A stretch of 64,000 nucleotides of DNA, from contig JBHGNT010000015.1 in the NCBI GenBank assembly GCA_043228905.1, positions 4,712,001 through 4,776,000 on the forward strand. The letters are read 5' to 3'. Positions 1 through 64,000 of the stretch are shown here, piece by piece. Origin of the DNA: Azolla caroliniana (lineage: Eukaryota; Plantae; Polypodiophyta). Below the pieces are notes generated by a model. The model was given only the letters and a program-made list of their open reading frames with translations, was not told the DNA's origin and ran no database searches. Positions within the stretch are counted from its first letter, which is position 1. Every line of letters begins with the position of its first letter. The position numbers and the translations under genes are program-made.

Positions 1-784
1 TAAATATATAAAAACTCCACCATTAAAATTGAAATGTGTGCAAATTGTCTTCCCAATGTAAAACAAAAAGCAAGAGATAATTCCAAAAACCGTTTCGTCT
101 AAGATTTGGGCTACCATGAAGATTTGAGCATACACAAAAAATCCAATTATTTTTGAAGATACTAGAAACTTCAACTTACACAAGTTTCAAAAATCACAAG
201 CTATGTAATGTTAATTTTGAAGACCGAAAACCTTTGACTATAAAGACCCAAAACCTAAAAATTAAAAACTGAATCCATACAAAAAACTCAAAGATCATGG
301 CCCTTGTGGGGAGGATGGCAAAACACAACCACAATTTTTGCAGCAATCAACATTTGATTCCCTTGAAGTCAAGGTCAAACCATCACAATGCAAACACCGA
401 GCCCTTGTTAGTCTCACATATTGACAACCACCTCTTAGCACGACGAGCAACTCTTTGTAGTCTTCCGACACGTGTTTTAGTCTTGTTTGGGGAGTTGCCA
501 ATAAGTTCTTGCAAGATTTCGAAGGTGGCACCTCTTTTCGCACGAATTTGCTGGTTCTAATTGGTTAAACATTCGGATGGTATATTGGAAGAAGGCAATG
601 CACGCATAGATGAGAAAATATGATTTCATAGATCTTCTATGAGTTGCCAACACTGCTCAACTTTAACCATGTTCATCGCTCTTGATCCTTGCTCAAGAAA
701 TTGAAGTGATTATATAGTTTGACATGTTTCTTACTTCATTTGTTCCCTTTCACCGACTTCTGCATTGAAAAACCTTAGATGCTC

Positions 785-815
785 TATGTATATGTATACA
801 TATACATATAGATAT

Positions 816-864
<49 letters not shown>
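785..864. repeat. Compound (TA)/(TACA)n/(CA)n microsatellite
   Basis: Directly visible simple repeat. Confidence 0.95.
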
Positions 865-866
<2 letters not shown>

Positions 867-1236
867 TGCAACCACCCGTGTGTCAAGCGGTAAGCAAACC
901 ACATCCAAGAGGGTGGAAAAGGGAGAAGTGGTTGTGACACATGACCGTGATCTTTAAGACATAAATTTGGTGAACACGACATGAAGTGTCACTAAGGGGA
1001 GTTTTGGAATTAAAGTTCGCCGCAACGGAGGTCAGAAAATTGAGAAGATGGGGAACAAGGGCTTCAACATAGAGATGACAAGTTTCATGATGATGATGAT
1101 GAGTCGTATGTTGTAGGAGTAGAGGTCGATGAACCAGATGGAAAGTGAATTAACACTCGCCATGTAGATGGTCATTGAGAGGATAAACAAATTCACCCGG
1201 TTCCTCGAGGTCTATGAATACGAAATGGCCAATAGA

Positions 1237-1286
1237 TGTCGAGACTTGAGAATAGGAGAGAGAAAGATAAGATGACGATAGAAGGT

Positions 1287-1331
<45 letters not shown>

Positions 1332-1689
1332 ACTAGAAATGGAAAGAGAGTTTATATTATAAGAGAGCAAGGATTACAAAGAGTAGGCTAAGGGGCTACA
1401 AACTGGTGTTGAATAGAATGAGTTGTGATGAATGAATAGACACCTATTTATAGGTCCTTATGGCGTATTCTAGAATGTTCTAGAATATTTTAGATATTTA
1501 TGATATTTAATATAATCATGGAATATCCTAGAATGTTCTAGAATACCCAAAATATCTTGTAATAACTAATAATACATTTATTATAACTATACATCATATA
1601 TGTTATTATAATGGTTAAAGGTCTAACATATAGACCAAGAAATCTTGGGCTCGAATCCTTGTAAGGCCAAAATGTATGTCTTCATGACA
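1237..1689 (-). repeat. Gy1 3' LTR
   Basis: Direct repeat of 6510-6943; adjacent polypurine tract (minus strand AAAAAGGGGGGATAA). Confidence 0.95.
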
Positions 1690-4600
1690 TTATCCCCCCT
1701 TTTTGACAACGACTTCCATGAGTTGGAAGACAAGATTTCGGACTTGGCTTATGGGGATATTTGTTGTGAAACGCAACATCCATTTCGGAGGCATTAGCAA
1801 AATTCTCGAGAGGTTCCCATGTTCGATCATTAGGTGTATATCCTAACCAGTCAACCAAATAATACAGTTTGTTGCGAACGATCTTGGAGTCAAGAATGGC
1901 AGCAACGTCATATTCGGAGCCATCCGAAACTTCTATTGGAGGTGGGGGAGATGTAAGACGACCTGGAATAGAGCTGGTTGTGTACGGCTGCAAAAGTGAA
2001 ACATGGAAGACCGGGTGAAGATGCATATGAGGGGGAAGATCAAGGCGAAAGGCCACATCATTGATCTTACCAGATATCACATATGGGCCAAAACATTGAT
2101 AATCCAATTTGCAACAAGGTTGGGTTGTTTTAATGCGACCTTGTAAAAGCCATACTTGATCTCCCACTTGAAACATAGTCGATGAATCACGTCGATGACG
2201 GTCGGAAACCTTCTTTTGAGTGTTTTGAGCATCACATAAATGGTGCAAAAGGATATCTTGAACTTCTTGGAGTCGGGTGAGCCGATCTTCAGCAACCGGG
2301 TTTGTCGGGAGTTCGAGATGTTCAACCATAGTCCAACGAGGATGGTACCCAATGTTTGCAAAAAATGTAGAATATCCAGTAGAAGAATGTTCTAAGTTGT
2401 TGTAAGCAAATTCCGCCAAATGTAATAGATCAACCCAATCATCTTGTTGATAGTTGACAAAACAATAAAGATATTGTTCTACTATTTGGTTGGTGCGCTC
2501 ACTCTGTTCGTTAGTTTCTGGATGGTAGCCGGAAGAGAGTTTGCAAGAAGTATGTAAGAGTTTGAACATGTGCCGCCAAAATTTTGAGATGAACTGGGGA
2601 CACCGATCACTAATAATATCATCAGGAAGACCATGATGCCGAAACACCTCTCGCATGAGTAACTCGGCTGTCTCTTGGCTTGTAATGGCCTTTGTGCAGG
2701 GAAGAAAATGTGCCATCTTGGTAAAACAATCTACTACCATGAGAATAGAATCAAAACCCTTGGAAGGTGGTAGATTCGTAATGAAGTCCAATGAAATAGA
2801 TTTCCATGGACTCTCAGGAATAGGCATTGGCTGTAATAAGCCATATGGATGATGTCGAGGTTTTTTGGATCGGCAACATGTATCACAACTACGAACATAA
2901 TCCGTAACAAAATGGCGAAGTCGTGCCGACCAATACCTTCGATAAATTAATGCCAAAGTCTTGTGGATGCCGAAATGTCCAACCATTGGTGTGTCATGAC
3001 ATTGTTGCAAGACTTGGAGTCGAGAAGGACCATCAGGCACATATAAGAGATTTTGTCGAAAAAAGTAAACCATCATGCCAATTGAACTGGTTGTCGTCTT
3101 GACGAGGATTTTGAGATTGTGAACAAGAAGCACGATCTGGGATAATATGGTTCAGAATGTCTTGGGTGAATTCATTAGTCTCAATATGCTCCCGAATGGA
3201 GTTCAGAAGACTTGAATCCTCGGGTGTGTCTATAGCATGAAATGCCATTAGTCGTAGACGGTTAGGACCCAAGAGGATTTGCTTCTGACTTTCCAATACG
3301 GCCTCTCCTGGTTGAAGTTCCATATATGAACGTTGAGATAAAGCATCTGCTTTTCCTTGTTGTGTCCCAGGGCGATATAGAATTACGAAATCAAAATGAG
3401 TTAAGAACTTCACCCAACGAGCTTGTCGACGACTCAAGACTCGAGCACTTTGGAAGTACGTTAGATTTTTGTGATCATTATAGACAATGATTTGTTGAGA
3501 TGAACCCTCCACAAAATGATGCCAATGTTGAAAAGAATCCACAATGGAAAGAGGCTCTTTGTTGTGAATCTCATAGTTGATTTCTGTAGCTTTGAATTTT
3601 CGTGAATGAAAAGCCACAAGGTGTAGTTGGTCATCATTGCTAATTTGGGATAATACGATCCTAGTGCGAAGTCAGATGCATCAGCTTCGAGTATAAATCA
3701 CCTCAATGGATCAACATGCATCAAAATTGGTGCGGATGTAAATTCTTTCTTTAATCATTCAAATGCAGAGTTTGCATTTATACTCCACACAAATGGTCGA
3801 TTCTTTTATGTCAGTTGAGTGAGGGGTAATACGATCTTTGAATAAGCTTTGATGAACTTGCGATAAAATTTTGCGAACCCCAAAAAACATTCTACATCTC
3901 GCACAGACTGTGGTGTTTGCCAATCCAAAACTATTTGAACCTTTGCTCGATCCATAGAGATGCCATGTGAAGAGACTATGTACCCCAAAAACTCCACTTG
4001 ATGCTGGTCGAAACTGCACTTCTCCAAATTTGCATAAGACCATATTCACACAACCATTGCAAAGCTTGTTGAACGTGTATATCATGATCCTCTTGAGTTT
4101 TTGAGTAGATCAAGATATCATCTAGGTAAACTATGACGAAAATATCGAGCAAATCTCGAAAAATGTCATTCGCCATATGTTTGAAAACTACTAGTGCATT
4201 CGTGAGACCAAATGGCATCACTGTATACTCAAAATGGCCATAGCGAGTACGGAAAGCAATCTTCCATTCATCCCCAGGACGAATTCGAACAAGATTGTAA
4301 GCACCTCGAAGATCTAACTTTGTGAAATACTTAGCTCCACTGAGGCGTTCCAGAAGGCTCGAAATCAATGGTAGAGAATATCAGTTTCAAATAGTTACTT
4401 TATTCAATCCTCGATAATCCACGACCAGACGAAGCGAACCATCTTTCTTCTTAATGAAAAATATGGGTGCGCCGGTAGGAGATCTTGAATGCTGGATAAA
4501 CCCATTCGCCAAGTTCTCATCGATATATTCCCGAAGAACCTCTAGCTCCGAGGGAAAAAGGTTATAAATTGGCCCCCATGGAGGCTCTTTTCCGGGCTGC

Positions 4601-5325
4601 AAATCAATTGGGCAATCATATGGTCGATGCTCTGGTAGTCTATTGGCCTTCACCTTATCAAACACATCGGAGAATTCTATATATTTCTTTGGTAGTTGGA
4701 TCCCCGATTCTTGTGAGCTCCATGTGGGAGTTGCTAAAACTGCGAACACCAACATGTCTTCCTTCCATCCTTCCTCACGTAACTGACGTATAGAGATTGT
4801 CGAAATCTTTTCGAATGTCATATCCTTTGTTGGAGTTTTAAGAGACTCAGATTGTATTGTGACCTCTTCAATGGTTCTTTTTCTCCAATCAATAGTTGGG
4901 TTATGTAGCTCAAACCATGGAAGACCAAGAACTAGGGAGTGATCTGGACTACTAATGATGTTAATTGAGATGACACTAGCCAAATTGCCTAGGACTACAC
5001 GAATTGGTTTAGACTCTTCAACTATATCACTTGATGCTATGGGGCGTCCATCAATGACTCCGATATACACTGGGCTTGGGAGCTTATGCAACTGAATATT
5101 ATGCATTACATCAAACTTATGATCCATGAAACAAGAGTTGTCTCCAGAGTCTAAGAGGGTAGAAGCTGGGACTCGATGGCACCTAGATGTGTTAAGCTCA
5201 ACTTGTGCAGAGAAAACTCAACTAACTTGACCAGGTGAAATGGAACCACAACTAGGGACAGACGTTACATGCCTAGGGTTGTCCAACCAAATGGTTTCGA
5301 TTTTGGCCGAACTTACTCGTTTAAC
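1682..5325 (-). pseudogene. Gy1 pol (PR, RT, RNase H, integrase, chromodomain), disrupted
   Basis: LLDSG protease, YLDD RT, RNase H FHSRK...NYEI, integrase with GPY motif, C-terminal chromodomain EYDVAAILDSK...YYLVDWLGY...TWEP. Split over five ORFs by stops and frameshifts. Confidence 0.93.
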
Positions 5326-6269
5326 ACATCATCTAATTGGCTCAAGACATCAAATGTATTTTTATGACAGGAACTATTAGGCCTACTTGGTTTATGAGAA
5401 GGCGGGGCAGAAATCGAGATGGGATTGTCATGAGCATTTACTTGGTTAACTTGTCGTCGTGGTTTATGTGGACAATTCACAACAATATGCCTTGGACCAC
5501 CACAATAGACGCATATACGATTCGCTCGCCATTGTTGCTTTTCAGCATCCGATAATGGTCCTCGACATCGTGTTGTCTCGATTTCCATTGGAGTAGGGCC
5601 TTCCAACACACTTGACTTTGATACTTGGGGTGAAGTTGCGACCACCGAAGCATATGTTTCTATTGGTCGGAAGCGTAACATTTGTTGGCGCTCAGAACGC
5701 CGCTCAAATAAGCGATCGTCACATCGCACAACCCGACTTACTACTTCAGTAAGATATTTTGGATCATCATGGAAGGTAAGAAGTAAATCCTTCACATCAT
5801 TGCGCAGACCTTGATGAAATTGGTCCATTAACGTTGCCTTGTCCCATGGAATATCACATGCTAGAAGGCGAAAATCTGTAGCATAAGCGGAAGCAGGAGG
5901 ATCTCCTTGTTGTAATCGCCGAATTTTGTTTATTATGGTCCCCATACTATCGGTGTCTTCAAAGTTGGCTTGGAACTCATTAATAAACCCTTCAAAATCT
6001 TCTAATAATGGTGAGTGCTTCTCTAGGAGTGGTGCAAACCATGCTAATGCGGTACCCGTTAACAAGGTACCAGCTAGTCCCACATGAGCAACATCAGTTG
6101 GGTAATGGCTAGGATGAAATTTAATCACAAGCCGTACCTGATTTAAAAATCCACGAAATTGAGACCTTGTACCGTCAAACTTGGACGACAGACTAATCTT
6201 GGGTTCCTTCAGTGAGGTTTGAACTTCCACTGCTTGTCGTTGCAATAGAGTAGTCTCCAATTGATGCAC
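5313..6269 (-). CDS. Gy1 Gag (retrotransposon gag domain + CCHC-type knuckle)
   Basis: ORF with KFDGTRSQFRGFL, PTPMEI and CVYCGGPRHIVVNC motifs; the true start is probably further upstream. Confidence 0.85.
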   Translation of the reverse strand: MHQLETTLLQRQAVEVQTSLKEPKISLSSKFDGTRSQFRGFLNQVRLVIKFHPSHYPTDVAHVGLAGTLLTGTALAWFAPLLEKHSPLLEDFEGFINEFQANFEDTDSMGTIINKIRRLQQGDPPASAYATDFRLLACDIPWDKATLMDQFHQGLRNDVKDLLLTFHDDPKYLTEVVSRVVRCDDRLFERRSERQQMLRFRPIETYASVVATSPQVSKSSVLEGPTPMEIETTRCRGPLSDAEKQQWRANRICVYCGGPRHIVVNCPHKPRRQVNQVNAHDNPISISAPPSHKPSRPNSSCHKNTFDVLSQLDDVLNE

Positions 6270-6496
6270 CCGTTGAGATAATTCTTCATATTATTGTACT
6301 TTCTCAGCACTTACTTGTTGTAGGCCTCCCAACAATCTTTCATTTTCATGCTCCAGTGCCACAAATTTCGTTGTTAGCATGTCGAGCTCGGAGAGAACAT
6401 GCATATATTCTTGCTTGTTGACGGACTCCATAGTTACGAGAGAAAATTGCTAGATTTGCTTGAATAAGGTTAAGATAAGAAGAACAATAGAGAGAT

Positions 6497-6507
6497 ATTT
6501 GGTTCAA
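6497..6507 (-). promoter_or_regulatory. Gy1 non-tRNA (self-priming type) primer-binding site
   Basis: Minus strand TTGAACCAAAT lies 2 nt inside the 5' LTR and is complementary (10/11) to LTR segment 6672-6682. No TGG-starting tRNA PBS. Confidence 0.7.
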
Positions 6508-6509
6508 AC

Positions 6510-6943
6510 TGTCGAGACTTGAGAATAGGAGAGAGAAAGATAAGATGACGATAGAAGGTATACACACACAAACACACACACACACAAAGACAACACTAGA
6601 AATGGAAAGAGAGTTTATATTATAAGAGAGCAAGGATTACAAAGAGTAGGCTAAGGGGCTACAAACTTGTGTTGAACCGAATGAGTTGTGATGAATGAAT
6701 AGACACCTATTTATAGGTCCTTATGGAATATTCTAGAATGTTCTAGAATATTTTAGATATTTAATATAATCATGGAATATCCTAGAATGTTCTAGAATAC
6801 TCTAAATATCTTGTAATAACTAATAATACATTTATTATAACTATATATCATATATGTTATTATAATGGTTAAAGGTCTAACATATAGACCAAGACGTCTT
6901 GGGCTCAAATCCTTGTAAGGCCAAAATGTATGTCTTCATGACA
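6510..6943 (-). repeat. Gy1 5' LTR
   Basis: Direct repeat of 1237-1689; TATA box (minus strand TATAAATA) at 6708-6715. Confidence 0.95.
6726..6748. promoter_or_regulatory. Perfect heat-shock element (5 alternating nGAAn units) in Gy1 LTR
   Basis: GAAtaTTCtaGAAtgTTCtaGAA about 11 bp upstream of the minus-strand TATA; 4-unit copy at 1468-1485. Confidence 0.7.
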
Positions 6944-8976
6944 ATAGAGAGGCAACCGAGTTACAGACAAACTTGATGTCTGAGCGAGGGTAATGAAACT
7001 ACAAGAGAAGTTTCGTGAAGAATAGATTGGGTTCCCTCAAGCATTGCTCGATGAATAAATGCTAGACTACGGAACCTGATTGTCTTGAAGAAAAGCTTTC
7101 TTGAGTGGTCCGACAAAGGGGGTAAAGGACTCTTAGTCTCAAAGTTACTGAGGGAATTTGAGGAGAGATACAATGAGCCCTCAGTAAGGGACCAAGAACT
7201 ATTACAATCAAGAAGGTGGATTTATTTTTCTAAATGGCAGATAAATTTTTCCAGAAACATCTAGCCAGTCTTCTAAAGGATCGGAAAACATGACTGATTT
7301 AGTGTCTGACTAGGTGAAGGTGCTAGAGGCTTATTGAATACTTAGAAGGAGGGCGTTTAGAATAGAGGATGACTATGATGGTAAGAAGAAGAAGACTACT
7401 AGAGAATATCCAAAACAAGAATCAAGAACCTAAGAGATTGCGAGCAAAGAAAAGGCGCATCGATAAGGCTAATAAAGGGAATTACAAGGAATTACAACTC
7501 AAGTTCGCGAAGCTTGAGAAGTGTGAAACCTTGGCTATCAAGCTGAAGCCCGACGAGGGAGAAAAGAGTGAATATGTCCGCCGCAATTGCATATGGTGCG
7601 ATAACACGGAGCACCTAAAAAAGGATTGTCAGAGTCACAAGGATGCATTGGAAAGAAACATTATCTTCAACCAAAATGGGAGAATCCACTCCTTTGAGAC
7701 CTCACAACCCCTAAAGTCCAACTTCGACAAAGGTGGGATGAAGAAGTTTATGGAGGATGTAGGGTTGAAGAATGTATAGGCAATGCACTTTTGGACAACC
7801 TCTAGAATAAAGGTTGGTGATCCCCAAATTGGATTAGGATTGTGGAGAAAGGTAATTGTGAAGTCAATTTTTGCTCATAAGAAAAGACCATGGCAAATAC
7901 ATCGGATGCTAAGGTGTATAAGAATAAAGCACAATATGAAAGGTTCAAGAGTTAAAAGACGAATGAAATTGAAAGGATATGAAGTTAGCGGTGTTTTCCA
8001 AAAGTAGAAAAAGCAGGAAAAAAGATAAAAGAAAAAAACGCATAAAAAAGGCAGAAAAAGCAAGGTAGAGAAAAAAGCTCGTAACTTCTTCATCTCATAT
8101 CCAAATTTCAAAAGAAAAGATTTGTAAGAAATTTGGATGACAAACCAGAAATAATGATATGAAAAACACATCACAAAAACTCGAGGATATGTAGAAAGAA
8201 AAGAAAAGAAAAAAGCAAGAATAACGCAACTAAAAACCTATAAATATGAGGGTATTCTTAGCAATTGGGAGAGACAAAGGGAGGAATAGAATATCTACAA
8301 GAAGAAGCGAGGAAGAATAAGAAGATTAGAAGAAGTGAGAAGAAGATTAGTTGAAGAAAGAGAGAAGAAGGAAAGACTATTTTGGCTAATAGTATATTGA
8401 AGTAGTTATTTGGGGTTGTTACTTTTGGAGTCTAAGAGGATTGTATTGTTTTCGTAATAGTATATTGAAGTATTCTTTTCTCTTCTTCTTCTCTTCTCTA
8501 TCTTTTTTCTTTCTCTCATCATCACTAATCAAGTCAGATAATGAAAAGGGAGTCCAACTGTAGGACTTATTCAAGGCTGGTGATGAGATAAGGAGTAGTA
8601 CTGGGTGGAATGACACATTAGATTCACTAACAACGATCACCAAGATAGCAAGAGTTAACACCCACTAGCAAGGTGTAAGTTGAAGAAAAAAGAAGAAGCA
8701 GGTCCATCAAGAAGACACAATAATTGAGAATAAAAAAGATGAGAAATGAAATGAACTATTACGGAGGCAATGGAGGAAGACCAAGGGAAGTAGAAGTTCT
8801 GCCCATAATTCAAACATCCACTGACCTAAAAAAGGTGTTAGGATCTAGGATTCTCAATGCGAAATTCGAGTTGACACTTCGAGAAGCCCTGAGGATCACA
8901 AAGGAGTTCCACGAAGTGATCATCGACGCAATCCAAAGAAAGAGAGTTTGGTTAAAGAAATGGGTAGTGTAAATAT
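6944..8976 (+). mobile_element. Old degenerate Gypsy-like gag remnant (host of Gy1; left part ~980-1236)
   Basis: CCHC knuckle CIWCDNTEHLKKDC in ORF 7369-7779, K/E-rich fragments, many stops. Sequence is continuous across the Gy1 TSD. Confidence 0.55.
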
Positions 8977-9512
8977 TGTTGGCATAAAAGGCCGACTCAA
9001 CCCAAATATTGTAGCTCTACTATGAACATGTCCTCACAATTAGGGCTAAGTTACCCTAACTATATATGAGAGACTGTGTATTATAAATTATATGTTTGGT
9101 GGTGAATGTAAAAATCTTTTTGAGCTAAATGTCTCTCATTCTCTCTCATTCTGTAACTGTTAGTTCTACTTGTTCTCCTTTGTAACAATACATGAGCATC
9201 CTTCTTTCTAGCTATCTATGTTGTCTTACTTTCAACTCAAACATAGGTCCTCAAACAAGATCCAGAAACATCAACATTCAACATTTGGTATTAGAGTGAT
9301 TTGCAGTTCAACAACAACATCAGAATAAACCCAAGAAGAGAGAATTGGCTGAAGCAAAAGACAAGGTCAACAAATCTCACTTCCAACAAAGATGTCTTTA
9401 ACATCTGGCACAATGTGGAAATCGGGAAGTTTGATGGCAAATTTTCGCTATGGAAGGAGATGATGTAGGATGTCCTCATCATCTGGTGACAAGTTGAAGC
9501 AATACGGCATAG
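8977..9512 (+). mobile_element. Copia H: 5' LTR (8977-9283), PBS and start of gag, truncated by insertion of Copia X
   Basis: TGTTGG...CAACA LTR, degenerate Met-i PBS TGGTATTAGAG at 9286, gag start KFDG..FSLWKEMM*DVL. LTR start and gag match Copia G at 54-55 kb. Confidence 0.8.
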
Positions 9513-9567
9513 TGTAAAGAATTGATGGTGATTCTTGTGTAGCGGAATAGGTTAGAGATGTGTATTA

Positions 9568-9626
<59 letters not shown>

Positions 9627-10852
9627 CACAAGATAGATTAGAAAATACTCAAGAAGATTGTATATTACAAAGGAGATTAACCGACATATTACAAAGTAAG
9701 AGAAGAGTGCTTTATATAGTCACTCTCTCTCTTCATTAACTACTGAAGCTCATGAGTCATTGGGAATGTGGAAACTCATTAGTTATGTGTCATAGAATAT
9801 GATTCTATGACACATAGTTAATGTGTAAAGTGTAGTGGTGTGACTTTTGACCTTTGAGTGTTCATACATTCTCAAGGGTGTGTTCACACACTAGGCTAGG
9901 TTGATCTTGATTATCAACACGCCCCATCAAGCTCAACTTTGGTCAGCTTGTCCGCTTCGGCTGGTACCTGGTTCGGACGGTATTCGGTTCTCTCTTGTTT
10001 GGTGTCTGCTTCGGCTGATACCCGGTTCAAACATACTCCCCCTCAAGCTTGGCAAGTCAAGGATCATCAATCCAAGGTCTGACATGAATTGCCGAAGATT
10101 GTCGGCTCCTAGGGATTTGGTGAAGATGTCGATTGTCTGAAGATTCGTGCTGATGTGTTGAAGGTCAACATCTCCAACCTGAATGCGCTCTCGAATGAAG
10201 TGATAGTGCACTTCGACATGCAACCACCGCCGCGCCCTGTATTCGGCCTCTATGCTCGAAAGAGCAACGGTTAGTTGTTTCTTGCTATTCCAGGAGATGG
10301 CTCCACTTTCGAGGGAGAAGACGAAACCAGAGGTTGATCGTTGATCGGCTTTGTAGCCGACCAAGTTGGCATCTGTGTACCCTTTGAGTTGAATTGGTGT
10401 GACCGACTTATAGAGAATGCCATAGTCCATTGTTCCACTCACGTATCGTAGCACTTGCTTAGCACAATCCGAATGGATATCTCGTGGATTTGCATGAATT
10501 GGCTAAGGAGGCCAACCGGATAGTTTACGCCGGGTCGAGTGATCGTGAGGTAGATGAGGCTCCCAATTAGTTGTCAATACTGAGTCGCTGCACACTCTGT
10601 GGTCCCAGAGTCGGCATCCAGTTTGAGGTTTTGATCGAGAGGGGTTGGCATAGATTTGCACTCCGTCATCCCGAACTTGTATAACTAGTTGAGTATGTAG
10701 TGCCGTTGAGAGATCATTACTCCGGTTGGAGTCCGGATTACCTCAATGCCAAGGAAGTAATGGAGCTCTTTCATATCCGTTATCTCGAATTTGTTGGAGA
10801 GGAGGAACTTGACCTTGTTGATGTCGACAAGATGCTCACCTCCGATGACCAG

Positions 10853-13800
10853 TGTTGGGATTACGGTCCCTCCGGATGGGATGGTCGGATGTCCGGGAAT
10901 CGGGAATGAAGACCCCGGCTACGGAGCCGGATGATGAAGACCCCGGCTACGGAGCCGGATGACGAATGTACCCGGAGAGAGATCCGGATGCGGGGACATA
11001 TTTGTGAATATGTTTGCCAAGGGCCCTCGAGGCTATATTTGTAAATAGCCCGAAAGTCATATGTGTATAAATATGACTTAGGGCAAACAGTTTTACTGTT
11101 GTTGCTCATTTTTCTGTTTTTCCACGAAGAGGGAGCGAAGTGAGAGCAGCCGAGAGAGAGAGAGACGAAGAGGTCGTTGCCTCTGTGTATTACCGCCGCC
11201 TGTGGCGAAGATAGTGAGCTCAAGGTTGTTGCCTTGAAGCTTCACCATTGTACATCCCTGTTTGCAGTGCTAGTTGGAGTTTGAGGACTCCCGTGGTTTT
11301 TCCCATTTAGGGTTTTCCACGTAAAACATCCAGTGTACCCTTCTCTCTATTGTCTTCGTGCATTTTGTATTTCCTGTTTTCTGTGAGTTAATCCTATTCC
11401 ACGGTTGTGGCCGAGAACCGTTGTACAACATTTTGGTATCAGAGCGACGGTAACACAGAAAATGGAAGGCGGCAGCAGCGGGCAGCCGGGGATGATGGTG
11501 CTGAATGCGCAGAACTACGCCGACTGGAAGATAAAGATGGAGGATCTGCTCATTGTTCGGGACCTGTATGAACCGATCGACAGGTCGGAAATACCCAAGG
11601 GGGTACTTGTGACGGAATGGAGGCTTCTGAACCGGAAAGCCGTTGCAACCATTCGGCAATACGTCGACGTGAGCGTTCTACAACACGTGGCGAACGACAC
11701 CAACGCATATGAGATGTGGCGGAAGCTGTCGGGCCTCTATGAGAGGAAGAATGCGTTGAACCGGACCTCCCTGATGAGGAAGATAGTGAACCTCAAGTAC
11801 CGGGACGGCGAGAGCATGGTGGAACACGTAAGCACGTTCATGGGATTCGTGAACCAGCTTGCGGCGATCAAGTTCCCGTTGGAGGATGCAATGCAAGCCA
11901 TCATCCTGATGTGTACATTGCCGGAAAGCTGGGAGAACTTGGTGGTGACTCTCAGCACCTCCTGCACCGAAGATAACTTGTCCCTACAAACGGTAAAGAC
12001 AAGTATTTTGAACGAAGAAGCGCGTCGGAGAGATAAAGAACCGGCCTCCGACTCGAAGGCGCTGCTTACCGAATCGGAACGGGGAAGACAACGGAACCGG
12101 AGTCCGCAAAGACGGGAGAAGTCGGGGACCCGGTCGCAGTCAAGAGGAAGGCCCACATGCTTCCACTGTGGGAAGCCGGGGCACTTCCGGAAGAATTGTC
12201 GGCATTACCGAAAAGACAACGGAGCCGACGACACCGATTCGAAGAAGTCACCGGAGCGAAACGGTGCATACCGGGGAGCCACGGACCGGAGAGGTCCGGA
12301 TCGGCGAGGGCAGGACCAGAAAGGAACGACGGCACTCGCGGCAAGTGAAGAAGAGATAATGCTCATTACCGAAGAGAGGGAGCTGAACCTTGCCGGTGAA
12401 GAGATGACCTGGGTGGTCGATTCCGGAGCGTCGTTCCACCTGACCCCGGAGAAGAAATACTTCTCATCCTACACAGCCGGTGAGCACGGCTGTGTCCGGA
12501 TGGGAAATGAAGGTACATGCCGGATTGCCGGCATAGGAGACGTGTGGCTGATGACATCAACCGGATGCAAGATGCTGCTGAAGGATGTTCGACACGTTCC
12601 GGAGGTTCGATTGAACCTGATTTCGGCCGGGAGGCTAGACGATGAAGGCTACACGGGTAGCATCCGGAACGGTGTCATGAAGTTCAGCAAAGGGAGCCTG
12701 ATAGTGGCTCGGGCTCGGAAGGTCAACACACTGTACCTGATGAATTCCCGGCTATGTCCGGAGGAGCTGAACGTGGTAGCTGACACTGCCGGTGAGCTGT
12801 GGCACAAGAGACTGTGCCACATGAGCGAGAAGGGGATGAAGAGGCTTGCAGAAGACAACCTTATTCCAGTGAAGTATGTGCATCTGGAGAAGTGCACCGA
12901 TTGCCTGGCCGGTAAGCAGAACCGAGCCTCCTTCCACTCAAGGCCACCGACGAGACGTAGCGCACCATTGGAGTTGGTGCACACTGACGTGTGTCAAGTA
13001 GAAACGAAGTCACATGGCGGAGCCCAGTACTTCGTGACATTCATTGATGACCACAACCGGAAGCTGTGGACGGCACCGTTGAAGACAAAGGACCAAGTGT
13101 TGTGCGTCTTCAAAGAACTCCACGCGAGAGTGGAAAGGGAATCCGGCAAGAAGCTGAAAGCGATACGAGCGGATAACGGAGGGGAATACCGGGGGCAGTT
13201 CACGGAGTACTGTCGCGCGAAGGGAATCCGGCTTGAGTTTACTGTGCCGAAGACGCCAGAACTGAACGGGCTGGCCGAGAGGATGAACCGGACCATAATG
13301 GAGAGGGTCCGGAGTATGCTGGCGCATGCTAAATTACCCAAGGGGTTTTGGGCTGAGACATACGTGATAAACAGATCACCCTCAGTACCTTTGGACGGAG
13401 ACACGCCGCAGAGAGTGTGGACCGGTAGGGAAGTATCCTACCGGCATTTGAAGGTGTTCGGGTGTCTCGCATATGTGCATGTGGCAAAGGACCGGAGAGG
13501 AAAGATAGATCCAAAGACCCGGCCATGCATATTCCTCGGTTACGGCGACGACGAGTTCGGCTACCGAGTATGGGACCCGGTCGACAAGAAGATATTCAGG
13601 AGTCGAGATATCATCTTCATGGAGGACAAGACACTCGCCGACTGGGAGTCGGAGAAGAAGATGAAGAGCTCCATGTCGACCGGTGAGGATCAACTCTACG
13701 AGGAGCAGTCCCGACCGGCAAGGGACCGGTTAGCACTCGAGGATCCGGCCGAAGACGGTGAAGAAACAGAACCGGCCGAGGAAGATGAAACTGATACCGG

Positions 13801-16077
13801 AACCGGCCCCGATCCCGAAATGGATTCGGATGAAGAGGAAACGGAGGAGCCGGTTATCGAAGCTCCGGAACGGAGATATCCTCTAAGAGAGAGAAGGCCC
13901 CCCCGGAGATTTCCGGAACCAGAGCACGTGCTGCTAACCGACGAGGGGGAGCCGGAGAGTTTTGAAGAAGCAAAGCTTGACACCCATAGCCGCAGGTGGT
14001 TAAGTGCCATGCAGGAGGAGATGGATTCCCTGCATGAGAACCACACATATGAACTTGTTGAGTTGCCGAAAGGAAAGCGGGCACTTCGAAACAAGTGGGT
14101 GTTCAAGCTGAAACCGGGAGATGCCGGAAACTCCCCGAGATACAAAGCCAGGATCGTGGTGAAGGGGTTCCAACAGAAGAAGGGCGTCGACTTCGACGAG
14201 ATATTTGCCCCGGTAGTGAAGATGACCTCCATCCGGACGGTGCTGAGCATAGCGGCAAGCATGGACCTCGAGGTAGAACAGATGGACGTGAAGACGGCAT
14301 TCCTTCACGGTGACCTCGAAGAAGAGATCTACATGCAGCAACCGGAAGGATTCGAGAAGAAAGGGAAGGAGCACCTGGTATGCCGGTTGAAGAAGAGCCT
14401 TTACGGACTGAAGCAGGCTCCCCGGCAATGGTACCGGAAGTTCGACTCCTTCATGACCGACGAAGGGTACCACAAAACGCAGTCCGATCACTGCGTGTTT
14501 GTGAAGAAGTTCGAAGGAGGAGACTTTCTAATACTCCTCCTATACGTGGACGACATGTTGATCGTCGGACGGGACCAGGTCAAGATACGGACGCTGAAGA
14601 GAGCGCTTCACCGAACCTTCTCAATGAAGGACCTGGGTCCGGCGAGGCAAATACTAGGGATGCACATCATCCGGGACCGGAAGAAGAAGCAGTTGTGGTT
14701 GTCACAGGAGAAGTACGTGACAAAGGTGCTTCACCGGTTCAACATGTCGGAAGCAAGACCGGTCGGTTCACCCCTCCCGGCAAATTGCAAGTTGTCCAGC
14801 AAGCAAAGCCCCAAGACAAAGGCTGAGAAGGAGGACATGATGAAAGTACCATATGCCTCTGCCGTCGGAAGCTTGATGTACGCGATGGTGTGTACAAGAC
14901 CGGACATAGGATATGCAGTCGGAGTGGTGAGCCGGTACATGAGCAATCCCGGCAAAGAGCACTGGAACGCGGCCAAGTGGATACTCTGATACCTAAAGGG
15001 CACGGCAAACGTATGCCTCCGATTCGGCTCAGGTAAGCCCGAACTCGACGGCTTTACCGATTCGGATATGTCGGCTGATGCAGATACCAGCCGGTCCACA
15101 TCAGGGTATGTGATGACGTATGCAGGTGGAGCTGTTTCGTGGCAGTCGAGGCTGCAGAAGACGGTTGCGTTGTCAACCACGGAGGCGGAGTACATGGCGG
15201 CTGTTGAAGCCGGCAAGGAAATAATATGGATGAAGGACTTCATTAGAGAGCTCGGTATCCGGCAAGAGGAATACCGACTCTACTGCGACAGTCAGAGTGC
15301 CATCCACCTTGCGAAGAACGCGGCCTATCACTCCCAGACGAAGCACATCCAGCGAAGATATCACTGGATCCGGGAAAGGATAGAAGAGCAGGAGTTCGTG
15401 CTGACGAAGATCCACACGGAAGAGAACGGGTCAGATATGCTGACCAAAGTGCTCACACCCGACAAGCTGGAAGCATGCCGGATGAGGGTCGGACTGGAAA
15501 GACATCCCATGCCGAAGTGAAGGGGGAGTTTGTTGGGATTACGGTCCCTTCGGATGGGATGGTCGGATGTCCGGGAATCGGGAATGAAGACCCCGGCTAC
15601 GGAGCCGGATGACGAATGTACCCGGAGAGAGATCCGGATGCGGGGACATATTTGTGAATATGTTTGCCAAGGGCCCTCGAGGCTATATTTGTAAATAGCC
15701 CGAAAGTCATATGTGTATAAATATGACTTAGGGCAAACAGTTTTACTGTTGTTGCTCATTTTTCTGTTTTTCCACGAAGAGGGAGCGAAGTGAGAGCAGC
15801 CGAGAGAGAGAGAGACGAAGAGGTTGTTGCCTCTGTGTATTACCGCCGCCTGTGGCGAAGATAGTGAGCTCAAGGTTGTTGCCTTGAAGCTTCACCATTG
15901 TACATCCCTGTTTGCAGTGCTAGTTGGAGTTTGAGGACTCCCGTGGTTTTTCCCATTTAGGGTTTTCCACGTAAAACATCCAGTGTACCCTTCTCTTTAT
16001 TGTCTTCGTGCATTTTGTATTTCCTGTTTTCTGTGAGTTAATCCTATTCCACGGTTGTGGCCGAGAACCGTTGTACA
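10853..16077 (+). mobile_element. Copia A (Tnt1-like), near-intact
   Basis: LTRs 10853-11430 and 15531-~16077, PBS TGGTATCAGAGC at 11434, PPT AGGGGGAG. Left target ACCAG; the right junction has lost ~6 bp. Confidence 0.95.
11462..15520 (+). pseudogene. Copia A gag-pol with one premature stop
   Basis: CCHC, DSG, integrase, YVDD and RNase H present. CGA>TGA at 14987-89 relative to copy D, and a 15-bp in-frame deletion (AMSTA) in integrase. Confidence 0.93.
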
Positions 16078-16878
16078 AGATCATCCACGTATAGGATGAT
16101 GACAATCGGAGTTTCAGAATCGCTTCTTACATAGAGAGAATTGTCGGATTTTGACATTCGGAAGCCAATTCGATGAAGATATTGTGTTATTTTTTAGTGT
16201 GAAGCAGGTGGTGCTAATTTAAGGCCGTAGAGAGGCTTCTTGAGTCGGCATATGGATTTCAGATGAATATTGGATTCAAAGTCGGGTGGTTGTACCATGT
16301 ACACCTCCTCTTCTACTTAGCCTTGAAGAAAGGCGTTCTTGACATCCATCTAGTGGAGGTGCCACCCTTTCGCTATTGCAAGCGCTATCATACTCCGCAC
16401 GGTTGTCATCTTTGCCATCGGGTCAAAGGTCTCTTCATAGTCAACTCCCTGTGTTTGTGCGTAGCCCTTTGCTACGAGTCGAGCTTTGTAATGGTTGACG
16501 GACCCGTTGGCATTATACTTCACTTTGTATATCCATTTGCAACTGATTGCCTTCTTGTGCGGTGAGTGAGGGACGAGATCCCATGTCTCGTTCTTGCTGA
16601 GAGCTTGCATCTCTATTGGGAAATTGGTCCCTTCGGATGGGATCTGGTGATGAATGAAGAGGACCCGGTAAGAACCGGGAGAGATCTGGAAACCAGAGGA
16701 GACCCGGTAAGAACTAGAAGAGAGACATATCTATAAATATGTTTCGAGTAAAAGCCTATTGAAGCTATATTTGTAAATAGCCCTAAGTTCATATAAGTAT
16801 AAATATGACTTAGGGCAATCACTTTTGTATGTGATTGTCATATTGTTGTATGTGCATAACTATTGTATAGAGAGCGAT

Positions 16879-16912
<34 letters not shown>

Positions 16913-18703
16913 TAGCTATGAGCACTCTCTGTTGTAACCGCCGTCTGGCGAAGATCGTGAGCACGAGGTCGCTGCCTCTGTGCCTCCACTTTGTATTTTT
17001 CTTCTCATATAGTGATTGTTGGAGTCCATGGGCTCCCGTGGTTTTTCCCAATTAGGGTTTTCCACGTAAACATCCCGTGTCATTTATGTGTACTCTCTCG
17101 TTCATTCCCATTTCTGTGATTCAAGACTTGGTTTTGGCTGAGCGATATTCCGTGCTATTCTTCACAAATTGGTATCAGAGCGAACAACAGAGGAAATGGT
17201 AGAATCGTTCGGCGGCATGTTCAAGCTCACCGACAACTACGCAGTATGGAAATCGAAGATGAGAGATATGCTCATGGTCAAAGATCTTTGGTTGCAGGTT
17301 CAGTCCGGGGACAAGAGACCGGATAAGATCGATGCCACAGTGTGGGAGGTGATGCACATGAAGACGACGGCATACATCCAGTGCTTCATCGACATGAGCA
17401 TGTACAACAACTTCAATGAAGAGAGCAAGGCTCATGAACTCTAGGAGAAGATCGACATCATGTTCTAGAAAAGAATGCCGTTAATCGGGTTTCGGTAATC
17501 TGGAAGCTAGTGAGGCTCCGGTACTAGGACAACTCCAGTATGGCGGAGCACTTGAATGCCTTCCAAGGATTGATCCACCAGACAACCTCATTGGAAGTAC
17601 CTCTGGCCAATGAGGTCAACACACTATATCTGATGCATGCCCGGATATACCGGGAAGAAGTGAACGTAGCATCCGACTCTGCCGGTGAGCTGTGGCACAA
17701 CCTCTTGTGCCACATGAGTTAGAAGTGGATGAAGAGAGTTGCCGAAGACAATCTCATTCCGGTGAAGGACGTGCAACTTGAGAAGTGCACGGATTGCTTG
17801 GCCCGCAAGCAAAACCGAACCTCCTTCCGGTCAAGAACACCGATGAGAAGGAATGCACCATTGGAGCTGGTGCATACCGATGTGTGTCAAGTGGACACGA
17901 AGTCACATGCCGGATCGCAGTACTTCGTGACATTCATAGAAGACCACAATCGGAAGCTGTGGGTCTCACCGTTGCAGACAAAGGATCAGGTGTTATCCGT
18001 CTTCAAGGAGTTCCACGCGAGAGTGGAAAGAGAAACCGGACGGAAGCTAAAGGCGGTTTGAGCGGACAATGGAGGAGAATACCGGGGGCAATTCGAGGAG
18101 TACTGCCGGTCGAAGGGAATCGGGCACGAGTTTACCATGCCGAAGATGCCGGAACTAAACAGGCTGGCCGAAAGGATGAACCGGACCATAATAGAGAGAC
18201 TCTGGAGCATGCTGGCACATGCCAAGTTACCCAAGACGTTCTGGGCTGAGGCGCTGACGACGATGACCTATGTGATAAACAGATCACTCTCAGTACCGTT
18301 GGACGGAGACACACCGCAAAGAGTATGGACTGGTAAGGACGTATCCTACCGGCATCTAAAGGTGTTCGGATGTCTTGCTTATGTGCATGTGGTCAAGGAA
18401 AAGAAAGAAAAGCTGGATATGAAGTGCAAGCCATGCATATTCCTTGGATACAACGATGATGAGTTCGGTTACCGGGTGTGGGATCTGGTCAACAAGAAGG
18501 TGTTCCGGAGTCGGGACATAGTCTTCATGGAAGACAAGACCATTGCTGACTGGGAGTCGGAGAAGAAGATGATGAACTTTGGATCATCCAATGAAAACCA
18601 GTTTGAGGACACAAGGACCGACCCGGTGGAAAACTGGATGTTGGCCGGTAACTGGAGGATACTTGACGAACCGGCCAGTTATGGACAAGTCAGCGAACTG
18701 ACC

Positions 18704-18751
18704 GAAGAAGAAGAAGAAGAAGAAGAAGAAGAAGAAGAAGAAGAAGAAGAA
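18704..18751 (+). repeat. (GAA)n expansion giving poly-Glu in the Copia B INT-RT linker
   Basis: About 16 GAA units; the same site in Copia C has EEEEQE. Confidence 0.9.
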
Positions 18752-19586
18752 GACACCGGAACTGGACAAGATCCCGAATCGGATTTAGATGAGGAACAAA
18801 CGGAGGAACCGGTAGTCAAAAACCAAGCACAGAGATATCCTCTCTGAGAGAGAAGAGCCCCCCAGAGATTTCCGGACGCAGAGCATGTGTTGCTAACCGA
18901 CGAGGGGGAGCCTTAAAGCTTCGAAGAAGAAAAGAGAGACACCCACAACCGCAAGTGGTTGAGTGCCATGTAGGACGAGATGGATTCCCTGCATAAGAAC
19001 CACACATATGAACTGATGGAGTTGCCGAGAGGGAAGAGAGCACTCTGGAACAAGTGGGTGTACAAGCTGAAACTGGGAGATGCCGAAAATCCACCAAGGT
19101 ATAAGGCCCGAATGGTGGTGAAGGACTTCCAACAGAAGAAAGGAGTGGACTTCGATGAGATCTTTGCCCTGGTAGTAAAGATGACATCCATCCGGACGGT
19201 ATTGGGCATAACGGCAAGCATGGACCTCGAGGTAGAGCAACTGGACGTGAAGACGACATTCCTCCATGGTGACCTCGAAGAGGAGATCTACATGCATCAA
19301 CCGGAAGGATTTGAGAAGAAAGGGAAGGAGCACTTGGTGTGCTAGCTGAGGAAGAGCCTATAAGGATTGAAGCAAGCTCCTCAGCAATGGTACCAGAAGT
19401 TCGACTCCATGATCGACCAAGGGTACCACAAGATGTAGGCCGATCATTGCGTGTTTGTGAAGAAATTTGATGGAAGAGATTTCCTAATACTCCTATATGT
19501 GGATGATATGCTGATCGTCGGACAAGACCAAGGCAAGATTCGGATGCTGAAGAAGGCTCTGAACTGAACCTTCTCAATGAAAGACT

Positions 19587-19879
19587 TGTTGGAGACAAAG
19601 TCGTCAGTGCGGAAGATCAAGGAGCATTCGAGTCTTGCTGCATACCTGCGTATGACTGTTTCTATGTCGTTGCACAGAGAGAGAGTGAGAGAGAGAGAGA
19701 GAGATGCACAAAAGAACTCTTTATTCCAATAGACAAGAATACAACAACCCAACCTTACAAAAAGGTTACAAGGTCAATATATATAGTGACCGACTTAGGG
19801 CAACTACCCTTTATGCTAATTACATAAATGGCCAAAACGGGATAGTGTGAATACGTCCATTATACACATGTATTCGACA
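19587..19879 (-). mobile_element. Solo LTR of the Copia E/F family
   Basis: 293-bp reverse complement of the Copia E 5' LTR, perfect TSD AGACT, inserted in the RT of Copia B. Confidence 0.95.
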
Positions 19880-21033
19880 AGACTTGGGGTCGACAAGACA
19901 GATATTGGGAATGCACATCATCCGGGACCGGTCGAAGAAGCTATTGTGGTTGTCACAGGAGAAGTATGCAACAAAGGTGCTTCAATAGTTCAACATGTCG
20001 GACGCGAAACCGGTCGGATTGACACTTTTGGCAAACTGCAAGTTGTCCGGAAAACAAAGCCCGGGGACAAAGGCGGAGAAGATGGATATGATGAAGATTC
20101 CATATGCGTCTGCCGTCGGAAGCTTGATGTATGCGATGGTATGTACCCGGTCGGACATCGGATATGCAGTTAGAGTGGTGAGCCGGTTCATGAGCAATCC
20201 CGAAAGAGAGCACTAGAATGCGGTCAAGTGGATACTCTGGTATTTGAAGGGCACCTCGAGTATGTGCCTCCAGTTCGGCTCTGATAATTCCCAACTTGAT
20301 GGATTCACGGATTCGGATATGTCGGCTGATGCGGATACCACCCGATCGACATCCGGATATGTCATGACTTATGCAGGGGGAGCTGTTTCATGGAAGTCGA
20401 TGCTGCAGAAGACGGTTGCGTTGTCAACCACGGAGGCGGAGTACATGGCAACTGTAGAAGCCGGCAAGGAGATAATCCAGATGAAGGACTTCATCGGAGA
20501 ACTAGGGATCCAACAGGAGGAATACCGGCTCTACTACGACAGTCAAAGTGCCATTCACCTTGCAAAGAACGCGGCCTACCATTCCCGGACGAAACATATC
20601 CACGGTGGCACCACTGGATCCAGGAGAGAGTAGAAGATCAAGAGTTCGTGTTGACGAAGATCCAGATGGAGGAGAACGGGTCAGATATGCTGACCAATGT
20701 GTTAATGACTGACAAGCTGGACGCGTGCCAAAAGCGGATCGGGTTGACGAGACATTCCATGCCGTAGTGAAGTGGGAGATTGTTGGGAAATTGCTTCCTT
20801 CGGATGGGATCCGATGATGAATGAAGAGGACCCGGTAAGAACTAGGAGAGATCTGGAAACCGGAGGAGAACCGGTGAGAACCGGAAGAGATACATATCTA
20901 TAAATATGTTTCGAGTAAGCCTATTGAGGCTATATTTGTAAATATCCCTAAGTTCATATAAGTATAAATATGACTTAGGGCAATCACTTTTGTATGTGAT
21001 TGTCATATTGTTGTATGTACATAACTACTGTAC

Positions 21034-21086
<53 letters not shown>

Positions 21087-21498
21087 CTACGAGCACTCTC
21101 TGTTGTAACCGCCGTCTGGCGAAGATCGCAAGCACGAGGTCACTGCCTCTATGCATCCACTTTGTATTTTTCTTCTCATATAGTGATAGTTGGAGTCTGT
21201 GGGCTCCCGTGGTTTTTCCCTATTAGGGTTTTCCATGTAAACATCATGTGTCATTTATGTGTAGTCTCTCGTTCATTCCTATTTCTGTGATTCAAGACTC
21301 GATTGTGTCCGAGCAATATTTCGGGCTATTCTTCACAATCTCCTCATTCATCGCTTCGACCCATCGTGGATCTTTAGCGGCTTCAGCAAAGCTCTCCGGT
21401 TCTAGAACTACTGCCACCTTCATCATAAAGGCATTGTGATATGCCATATAGTCGTTGTAGCCGAATCGGCTAACCAAATTCTTCTCTAGGGTGCAGTG

Positions 21499-24400
21499 TG
21501 TCAGCAGTAGTACTAAAAGAGAGAGAGAATTAGTACTGGAGAAGGGAAGTACTATTAGTACTAAGAGGACTGGACTGCGTAAGACTCACGAGAGAGGAAG
21601 AGAGAGAGATTGCGAGGACGAGAGAGATGATGATAACAGATGATATATTATATGAAGAGTAAGTACAAAATAGCTATGAGGCTTAAGACATGGCGTTGAA
21701 CCAATTTGGTTCGAAATAATGCCTTGTGCCTCCTTTTATAGTGCTCTCAGGAGTAGTCTTGAAGCTTTTGGAAGATACGTTACTTTTCTATAGTAAAATT
21801 GAAATGAAAATAATATCCTACGTATTACAATAGATAGTGTAATGGTCAAGAGCTCAATCCATATAACATAAGGTCATGGGTTCGAGTCTTGCCATATCAT
21901 GACACTATCGCCCCTTAAGACGACGAGTGTAATGAGTCGACGAATCCTAAGCATTGGCGACATGGTCGACGGGTTCCCAAGTACGTTCGCTTGGACTATA
22001 GTCGAGCCAATCGACCAAATAATAAAGTTTGTTGTGAACGAACTTGGAGGCGAGGACAACAACAACTTCATACTCCGGGTCGATGTCCTACTCAAGCGGG
22101 GGTGGCGGTGGGTGTAACACGATTGGGAATAGTTGTTGGCGTTATAAGGTTCAAGAAGAGAACTATGGAAGTTCGGATGTATCTGAAGGTGCGGAGGAAG
22201 ATCAAGGTGGAACGTGACATGATTAATCTTACCGGTAATACGGAAAGGACCGAGTCGTCGATAGTCCAATTTGTCGCATGGTCGAGTAGTCTTGATGTGA
22301 CGACATAAGAGCCACACTCGATCTCCGATGGCAAAAGAGGAGGGAAGCCGATGACGATCCACATAAGTCTTCTGTGTGTGTTGAGCATGACGAAGATGAG
22401 TAGATAGATCCATTTGAATCTTGCATAACTTCTCCAAATGATCCTCGGCACGAGGATTGGTAGGTAGCTCCGGGGTGTCGATCACAGACCAAGGAGGATG
22501 AAAACTGGTATAAGCGTAAAATGGGGAGACTTGAGTTGAGGAGTGAATAACGTTATTATAAGAAAACTCCGCAAAGTGGAGAATATCAACCCAATCATCC
22601 TGTTGGTAACTCAGAAAACACCAGAGGTATTGTTCCAGCATTTGATTTGTTCGTTCTGCTTGCCCATCGGTCTAGGGATGGTGGCTGGAGGAGAGGTTGC
22701 AAGAGACCTTGAGCATCTTAAAGAGGTGCTTCCAAACTTTGGAGACAAATTGAGGTTCTCGATCACTGATGATACTGTCTGGGAGGCCATGATGCCGAAA
22801 TACCTCACGCATGACAAGGGCGGCGGTTTCTTCACTTTTGATGGCCTTAGTACAAGGCACAAAATGTGCCATCTTAGTATATCGATCAACGACGGTTAAA
22901 ATAGCATCAAAACCCTTCGAGACTAGAAGATCTATGATAAAATCAAGAAAAATGGACTGCCACGGCTTACTTGGAATTGCTAAGGATTCCAACAAGCCAT
23001 ATGGATGATGTTGTGGCATCTTTGCTCGGCAACAAGCATCACAGGTCCGAACGTAGTCGTCGACAAAACGTCGCATATGGGGCCACCAAAAAGATCGTTG
23101 AACTAGATCCAACGTCTTAGCACTACCGAAATGTCTCGTTGTATGGGTGTCGTGACAATTTTGGATGATTTGAAGGCGATAGGAGCAATCGGGAACATAT
23201 ACGAGCTTTTTAAAGAATAACAAACCATCATGATATTCGAATTGTCGGTTGTCCATACCTGGTTGTTGAGACTGGGAGTAGGATGCCTGAGAGGTATCAA
23301 TTTGTGCTAGAATGGCTTGAACAAAATTGTCGTCTTCAAGTTGGCACGTATGGCATCGATGATCCGAGAATCTAGTGGAGTGTGAAAAATCCTTGTTGTG
23401 TGCAAACGTGTTGGTCCCAAGTTTACCTGCTTTTGATTATCAAATGTTGGATCACTAGGACGAGGTGCAAGATATGAACATCGCGATAGTGCATCTGCTT
23501 TTCCTTGCTGCTTCCCCGGCCGATATGTGATTTTGAAGTCAAAATGCATGAGAAATTGGGCCCATTGAGCTTGCTGTCGATTTAATACACGAGCATTCTA
23601 GAAATAAGCAAGATTTTTATGATCACTGAAGATGATGACCTGATGTGGAGAGCCCTCTAAGAAGTGCCGCCATTGCACAAATAAATCCACGATGGCTAAT
23701 AACTCCTTGTCATGTATCTTGTAGTTGATTTCCGCAACATCAAATTTGCGCGAATGGAAAGCCACAAGATGTAATTTTTCTTTATCTCCTTGTTGTGAAA
23801 GGATGCTAACGAGGGTGAAATCCGATGCGTCGGCCTCCATAATGAATGGTTTGCTAGTATCCACATGAGCTAGAATCGGTGCTGATGTAAAGGCTTTCGT
23901 AAGATGCATAAAAGCCATGTCTGCTTCATTGGACCAAGGAAATGCTTGTCCCTTCTTGGTAAGCTGTGTGAGAGGCAAAATAATCTTCGAGTAATCTTGT
24001 ATAAACTTGCAGTAGAAGTTAGCAAAGCCTAGGAAACATTGTACATCTCGTAACAAACATGGAGTTTGCCACTCTAACACAATTTTGACTTTAGCTGGAT
24101 CCATGGAGATGCCCTTTGAGGAGATGACGTAGCCTAGAAATTCCACTTGCTTGCAGTCAAAGCTACATTTATCCAGTTTGGCATAAAGACCATTCTCTCC
24201 AAGTCATTTTAGTACTAATAGTACATGAGAATCATACTCTTCCTGGGTCTTCGAATAAACCAATAGATCATCCAGATAGATGATCAAATAGATATCCAAG
24301 AGGTCTCTGAATAGATCATTTGCCATGTGCTGGAAGACTGCGGTGCGGGTGCATTGGTTAGACCAAACGGCATAACGATATACTCGAAGTGCCCATATCG

Positions 24401-27048
24401 GGCGTGAAAAGTGATCTTCCATTTGTCTCTCGGTCGGATCTGCATGAGGTTATATGCTCCTCGTAGGTCGATTTTTGTAAAAAACTTGGCACCATTTACT
24501 CGCTCTAAAAGGCTTGATATAAGGGGAAGTGCATACCTATTCCTGATGGTGACCTTATTCAAGTCGTGGTAATGAACGACGAGACGAAGTGATCCATCTT
24601 TCTTCTTCACAAAGAAAATGGGTGCACCGGCCGAAGATTTCGAGTGACGAATAAACCCGCTTGCCAAATTCTCTTCTATGTAGGCTCGAAGGACTTCTAA
24701 CTCAATTGGTGACAAGTTGTAAATTGGTCCCCATGGTTGCTCTGTTCTTGGTTGTAAATCGATGGGACAATCATAGGGACGATGATGAGGAAGAGTACCG
24801 GCTTTTACCTTGTTAAATACATCGGCATAAGGATGATATTTCACCGGAAGTTGAACTAAGGATTCCTTCTAGTATTGCTGTAAGGATGTACTGATATTGA
24901 AAATAGAAACATTGCCTCCTTGCATCCTTCTTCGCGTAATTGATGGAGTGAAATGGTCGAAACTCGATGAGTAGATTCTCGGGGTTTTCGATACCAGACT
25001 TCTCTTGTTCTCCAATCTATGTCTAGATTATGTAATTCAAACCAAGGTAATCCCAGGACAATGGGATGCTCTGGACTACTAATTATCTTAAATGATACCA
25101 CACACACAAAACTACCTAGGACAACTTGAATGGGTTCTAACTCTTCTATAATATTCCCGGAAGCAATGGGACGACCATCAATGACTACTACAGATGCGGG
25201 GCAAGGAAGTTTTCTTAAGGATATCTGAGAAGCTTGGGCAAAATTCCGATCCATGAAACAGGAATTGGCTCCGGAATCTAAAAGTGCTAAGATGTGTACT
25301 GGAGGGGTACTTTTAGTACTAACCATGACTTGGGCTAAGAACACATTGCTAACTTGCTTAGAGGGAATGGAACCCCTAATGGGCTGCACAGATCTAGGGT
25401 TGTCCAACCAAACGGCTCCTATTTTGGCTGGACTTAGTCGTTTAACTCTTCTTTTAATTGACTAAGGATTTCAAATTTGTTTCAGATTCCTGGGCTATCA
25501 GTACTATTAATACTATCAGACACTCCTAAGGGAATTGACTCGGGTTTAGTACAGGCTACGATTTGTTTTACCTGTCTTCTTGGCCTATGGGGACAGTTGA
25601 TTGCTATATGCCCTGGTCCACCGCAATAAATATATAATTGATTTGCACATCGTCGTTGCTTTTCTTCTTCCGATAACGGGCCACGTCGACCCATGGTGTC
25701 GATCTCCATCGGTGTTGGAGTATTTGCCTGAGATACATCTCGTGCAAACGATGTAGCTGCGATTGAGGCGTCTGTGGGCTCTGGCCTACGACGTGGTATT
25801 TGTAATGGATGTTCCGAACGTCGTTCGAAAAGGCGGTTGTTGCATCAGACTACTCGACTGATTGCCTCTGTAAGAGACTTTGGTTCTTCAGGGAAGGTTA
25901 AAAGTAAATATTTGACATCGTTTTGCAGGTTGTAGCGAAACTGCTCCATTAGTGCCTGATCATCCCAGGGAATATCTGAGGCGAGTAGACGGAAATTTTC
26001 CGTGTAGGCAGAGGTTGGACGATCGCCTTGACGCAAACGTCGGATTTTGTTGATCGCCGTCCTGATGCTGTCGGTATCTCCGAAGCAAGCTTTAAACTCG
26101 CTAATAAAGTCTTCAAAGTTATTAAACAAGGGCGATTGTTTTTCTAGAAGCGGAGCGAACCATGCCAAGGTTGAGCCACTAAGCAACGTGCATATTAGGC
26201 CTACTCGGGATGCATCAATGGGGTATTGGGAAGGATGCATTTGAATGACTAAGCGTACCTGATTAAGGAATACCCTGAATTGTGATTGCAAGAAGTCCAA
26301 TCTTGGGCTCTTTATGAAATCCTTGGGGACTTGATCCTTGTTGTTGCAACGCCACGATGGTTGCTTCGAGTTGTTGTACACGTAACGCTAACTCCCCATG
26401 TTGTGGTTGCGTTTACTGTTTTTCTAGATCGATTTGTTGAAGATCCCCTAACAATCGTTGGTTTTCTTGTTCCAATGCAACAAATTTTTCTTTTCGACAC
26501 TGTAGCTCGAAAAAAATGGATTGATATTCTTGGGCGCTAACAGTAGCCATAATATTGGAAGAAAAAAAGGGGTAAGAGGATGAGGGAAATCGAAAACAAG
26601 ACTAGAGGAAGAAAATTGGTTCAAATTGTCAGGAATAGAACAAAAACAGAGAGAGAATTAGTACTGGAGAAGGGAAGTACTATTAGTACTAAGAGGACGG
26701 GACTGTGTAAGACTCACGAGAGAGGAAGAGAGAGAGATAGCGAGGACGAGAGAGAGAGAGAGTGATGATGATAACTGATGATATATTGTATGAAGAGTAA
26801 GTACAAAATAGCTATGAGGTTTAAGACTAGCGTTGAACCAATTTGGTTCGAAATAATGCCTTCTGCCTCCTTTTATAGTGCTCTCAGGAGTAGTCCTAAA
26901 GCTTCTAGAATGTTCTAGAGAAATCTGGAATATACATTAATTTTCTATGGTAAAACTTAAATGAAAATAATATCCTATTTATTACAATAGATAGTGTAAT
27001 GGTCAAGAGCTCGACCCATATAACATAAGGTCATGGGTTATCATGACA
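21499..27048 (-). mobile_element. Gy2: full-length, decayed Ty3/Gypsy chromovirus (second family)
   Basis: LTRs 21499-21904 and 26627-27048, TSD CAGTG/GAGTG, gag ~25434-26500, LLDSGA, YLDD, integrase, frameshifted chromodomain (KLYYLVDW...TWEP). Confidence 0.93.
26613..26624 (-). promoter_or_regulatory. Gy2 self-priming type PBS
   Basis: Minus strand TTGAACCAATTT lies 2 nt inside the 5' LTR and is a perfect 12-nt complement of LTR segment 26833-26844. Confidence 0.75.
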
Positions 27049-28310
27049 GAGTGTCGAAGTTTCTCATTTGCCGATGTAAGTGCTTTCTTGACTCCGAGTG
27101 ACCTCATAAGAGGCACATCAAAGCCATCGAACTAACTATCGAGTGAGTGAGTTGATTTGTTGCTATTGAAGTGATTGTCTTCATATTCCAGCATTTTGGC
27201 CTTTCCTTTGTCATCTTAGGACTTGGCCGAGATATGCTTTGGTTGCTCGGAGGCTCTTGTGGTCTGCTCAATCTGGTTGAGATCGGACTCTCTTCGAGTA
27301 TTAACCTTAGTTTATCATCATCTTCTGTGTTGTCGAGGTCGGTTGTAGATGGTTTGGGAGGAGTCGGCTCGGGTTTGTACCATGATGTCCTGTAGAGAAT
27401 AGCACAAAATATAGCTCGGCCACAACCGAGTCTTCAACACTTCAATAAGAATCAAACACAGAAATGGGAAGTAGGGAGTGAACGCATGTACACACATGAG
27501 TCGATAGAGAAGACACAAGATGTTTATGTGGAAAACCCTAATGGGGAAAAACCACGAGAGCCCAAAAGCTCTGAACTATCACTATATGAGAAAGGTACAA
27601 TCAGAGACTCGAAGACAACGACCTCAAGCTCTGTTACTTCGCCAGGCGGCTGTTACAACAGAAACTGTTCTGTATCTCGCTCTCTCCCACTCTTCTTCTC
27701 TCTCTCTCTCTGCCACTGTTATACACATACTACAATATGACTACAACACCATCTAAAGTGATTGCCCTAAGTTATATTTATACTTATATGAACATAGGGC
27801 TATTTACAAATATAGCCTCAATAGGCTTATTCAAACATATTTACAAAATGTCTTCTCTTCCAGTCCATCGGGTCCACCGATCCAGTTTCCGGATCTCTTC
27901 CGGTTCTCTCTGGGTCCTCTTCATTCATAACCGGATCCCATCCGGAGGGACCTGTTTTGCCAACAATCTCCCCCTTCACTCCGGCATGGGATGTCTTGCA
28001 AGCCCGATCCACTTTCGGCACACGTTTAGCTTGTCGGTTATTAGCACCTTTGTAAGCATATCCGACCCGTTCTTCTTAGTGTGGATATTAGTTAGCAAGA
28101 ACTCTTGATCTTCTGCTCTCTCCCGGGTCCAGTGGTACCTCCGCTGGATATGTTTCGTCCGGGAATGGTAGGCCGTGTTCTTTGCAAGGTGGATGGCACT
28201 TTGACTGTCGCAGTAGAGCCGATATTCCTCCTGTTGGATTCCTATCTCTCCGATGAAGTCCTTCATCCAGATTATCTCCTTGCCGGCTTCTACAACTGCC
28301 ATGTACTCCG

Positions 28311-31300
28311 TGTTGGGATTTCGGTCCCTCCGGATGGGATGTCCGGAGATGAATGACGGCAAGCCCGGAGGCTGTTACGGAACCGGGTGATGAAGAGTAC
28401 CCGGCATGAAGCCGGATGAAGAGTACCCGGCTACGGATCCGGATGATGAAGACCCCGGTTACGGAGCCGAATGCTGAAGACCCCGGTTACGGAGCCAGAT
28501 GACGTATGTACCCGGAGAGAGATCCGGATGCGGGAACATATTGTTGAATATGTTTGCCAAGGGCCCTTGAGGCTATATTTGTAAATAGCCCGAAAGTCAT
28601 ATGTGTATAAATATGACTTAGGGCAAACAGTTTGTTGTTGTTGCTCATTTTCTGTTTTCACTGAGAGAGAGAGTGAAGAGAGCAGCAGAGAGAGAGAGAG
28701 AGAGAGAGAAAGACGAAGAGGTCGTTGCCTCTGTGTATTACCGCCGCCTGTGGCGAAGACAGTGAGCTCAAGGTTGTTGCCTTGTAGCTTCACCATTGTA
28801 CATCTCTGTGTATAGTGATAGTTGGAGTTTGAGGACTCCCGTGGTTTTTCCCTATTTAGGGTTTTCCACGTAAAACATCCTGTATACTCTTCTCTCTATT
28901 GTCTTCGTGCATTTCTTGTATTTCCCGTTTTCTGTGAATCGATCCTATTCCTCGGTTGTGGCCGAGCTCTGTGGTTCAACAAGTGGTATCAGAGCGACGG
29001 TAACACAGAAAATGGAAGGCGGCGGTAGTGGGCCTCCGGGCATGATGGTGTTGAACTCACAGAACTACGCCGACTGGAAGATAAAGATGGAAGACCTTCT
29101 CATCGTCCGAGACCTGTATGAACCGATCGACAATGCCGAGATACCCAAGGGGGTAATAGAGTCGGAGTGGAAGCTCCTGAACCGGAAAGCCGTAGCGACG
29201 ATCCGGCAATATGTTGATGTAAGCGTCCTACAACATGTGGCGAACGACACCAACGCATATGAGATGTGGAAGAAGCTGTCGGGCCTCTACGAGAGGAAGA
29301 ATGCGTTGAACCGGACCTCCCTGATGAGGAAGATAGTGAACCTCAAGTACCGGGACGGCGAGAATATGGTGGAACACGTGAGCACGTTCATGGGATTTGT
29401 GAACCAGCTTGCGGCGATCAAGTTCCCGTTGGAGGATGCAATGCAAGCCATCATTCTGATGTGTACATTGCCGGAGAGCTGGGAGAACTTGGTGGTGACT
29501 CTCAGCACCTCCTGCACCGAAGATAACTTGTCTCTACAAACGGTAAAGACAAGCATTTTGAACGAAGAAGCGCGTCGGAGAGATAAAGAACCGGTTTCCG
29601 ATCCGAAGATGCTGCTTACCGAATCAGATCGGGGAAGACAATGGAACCGGAGTCCGCAAAGACGGGAGAAGTCGGGGACCCGGTCGCAGTCAAGAGGAAG
29701 GCCCACATGCTTCCACTGTGGGAAGCCGGGGCACTTCCGGAAGAATTGTCGGCATTACCGAAAGGACAACGGAGCCGTCGACACCGATTCGAAGAAGTCA
29801 CCGGAGAGAAACGGTGCATACCGAGGAGCCACGGACCGGAGAGGTCCGGATCGGCGAGGGCAGGACCGGAAAGGAACGACGGCACTCGCGGCAAGTGAAG
29901 AAGAGATAATGCTCATTACCGAAGAAAGGGAGCTGAACCTTGCCGGTGAAGAGATGACCTGGGTGGTCGATTCCGGAGCGTCGTTCCACCTGACCCCGGA
30001 GAAGAAATACTTCTCATCCTACACAGCCGGTGAGCATGGCTATGTCCGGATGGGAAATGAAGGTACATGCCGGATTGCCGGCATAGGAGACGTGTGGCTG
30101 ATGACATCAACCGGATACAAGATGCTGCTGAAGGATGTTCGACACGTTCCGGAGGTTCGATTGAACCTGATTTCGGCCGGGAGGCTAGACGATGAAGGCT
30201 ACACGGGTAGCATCCGGAACGGTGTCATGAAGTTCAGCAAAGGGAGCCTGATAGTGGCTCGGGCCCGGAAGGTCAACACACTGTACCTGATGAATTCCCG
30301 GCTATGTCCGGAGGAGCTGAACGTGGCAGCTGACCCTGCTGGTGAGCTATGGCACAAGAGACTGTGCCACATGAGCGAGAAGGGGATGAAGAGGCTTGCA
30401 GAAGACAACCTTATTCCAGTGAAGCATGTGCACCTGGAGAAGTGCACTGATTGCCTGGCCGGTAAGCAGAACCGAACCTATTTCCACTCAAGGCCACCGA
30501 CGAGACGTAGTGTACCATTGGAGTTGGTGCACACTGATGTGTGTCAGGTAGAAACGAAGTCACATGGCGGAGCCCAATATTTCGTAACATTCATAGATGA
30601 CCATAGCCGGAAGCTGTGGACGGCACCGTTGAAGACAAAGGACCAAGTATTGTCCGTCTTCAAAGAACTCCACGCGAGAGTGGAAAGGGAATCCGGCAAG
30701 AAGCTGAAAGCGATACGAGCGGATAACGGAGGGGAATACCGGGGGCACTTCGCGGAGTACTGTCGCTCGAAGGGAATCCGGCTCGAGTTTACTGTGCCGA
30801 AGACGCCGGAACTGAACGGGCTGGCCGAGAGGATGAACCGGACCATAATGGAGAGGGTCCGGAGTATGCTGGCGCATGCGAAATTACCCAAGGGGTTTTG
30901 GGCTGAGGCAATGTCGACGGCGACATACGTGATAAACAGATCACCCTCAGCACCTTTGGACGGAGACACGCCGCAGAGAGTGTGGTCCGGTAGGGAAGTA
31001 TCCTACCGGCATCTGAAGGTGTTCGGGTGTCTCGCATACGTGCATGTGGCAAAGGACCGGAGAGGAAAGCTAGATCCAAAGACCCGGCCATGCATATTCC
31101 TCGGTTACGGCGATGACGAGTTCGGCTACCGAGTATGGGACCCGGTCGACAAGAAGATATTCAGGAGTCGAGATATCATCTTCATGGAGGACAAGACACT
31201 CGCCGACTGGGAGTCGGAGAAGAAGATGAAGAGCTCCAAGTCGACCGGTGAGGATCAACTCTACGAGGAGCAGTCCCGACCGGCAAGGGACCGGTTAGCA

Positions 31301-33766
31301 CTCGAGGATCCGGCCGAAGACGGTGAAGAAACAGAACCGGCCGAGGAAGATGAAACTGATACCGGAACCGGCCCCGATCCCGAAATGGATTCGGATGAAG
31401 AGGAAACGGAGGAGCCGGTTACCGAAGCTCCGGAACGGAGATATCCTCTAAGAGAGAGAAGGGCCCCCCGGAGATTTCCGGAACCAGAGCACGTGCTGAT
31501 AACCGACGAGGGGGAGCCGGAGAGTTTTGAAGAAGCAAAGCTTGACACCCATAGCCGCAGGTGGTTAAGTGCCATGCAGGAGGAGATGGATTCCCTGCAT
31601 GAGAACCACACATATGAACTTGTGGAGTTGCCGAAAGGAAAGCGGGCACTTCGAAACAAGTGGGTGTTCAAGCTGAAACCGGGAGATGCCGGAAACTCCC
31701 CGAGATACAAAGCCAGGATCGTGGTGAAGGGGTTCCAGCAGAAGAAGGGCGTCGACTTCGACGAGATATTTTCCCCGGTAGTGAAGATGACCTCCATCCG
31801 GACGGTGCTGAGCATAGCGGCAAGCATGGACCTCGAGGTAGAACAGATGGACGTGAAGACGGCATTCCTTCACGGTGACCTCGAAGAAGAGTTCTACATG
31901 CAGCAACCGGAAGGATTCGAGAAGAAAGGGAAGGAGCACCTGGTATGCCGGTTGAAGAAGAGCCTTTACGGACTGAAGCAGGCTCCCCGGCAATGGTACC
32001 GGAAGTTCGACTCCTTCATGAACGACGAAGGGTACCACAAAATGCAGTCCGATCATTGCGTGTTTGTGAAGAAGTTCGGAGGAGGAGACTTCCTAATACT
32101 CCTCCTGTACGTGGACGACATGTTGATCGTCGGACGGGACCAGGTCAAGATACAGATGTTGAAGAAAGCACTTCACCGAACCTTCTCAATGAAGGACCTG
32201 GGTCCGGCGAGGCAAATACTAGGGATGCACATCATCCGGGACCGGAAGAAGAAGCAGTTGTGGCTGTCACAGGAGAAGTACGTGACAAAGGTGCTTCAAC
32301 GGTTCAACATGTCGGAAGCAAGACCGGTCGGATCGACCCTCCCGGTAAACTGCAAGTTATCCGGCAAGCAAAGTCCCAAGACAAAGGTTGAAAAGGAGGA
32401 TATGATGAAGATACCATATGCCTCTGCCGTAGGAAGCTTGATGTACGCAATGGTGTGTACAAGACCAGACATAGGATATGCAGTCGAAGTGGTGAGCCGG
32501 TACATGAGCAATCCCGGTAAAGAGCACTGGAACGCGGTCAAGTGGATACTCCGATACCTGAAGGGCACGGCAAACGTGTGCCTCCGATTCGGCTCCGGTA
32601 AGCCCGAACTTGATGGATTTACCGATTCGGACATGTCGGCTGATGTGGATACCAGCCGGTCTACATCAGGGTACGTAATGACATATGCAGGGGGAGCCGT
32701 TTCGTGGCAGTCGAGGTTGCAGAAGACGGTTGCGTTGTCAACCACGGAGGCGGAGTACATGGCGGCTGTTGAAGCCGGCAAGGAAGTAATATGGATGAAG
32801 GACTTCATTAGAGAGCTCGGTATCCGGCAGGAGGAGTACCGACTCTACTGCGATAGTCAGAGTGCCATCCACCTTGCGAAGAACGCGGCCTACCATTCCC
32901 GGACGAAACACATCCAGCGTAGATACCACTGGATCCGGGAAAGGATAGAAGACAAGGAGTTCGTGCTGACGAAGATCCACACGGACGAGAACGGGTCGGA
33001 TATGCTGACCAAGGTGCTCACACCCGACAAGCTGGAAGCATGCCGGAAGAGGATCGGGTTGGAGAGACATCCCATGCCGAAGTGAAGGGGGAGTTTGTTG
33101 GGATTTCGGTCCCTCCGGATGGGATGTCCGGAGATGAATGACGGCAAGCCCGGAGGCTGTTACGGAACCGGGTGATGAAGAGTACCCGGCATGAAGCCGG
33201 ATGAAGAGTACCCGGCTACGGATCCGGATGATGAAGACCCCGGTTACGGAGCCGAATGCTGAAGACCCCGGTTACGGAGCCAGATGACGTATGTACCCGG
33301 AGAGAGATCCGGATGCGGGGACATATTTGTGAATATGTTTGCCAAGGGCCCTTGAGGCTATATTTGTAAATAGCCCGAAAGTCATATGTGTATAAATATG
33401 ACTTAGGGCAAACAGTTTGTTGTTGTTGCTCATTTTCTGTTTTCACTGAGAGAGAGAGTGAAGAGAGCAGCAGAGAGAGAGAGAGAGAGAGAGAAAGACG
33501 AAGAGGTCGTTGCCTCTGTGTATTACCGCCGCCTGTGGCGAAGACAGTGAGCTCAAGGTTGTTGCCTTGTAGCTTCACCATTGTACATCTCTGTGTATAG
33601 TGATAGTTGGAGTTTGAGGACTCCCGTGGTTTTTCCCTATTTAGGGTTTTCCACGTAAAACATCCTGTATACTCTTCTCTCTATTGTCTTCGTGCATTTC
33701 TTGTATTTCCCGTTTTCTGTGAATCTATCCTATTCCTCGGTTGTGGCCGAGCTCTGTGGTTCAACA
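28311..33766 (+). mobile_element. Copia D (A family), intact
   Basis: 671-bp LTRs at 28311-28981 and 33096-33766 differing at about 4 positions, perfect TSD CTCCG, PBS 28984-95, PPT. Confidence 0.97.
29012..33085 (+). CDS. Copia D gag-pol polyprotein (~1357 aa)
   Basis: Uninterrupted ORF: CFHCGKPGHFRKNC, VVDSGA, integrase core, YVDD, RNase H. Confidence 0.96.
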   Translation: MEGGGSGPPGMMVLNSQNYADWKIKMEDLLIVRDLYEPIDNAEIPKGVIESEWKLLNRKAVATIRQYVDVSVLQHVANDTNAYEMWKKLSGLYERKNALNRTSLMRKIVNLKYRDGENMVEHVSTFMGFVNQLAAIKFPLEDAMQAIILMCTLPESWENLVVTLSTSCTEDNLSLQTVKTSILNEEARRRDKEPVSDPKMLLTESDRGRQWNRSPQRREKSGTRSQSRGRPTCFHCGKPGHFRKNCRHYRKDNGAVDTDSKKSPERNGAYRGATDRRGPDRRGQDRKGTTALAASEEEIMLITEERELNLAGEEMTWVVDSGASFHLTPEKKYFSSYTAGEHGYVRMGNEGTCRIAGIGDVWLMTSTGYKMLLKDVRHVPEVRLNLISAGRLDDEGYTGSIRNGVMKFSKGSLIVARARKVNTLYLMNSRLCPEELNVAADPAGELWHKRLCHMSEKGMKRLAEDNLIPVKHVHLEKCTDCLAGKQNRTYFHSRPPTRRSVPLELVHTDVCQVETKSHGGAQYFVTFIDDHSRKLWTAPLKTKDQVLSVFKELHARVERESGKKLKAIRADNGGEYRGHFAEYCRSKGIRLEFTVPKTPELNGLAERMNRTIMERVRSMLAHAKLPKGFWAEAMSTATYVINRSPSAPLDGDTPQRVWSGREVSYRHLKVFGCLAYVHVAKDRRGKLDPKTRPCIFLGYGDDEFGYRVWDPVDKKIFRSRDIIFMEDKTLADWESEKKMKSSKSTGEDQLYEEQSRPARDRLALEDPAEDGEETEPAEEDETDTGTGPDPEMDSDEEETEEPVTEAPERRYPLRERRAPRRFPEPEHVLITDEGEPESFEEAKLDTHSRRWLSAMQEEMDSLHENHTYELVELPKGKRALRNKWVFKLKPGDAGNSPRYKARIVVKGFQQKKGVDFDEIFSPVVKMTSIRTVLSIAASMDLEVEQMDVKTAFLHGDLEEEFYMQQPEGFEKKGKEHLVCRLKKSLYGLKQAPRQWYRKFDSFMNDEGYHKMQSDHCVFVKKFGGGDFLILLLYVDDMLIVGRDQVKIQMLKKALHRTFSMKDLGPARQILGMHIIRDRKKKQLWLSQEKYVTKVLQRFNMSEARPVGSTLPVNCKLSGKQSPKTKVEKEDMMKIPYASAVGSLMYAMVCTRPDIGYAVEVVSRYMSNPGKEHWNAVKWILRYLKGTANVCLRFGSGKPELDGFTDSDMSADVDTSRSTSGYVMTYAGGAVSWQSRLQKTVALSTTEAEYMAAVEAGKEVIWMKDFIRELGIRQEEYRLYCDSQSAIHLAKNAAYHSRTKHIQRRYHWIRERIEDKEFVLTKIHTDENGSDMLTKVLTPDKLEACRKRIGLERHPMPK

Positions 33767-34514
33767 CTCCGCCCCCGTGGTTGACAATGCAACCGTCTTC
33801 TGCAACCTCGACTGCCACGAAACAGCTCCCCTTGCATAAGTCATGACATATCCTGATGTAGACTGGTTGGAATCCGCATCAACCAACATATCTGAATCCG
33901 TGAATCCGTCAAGTTGGGGTTTACTGGAGCCGAACCGGAGGCACATACTCGAGGTGCCTTTCAGATACCAGAGTATCCACTTGACCGCATTCCAATGCTC
34001 TCTTCCGGGATTAATCATGAACCGGCTGACTACTCCTATAATGTAACTAATGTCCGGCCGGGTACTCACCATTGCATACATCAAGCGAAGGTAGAGGCAT
34101 ATGGTATCTTCATCATATTCTTCTTCTCTGCCTTTGTCCTCGGGCTTTGCTTTCCAAGCAACTTGCAATTTTCCAGAAGTGTTGATCCGACCGGTTTCGC
34201 CTCCGACATGTTGAACCTTTGAAGCACCTTTGTCATGTACTTCTCCTGTGACAACCACAACAACTTCTTTGACTAGTCCCGAATGATGTGCATTCCCAAT
34301 ATTTGTCTTGCCGGACCCAAGTCTTTCATTGAGAAGGTCTGGTTCAGAGCCTTCTTCAGCATCCGGATCTTGCCTTGGTCTCGTCAAACGATCAACATAT
34401 CATCCACATATAGGAGAATTATCAGGAAATATCCTCCGTCAAATTTCTTCACAAACATGCAGTGATCGGCCTGCGTCTTGTGATACCCTTGGTCGGTCAT
34501 GAAGGAGTCGAACT

Positions 34515-37500
34515 TGTCGAATACATGTGTATAATGGACGTATTCACACTATCCCGTTTTGGCCATTTATGTAATTAGCATAAAGGGTAGTTGCCCTAAG
34601 TCGGTCACTATATATATTGACCTTGTAACCTTTTTGTAAGGTTGGGTTGTTGTATTCTTGTCTATTGGAATAAAGAGTTCTTTTGTGCATCTCTCTCTCT
34701 CTCTCTCACTCTCTCTCTGTGCAACGACATAGAAACAGTCATACGCAGGTATGCAGCAAGACTCGAATGCTCCTTGATCTTCCGCACTGACGACTTTGTC
34801 TCCAACATCTGGTATCAGAGCCTGCACAGTAGTCGGTCCTTCAATCCGCTGTCGGCCGTCGTCTCAGCATTCGGTTTCCTGCGTCATTCGAAAAAGAGAG
34901 AAGAAGAACAAAAAAAAAAACGAGGTTTTGCACCTCATCGCGTTAGAGCCTCTTGCTTGGAGTAAGCCATCAGGTTGTACTCTGTTCCTTGTGATCGTAA
35001 CCGCTCGAGGTGAAATCCCCTTGTGTATCATTGACACGATCGTGCTCCATTCGGTTAAACGGCATCCGAAGTAGTCAACAAACGCTGCTCGCCGCTCGTT
35101 GTAACCACTCGGTGCAGATCGGTCTCAAGACAACAACCCCAATTCGTGCTTCATCCGGCTGATCGACATTCGAGAGGATCAGTTGGATCTGTCTCTCTCG
35201 TCGCTGCAGCCACCCGAAGCAGAATCGGTCCAGATAATCGGTTTCAATAATCGGTATTCGGCATATATATCCGAAGCGAACCGGGCTCACTCCGACTCGG
35301 CAACATTCGGGAAGACCAGTCGGTTCTGTCCCTCAAGTTACCGGAGTCAATTCGAGCAAGTTCAACAATACATATATCCGAAGCCGAACCGACTCGGGTT
35401 CAAATCCGACTAGAACGATATCGGGTGAGCCAACCGGCTGCACTCCAACAAGGCTCGTAGTCAACTCCGAACCGAGCTTCGTCAACCGAAACCCAATTTG
35501 ATGGCATCAACATCCGGCTCGTCAGAAATGAGTCTACGAAAGTTCGATGGATCGAACTTCAACTTCTGGAAGGAGCAAATGCAGGACTATCTCATAGTCA
35601 AGGGGCAAATCGATCCCATCGAAAATGAAGAACCTCCAGAAGGATACAAACCAACTGAGTGGCAGAAGCTGGACAGAATCGTCCGCGCCACGATTCGGAT
35701 GCACCTATCGGAATCGGTATACTTTACGGTGCAATCGTGTACGACAGCATTCGAACTGTGGAAAACACTGTTGGACACTTATGAAAAGAAGGTCGCCGCA
35801 ACGAAGATGTTTCTGATCCGGCGCCTCTACAACTTGCGGATGAAAGAATCCGATTCGGTTCAAGCACACCTCAATGAGTACGAAAGCATAAGCTCCCAAA
35901 TCTCGTCACAGGGGACGGCAATCGAGGATGAACTCAGAGCAATGATACTCATGAGCAGCCTCCCCTCATCATGGGAAACTTTCGTCACAACCGTGTGCAA
36001 CGCGTCAACCACGGCTGTTAAATACTCCGAAGTCACGAGCGCAATCCTGACCGAAGCAGCTCGGAGAAAGTCTTTCGCCAAAGACTCAACAGAAGACGCT
36101 TATGTAGTACAAGGTTCGACAGACCGATCGAACATACGAGGAAGAGATTCCTCACGACCGCCGAACAATCAGCGAAGACGGAGCCAGTCACGGGATAACC
36201 GAATCTGCAACTATTGCAAGAAACCCGGACACATCAAAGCCGACTGCCGCGCACTCAAGAACAAGAACAACAAGAAGAGTGGCCGGCATGAGGAGATCAA
36301 TTACGTCAGCTTCTCAGCTGATGTACTACCGGACGACCCGAATATACTATCAATCGAAAATCCAGTCGGATCAGAAGTTCTACTCACGACTGAAGAATCG
36401 AGCACATGGCTCTTAGATTCGGGCGCGTCATTTCACGTGACTCCTCATCGATCCCAATTTCGGCAATATACGATCCATCACTCCGACTCAGTTCGAGTCG
36501 GCAACTCACAACACTGTGACATCATCGGAATCGGCACAGTAGAGCTCAACCTTGCAGGTGGCTCTACACTTGTACTCCACAATGTCCGACATGTACCCGA
36601 GCTCTCAAGGCCATTGATCTCAGTCGGACAACTAGATGAAGACGGCATTCGTGCCGGTTTTTCTTCGGGAGGGTGGACACTCCACAGGGGGAACCTCCTG
36701 CTTGCTAGAGGACCCAAGATACACTCACTGTATCCGTTACATGTTACGCTCAGAGAGGGTAACCTGTTTTTGGTGGATATTCCTGTGTCATCACTATGGC
36801 ACAGAAGATTAGGACACCTCAGCAAGGCCGGCATTACGCATCTATCTAGAGCCGGATACATCCCCAAACTCTCCTTCTCCGACCATCAATTCTGCGAGCA
36901 TTGCCAGTATGGCAAACAAGTAGCCGCATCACACCCGACATCAGCACCAAGAGAAACGAGACCTCTTGATTTAGTCCACTCGGACGTCTGTGGCCCAATG
37001 CCACATCAGTCTCTCGGCGGTGCCTCCTACTTCGTCACTTTTATTGACGATTCGACTCGAAAGGTGTGGGCTTATCCAATTCGCACCAAAGATCAGGTCT
37101 TCTCGATCTTCTCAGATTGGCTCGCTATGGTAGAAAATCAAACCGACCGAACGCTGAAATGCCTTCGGACAGACAATGGGGGAGAGTTCAAATCCGAAGA
37201 ATTCGTCAAATTCTGCCGACAACGCGGAATCCGACGTGAATTTACGGCACCACACAGCCCGGAGCAAAACGGGATTGCCGAACGAATGAATCGGACAATC
37301 CAAGAAAGGATAGTTTCCATGCTCCAACACTCCGGACTGTCGGATGGCTTCTGGGCAGAGGCTCTACTCACGGCAGTACACATAATCAATATGTCGCCAA
37401 GTAGACCTCTAGGACTTCAAATTCCTCAGGAACTATGGATCGGCAGTAAGCCGAATTACGACAAGCTGAGGATCTTCGGATGCGAGGCGTACGCCCTTAT

Positions 37501-39999
37501 TCCGAAAGATGATCGCCGAAAACTTGCACCTCGGTCCAGGAAATGCATTTTCCTTGGATATGGATCCGACGGCGAAATGGGATACCGACTCTGGGACCCC
37601 GAACGCAGACAAATCGTTCGAAGTTCGGACGTTGTGTTCAACGAGTCGGCTATGAATCCATCAGTCGAAAAACCGATCGAAGTCCGAAGGGTAACATTTT
37701 CCGATGTGCCGACCCTTCAAGAAGGCCCCGCTCTCAACACACGGTCAGCTTCACGGGTAGCTGAACCTTACACCACCGACTCGGACAACTCCGACTCGGC
37801 ACAGCAGAACAATCCGCTTTCGGATCATCCGACCTTGATACCCGATGCGACCAGTCCAATCTTACCTCGACGATCCGAGAGACTGTCGCAACCTCCGGAG
37901 AGGTACTCTCCTGGAATTTTCTTCACCGACGCCGGCGAACCGACGTCTTACGAAGAAGCATCGACATCTGTCGATTCAGCCACCTGGCATCTGGCGATGG
38001 AGTCGGAAATGCACTCCATTCGGGCAAACAAGACTTGGGATCTGGTCGAATTACCTAGGAACCGACGTGCTCTTCCTTGCAAGTGGGTTTATCGACTAAA
38101 AGAGACGTCTGATTCGACCACCCCAAAGTACAAGGCCAGATTAGTTGCGAAGGGCTTCCGACAAGAATATGGCGTCGACTTCGACGAGATTTTTTCACCA
38201 GTGGTGAAAATGACAACCCTTCGTTTTCTACTCGGCGTAGTGGCAGCCGACAACTTGGAGCTGATTCAGCTAGATGTCAAAACAGCTTTCCTCCATGGTG
38301 ATCTCGAGGAGGAAATCTATATGGAGCAGCCAAAAGGCTTCGTGGCAACTGGCCAAGAACATCTAGTCTGCCGACTCAGGAAGAGTCTATACGGCCTCAA
38401 ACAGGCACCACGACAATGGTACAAGAAGTTCGACGACTTCATCCAATCGATCGGCTTCTCAAAAAGCGATGAGGACCATTGTCTCTTCACCAACACAGCT
38501 CAAGATGGATCACCCATCTTCCTCATCATTTACGTGGACGACATGCTAATTTCTGGACGCCACGCGGGCGAACTTGCCGATCTCATTCGGCAACTGCGGT
38601 TGAAGTTTGCCATGAAGGACCTCGGTCCGGCACGACACATACTCGGCATGAAGATTAGTCGGCATCACGACAAACGACATCTTTTTTTGTCTCAGACCGA
38701 CTATATCGGACGTGTCTTGGAACGCTTCAACATGCAATCAGCCAAATCTGCTTCAACCCCGCTCCCAATGAATCTTCGGCTCTCTCAGCGAGACTGCCCG
38801 ACATCCGGCCCGGAGGGGGAAGATATGAAGTCGGTACCGTATGCACCGGCAGTCGGCTCCCTGATGTACCTGATGGTCGCGACACGGCCTGATATTTCTC
38901 ACGCCGTAGGAGTCGTTAGCAGATTTATGCACAATCCCGGCCGATCGCATTGGAACGCAGTCAAGCATGTGTTCAGATATCTGGCTGGCACAAAAGACCA
39001 TGGCATTCTTTTCGGTCCGAACCGAACCTCAGGCGTAGTCGGTTACACCGACTCGGACTTCGCCGGCTGTATAGACAGTCGGAAATCAACAACCGGATAC
39101 TGCTTCAAATTCGGCAATGGAGCAATTTCGTGGAAGTCGAAACTTCAGGAGTGCACAGCGACCTCAACGACCGAAGCAGAATATGTAGCTGCGTCCGACG
39201 CAGCAAAAGAAGCTTTGTGGCTCGGTCGGCTGGCGCACACGTTTCGACAAGTCGACCATGACTCGGCTCCAGTTGTCTACAGCGACAGTCAAGGTGCTGT
39301 TGCCTTGTCGAAAAATCCGGTTCACCACAACGCCTCCAAACATATCGACGTTCGATATCACTTCGTTCGGGACTGCGTCATTTCAGGGAAAATCGGTCTA
39401 GAGAAAATATCCACAACCGACAATGTCGCAGATGGAATGACCAAGTGTCTTTCGGCAGACCGTTTTCGGTCTCTTCGGCATCAGATGGGCGTAACGTCAA
39501 ACCAGTCCGGTTAGAGCCGGACACAGAGCAGGATGGTTCCCGACAACCGACATCAATTCCTTAATGATCGGCTTCAACTGTTCCGACCCGACCAGTTCGG
39601 TCTTCTGCCTTCGGACCCTGCCGACTCGAACAAAGCTGATATGTCCGAGAACCTAAATCTATACCTGTAATCTTAGATAACCCATGTATACGCCCATTAC
39701 GGGGGAGTGTCGAATACATGTGTATAATGGACGTATTCACACTATCCCGTTTTGGCCATTTATGTAATTAGCATAAAGGGTAGTTGCCCTAAGTCGGTCA
39801 CTATATATATTGACCTTGTAACCTTTTTGTAAGGTTGGGTTGTTGTATTCTTGTCTATTGGAATAAAGAGTTCTTTTGTGCATCTCTCTCTCTCTCTCTC
39901 ACTCTCTCTCTGTGCAACGACATAGAAACAGTCATACGCAGGTACAGAGAAGAATCGAATGCTTCTTGATCTTCCGCAAAGACGACATTGTCTCCAACA
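34515..39999 (+). mobile_element. Copia E, intact
   Basis: LTRs 34515-34807 and 39708-39999, perfect TSD GAACT, PBS 34810-21, PPT GGGGGAG. Confidence 0.97.
35501..39514 (+). CDS. Copia E gag-pol polyprotein (1337 aa)
   Basis: Uninterrupted ORF: CNYCKKPGHIKADC, LLDSGA, integrase, YVDD, RNase H. Confidence 0.96.
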   Translation: MASTSGSSEMSLRKFDGSNFNFWKEQMQDYLIVKGQIDPIENEEPPEGYKPTEWQKLDRIVRATIRMHLSESVYFTVQSCTTAFELWKTLLDTYEKKVAATKMFLIRRLYNLRMKESDSVQAHLNEYESISSQISSQGTAIEDELRAMILMSSLPSSWETFVTTVCNASTTAVKYSEVTSAILTEAARRKSFAKDSTEDAYVVQGSTDRSNIRGRDSSRPPNNQRRRSQSRDNRICNYCKKPGHIKADCRALKNKNNKKSGRHEEINYVSFSADVLPDDPNILSIENPVGSEVLLTTEESSTWLLDSGASFHVTPHRSQFRQYTIHHSDSVRVGNSQHCDIIGIGTVELNLAGGSTLVLHNVRHVPELSRPLISVGQLDEDGIRAGFSSGGWTLHRGNLLLARGPKIHSLYPLHVTLREGNLFLVDIPVSSLWHRRLGHLSKAGITHLSRAGYIPKLSFSDHQFCEHCQYGKQVAASHPTSAPRETRPLDLVHSDVCGPMPHQSLGGASYFVTFIDDSTRKVWAYPIRTKDQVFSIFSDWLAMVENQTDRTLKCLRTDNGGEFKSEEFVKFCRQRGIRREFTAPHSPEQNGIAERMNRTIQERIVSMLQHSGLSDGFWAEALLTAVHIINMSPSRPLGLQIPQELWIGSKPNYDKLRIFGCEAYALIPKDDRRKLAPRSRKCIFLGYGSDGEMGYRLWDPERRQIVRSSDVVFNESAMNPSVEKPIEVRRVTFSDVPTLQEGPALNTRSASRVAEPYTTDSDNSDSAQQNNPLSDHPTLIPDATSPILPRRSERLSQPPERYSPGIFFTDAGEPTSYEEASTSVDSATWHLAMESEMHSIRANKTWDLVELPRNRRALPCKWVYRLKETSDSTTPKYKARLVAKGFRQEYGVDFDEIFSPVVKMTTLRFLLGVVAADNLELIQLDVKTAFLHGDLEEEIYMEQPKGFVATGQEHLVCRLRKSLYGLKQAPRQWYKKFDDFIQSIGFSKSDEDHCLFTNTAQDGSPIFLIIYVDDMLISGRHAGELADLIRQLRLKFAMKDLGPARHILGMKISRHHDKRHLFLSQTDYIGRVLERFNMQSAKSASTPLPMNLRLSQRDCPTSGPEGEDMKSVPYAPAVGSLMYLMVATRPDISHAVGVVSRFMHNPGRSHWNAVKHVFRYLAGTKDHGILFGPNRTSGVVGYTDSDFAGCIDSRKSTTGYCFKFGNGAISWKSKLQECTATSTTEAEYVAASDAAKEALWLGRLAHTFRQVDHDSAPVVYSDSQGAVALSKNPVHHNASKHIDVRYHFVRDCVISGKIGLEKISTTDNVADGMTKCLSADRFRSLRHQMGVTSNQSG

Positions 40000-40153
40000 G
40001 AACTTCTTGTGCCATTGCCAGGGAGCTTGCTTCAGTCTGTATAACCTCTTCTTCAACCGGCACACCAAGTGCTCCTTCCCTTTCTTCTCAAATCCATCCA
40101 GTTGATGCATGTAGATCTCTTCTTCGAGGTCACCATGGAGGAATGCCGTCTTG

Positions 40154-40808
40154 ACGTCCAGTTGCTCTACCTCAAGGTCCATGCTTGCCGCTATGCCCAA
40201 TACGGTCCGCATGGATGTCATCTTTACTACCGGGGCAAAGATCTCATCGAAGTCCACTCCTTTCTTTTGTTGGAAGCCCTTCATCATGATTCGGGCCTTA
40301 TACCTTGGTGGATTTCTGGCATCTCCCGGTTTCAGCTTGTACACCCACTTGTTCCGGAGTGCTCTCTTCCCTTTCGGCAACTCCGTTAGTTCATATGTAT
40401 GGTTCTCATGCAAGGAATCCATGTCATCCTGCATGACACTCCACCACTCGCGGTTGTGGGCATCTCTCTTCACTTCTTCAAAGCTTTCCGGCTCCCCTTA
40501 TTGGTTAGCAACACATGCTCTGCATCCGGAAATCTTCGGGGGGCTCTTCTCTCTTGGAGAGGATATCTCCGTCCTTGGTTCCTCACTACCGGTTCCTCCA
40601 TTTGTTCCTTATCCTCAACCATTTCGGGATCTTGTCCGGTTCCGGTGTCTCCTTCTTGTTCTTCTTCTTCGGTCGGTTCGGTTTCTTGTCCGTAGTCGGC
40701 CGGTTCGTCGTGTGTCATCGGGTTGTTGGAAGCAATGTCGTCTGTGCGGAAGATCTTGAAGCACTCGATTCCTGTTTATTCCCTGTGTATGACAGAATGT
40801 AGGTCGTT

Positions 40809-40852
<44 letters not shown>

Positions 40853-41730
40853 AAAAGAGTTTCTTATTTCATAGAGCAACCATACAACAACCAACCCCAC
40901 AAAGAGGTTACAAGGTCACTATATATAGTGACTGACTTAGGGCAACTACCCTTTATGCTAATTACATAAATGGCNNNNNNNNNNNNNNNNNNNNNNNNNN
41001 NNNNNNNNNNNNNNNNNNNNNNNNNNNNNNNNNNNNNNNNNNNNNNNNNNNNNNNNNNNNNNNNNNNNNNNNNNACGTCCAGTTGCTCTACCTCAAGGTC
41101 CATGCTTGCCGCTATGCCCAATACGGTCCGCATGGATGTCATCTTTACTACCGGGGCAAAGATCTCATCGAAGTCCACTCCTTTCTTTTGTTGGAAGCCC
41201 TTCATCATGATTCGGGCCTTATACCTTGGTGGATTTCTGGCATCTCCCGGTTTCAGCTTGTACACCCACTTGTTCCGGAGTGCTCTCTTCCCTTTCGGCA
41301 ACTCCGTTAGTTCATATGTATGGTTCTCATGCAAGGAATCCATGTCATCCTGCATGACACTCCACCACTCGCGGTTGTGGGCATCTCTCTTCACTTCTTC
41401 AAAGCTTTCCGGCTCCCCCTTATTGGTTAGCAACACATGCTCTGCATCCGGAAATCTTCGGGGGGCTCTTCTCTCTTGGAGAGGATATCTCCGTCCTTGG
41501 TTCCTCACTACCGGTTCCTCCATTTGTTCCTTATCCTCAACCATTTCGGGATCTTGTCCGGTTCCGGTGTCTCCTTCTTGTTCTTCTTCTTCGGTCGGTT
41601 CGGTTTCTTGTCCGTAGTCGGCCGGTTCGTCGTGTGTCATCGGGTTGTTGGAAGCAATGTCGTCTGTGCGGAAGATCTTGAAGCACTCGATTCCTGTTTA
41701 TTCCCTGTGTATGACAGAATGTAGGTCGTT

Positions 41731-41774
<44 letters not shown>

Positions 41775-41896
41775 AAAAGAGTTTCTTATTTCATAGAGCA
41801 ACCATACAACAACCAACCCCACAAAGAGGTTACAAGGTCACTATATATAGTGACTGACTTAGGGCAACTACCCTTTATGCTAATTACATAAATGGC
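40154..41896. other. 100-N assembly gap (40975-41074) flanked by an ~820-bp direct duplication
   Basis: 40154-40974 equals 41075-41896 except for one C in a homopolymer. Confidence 0.9.
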
Positions 41897-44800
41897 CAAA
41901 ACGGGATAGTGTGAATACGTCCATTATACACATGTATTCGACACTCCCCCGTAATGGGCGTATACATGGGTTATCTAAGATTACAGGTATAGACTTAGGT
42001 TCTCGGACATATCAGCTTTGTTCGAGTCGGCAGGGTCCGAAGGCAGAAGACCGAACTGGTCGGGTCGGAACAGTTGAAGCCGATCATTAAGGAACTGATG
42101 TCGGTTGTCGGGAACCATCCTGCTCTGTGTCCGGCTCTAACCGGACTGGTTTGTCGTCACGCCCATCTGATGCCGAAGAGACCGAAAACGGTCTGCCGAG
42201 AGACATTTGGTCATTCCATCTGCGACATTGTCGGTTGTGGATATTTTCTCTAGACCGATTTTCCCTGAAATGACGCAGTCCCGAACGAAGTGATATCGAA
42301 CGTCGATATGTTTGGAGGCGTTGTGGTGAACCGGATTTTTCGACAAGGCAACAGCACCTTGACTGTCGCTGTAGACAACTGGAGCCGAGTCATGTTCGAC
42401 TTGTCGAAACGTGTGCGCCAGCCGACCGAGCCACAAAGCTTCTTTTGCTGCGTCGGACGCAGCTACATATTCTGCTTCGGTCGTTGAGATCGTTGTGCAC
42501 TCCTGAAGTTTCGACTTCCACGAGATTGCTCCATTGCCGAATTTGAAGCAGTATACGGTTGTTGATTTCCGACTGTCTATACAGCCGGCGAAGTCCGAGT
42601 CGGTGTAACCGACTACGCCTGAGGTTCGGTTCGGACCGAAAAGAATGCCGTGATCTTTTGTGCCAGCCAGATATCTGAACACATGCTTGACTGCGTTCCA
42701 ATGCGATCGGCCAGGATTGTGCATAAATCTGCTAACGACTCCTACGGCATGAGAGATGTCAGGCCGTGTCGCGACCATCAGGTACATAAGGGAGCCGACT
42801 GCCGGTGCATACGGTACCGACTTCATATCTTCCCCCTCCGAACCGGATGTCGGGCAGTCTCGCTGAGAGAGCCGAAGATTCATAGGGAGTGGGGTTGAAG
42901 CAGATTTGGCTGATTGCATGTTGAAGCGTTCCAAGACACGTCCGATATAGTCGGTCTGAGACAAAAAAAGATGTCGTGTATTGCGATGCCGACTAATCTT
43001 CATGCCAAGGATGTGTCGTGCCGGACCGAGGTCCTTCATGGCAAACTTCAACCGCAGTTGCCGAACGAGATCGGCAAGTTCGCCCGCGTGGCGTCCAGAA
43101 ATTAGCATGTCGTCCACGTAAATGATGAGGAAGATGGGTGATCCATCTTGAGCTGTGTTGGTGAAGAGACAATGGTCCTCATCGCTTTTGGAGAAGCCGA
43201 TCGATTGGATGAAGTCGTCGAACTTCTTGTACCATTGTCGCGGTGCCTGTTTGAGGCCGTATAGACTCTTCCTGAGTCGGCAGACTAGATGTTCTTGGCC
43301 AGTTGCCACGAAGCCTTTTGGCTGCTCCATATAAATTTCCTCCTCGAGATCACCATGGAGGAAGGCTGTTTTGACATCTAGCTGAATCAGCTCCAAGTTG
43401 TCGGCTGCCACGACGCCGAGCAGAAAACGAAGGGTTGTCATTTTCACCACTGGTGAAAAAATCTCGTCGAAGTCGACGCCATATTCTTGTCGGAAGCCCT
43501 TCGCAACTAATCTGGCCTTGTACTTTGGGGTGGTCGAATCAGACGTCTCTTTTAGTCGATAAACCCACTTGCAAGGAAGAGCACGTCGGTTCCTAGGTAA
43601 TTCGACCAGATCCCAAGTCTTGTTTGCACGGATGGAGTGCATTTCCGACTCCATCGCCAGATTCCAGGTGGCCGAATCGACAGATGTCGATGCTTCTTCG
43701 TAAGACGTCGGTTCGCCGGCGTCGGTGAAGAAAATTCCAGGAGAATACCTCTCCGGAGGTTGCGACAGTCTCTCGGATCGTCGAGGTATGATTGGACTGG
43801 TCGCATCGGGTATCGAGGTCGGATGGTCCGAAACCGAAACATTCGGCTGTGCCGAGTCAGAGTTGTCCGAGTCGGTAGTATAAGGTTCAGCTACCCGTGA
43901 AGCTGACCGTGTGTTGAGAGCGGGGCCTTCTTGAAGGGTCGGCACATCGGAGAATGTTACCCTTCGGACTTCGATTGGTTTTTCGACTGATGGGTTCATA
44001 GCCGACTCGTTGAACACAACGTCCGAACTTCGGACGATTTGTCTGCGTTCGGGGTCCCAGAGTCGGTATCCCATTTCGCCGTCTGATCCATATCCAAGGA
44101 AAATGCATTTCCTGGACCGAGGTGCAAGTTTTCGGCGATCATCTTTCGGAATAAGGGCGTACGCCTCGCATCCGAAGATCCTCAGCTTGTCGTAATTCGG
44201 CTTACTGCCGATCCATAGTTCCTGAGGAATTTGAAGTCCTAGAGGTCTACTTGGCGACATATTGATTATGTGTACTGCCGTGAGTAGAGCCTCTGCCCAG
44301 AAGCCATCCGACAGTCCGGAGTGTTGGAGCATGGAAACTATCCTTTCTTGGATCGTCCGATTCATTCGTTCTGCAATCCCGTTTTGCTCCGGACTGTGTG
44401 GTGCCGTAAATTCACGTCGGATGCCGCGTTGTCGGCAGAATTTGACGAATTCATCGGATTTGAACTCTCCCCCATTGTCTGTCCGAAGGCATTTCAGCTT
44501 TCGGTCGGTTTGATTTTCTACCATAGCGAGCCAATCTGAGAAGATCGAGAAGACACGATCTTTGGTGCGAATCGGATAAGCCCACACCTTTCGAGTCGAA
44601 TCGTCAATAAAACTGACGAAGTAAGAGGCACCGCCTAGAGACTGATGCGGCATTGGGCCACAGACGTCCGAATGGACTAAATCGAGAGGTCTCGTTTCTT
44701 TTGGTGCTGATGTCGGGTGTGATGCGGCTACTTGTTTGCCATACTGGCAATGCTCGCAGAATTGATGGTCGGAGAAGGAGAGTTTGGGGATGTACCCGGC

Positions 44801-46811
44801 TCTGGATAGGTGCGTGATGCCGGCCTTGCTGAGGTGTCCTAATCTTCGGTGCCATAGTGATGACACAGGAATATCCACCAAAAACAGGTTACCCTCTCTG
44901 AGCGTAACATGTAGCGGATACAATGAGTGTATTTTAGGTCCTCTAGCAAGCAGGAGGTTCCCCCTGTGGAGTGTCCACCCTCCCGAAGAAAAACCGGCAC
45001 GAATGCCGTCTTCATCTAGTTGTCCGACTGAGATCAATGGCCTTGAGAGCTCGGGTACATGTCGGACATTGTGGAGTACAAGTGTTGAGCCACCTGCAAG
45101 GTTGAGCTCTACTGTGCCAATTCCGATGATGTCGCAGTGTTGCGAGTTACCGACTCGAACTGAGTCGGAGTGACGGATCGTATATTGCCGAAATTGGGAT
45201 CGATGAGGAGTCACGTGAAACGACGCGCCCGAATCTAAGAGCCATGTGCTCGACTCTTCAGTCGTGAGTAGAACTTCTGATCCGACTGGATTTTCGATTG
45301 ATAGTATATTCGGGTCGTCTGGTAGCACATCAGCTGAGAAGCTGACGTAGTTGACCTCCTCATGCCGGCCACTCTTCTTGTTGTTCTTGTTCTTGAGTGC
45401 GCGGCAGTCGGCTTTGATGTGTCCGGGTTTCTTGCAATAGTTGCAGGTTCGGTTATCCCGTGACTGGCTCCGTCTTCGCTGATTGTTCGGCGGTCGTGAG
45501 GAATCTCTTCCTCGTATGTTCGATCGGTCTGTCGAACCTTGTACTACGTAAGCGTCGTCCGTTGAGTCTTTGGCAAAAGACTTTCTCCGAGCTGCTTCGG
45601 TCAGGATTGCGCTCGTGACTTCGGAGTATTTAACAGCCGTGGTTGACGCGTTGCACACAGTTGTGACGAAAGTTTCCCATGATGAGGGAAGGCTGCTCAT
45701 GAGTATCATTGCTCTGAGCTCATCCTCGATTGCCGTCCCCTGTGACGAGATTTGGGAGCTTATGCTTTCGTACTCATTGAGGTGTGCTTGAACCGAATCG
45801 GATTCTTTCATCCGCAAGTTGTAGAGGCGCCGGATCAGAAACATCTTTGTTGCGGCGACCTTCTTTTCGTAAGTGTCCGACAGCGTTTTCCACAGTTCGA
45901 ATGCTGTCGTACACGATTGCACCGTAAAGTATACCGATTCCGATAGGTGCATCCGAATCGTGGCGCGGACGATTCTGTCCAGCTTCTGCCACTCAATTGG
46001 TTTGAATCCTTCTGGAGGTTCTTCATTTTCGATGGGATCGATCTGCCCCTTGACTATGAGATAGTCCTGCATTTGTTCCTTCCAGAAGTTGAAGTTCGAT
46101 CCATCGAACTTTCGTAGACTCATTTTTGACGAGCCGGATGTTGATGCCATCAAATTCGGTTTCAGTTGACGAAGCTCGGTTCGGAGTTGACTACGAACCT
46201 TGTTGGAGTGCAGCCGGTTGGCTCACCCGATATCGTTCTAGTCGGATTTGAACCCGAGTCGGTTCGGCTTCGGAACTTGCTCGAATTGACTCCGGTAACT
46301 TGAGGGACAGAACCGACTGGTCTTCCCGAATGTTGCCGAGTCGGAGTGAGCCCGGTTCGTTTCGGATATATATGCCGAATACCGATTATTAAAACCGATT
46401 ATCTGAACCGATTTTGCTTCGGTTGACTGCAGCGACGAGAGAGACGGATCCGACTGATCCTCCCGAATGTCGATCAGCCAGATGAAGCATGAATTTGGGT
46501 TGTTGTCAGGGTTGCACAAGGGGATTTCACCTCGAGCGGTTACGATCACGGGGAGCGGAGTACAACCTGCTGGCTTACTCCAAACAAAGATGATCTAACG
46601 CGATGAGATGCAAACCTGGTTTTTCTTCTTCTTCTCTCTTCTTCGAATGACGCAGGGAACCGAATGCAGAGACGACGGCCGACAGCGGATTGAAGAACCG
46701 ACTACTGTGCAGGCTCTGATACCAGATGTTGGAAGCAATGTCGTCTGTGCGGAAGATCTTGAAGCACTCGATTCCTGTTTATTCCCTGTGTATGACAGAA
46801 TGTAGGTCGTT

Positions 46812-46855
<44 letters not shown>

Positions 46856-47026
46856 ACAAAAGAGTTTCTTATTTCATAGAGCAACCATACAACAACCAAC
46901 CCCACAAAGAGGTTACAAGGTCACTATATATAGTGACTGACTTAGGGCAACTACCCTTTATGCTAATTACATAAATGGCCAAAACGGGATAGTGTGAATA
47001 CGTCCATTATACACATGTATTCGACA
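41646..47026 (-). mobile_element. Copia F (E family), intact
   Basis: LTRs 41646-41943 and 46727-47026 differ only in microsatellite length; perfect TSD CGGGT; PBS 46713-24. Confidence 0.97.
42137..46150 (-). CDS. Copia F gag-pol polyprotein (1337 aa)
   Basis: Uninterrupted ORF, nearly identical to the E protein; STTGY>STTVY change in RNase H. Confidence 0.96.
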   Translation of the reverse strand: MASTSGSSKMSLRKFDGSNFNFWKEQMQDYLIVKGQIDPIENEEPPEGFKPIEWQKLDRIVRATIRMHLSESVYFTVQSCTTAFELWKTLSDTYEKKVAATKMFLIRRLYNLRMKESDSVQAHLNEYESISSQISSQGTAIEDELRAMILMSSLPSSWETFVTTVCNASTTAVKYSEVTSAILTEAARRKSFAKDSTDDAYVVQGSTDRSNIRGRDSSRPPNNQRRRSQSRDNRTCNYCKKPGHIKADCRALKNKNNKKSGRHEEVNYVSFSADVLPDDPNILSIENPVGSEVLLTTEESSTWLLDSGASFHVTPHRSQFRQYTIRHSDSVRVGNSQHCDIIGIGTVELNLAGGSTLVLHNVRHVPELSRPLISVGQLDEDGIRAGFSSGGWTLHRGNLLLARGPKIHSLYPLHVTLREGNLFLVDIPVSSLWHRRLGHLSKAGITHLSRAGYIPKLSFSDHQFCEHCQYGKQVAASHPTSAPKETRPLDLVHSDVCGPMPHQSLGGASYFVSFIDDSTRKVWAYPIRTKDRVFSIFSDWLAMVENQTDRKLKCLRTDNGGEFKSDEFVKFCRQRGIRREFTAPHSPEQNGIAERMNRTIQERIVSMLQHSGLSDGFWAEALLTAVHIINMSPSRPLGLQIPQELWIGSKPNYDKLRIFGCEAYALIPKDDRRKLAPRSRKCIFLGYGSDGEMGYRLWDPERRQIVRSSDVVFNESAMNPSVEKPIEVRRVTFSDVPTLQEGPALNTRSASRVAEPYTTDSDNSDSAQPNVSVSDHPTSIPDATSPIIPRRSERLSQPPERYSPGIFFTDAGEPTSYEEASTSVDSATWNLAMESEMHSIRANKTWDLVELPRNRRALPCKWVYRLKETSDSTTPKYKARLVAKGFRQEYGVDFDEIFSPVVKMTTLRFLLGVVAADNLELIQLDVKTAFLHGDLEEEIYMEQPKGFVATGQEHLVCRLRKSLYGLKQAPRQWYKKFDDFIQSIGFSKSDEDHCLFTNTAQDGSPIFLIIYVDDMLISGRHAGELADLVRQLRLKFAMKDLGPARHILGMKISRHRNTRHLFLSQTDYIGRVLERFNMQSAKSASTPLPMNLRLSQRDCPTSGSEGEDMKSVPYAPAVGSLMYLMVATRPDISHAVGVVSRFMHNPGRSHWNAVKHVFRYLAGTKDHGILFGPNRTSGVVGYTDSDFAGCIDSRKSTTVYCFKFGNGAISWKSKLQECTTISTTEAEYVAASDAAKEALWLGRLAHTFRQVEHDSAPVVYSDSQGAVALSKNPVHHNASKHIDVRYHFVRDCVISGKIGLEKISTTDNVADGMTKCLSADRFRSLRHQMGVTTNQSG

Positions 47027-49567
47027 CGGGTTACCGGCCAACATCCGGTTTTCAATTGGGTAAGTCCTTTTCTCCTCAAGCCGGTTTTCATTGGATGATC
47101 CGGAGTTCATCACCTTCGTCTCCGACTCCTAGTCGGCAATGGTCCTATCTTCCATGAAGACTATGTCTCGACTCCGAAATACCTTCTTGTCGACCAGATC
47201 CAACACCCGGTAACCGAACTCATCATCACCGTATCCAAGGAATATGCACGGTCGGGACTTCAGATCCAGTTTTGCTCTCCTGTCCTTTGCAACATGCACA
47301 TATGCGAGACACCCGAATACCTTCAGATGCCGGTAAGACACATCCTTACGGGTCCATACTGTTTGCTGTGTGTCTCCGTCCAAGGGTACTGAGGGTGATC
47401 TGTTTATCACATAGGTCGTCGTCGTCAGCGCCTCAGCCCAAAACGTCTTGGGTAACTTTGCATGTGCCAACATGCTCCGAACTCTCTCCATTACGGTCTG
47501 GTTCATCCGTTCGGCCAGCCCGTTCAATTCCGATGTCTTTGGCACGGTGAATTCGAGCCATATTCCCTTTGACCGACAATACTCCTTGAATTGCCCCTGA
47601 TATTCTCCTCCATTGTTTGCTTGAACCGTCTTAAGCTTCTGGCCGGTTTCTCTCTCCACTCTCGCGTGGAGCTCCTTGAAGACGGATAACACCTGATCCT
47701 TCATCTTCAACGATGAGACCAACAACTTCCGGCTGTGGTCATCTATGAACGTCACGAAGTACCGTGATCCGGCATGTGACTTCGTATCCACTTGACACAC
47801 ATCGGTATGCACCAGCTCAAGTGGTGCATTCCGTTTCATTGGTGGGCTTGACTGGAAGGAGGTTCGATTTTGCTTGCCGGCAAGACAATCGGTGCACTTC
47901 TCAAGATGCATGTCCTTCATCGGAATGAGATTGTCTTCGGAAAGTCTCTTCATCCCTTTCTCACTCATGTGACACAGTCTTTTCTGACACAGTCTTTTGT
48001 GCCACTGCTCACTGGTAGTGTTGGATGCTACGTTCACTTCTTCCTGGCATATCCAGGCATGCATAAGATACAGTGTGTTGACCTTCTAGGCTCGACCCAC
48101 TATTAGGCTCCCTTTGCTGAACTTCATGACTCTGTTCTGGATGTTACCCGTGTAGCCTTCATCATCTAGCCGACTGACTAATATCAGGTTCAGTCGAACC
48201 TCCGGAACGTGTCGGACATCCTTCAGCAACAACTTGCATCCGGTTGGTTTTATCAACCACACATCTCTTATGTCAACAATTCGGCATGAACCTTCATTCC
48301 CCATCCGAACACATCAATGATTACCGGCTGTGTAGGATGAGAAGCATTTTCGATCCGGTGTCAAGTGGAATGACGCTCCGGAGTCGACAACCCACGTTGT
48401 CTCGTCGCCGACAAGGTTTAACTCATTCTCCTTGTTAATGAGCATCAGTTCCTCCCTGGTCCGAACTCTTCTTCGAATAGGTGGTTCCAGTTTCTTTCTC
48501 TTGCTAGAAATGCCGACAGTTCTTCTGGAAATGCATCGGCTTCCCACAATAGATTTCGACCTCGTCCCCGATTTGTCCCGATTTTGGGGACTCTGATATC
48601 AGCCTCTTCCCCGGTTGTGGTCATCTTCCGTGAGCAAGGCCTTTGGATCGGTTCCGGACTCCCGGTTCTTCCGGCGAGCCTCTTCATCTAGCAAGCTTGA
48701 TTTTACCTTTGCTAGGGAAAACGACTTTCCTTCCGGCCCGGCGTTGCCCAATGTGACAAACTTGTATCTCCCAACTATCCGGGAGGGAACCAAGCACGAG
48801 TAGTGCGAGTGCCTCATTGACAAGAGGTACTTCTAACAAGGTTGCCTGGTGGATCAGTCCCTGGAAGGCATTCATGTGCTCCGCCATACTGGAGCCGTCC
48901 TGGTACCGGAGCCTCACTAGCTTCTGTAATACCGAAACCCGATTGACAACATTCTTGTTCTGGAACATGATGCCGATCTTCTCCTAGAGTTCATGAGCCT
49001 TACTTTGTTCATTGAAGTTGTTGTACAGGCTCATGTTGATGAAGTACCGGATGTATGTTGTCGTCTTCATGTGCATCACCTCCTACATTGTGGCGTCGAT
49101 CTTATCCGATCTCTTGTCCCCGAACTGAACCGGCAACCAAAGATCTTTAACCACCAACATATTCCTCATCTTCGACTTCCACACTGAGTTGTTGGAGCCG
49201 GTGAGCTTGAACATGCCGCCGAATGATTCTTCCATTTCCTGTGTTGTTCGCTCGGATACTAGTTTGTAGAGAATAGCGCAAAATATAGCTCGGCCACAAC
49301 CGAGTCTTGAACACTTCAATGAGAATCAAACATAGAAATGGGAAGTAAGGAGTGAACGCACGTACACACACGAGTCAATAGAGAGGACACAAGATGTTTA
49401 TGTGGAAAACCTTAATAGGGAAAAACCACGAGAGCCCACAGGCTCCGAACTATCACTATATGAGAAAGGTACAATCAGAGATTCAGAGGCAATGACCTCG
49501 AGCTCTGTTTCTTCGCCAAGCGGCGGTTACAACAGAAACCGTTATGTATCTCACTCTCTCCCACTCT

Positions 49568-49608
<41 letters not shown>

Positions 49609-52304
49609 ACTATTATACACATACTACAATATGACTACAACAACATCTAAAGTGATTGTCCTAAGTCATATTTATACTTATATGAACTTAGGTCTATTTA
49701 CAAATATAGCCTCAATAGGCTTACTCAAACATATTTACAAATATATCTTCTCTTCCGGTTCTCGCCGGGTCCACCGATCCGGTTTCCGGATCTCTTCGGG
49801 TCCAGATCCCATTCGGAGGGACCGGTTTTGCCAACATGTTGATTCTTCAAAGACGATATCCCAACTTACATGAGCCTTCCGAGTAGAGGGGTTGAAGCAC
49901 TTGTACCCCTTTTGCTCCAGTGAGTACCCCATGAGGATGCACTTCTCTAATTTTGGGTCAATCTTCGGGAATGTGCACATATGCAATGGAGCCGAATATC
50001 CTTATATGGGATAGATCTAGCTTCTTCCCATAGTATTTCTCGTGTGGGGTGACCTCGTGCACTTTGGATGTTGTGCACCGGTTCATGAGGTAGTCGGCGG
50101 TATTTGCAACTTCTACCCTAGATGACTTTGGCATATGCTTCTCATTTAGCATGGCACTTGCTACTTCGAGGATGTGACGATTCTTGCGTTCGGCTACACC
50201 GTTCTGTTGCGGTGTGTGTCGGCAAGTGAATTTTGGTTGGATTCCTCGTCAAAGGTATGCCGTGAATGCATTAGAGAAGTATTCCTTTCCTCTGTCTGAC
50301 CGAAGACATCGTACATGGCGGCCGGTTGTCTTTTCGACTTTGCTTTTGAATTTTTGGAAGTGTGTAAACACTTCGCTCTTCATCCTCATGGGAAAGATCC
50401 ATGTGTATCTAGAGAAGTCGTCGATGAAGGTAACATAGTACTAACATCCTCTGAATGTGGCTGTCTGTGCCGGTCCCCACACATCCGAGTGGACTACATC
50501 CAATAGGCCTTTGCTCATGTTCCTCTCCTTCGGGAACATGTGTCAATGTTGCTTGCCAAATTGGCACGTCTCACATACTCCAATCTCTTTCTCTTTGAAG
50601 GTCGAGAGCCCAATGACGACTCCTTTCTGTTGCATCACCTTGAGTTTGTTGAGATTGATATGGCTGATTCTTTTATGCCATAGCTCTATGTCAGTGTCGG
50701 CTTTGAGACCCTTTGCAAACATGGCCGATTTTACCTTGTTCGCTTCGAGGATAAACATTTTGCCTTCCCTTACACCATGTGCAATTAGTCGGCCTTCCTT
50801 CCCGATAAAGCAACCACCTTGGTTGAATCAAACTTGAATCCCTTGCTCCACAATTTGGCCAACCAAGACCAAATTCTTCATTATGGTGGGTACATGTAAG
50901 AAATTTTTGATGCAAGTTTGTTCACCGTCTTTCCAAATGGGACATTGCCAACATGCCGAATCGGATGAGTGGTGTCGTCTCCGGTCTCGACATAACCGGG
51001 TCGATCCGACTCTCGTAAGTCTCGGAACCATTCTTGATGGGAGGTTATATGGTTCGAGGCACCAGAGTCGATGAACCATACATCTTCCGGATTGGAGGCA
51101 CTAATCGAAGTAGAGGCCGAAATAGAATTTTCTCTATGTCTCATCACGAACATTCCACCATGGTCTTCATAATCGGAGTTTGTGGTGTAATTTGTGAGTT
51201 GTCGGCTTGTGGAAATTGACTTGTGCTTCTTCTTTCGGCACTCTTCTTCATGATGACCGATTTTTCCGCAATATCTGCATTCGATCGAGGTTGGTCGGCT
51301 CGGACATGAATGGAAGCTCCCCCTTCTTCTGAAGGTTCCTCGATGGCTTCCGTCTTATTGCCAAAGTTGGGAGTTGTTGTCGTAAGTCAGACCTCGTCCG
51401 CCTCGTCCTAGCCAAATTAGTCTCTTGCTCGACTGTGTCCTCTTTCTCCATTTGAATGTGTGTAGAGCATGTGGCCTTTTGAGGTGTTGCTCCTTGTTCG
51501 AACATGGTTTTCTTCAACCAAAAACATGGATTGAAGATCGAAGAAGGAGGGCGGATTCTCCTGTACTAGTACGACGGTCCTCATCGCGCCGAACCGTGGT
51601 GCAAGGCCGCTGAGGCATATTTGCACCATCTCATCATCGTCCACATTGGTGCTTATTGAGTCGAGTGCATCACAAAGCTCCTTGATCTTCAAGGTGTAGC
51701 TTGTGATGGACATATCCCTTTGTTGGATGTTGTTCAACTCTTGGCGGAGTTGAAGATTTCTCGCGGTTGTGTTGGCGGCAAAAATCTTTCGTAGATTCTC
51801 CCACGCTTCCTTTGGCGTCTCGACTTCTCGAATGTAGCCGAGCCTGTGGTAGTGAACACATGTCACCAAGAAATACATCACTCGGCTTGCCGCTTGCTCC
51901 CATGTTGAGTAGTCGGCGTCCTTTGGGTTGGGTCGATTTTCTTGTGCTCCTTTGATGTAGCTCCAATAACCTTTGACCAACAAGGTATTGGTGCATTTTG
52001 TACTCCCAAGATGCGAAGTTGTTTTGGTCCAACTTCTTGCTAGGGAGAGCACTCCCCATTTGAGTATTCATGGTGTTCGATGTAGATTTCTTCCTTCTTC
52101 TTCTCTCTTGAATATGGCCTATGTAGCCCCACTACGATAGCGATGAGCCGGTTCTACTTGAACGTCGGCGTAGAGCACAACACACGTAGATGGGCTAGAT
52201 CGAGCTACCAAACTGCTCTGATACCATGTAAAGAGTCGATGGTGATTCTTGTGCAGTGGAATAGGTTAGAGATGTGTATTATGTGTGCGTGAGAGAGAGA
52301 GAGG

Positions 52305-52355
<51 letters not shown>

Positions 52356-52356
<1 letters not shown>

Positions 52357-53653
52357 AAGATATATTAACATCTTCTAAGGCCAAAATTGGCCCATGAGAC
52401 AAATGGTTTACAAAAAAATGGGATATTTACCCATTCATCGAAAGTAAAAATAAAAATAAGATAAAAATAGAGTTTAAGCTAAATAGTTCTAAGAAAATAA
52501 CAAAATTGTTCTATATAAAAAACATGTTCTACAATGAAAATGATGTTAAACTAGGCCTAATTTCATTTCCATCCAAGTCTCTCGAAGAGAAGCAGGAGGT
52601 CAAAGGGTTGTGATGTGGATGTGGCCCATGGTCCCAATGTAAAAGATACCCCAACCATAGCTTATAGTCGACGTAGCTCACGTTCTCTTATCTTCTTAAT
52701 CTTTTCTACTCCACGTCGACTTGTTTTGAAGCCCAACATCTGAGGGCGTTTGGTTGTTCTTTGCATTTCTGCTTCCTCAAGGGAGAGGCCGAGCGGCATA
52801 ACTGTATCCACATTCATCGCCTCCCCTTGTTCCTGAAAATTTACACTAGTTACATGTTGATGAATAGTAAAAGGGTTATGGTTAACACTTTGTAATTTAG
52901 TCTCCCTATATTGTTTTAGTTCTAAGATATACCTACCTAGTCTCTTTACACTCGGGGTATCTAATAGTTTGGAGAGGGTGGGAGAGGGTCCTAATATGTC
53001 TTGGTATTCTGCCCGTATCTCGACATAACTTGGGCACGTGCATGTGAAGTGATACTCATCCTCTACGTCTATATGGCATAATCTACATAGCCTTTCCTCT
53101 CTAGGGACTCTATTAGCCCGACCATTCTCAATCTCAAGTTGGTGAGATGATATCCTAAGTTGTCCAATGGCCACCCTTCGTGCATTTGATAAGAATGTAT
53201 CTTGATATCTTGGTCGTGTAATAAAACCTAACTTAGAGAAGTGCAAGAAGTGTTCCTTATAGTACAACATTTTCGATGGAAGTGCTCTCATGGGGTGATC
53301 CATTTATATCGAGTGTAAATTTGCCATATATTTCTTGGAGTATCACTTTATTATGGTCTTCATGAGAGGTTAGAGTTTGACCAATCCCATGGTTGTACTT
53401 AAGGGGAGGTAGGTTATTAATGTCTATGCCATTTGCAAGTAACCAACTCACCACAATGCTATACCAAGAGCTAGTGTGTCCAGACGCATGTAGGGATCAG
53501 GATGCCTCAAAGGCTTGATGGGATATCCTATCTTGTGGTTGACTATGTATCCGATGAATAAAAACTACTACTTGAAAGAGTGCTTCTACTAACATCGGGG
53601 GTAGACTAAACTCTACTCTAATAATGTCATGTGGTACTATCGATTTGCTTCGG
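52356..53653 (-). mobile_element. 5'-truncated non-LTR retrotransposon (LINE, RTEX-like) ORF2 C-terminus and 3' UTR
   Basis: RISSHQLEIENGR...PREERLCRLC...VEDEYHF..CP.Y zinc-finger tail typical of LINE ORF2; upstream fragment SKSIVPHDIIRVEF. Confidence 0.75.
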
Positions 53654-55231
53654 CCCATCTTCAGTTAGCATGCCGATGGAGACCAGACTCCTTTTCAGAT
53701 CAGGTACATGCCGAACTCGGTGCAGGGTTATTGTGTTTCCATTTGGCAATCGGATGGGAACCTCTCCGGTCCCTCCAATTATGCACTCTTGCCTGTTGCC
53801 TAGACGAACTGTGTCGCTGGTGTCGGTCGAATAGTTTGAAAATCATTCTATGTTGGGGCTCACGTGAAATGTGGCACCGGAATCCAGTAACCATGTGTGT
53901 GCATCTTGTGCACGGTAGAGGACTTCCCCGATCATGGAGTCCTCTAAGGAGAGAATTTCTCCTGATCGGGATTCGGCAACGTTGATTTGGTTGCCAGTTG
54001 GAGAAAGGTCTGAATCGGGTCTACCTTGATTTCGCTCGGATCAGTGAACATTCTCTTTCCTCTTGATTGACCAGCAATCGGAAACATTGTGGCCAACTTT
54101 TCTAGAGTGTGTGCTGAATTCGCCTGATCAGCCCGTTCTCGACTTCGACCGTTGTCAGTCTCCCCTTGTTTTTTATCGGTTGGTATTCCGACCGGTTGTG
54201 TCGGCTTGTTCTCTCGTACGACTCAGTCGAGTGATGGGCTTCTGCCAATTCATCGATGGTAAGTCCCATCGATTTTCGCCGAATGTCCTCGATGAGGACT
54301 TCGCCGATCGTCTCATCCAGATTTAGGATCGGTTGACTATTGGTGTATGTCGTGTTGAATACCTCCCAACTCACCAGCAAGCTCGATAGGAGGACAAGGG
54401 CTTTCACTTCTTCTTCGAAGTTGATCCCTTGTGAGGAGAGTTCTGACAACACCCGGCTGAAGGTGTTGATGTGGGAGGTAGCCGGACCGGTTTCTCTCAT
54501 CTTTATGTTGAAAACTTGTTTGATCAAAATCAATTTCGAAGATGAGGACTTCTTCTCGTACACGGCTTGTAACTTCTCCTACAGTGACAGCATTGTCGTC
54601 TCTTTTACCATGCTGAAGTAGACATTTTCGGCCAGATGCATTTGGATGGTAAAGCGTGCAATTTCGTCCATCGATTTCCACTCTTCGGTTGTCATCGAAG
54701 CGGGTTTTTCGTTGTGTCAAATAGCTTCGACTTGTCTTCTAATGATCAAAACATCCTACATCATCTCCTTCCAAAGTGCAAAAAATTTTCCATTGAACTT
54801 TCTGATTTCAACTCCAATTCCGGATGTTGAAGCCATATTCTTCTATAAAAAATGAAATTTTTACTAACCTCGTCTTTTTCTTTTGAGCTTCTTCTGTTGT
54901 CTGTTGCCATCGAACAACAAGGTTGCTCTGATACCAGTTGTGGAAGGTTTGGTAGGTGTGTGCATATGCGAAAGCGTATGAGAACCTGTTTGCGTACTCG
55001 GAAAACAACATAGAAGGGAAGGAAGGCGGAGACTTACATAGAAACTAGTTTTAATGGAAAGCTTTATTACGTTCTCTCTCTCTCTCTCTCTCCGTCAGAG
55101 ACTTGATACAATGTGGACCTCCTCTATCTTTGCAACGCTAGGTTATTGCTTATATACTAAGCCCTAACTATGTGGACGAGCTCACACTAGGACGGATACA
55201 AATTGGAAGGAGTCGGGCTTTTATGCCAACA
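53654..55231 (-). mobile_element. Copia G (H family): 5' LTR 54939-55231, PBS, gag and protease remnant
   Basis: GCTCTGATACCA at 54925-36; gag YEKKSSSSKLILIKQVFNIKM; cut off by the LINE after LVSIGMLTEDG. Confidence 0.82.
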
Positions 55232-58050
55232 ACTCTAGTCGATGAGTGGACAGAGTTATTATACGCAAATTCGGCAAAGTGGAGAATATCCGCCCAATCG
55301 TCTTGTTAATAGATTAGAAAACACCGAAGATATTGTTCTTGCATTTGATTTGTTCGTTTTGCTTGTTCATCTGTTTGTGGGTGGTAGTCGGAGGAGAGGT
55401 TACAAGTGACCTTGAGCATTTCGAAGAGATGCTTCCAGAATTTCGAGACAAATTGAGATACACGGTCGATGATGATACTATCGGGGAGGCCATGATGCCG
55501 ACATACCTCACGCATGACAGTTTCGGCAGTTTCTTCACTAGTGATATCCTTAGTACAAGGCAAAAAATGTGTCATCTTCGTATATCGATCTACTATTGTT
55601 AAAATCGCATTATATCCCTTTGAAACTGGAAGATCTGTGATGAAATCTAGAGAAATGGATTGACACGACTTGCTTTGAATTGGTAATGGTTCCAATAAAC
55701 CATATGGATCATGTCTTGGCATCTTTGCTCTACAACATGTATCACATGTCCAAACATAATCTTCGACAAATCGTCACATATGAGGCCACCAGAATGATCG
55801 TTGCACTAAATCCAACGTTGTAGTACTACCAAAATACCCTGTTGTATATGTGTCATGATAATTTTGGACTACTCGAAGGCGACAAGAACCATTAGGAACG
55901 TACAAGAGTTTCTTAAAGAATAGTAATCCATCATGACATTTGAATTGTCGATAGTCCGTACTTGGTTGTTGCAACTGTGAAAAAGATGCCCGAGAGGGAT
56001 CAATTTGTGCTAGAATGGGTTGAACGAAAGCGTCTGTCTTCAAGTCTTCATGTACGGTATTGATAATGTGGGAATCCAATGGCGTATCAAAAACCCACGT
56101 TGCTTGCAGTCGTGCCGGTCCTAGGATTACTTGCTTCTAATTATCGAATGTTGGCTCACCGAGACGCAGTCCTAGATACGAGCGTCGTGATAACGCATCT
56201 GCCTTCCCTTCCTGCTTCCCTGGATGATATGTAATTTTGAAGTCGAAATGAGTGAGGAATTGGGCCCACTGAGCTTAACGTCAATTTAATACATGAGCAT
56301 TCTGGAAGTAGGCAAGATTTTTGTGATCACTGAATACAATGACTTGATGAGAAGATCCCTCTAAAAAAGGCCTCTATTGTGGAAAAGATTACACTATTGC
56401 TAATAGCTCCTTGTCATGTATTTCATAGTTGATTTTGGCGGCGTCAAACTTGCGTGAGTGGAAAGCCACAGGATGTAGCTTTTCATCATCGCCTTGTGAC
56501 AGAATGCTACCCAAGGTGAAATCTGACGCGTCTACCTCAATGATGAACGGTTTTTTTGGATTAACATGACCTAGAATAGGTGCTGATGTAAATTCTTTCT
56601 TAAGACTCACAAAAGTTGTGTCTGCTTCTTTAGACCAAACAAACGACTACTCCTTCTTGGTAAGCTATGTGAGAGGCAGAATAAGCTTTGAGAAATCTTG
56701 TATAAACTTACGGTAGAAATTGCCAAAGCCTAAAAAGCATTGCATTTCTCACAACGAACGTGGAGTCTGCCATTCTAGCACCGTTTTGACCATAACTGGA
56801 TCCATAGAGATGCCTTCCAAGGAAATGACATAACCTAGAAATTCCACCTGGTTGCACTCGAAACTACATTTTTCTAGTTTTGCATAAAGACCATGTTCTC
56901 GAAGTCGTTTTAGTACTAATAGTACATGAGAATCATGTCATTCTTGAGTCTTCGAATAAACCAGTAGATCATCCAAATAGATGATCAAACAAATATCCAA
57001 GAGATCTCGAAATATATCATTTGTCATCTGCTGGAAGACTTTTGGCGCATTAGTGAGACCGAATGGCATAACTGTGTACTCGAAGTGCCCATATCTAGTG
57101 CGAAATGTGGTCTTCCATTCATCTCCTCGTCGGATCCGTATGAGGTTATATGCTCCTCATAAGTCAATCTTTGTGAAGAACTTTGCACCATTGATTCGTT
57201 CTAAAATACTCGTGATAAGGGGAAGTGCATACCTATTCCTGATGGTAACCTTATTCAAGACACGATAATATACGAAGAGACGAAGTGACCCATCCTTTTC
57301 CTTGACAAAGAAAATGGGTGCACAGGCTGGAGATTTCGAATGTCGAATAAAATTGTTTGCCAAATTCTCCTCTATGTAGGCTCGAAGGACTTCTAGCTTA
57401 GTTGGCGACAAGTTGTAGATTGGTCCCCGTGGTGGCTCTTTTCTCGGTTGTAAATCAATGGGACAATCATACGGTCGGTGGTGAGGAAGTGTACTGGCTT
57501 GTACCTTATCGAACACGTCGGCATAATGACGATACTTCTCTGGAAGTTGAACTGTGGATTCCTCTTTAGTGGTGTTGGAAGGTTTTACTGATACTGCGAA
57601 GACAAACATTGTTTCCTTGCGTCCTTCCTCACGCAATTGTTATAGCGAAATGGTTGCAATCCTATGAGTAGGTTCTTGGGTTTGTCGATACCGGATTTCT
57701 CTTGTTCTCCAATCTATGTCTGGGTTATGTAATTCGAACCATGGTAACCCCAAGACAATTGGATGATCTCGACTATTAATTATTTTAAATGATACTACAC
57801 ACACCAAAATATCTAGGACAACCTGAATCGGCTTTGACTCTTCTACGATATTTTTGGAAGCAATGGGACGACCATCAATAACTACTACAGATGTTGGGCA
57901 AGAAAGTTTTCTTAGGGATATCTGATGAGCTTGGGCAAAATTCCTATCCATGAAGCAAGAGTTGGCTCTGGAATCTAAGAGTGCTAAGACATGTACTGGA
58001 GGAGTACTTTTAGTAGTAACCATTACTTGAGCTAAGAACACATTGCTAGT
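55232..58050 (-). mobile_element. Gy3: LTR-less pol fragment of the Gy2 family
   Basis: PR-RT-RH-INT fragments colinear with and highly similar to Gy2 22540-25350; interrupted by Copia G. Confidence 0.9.
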
Positions 58051-59060
58051 TTGGTCAACATTTGGCGGATTGGGAACATTGGATCATTAGGATCTACTTC
58101 AATTGACACAAAACCTTGCACACAAGAGGGTGAAGCTTGATATAATTTATCCATCTTCACCACAATACTTCAAGTCAATCAAGTGCATTCTATGTACAAT
58201 TTCAAACATATAATTGCAACTCATAGTAGAGAAGATGTTGGTGGTGGAATGTGCCTTGGTCATAATTTTTTACCATGACCCTAAGCTATACTCGAATTCC
58301 CAATCCTTTCACAAGTTGCAAGTTGGCAATCTTGCCTCAAACTCTACAATGCCTAACTAGTAATCAAGTCAACAAGATCCCTTATTGCTTGTGAATCTTC
58401 AAGGTATAAACTTGGACTCTATTATAGGTCTTGTAAACTTTGCACATGTAAATTACCTCAAAATATGTCATCCTATCAAGCAAACATAACGCCACATCAA
58501 TGGATGATCTTACAACTACGAATGTGAGATAAACCTCTCCCTATGCCTCAAGTGTATGGTTCAAAATTGTTGGGTAGAGCCATCTGCCATTCCCAACTTA
58601 ATGTGTAAGCTTCAAGGGAACCATTTTTGGGCTTCTCTACTTAATTATAAAGTTAACTACCTTGCTTTTATCATGTAAGATGGTATTTCCAGCCCAATAA
58701 TTTCATTTCATCCTAATGGTATTTACCATTAGACATGATGCAGAACCATTTTAAGTTTTTTAGCATTGTGCTCTACTAGATGTCTTGCAAGTGTGTAGCT
58801 ATGCATTTGATGAAAACATTTGTCCATACAGACTTTGCTCTTGACTAATATGTTACAAGTATTGCAAAAGAACAGACAAAAAAACTTCCAGATCACATAA
58901 AATTCGCACTTTGGATTACTGAACAGAACAGCTTCAAAACTTCCTTTTAGATCAAAGTGTTTGAAACAGATTTGCATAATGAAACATCATGGTTAAATCC
59001 CATTTCTGACAACATGAAGGAATGATACACATGAAGTGATGCTGAAATGGAATGGATTTT

Positions 59061-59159
59061 TTAACCAATCTTAGCCAACACATCATTCAAGCTGGAGACA
59101 GTAGTAGCATAGTACTGCTCAGCCTTGGGCACACTCTTGCTCCTTGCAGCGAAATCCAG
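59061..59159 (-). CDS. psbQ: PsbQ exon 3 (oxygen-evolving enhancer protein 3; spliced CDS 711 nt, 236 aa)
   Basis: CAG acceptor, then LDFAARSKSVPKAEQYYATTVSSLNDVLAKIG-stop, the canonical PsbQ C-terminus. Confidence 0.93.
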   Translation of the reverse strand: MDFAARSKSVPKAEQYYATTVSSLNDVLAKIG

Positions 59160-59665
59160 CTGAACACAAAGAAGAAAACAATGCAAAAGAAAAACCTATC
59201 AGAATTTACCAAATTTTTGTTATAACTTAGATACAACTTTATAATCTTCATTAGCTTAAACCGCTTTGTCTGGCCATTCAAGTTTGCGGGGATTCTAGGC
59301 ATTTATATAAGCTCTAAATTCTACAAACCATAGCAATCTGAATCCTAATCACATGTATATTAAGTAAGTAATTAATGTATGCTAATGCCAATCGACTTCT
59401 CTGTAATGAGCATATAGCCATAATTCTTAGGAATCAATAAGCCAGAAACTGTCCATCTTTTGAAGCAGAAGATCCCCAATTCCAAGTCCTGACACCTTCA
59501 ACCCTGGCTTAGGCTCGAGATCAAAAGAAAAGAACAAAACAAATTTATCTACGGGCTAATCCTGAGAAAATGCAATTTAATTTAATTTAAAGATTAATCC
59601 AAACAAACCTAATCTAATCTAAAGAAATTCTAACAGATCTAATAAAGTGAATCAGAATCCCTTAC

Positions 59666-59961
59666 ATTGTTAATATCATCATAGAGCTTGGCAATAAGAG
59701 CCTTGAGCTCTTTCTTCTCTTCCTTGGCTTTGGATGCAACGATGGTGTTAAGGTCGAAGCGAAGGTAGGAGGCTTTGAGGCGAAGGTCATTTTGCACATA
59801 GGGCCAGGCCTTCTTGTCGATCAAGGTTTTCACGGCTACAATGTCTTTGGCTGACTCCTTGGCTCTTGCAATGGCCTCAGCTGGAGAGAGAGGCTGAAGG
59901 TAAAAACGAGACTTCAATGGAAGATCTAAGTCTCGAGCCTGGTCTGCACTCTCGGTACCGG
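59666..59961 (-). CDS. psbQ: PsbQ exon 2
   Basis: [25 protein letters not shown]...[24 protein letters not shown]; AG/GT boundaries in the correct phase. Confidence 0.95.
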
Positions 59962-60391
59962 CTTCACCATACCAAGCAAGAAGAACACAATGATTAGGGT
60001 GTTAAAAGCAAGAGAAACTGTTGGATTTACATAATATAGGGTCTCATTCAACGAATTTACATAAGTAGATAATGTTGACAAAAAAATGCAGATGATGTGA
60101 GAGATCATCATTGATAGGATGGAAGATCATCACAGATAATGTGAAAGATCATGTGAACATTCATCATAGATAGTGTAAAAGACACCATTCATCAATAGAC
60201 AGTGATAGTGTAAAATGTAAAAGACAGTGTGACAGTGTATAGATAATGTGTGAGAGTTCATCATAGACCATGTGTCAAAGCATGTGAAAGGGGGCGAGAG
60301 TAAATGAAAGATCATGACCATGGTATCATGAGGAAGATCCTCCCTAAAGTTAAATCATAGGGCATAGGAGATATAATCAGAGTGTCCTTAC

Positions 60392-60707
60392 GCAATCCAC
60401 CGGAGGGAGGGGGAGGACCTCCAAGCTTGATGGAGGAAGCTTCTGCCAGAGCTTCTTTGGCGATGAAGAGAGCAGGGGCAGAGACGGCGAGGAGGCTAAG
60501 CAAAGATCGTCGCGAAGATGAAGAAGAAGAAGAAGAAGAAGAAGAGGGGGAGGAGGAGGACTGATCAGAGGAGGCGCGGATGGGTGCCACAGTTAGGGGC
60601 CGGAAGGAGGAAGGAGATGAAGGGGAAGGGGAAGGGGAAGCAGTGTTGAGGGAGGAGGGTGTGGTGGAGGAGAAGATGCCAGCCATGGCCACAGTGGAGC
60701 TCGCCAT
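60392..60707 (-). CDS. psbQ: PsbQ exon 1 (transit peptide and mature N-terminus)
   Basis: Ser-rich transit peptide, twin-arginine SRRSLL plus hydrophobic core, ALA|EA cleavage site, GGPPPPSGGL motif, GTAAGG donor. Confidence 0.93.
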
Positions 60708-60920
60708 GTTTCCTCTGGGGGCCTTCGTTGCTCCTGCTCCTTTCCCTTCTCTGTGTCTTTTCTCTCTCTCTCTGTGTGTCTTTCTGTCTCACTGTGAGAG
60801 GATATGGAGGAGAAGGAGGCAGGCTACTTACTAGTGGAAACAGGGGATTGTGTTTGTAATGTTTTTTTGATGAAGTAGAAGTGTGTGTGTGTGTGGAGAA
60901 AGAGAGAAAGAGGGGAATAT

Positions 60921-60928
60921 GGATAAGG
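60921..60928. promoter_or_regulatory. Possible I-box (GGATAAGG) upstream of psbQ
   Basis: GATAAG about 215 bp upstream of the ATG of a photosynthesis gene; short motif, so weak evidence. Confidence 0.4.
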
Positions 60929-60975
60929 AGGAGAGGATAGGCTCATCCATCCATCCAACCAACCATTTCATTCAT

Positions 60976-60978
<3 letters not shown>

Positions 60979-61027
<49 letters not shown>
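60979..61027. repeat. (CT)n microsatellite upstream of psbQ
   Basis: Directly visible simple repeat. Confidence 0.95.
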
Positions 61028-61033
<6 letters not shown>

Positions 61034-61067
61034 ACCTTTTCCCACATAACACACAAATAGGAACCTT

Positions 61068-61228
61068 ACCTCCCCAAGACACACAAGTGTTAATTGCAAC
61101 ACCAGACCTCAGCCTCTCTTTGCTCGCCTGCCCATCCACAACCTCTCGACAACACAACTTTGCTCACCTCCCCCAAGACACACAAGTGTTAATTGCAACA
61201 CCAGACCTCGGCCTCTCTTTGCTCGCCT
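61068..61228. repeat. ~62-bp direct repeat (2 copies)
   Basis: CCCCAAGACACACAAGTGTTAATTGCAACACCAGACCTC(A/G)GCCTCTCTTTGCTCGCCT at ~61068 and ~61166. Confidence 0.9.
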
Positions 61229-62595
61229 TTCCCATGTCTCATCCATCCTACAGCTTCCCTATGTGCCGGTTTTCTTTTTTGGTTTTGTATGACTTCGAAG
61301 CACTCCATTGTTCGAGGCTTCACCCTAATAACACACGCACGCACTCGCACTCGCACTCAAAGCATCTCCAATTGGCATCCAGGAGATTCATATCCTGGTT
61401 TCATCACAAATTGCAAACTAAAATGTGCTTAGAAAATATGATTTAAGCACGGGGAAACTGCATAAGATATTGTATTTTGTTAATCTATGATGACACTTCA
61501 CTATTTGAAGCAACAAGCAACCCCAGATGCCACCCTAGAGCGACCACAAGCATGTAACATAGGAGAGACATGAAGCGTTTTTCCACCCACGTTGTTCAAT
61601 ATGTACCCCATCACTATGCATGTGATTTTTCTAGGCTTACCCAACTTCTTAGTATGCAAACATGTGACATACATTGAACTTGGACAATTTCTTAGATATA
61701 CATGATATTCATGTACCACTAGTGTTGACCCTAAATTCAACCTAGCTAACATCCTAATGTTACTACACATTGCGTCCTACACAATATAATGGCTACCACA
61801 ACCTCAAGATAGCATCCTTGCATTACTCTCCTCCTTGCAAGAGGACTTTACCATGATTGGGAAAGCCCGTTAGTGTTTCGAAAAGATGGATATGATATGC
61901 CTCTATGAATATTCCCCACGGGTTACATGCGTTTTGATTCAAAGATAGTAGACAATTTAGGGTTAGATCCTTAGTTTTAATCACTCTTTTGTTGTTTATA
62001 TGAACATTGAAGGATGTGTTGTGTGTTTCTCGCTACTTAAGTGCTTTCATTGTTTTCAACTAATTAAGTGTTAATTGAATTCTCTGAGCTAATTAGTGCA
62101 TTGTTTGGATGGTTTGTATATGCTCTGCTTTCATAAAGATGACTTACATTGTTAAGATAAAGTTGCACAGGATACCGATAATAGTATCCTATTCTTGTAA
62201 GAACATGACACCCAAGAATAAGTATGTGTCTTGAAGGTCGTGGGTCAATGAAGAGGTCACCAACTATTTAAGATATGACAAGAAGAGTTCACTTAGTTTA
62301 TAATGTAGTTCTTAGTTTTGATATTTATGTTATCCCGGTCGACAAACACAAAGGGCCGAACAACTCAATCTCTGAATCATTCTGTCAATGGGATTGTGCT
62401 TTGGAGATTGGAGTCGGTCGACTCTGCTTAATGATCACTTAAACACACTCACTATATCACACTCAATCATTGTAATTACCATAACACTTAAACACTCTCA
62501 GACTGGTGATCGATTGTAACTATAAACGAACTCTCAATGCAAGAAGAATTCAAGACACCTAATGCTTTAACTAATAGACTTATATTAAAACATAG

Positions 62596-63805
62596 TGGTA
62601 CCGACCATCACGAAGAATTTAGTCTTCGTGGGCCAAATTGTGGAGCAAGGCATGCAATTTCAATTCAACCAAGCCGGTTTCTTCATCGAAAAAGAGGGTC
62701 GAATCATCGCTCGTGGTCGAAGGGAAGGCCAAATGTTTATCCTCGAGCCAAACAAGGTAAAATCGGCTATGTTTGCAAAGGGCCTCAAAGCCGACATAGA
62801 CATAGAGTTGTGGCACAAGAGAATTGGCCACATCAATCTCAATAAACTCAAGGCAATGCAATTGAAAGGAGTCGTCATCGAAAGGAGATTGAAGGCAAGA
62901 AACACTGACACCCGTTCCCAAAAGAGAGGAACATGAGCAAAGGCATACTGGATGTAATTCATTCTAATGTATGGGGACTGGCTCAGACGGCTACATTCGG
63001 CGGATGTCGATAGTGACGACTTCTCCAGGTACACCTAGATCTACCCCATGCAGTAAAAGAGTGAAGTATTTAGTCACTTCCAAAAATTTAAGAATGAAAT
63101 CGAGAAAGCCTCAGGTCAGCATGTCTGATGTCTTCGGTCAGATGGAGGCAAGGAATACTTCTCTGATGCATTCACAGCATACCTTCGACAAGAAGGAATC
63201 AAGTGAGAATTTCCTTACTGACATACACCTCAACAAAATGAAGTAGTTGAACACAAGAATCGGCACATATTAGAGGTAGCCCCGGCGATGATGAATGAAA
63301 AGAACCTGCCAAATTCGTAACGGGCAAAAGCCGCCAACACAGTCATCCACCTCACGAGGTAACACCCCACGAGAAGTTTTATGGTAAGAAACCGGATTTA
63401 TCCCACGTCAGGATATTCGGTTCAATTGCATATGTACACATCCGCAACGAAATGCGGCAAAAGCTAGATCCCAAGTTGGAGAAATGTATCCTCGTAGGAT
63501 ACTCACTGGAGCAAAAGGGGTACAAATGCCTCAACCCCTCTACTTGGAAGGTTCGCGTAAGCCAGGACGTAGTCTTTGACGAATCGACATCTTGATACGA
63601 ACCCGAGCCAACTCCTCCCGAACCATCTATGAACGACCTTGACAACATAGAAGACAATGATTAACTAAGGTCAATACCCGAGGAGAGTCCGATCTCAACT
63701 AGATTGAGTGGACCACAAGAACCCCCAAGCAACCAAAAAACATCTTAGCCAAGTCCGAAGATGGACAAAGGCAAGGCGAAAATGCTAGAATATGAAGATG
63801 ATCAA
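62596..63805 (+). mobile_element. Decayed Copia X-family fragment (pre-integrase and integrase)
   Basis: VPTITKNLVFVGQIVEQG...ELWHKRIGH and KLDPKLEKCILVGY match Copia X pieces 49837-50900 and 27170-27390. Confidence 0.88.
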
Positions 63806-64000
63806 TGTTATTGGTCGAAGAGAACCACGTCTGAACCAAGACCAAAACGTCGGAAGGACAAATGTTCTTCTCGAATTCGGATGGTGGCCGAGGACGAGGT
63901 CGCGGTGGTAGAAGAGGTCGATTCGACCCATCTCATGAAGGGAACTCAACCCTTCGACAACAAGACGGAAGCCATCGAAGAACCTTCAGAAGAAGGGGGA

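Follow-up and report, generated by a model that had tools for sequence, protein, structure and literature searches.

The window, meaning the whole stretch of 64,000 nucleotides that was analyzed, harbors two LTR retrotransposons, Gy1 and Gy2, both on the reverse strand. Their main features are listed below.

1237 to 6943, reverse strand: element Gy1, with LTRs at 1237-1689 (3') and 6510-6943 (5') and a fragmented gag-pol
1232-1236 and 6944-6948: the 5-bp TSD of Gy1, flanking both of its ends
1447 to 1452, reverse strand: TATA box of the Gy1 3' LTR, a Pol II promoter divergent from the cassette described below
1690 to 1704, reverse strand: polypurine tract of Gy1, with a T-run in its complement
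1787 to 1912, reverse strand: chromodomain at the integrase end of Gy1
6499 to 6509, reverse strand: primer-binding site (PBS) of Gy1, complementary to the R start at 6671-6681 (duplex -10.2 kcal/mol)
21499 to 27048, reverse strand: element Gy2, with LTRs at 21499-21904 (3') and 26627-27048 (5') and a fragmented gag-pol
21735 to 21740, reverse strand: TATA box of the Gy2 3' LTR
26614 to 26626, reverse strand: PBS of Gy2, complementary to the R start at 26833-26843 (duplex -13.9 kcal/mol)

Both elements span 5.5-5.7 kb with gag-pol in the Ty3/gypsy domain order, and gag, protease, RT/RNase H, integrase and SH3_Tf2-1 domains were found in their reading frames. The LTR pair of Gy1 is 96.9% identical outside a microsatellite and that of Gy2 92.9%, the latter element being flanked by a 5-bp TSD with one mismatch. 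A C-terminal chromodomain was identified in Gy1 (Chromo, E 3e-10), and the Gy2 copy is frameshifted at that point. Judged by eye, the Gy1 domain retains the three residues of the aromatic cage. The primer-binding sites of both elements match no tRNA 3' end and pair with sequence about 35 nt behind the TATA box, and Gy1 and Gy2 are predicted to be self-priming, with a tRNA PBS absent. Self-priming is the pattern given for the Tcn1 clade (PMC6317226). Due to the Ty3/gypsy order, the chromodomain with its aromatic cage and the self-priming PBS, the two elements are probably Tcn1-like chromoviruses, a label taken from features, as the tree presented below holds no named Tcn1 references. The Tcn1 clade shares with them the Ty3/gypsy order, a caged chromodomain, predicted self-priming, LTRs of ~410-460 bp and a 5-bp TSD (PMC2864245, PMC6317226). 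By eye, the R start of SM-Tcn1 is complementary to bases behind its 5' LTR, a self-priming match, whereas PMC2864245 reports none.

A third chromovirus fragment, 81% like Gy2 and without LTRs, lies at 55200-58050 on the reverse strand, and copia elements are densely nested between 10850 and 50900, a nest that also holds an 822-bp tandem duplication. Two copia copies in inverted orientation (35377-39838 and 41813-46274) are 97% alike. A PsbQ gene occupies ~59080-60710 on the reverse strand, and the top three matches of its exon are fern proteins (79-82%). Tcn1 has been reported from mosses, Selaginella and fungi, a PCR survey of ferns having been negative (PMC2864245); the presence of Tcn1-like elements beside a fern-type PsbQ contrasts with that survey.

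The LTRs of both elements carry, close to their outer ends, a cassette that resembles the A and B boxes of a tRNA gene. Its copies are listed below with the numbering of tRNA positions.

1604 to 1658, forward strand: cassette of the Gy1 3' LTR, with the A box at 1604, a hairpin at 1620-1636 and a B box at 1648 that bears the change T54C
6858 to 6912, forward strand: cassette of the Gy1 5' LTR
21835 to 21847, forward strand: A box of the Gy2 3' LTR, tRNA positions 8-20
21871 to 21889, forward strand: variable-loop AGGTC and B box of the Gy2 3' LTR, tRNA positions 44-62
26992 to 27039, forward strand: cassette of the Gy2 5' LTR, with a B box cut by a deletion

A preliminary description of this DNA had placed A-like boxes at 1604, 6858 and 21835 and B-like boxes at 1648, 6902 and 21879. 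All six were recovered, together with a further A-like box at 26992, and the offset of 44 claimed between T8 of the A box and G52 of the B box holds in all three complete copies (both Gy1 LTRs and the Gy2 3' LTR). The cassette is indeed antisense to the element and near the LTR end, its A box starting 86 nt (Gy1) or 70 nt (Gy2) from the terminus, with the end of the Gy2 3' LTR corrected to 21904. The damage noted in the B box of the Gy2 5' LTR was measured as a deletion of 13 nt. The A box is present in all four LTRs of the window and the B box in three of them. From the LTR end inward, the order is terminus, B box, A box, AT-rich stretch, family-specific enhancer-like array, TATA box and self-priming R start. 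The remainder of the LTRs had been called barely alignable between the two families, which is true of mid-U3 and U5 and not of the TATA region, the R start and the termini, which do align.

A relaxed A-to-B pattern occurs in the 64 kb at three cassette loci and at one other site (48045), against an expectation of 0.35 (maximum 2) in 100 Markov controls. The combined boxes score 19.4 bits in Gy1 and 23.5 bits in Gy2, levels that were reached by none of 60 shuffles in either case. Across 1.26 Mb, comprising the window and the additional loci introduced below, seven sites score at least 19 bits, and six of these are cassettes at LTR edges.

In agreement with the preliminary description, which took the cassette not to be a tRNA gene, neither ARAGORN nor Rfam calls one there; at thresholds of 70-80%, the ARAGORN calls are inconsistent and in part lie off the cassette. 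No SINE hallmarks (a tail or a TSD of its own) were seen at the cassette, which occurs in all four window LTRs and in six families. Its origin would be a tRNA gene or a tRNA-SINE captured in U3. The presence of a tRNA-Met copy in the U3 of a salmon retrovirus was not confirmed among the papers listed.

To follow the cassette beyond the window, 4 of 64 parts of a metagenome collection were scanned and the best 80 matches taken. Together with scans of viral and prokaryote collections, this gave at least 89 loci, 86 of which were scored, having DNA behind the integrase. Among the matches listed, the cassette was found at the same place and on the same strand in four more families from the metagenomes: L001, L002, L003/L004 (one family) and L008. 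The antisense orientation at the U3 edge is thereby common to all six cassette families among these matches, Gy1 and Gy2 included. The L008 cassette is weak, and that of L001 was missed by the score and spotted by eye. The viral and prokaryote collections yielded only distant elements, all of them without the cassette. A profile built from Gy1 and Gy2 alone returned L003/L004, L002 and L001 as the only further matches at E ≤ 5 in 630 kb (E 0.15-3.6) and missed L008. In leave-one-out profiles, the omitted family was the best non-training match in six of six cases (E 1e-7 to 0.66).

A quick tree was computed from 39 of 91 rows, many distant and near-duplicate rows being omitted. It unites Gy1, Gy2 and L001-L004 in one fork (SH-aLRT 100), and a fork of 11 elements (SH-aLRT 97) adds L008, L005, L006, L009 and L037. 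Seven of these 11 elements carry the cassette and four are without it, a distribution that requires at least two changes, either a separate gain in L008 or two losses. In L006, L009 and L037, U3 tandem repeats replace the cassette. SM-Tcn1 likewise has U3 tandem repeats and no cassette (PMC2864245, supplement S3, by eye), and, in contrast to the families described here, no tRNA-like LTR segment is mentioned for the Tcn1 clade in the available portions of PMC2864245 and PMC6317226. A second, weaker antisense A/B pair was observed in the protease-RT linker of L004 (1006-1064 and 6329-6389, reverse strand), with the same offset in both diverged units. The linkers of Gy1 and Gy3 do not contain it, and that of Gy2 escaped the pattern; the pair scores 16.9 bits, a level in the chance range that 14 other sites in 1.26 Mb also reach.

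The boxes have outlasted the spacer between them, the flanks, the enhancer type and the silent coding sites. Agreement at four-fold degenerate sites between Gy1 and Gy2 is 0.31, against an expected background of 0.27 (182 sites), and L008 stands at background against the other five families (0.25-0.32); among Gy1, L001, L002 and L004 the values are 0.39-0.52, and these sites are not saturated. Mean pair identity over the six families is 0.79 for B positions 53-61 and 0.87 for positions 44-48, compared with 0.52 for A positions 8-15, 0.40 for positions 49-52, 0.33 for the spacer and 0.33-0.39 for the flanks; these identities are anchored on the boxes and therefore inflated, which makes the profile test the fairer measure. 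The B core is perfect in four of the six families and has one change each in Gy1 (T54C) and L001 (C61T). The distance from TGGT to G53 is held at 36-37 nt across families, whereas that from G53 to the LTR end ranges from 25 to 49 nt, and the A and B boxes stand at a spacing workable for a type 2 Pol III promoter. Its presence in six families, with silent sites saturated between several of them, supports the view that the cassette is a tRNA-type unit retained by the lineage, and not a SINE present in some copies.

The module between cassette and TATA box varies by family and consists of TTCnnGAA arrays in some and of none in others. The array of the Gy1 3' LTR is the following.

1468 to 1543, no strand assigned: TTCnnGAA array of the Gy1 3' LTR, with 5 dimers against 0.18 in shuffles

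Further arrays lie at 6724-6797 (Gy1), at ~26903-26915 (Gy2 5' LTR) and in the U3 of L003, L004 and L008. Gy1, L003/L004 and L008 have 5-8 dimers and the Gy2 5' LTR has 2, against ~0.2 in shuffles. L001 and L002 are without such arrays, L002 having E2F-like motifs. We take the TTCnnGAA units to be the heat-shock-element pattern, and the families that bear them may be heat-inducible.

Variation within families was assessed in contigs. For Gy2, contigs from four runs, drawn from three studies and bearing four organism labels, were aligned to 21745-21915, and all 39 rows were used. In these local alignments of short contigs, which can hide diverged copies and whose depth is not a copy number, positions 44-62 vary only at CpG (at most 11%) and, in one run, at 21871 (6%). 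The mean share of the minor letter is 0.002-0.009 in positions 44-62, against 0.02-0.08 upstream and 0.035-0.05 in the spacer, and windows as low as 44-62 number 0, 0, 0 and 5 of 66 overlapping ones in the respective runs. A count of variable positions gives no separation (3 of 19 in the B region against 20 of 72 in flank and spacer, p 0.38; p 0.06 without CpG). The terminal 15 bases of Gy2 beside the B region are equally invariant. Within the A box, 21842-21846 shows no variant of at least 4% in any of the four runs. In three of the four, no part varies more than the 5' half, which exceeds the flank and changes mostly at free positions, but also by G10A (18-28% of depth, three of four runs) and A14G (up to 24%). 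The 13-nt B-box deletion is not a Gy2-family variant at the 4% threshold. Contig depth, again not a copy number, peaks over the B box at 4-5 times that of the A-box bins. In Gy1, among 40 of 264 matches listed, T54C makes up ~88-94% of depth in three of four runs, where the family is abundant; the canonical T54 accounts, within the same listed matches, for 6-12% of depth in three runs and for 100% in one run of another organism.

Our preferred reading, which retains the TFIIIC-insulator half of the preliminary proposal and is held with slightly less than even confidence, is that the cassette is a selected candidate docking site for TFIIIC and likely a chromatin boundary for the element's own Pol II promoter. 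We infer this from the persistence of the TFIIIC-contact letters, from the placement of the cassette and from the barriers formed in yeast by tDNAs and B boxes. More specifically, host TFIIIC would bind the cassette as DNA and contact chiefly the B box, and TFIIIB might or might not occupy the AT-rich stretch. The B box is better kept than the A box, as in TFIIIC binding, where the affinities for the B and A boxes are nanomolar and micromolar, respectively (PMC12409998). The cassette separates the flank from the enhancer and TATA box and is oriented away from the latter two. The chromodomain would guide insertion of the element into silent chromatin, and docked TFIIIC would then keep silencing in the flank from spreading to the enhancer and TATA box. 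In yeast, tDNAs and sites with only a B box block heterochromatin (PMC12409998), and the barrier at fission yeast cen1 is independent of orientation (PMC2040200). These tDNA and ETC (extra TFIIIC) barriers are similarly centered on B boxes, but they occupy fixed loci of the host and were tested in yeast and mammals (PMC12409998, PMC2040200), whereas the candidate site described here is borne by a mobile element.

Several observations count against a TFIIIC boundary. T54C occurs in most Gy1 contigs of two organisms among the matches listed, the invariance of the Gy2 terminal bases extends beyond the box, and the retention of positions 44-48 is unaccounted for by the core B box. L001 bears C61T, the count of variable positions in Gy2 does not set the B region apart, and the Gy2 A box varies more than the flank in its 5' half. 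The cassette is also dispensable, because four of the 11 clade elements and SM-Tcn1 are without it. Furthermore, the barrier precedents found in the available texts are yeast and mammalian, none being from a plant.

A fairly unlikely alternative is that the cassette acts as a functional Pol III promoter with an antisense product that serves to limit or tune copying; such an RNA would cross the polypurine tract and enter integrase when started in the 3' LTR, or leave the element when started in the 5' LTR. Both boxes and their spacing are kept, and the DNA upstream is AT-rich, which is a need of plant tRNA genes (PMC13578239). In four of six families, the B box of the 3' LTR copy is followed by a run of at least four T no more than 80 nt away. 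However, the T-runs are scattered (+21, +28, +51, +79), with no terminator common between families and none within 400 nt in Gy2 and L004, no RNA structure is shared, and the A box drifts in its 5' half. For Gy2, the absence of a T-run had already been stated in the preliminary description. The Gy1 T-run at 1700-1704 exists in the window copy, but its fifth T (1704) is replaced by C in all four runs, at 90-99% of contig depth. The central hairpin proposed for Gy1 is likewise present at 1620-1636, but it is not common to other families and is shifted 3 nt upstream relative to the anticodon-arm register, and its interpretation as a Met anticodon arm was rejected on both grounds. A consensus fold of the cassette across families contains 0 pairs, an in-register cloverleaf has 47.1% of its cells paired, compared with 45.4% in shuffles, and the folds differ from family to family. 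With no conserved hairpin, cloverleaf or terminator, the suggested discrete antisense RNA of ~105 nt is not supported, and any Pol III RNA from the cassette would be a ragged by-product. An internal inverted repeat of Gy2 (21853-21886) mirrors the B box and forms one long hairpin (-20.9 kcal/mol) that is not found in other families.

It is rather improbable that the cassette is an old tRNA or SINE relic, functionless and slowly decaying as it is carried along in U3. The dominance of T54C in Gy1 of two organisms, C61T in L001, sister families without the cassette and the B box lost in one of four window LTRs would all suit such a relic. Against this, the boxes persist despite saturated silent sites while the spacer between them is at background, and the adjoining enhancer-like module differs between families.

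Still more doubtful is a role in the genomic RNA, in which the sense strand of U3 would anneal the T and D arms of a host tRNA for packaging, dimerization or strand transfer. Orientation and place fit the precedent of Ty3, where the U3 part of a bipartite primer-binding site is complementary to the T and D arms of a tRNA (PMC5371799), and the retention of positions 44-48 agrees with it. Ty3, however, is primed by tRNA and pairs with one tRNA (PMC5371799), whereas Gy1 and Gy2 are predicted to be self-priming, which removes the 5' tRNA anchor, and keep only box-like positions. The low identity of positions 49-52, between kept blocks, would moreover make pairing to any one tRNA discontinuous. It is very improbable that a different DNA-binding protein (a Pol II factor, Gag or integrase) uses the motifs and that their likeness to tRNA boxes reflects origin only: the motifs do lie near the LTR end beside the enhancer region, and the Gy2 terminus is equally invariant, but the distance from B box to LTR end varies while the tRNA-type distance from A to B is fixed.

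The closest known system is Helenus or TRIMp3, which also has a tRNA-derived segment in both LTRs that is conserved around boxes A and B and unlikely to encode a tRNA (PMC10886601); its proposed origin is a SINE insertion into the LTR (PMC10886601, Kojima 2024). Helenus, however, is a short, non-coding, non-autonomous TRIM of 311-1263 bp, in contrast to Gy1 and Gy2 with their 5.5-5.7 kb, gag-pol and TATA box, and its boxes, sense in three LTRs of the supplement, were proposed as a promoter of the genomic RNA (PMC10886601), whereas those described here are antisense and more worn. A bioRxiv preprint contains, in its available part, a single mention of Helenus. Cassandra TRIMs, the analogy drawn in the preliminary description, do carry Pol III promoter boxes in plant LTRs, but these are of the 5S type and sit in non-autonomous elements with demonstrated transcription and conserved terminators (PMC10886601). 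The analogy therefore stands in part, Helenus being nearer and the general idea less new than had been supposed. According to the same source, similarity to part of a tRNA exists in 'not a few' Repbase LTRs, although only TRIMs were analyzed there (PMC10886601), and Repbase may hold autonomous cases that are unanalyzed. The literature searched, which did not extend to most subscription papers or to REXdb additional files 1 and 3, contained no account of an antisense A/B unit in the LTRs of Tcn1 elements or of ferns.

If TFIIIC does bind, the boundary would help to account for the usable promoter of a retrotransposon whose likely insertion sites are in silent chromatin, and would provide a plant case of a tDNA-type barrier, so far found tested only in yeast and mammals. 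A broader proposal, which we put forward more tentatively, is that autonomous chromoviruses targeting silent chromatin might possess a portable TFIIIC barrier that keeps a heat-shock-type or other enhancer usable in heterochromatin and that seeds many TFIIIC sites in fern genomes. Given TFIIIC binding, every LTR of these abundant families, solo LTRs included, would count as a candidate TFIIIC site, which would affect genome folding, the landing of other Pol III-targeting elements and fern tRNA gene counts. No insertions upstream of the cassette were seen in the four window LTRs or in five cassette-bearing loci, a small sample. More than 7500 tRNA genes are given for the fern Azolla (PMC13578239), and LTR-borne cassettes could inflate counts of this kind.
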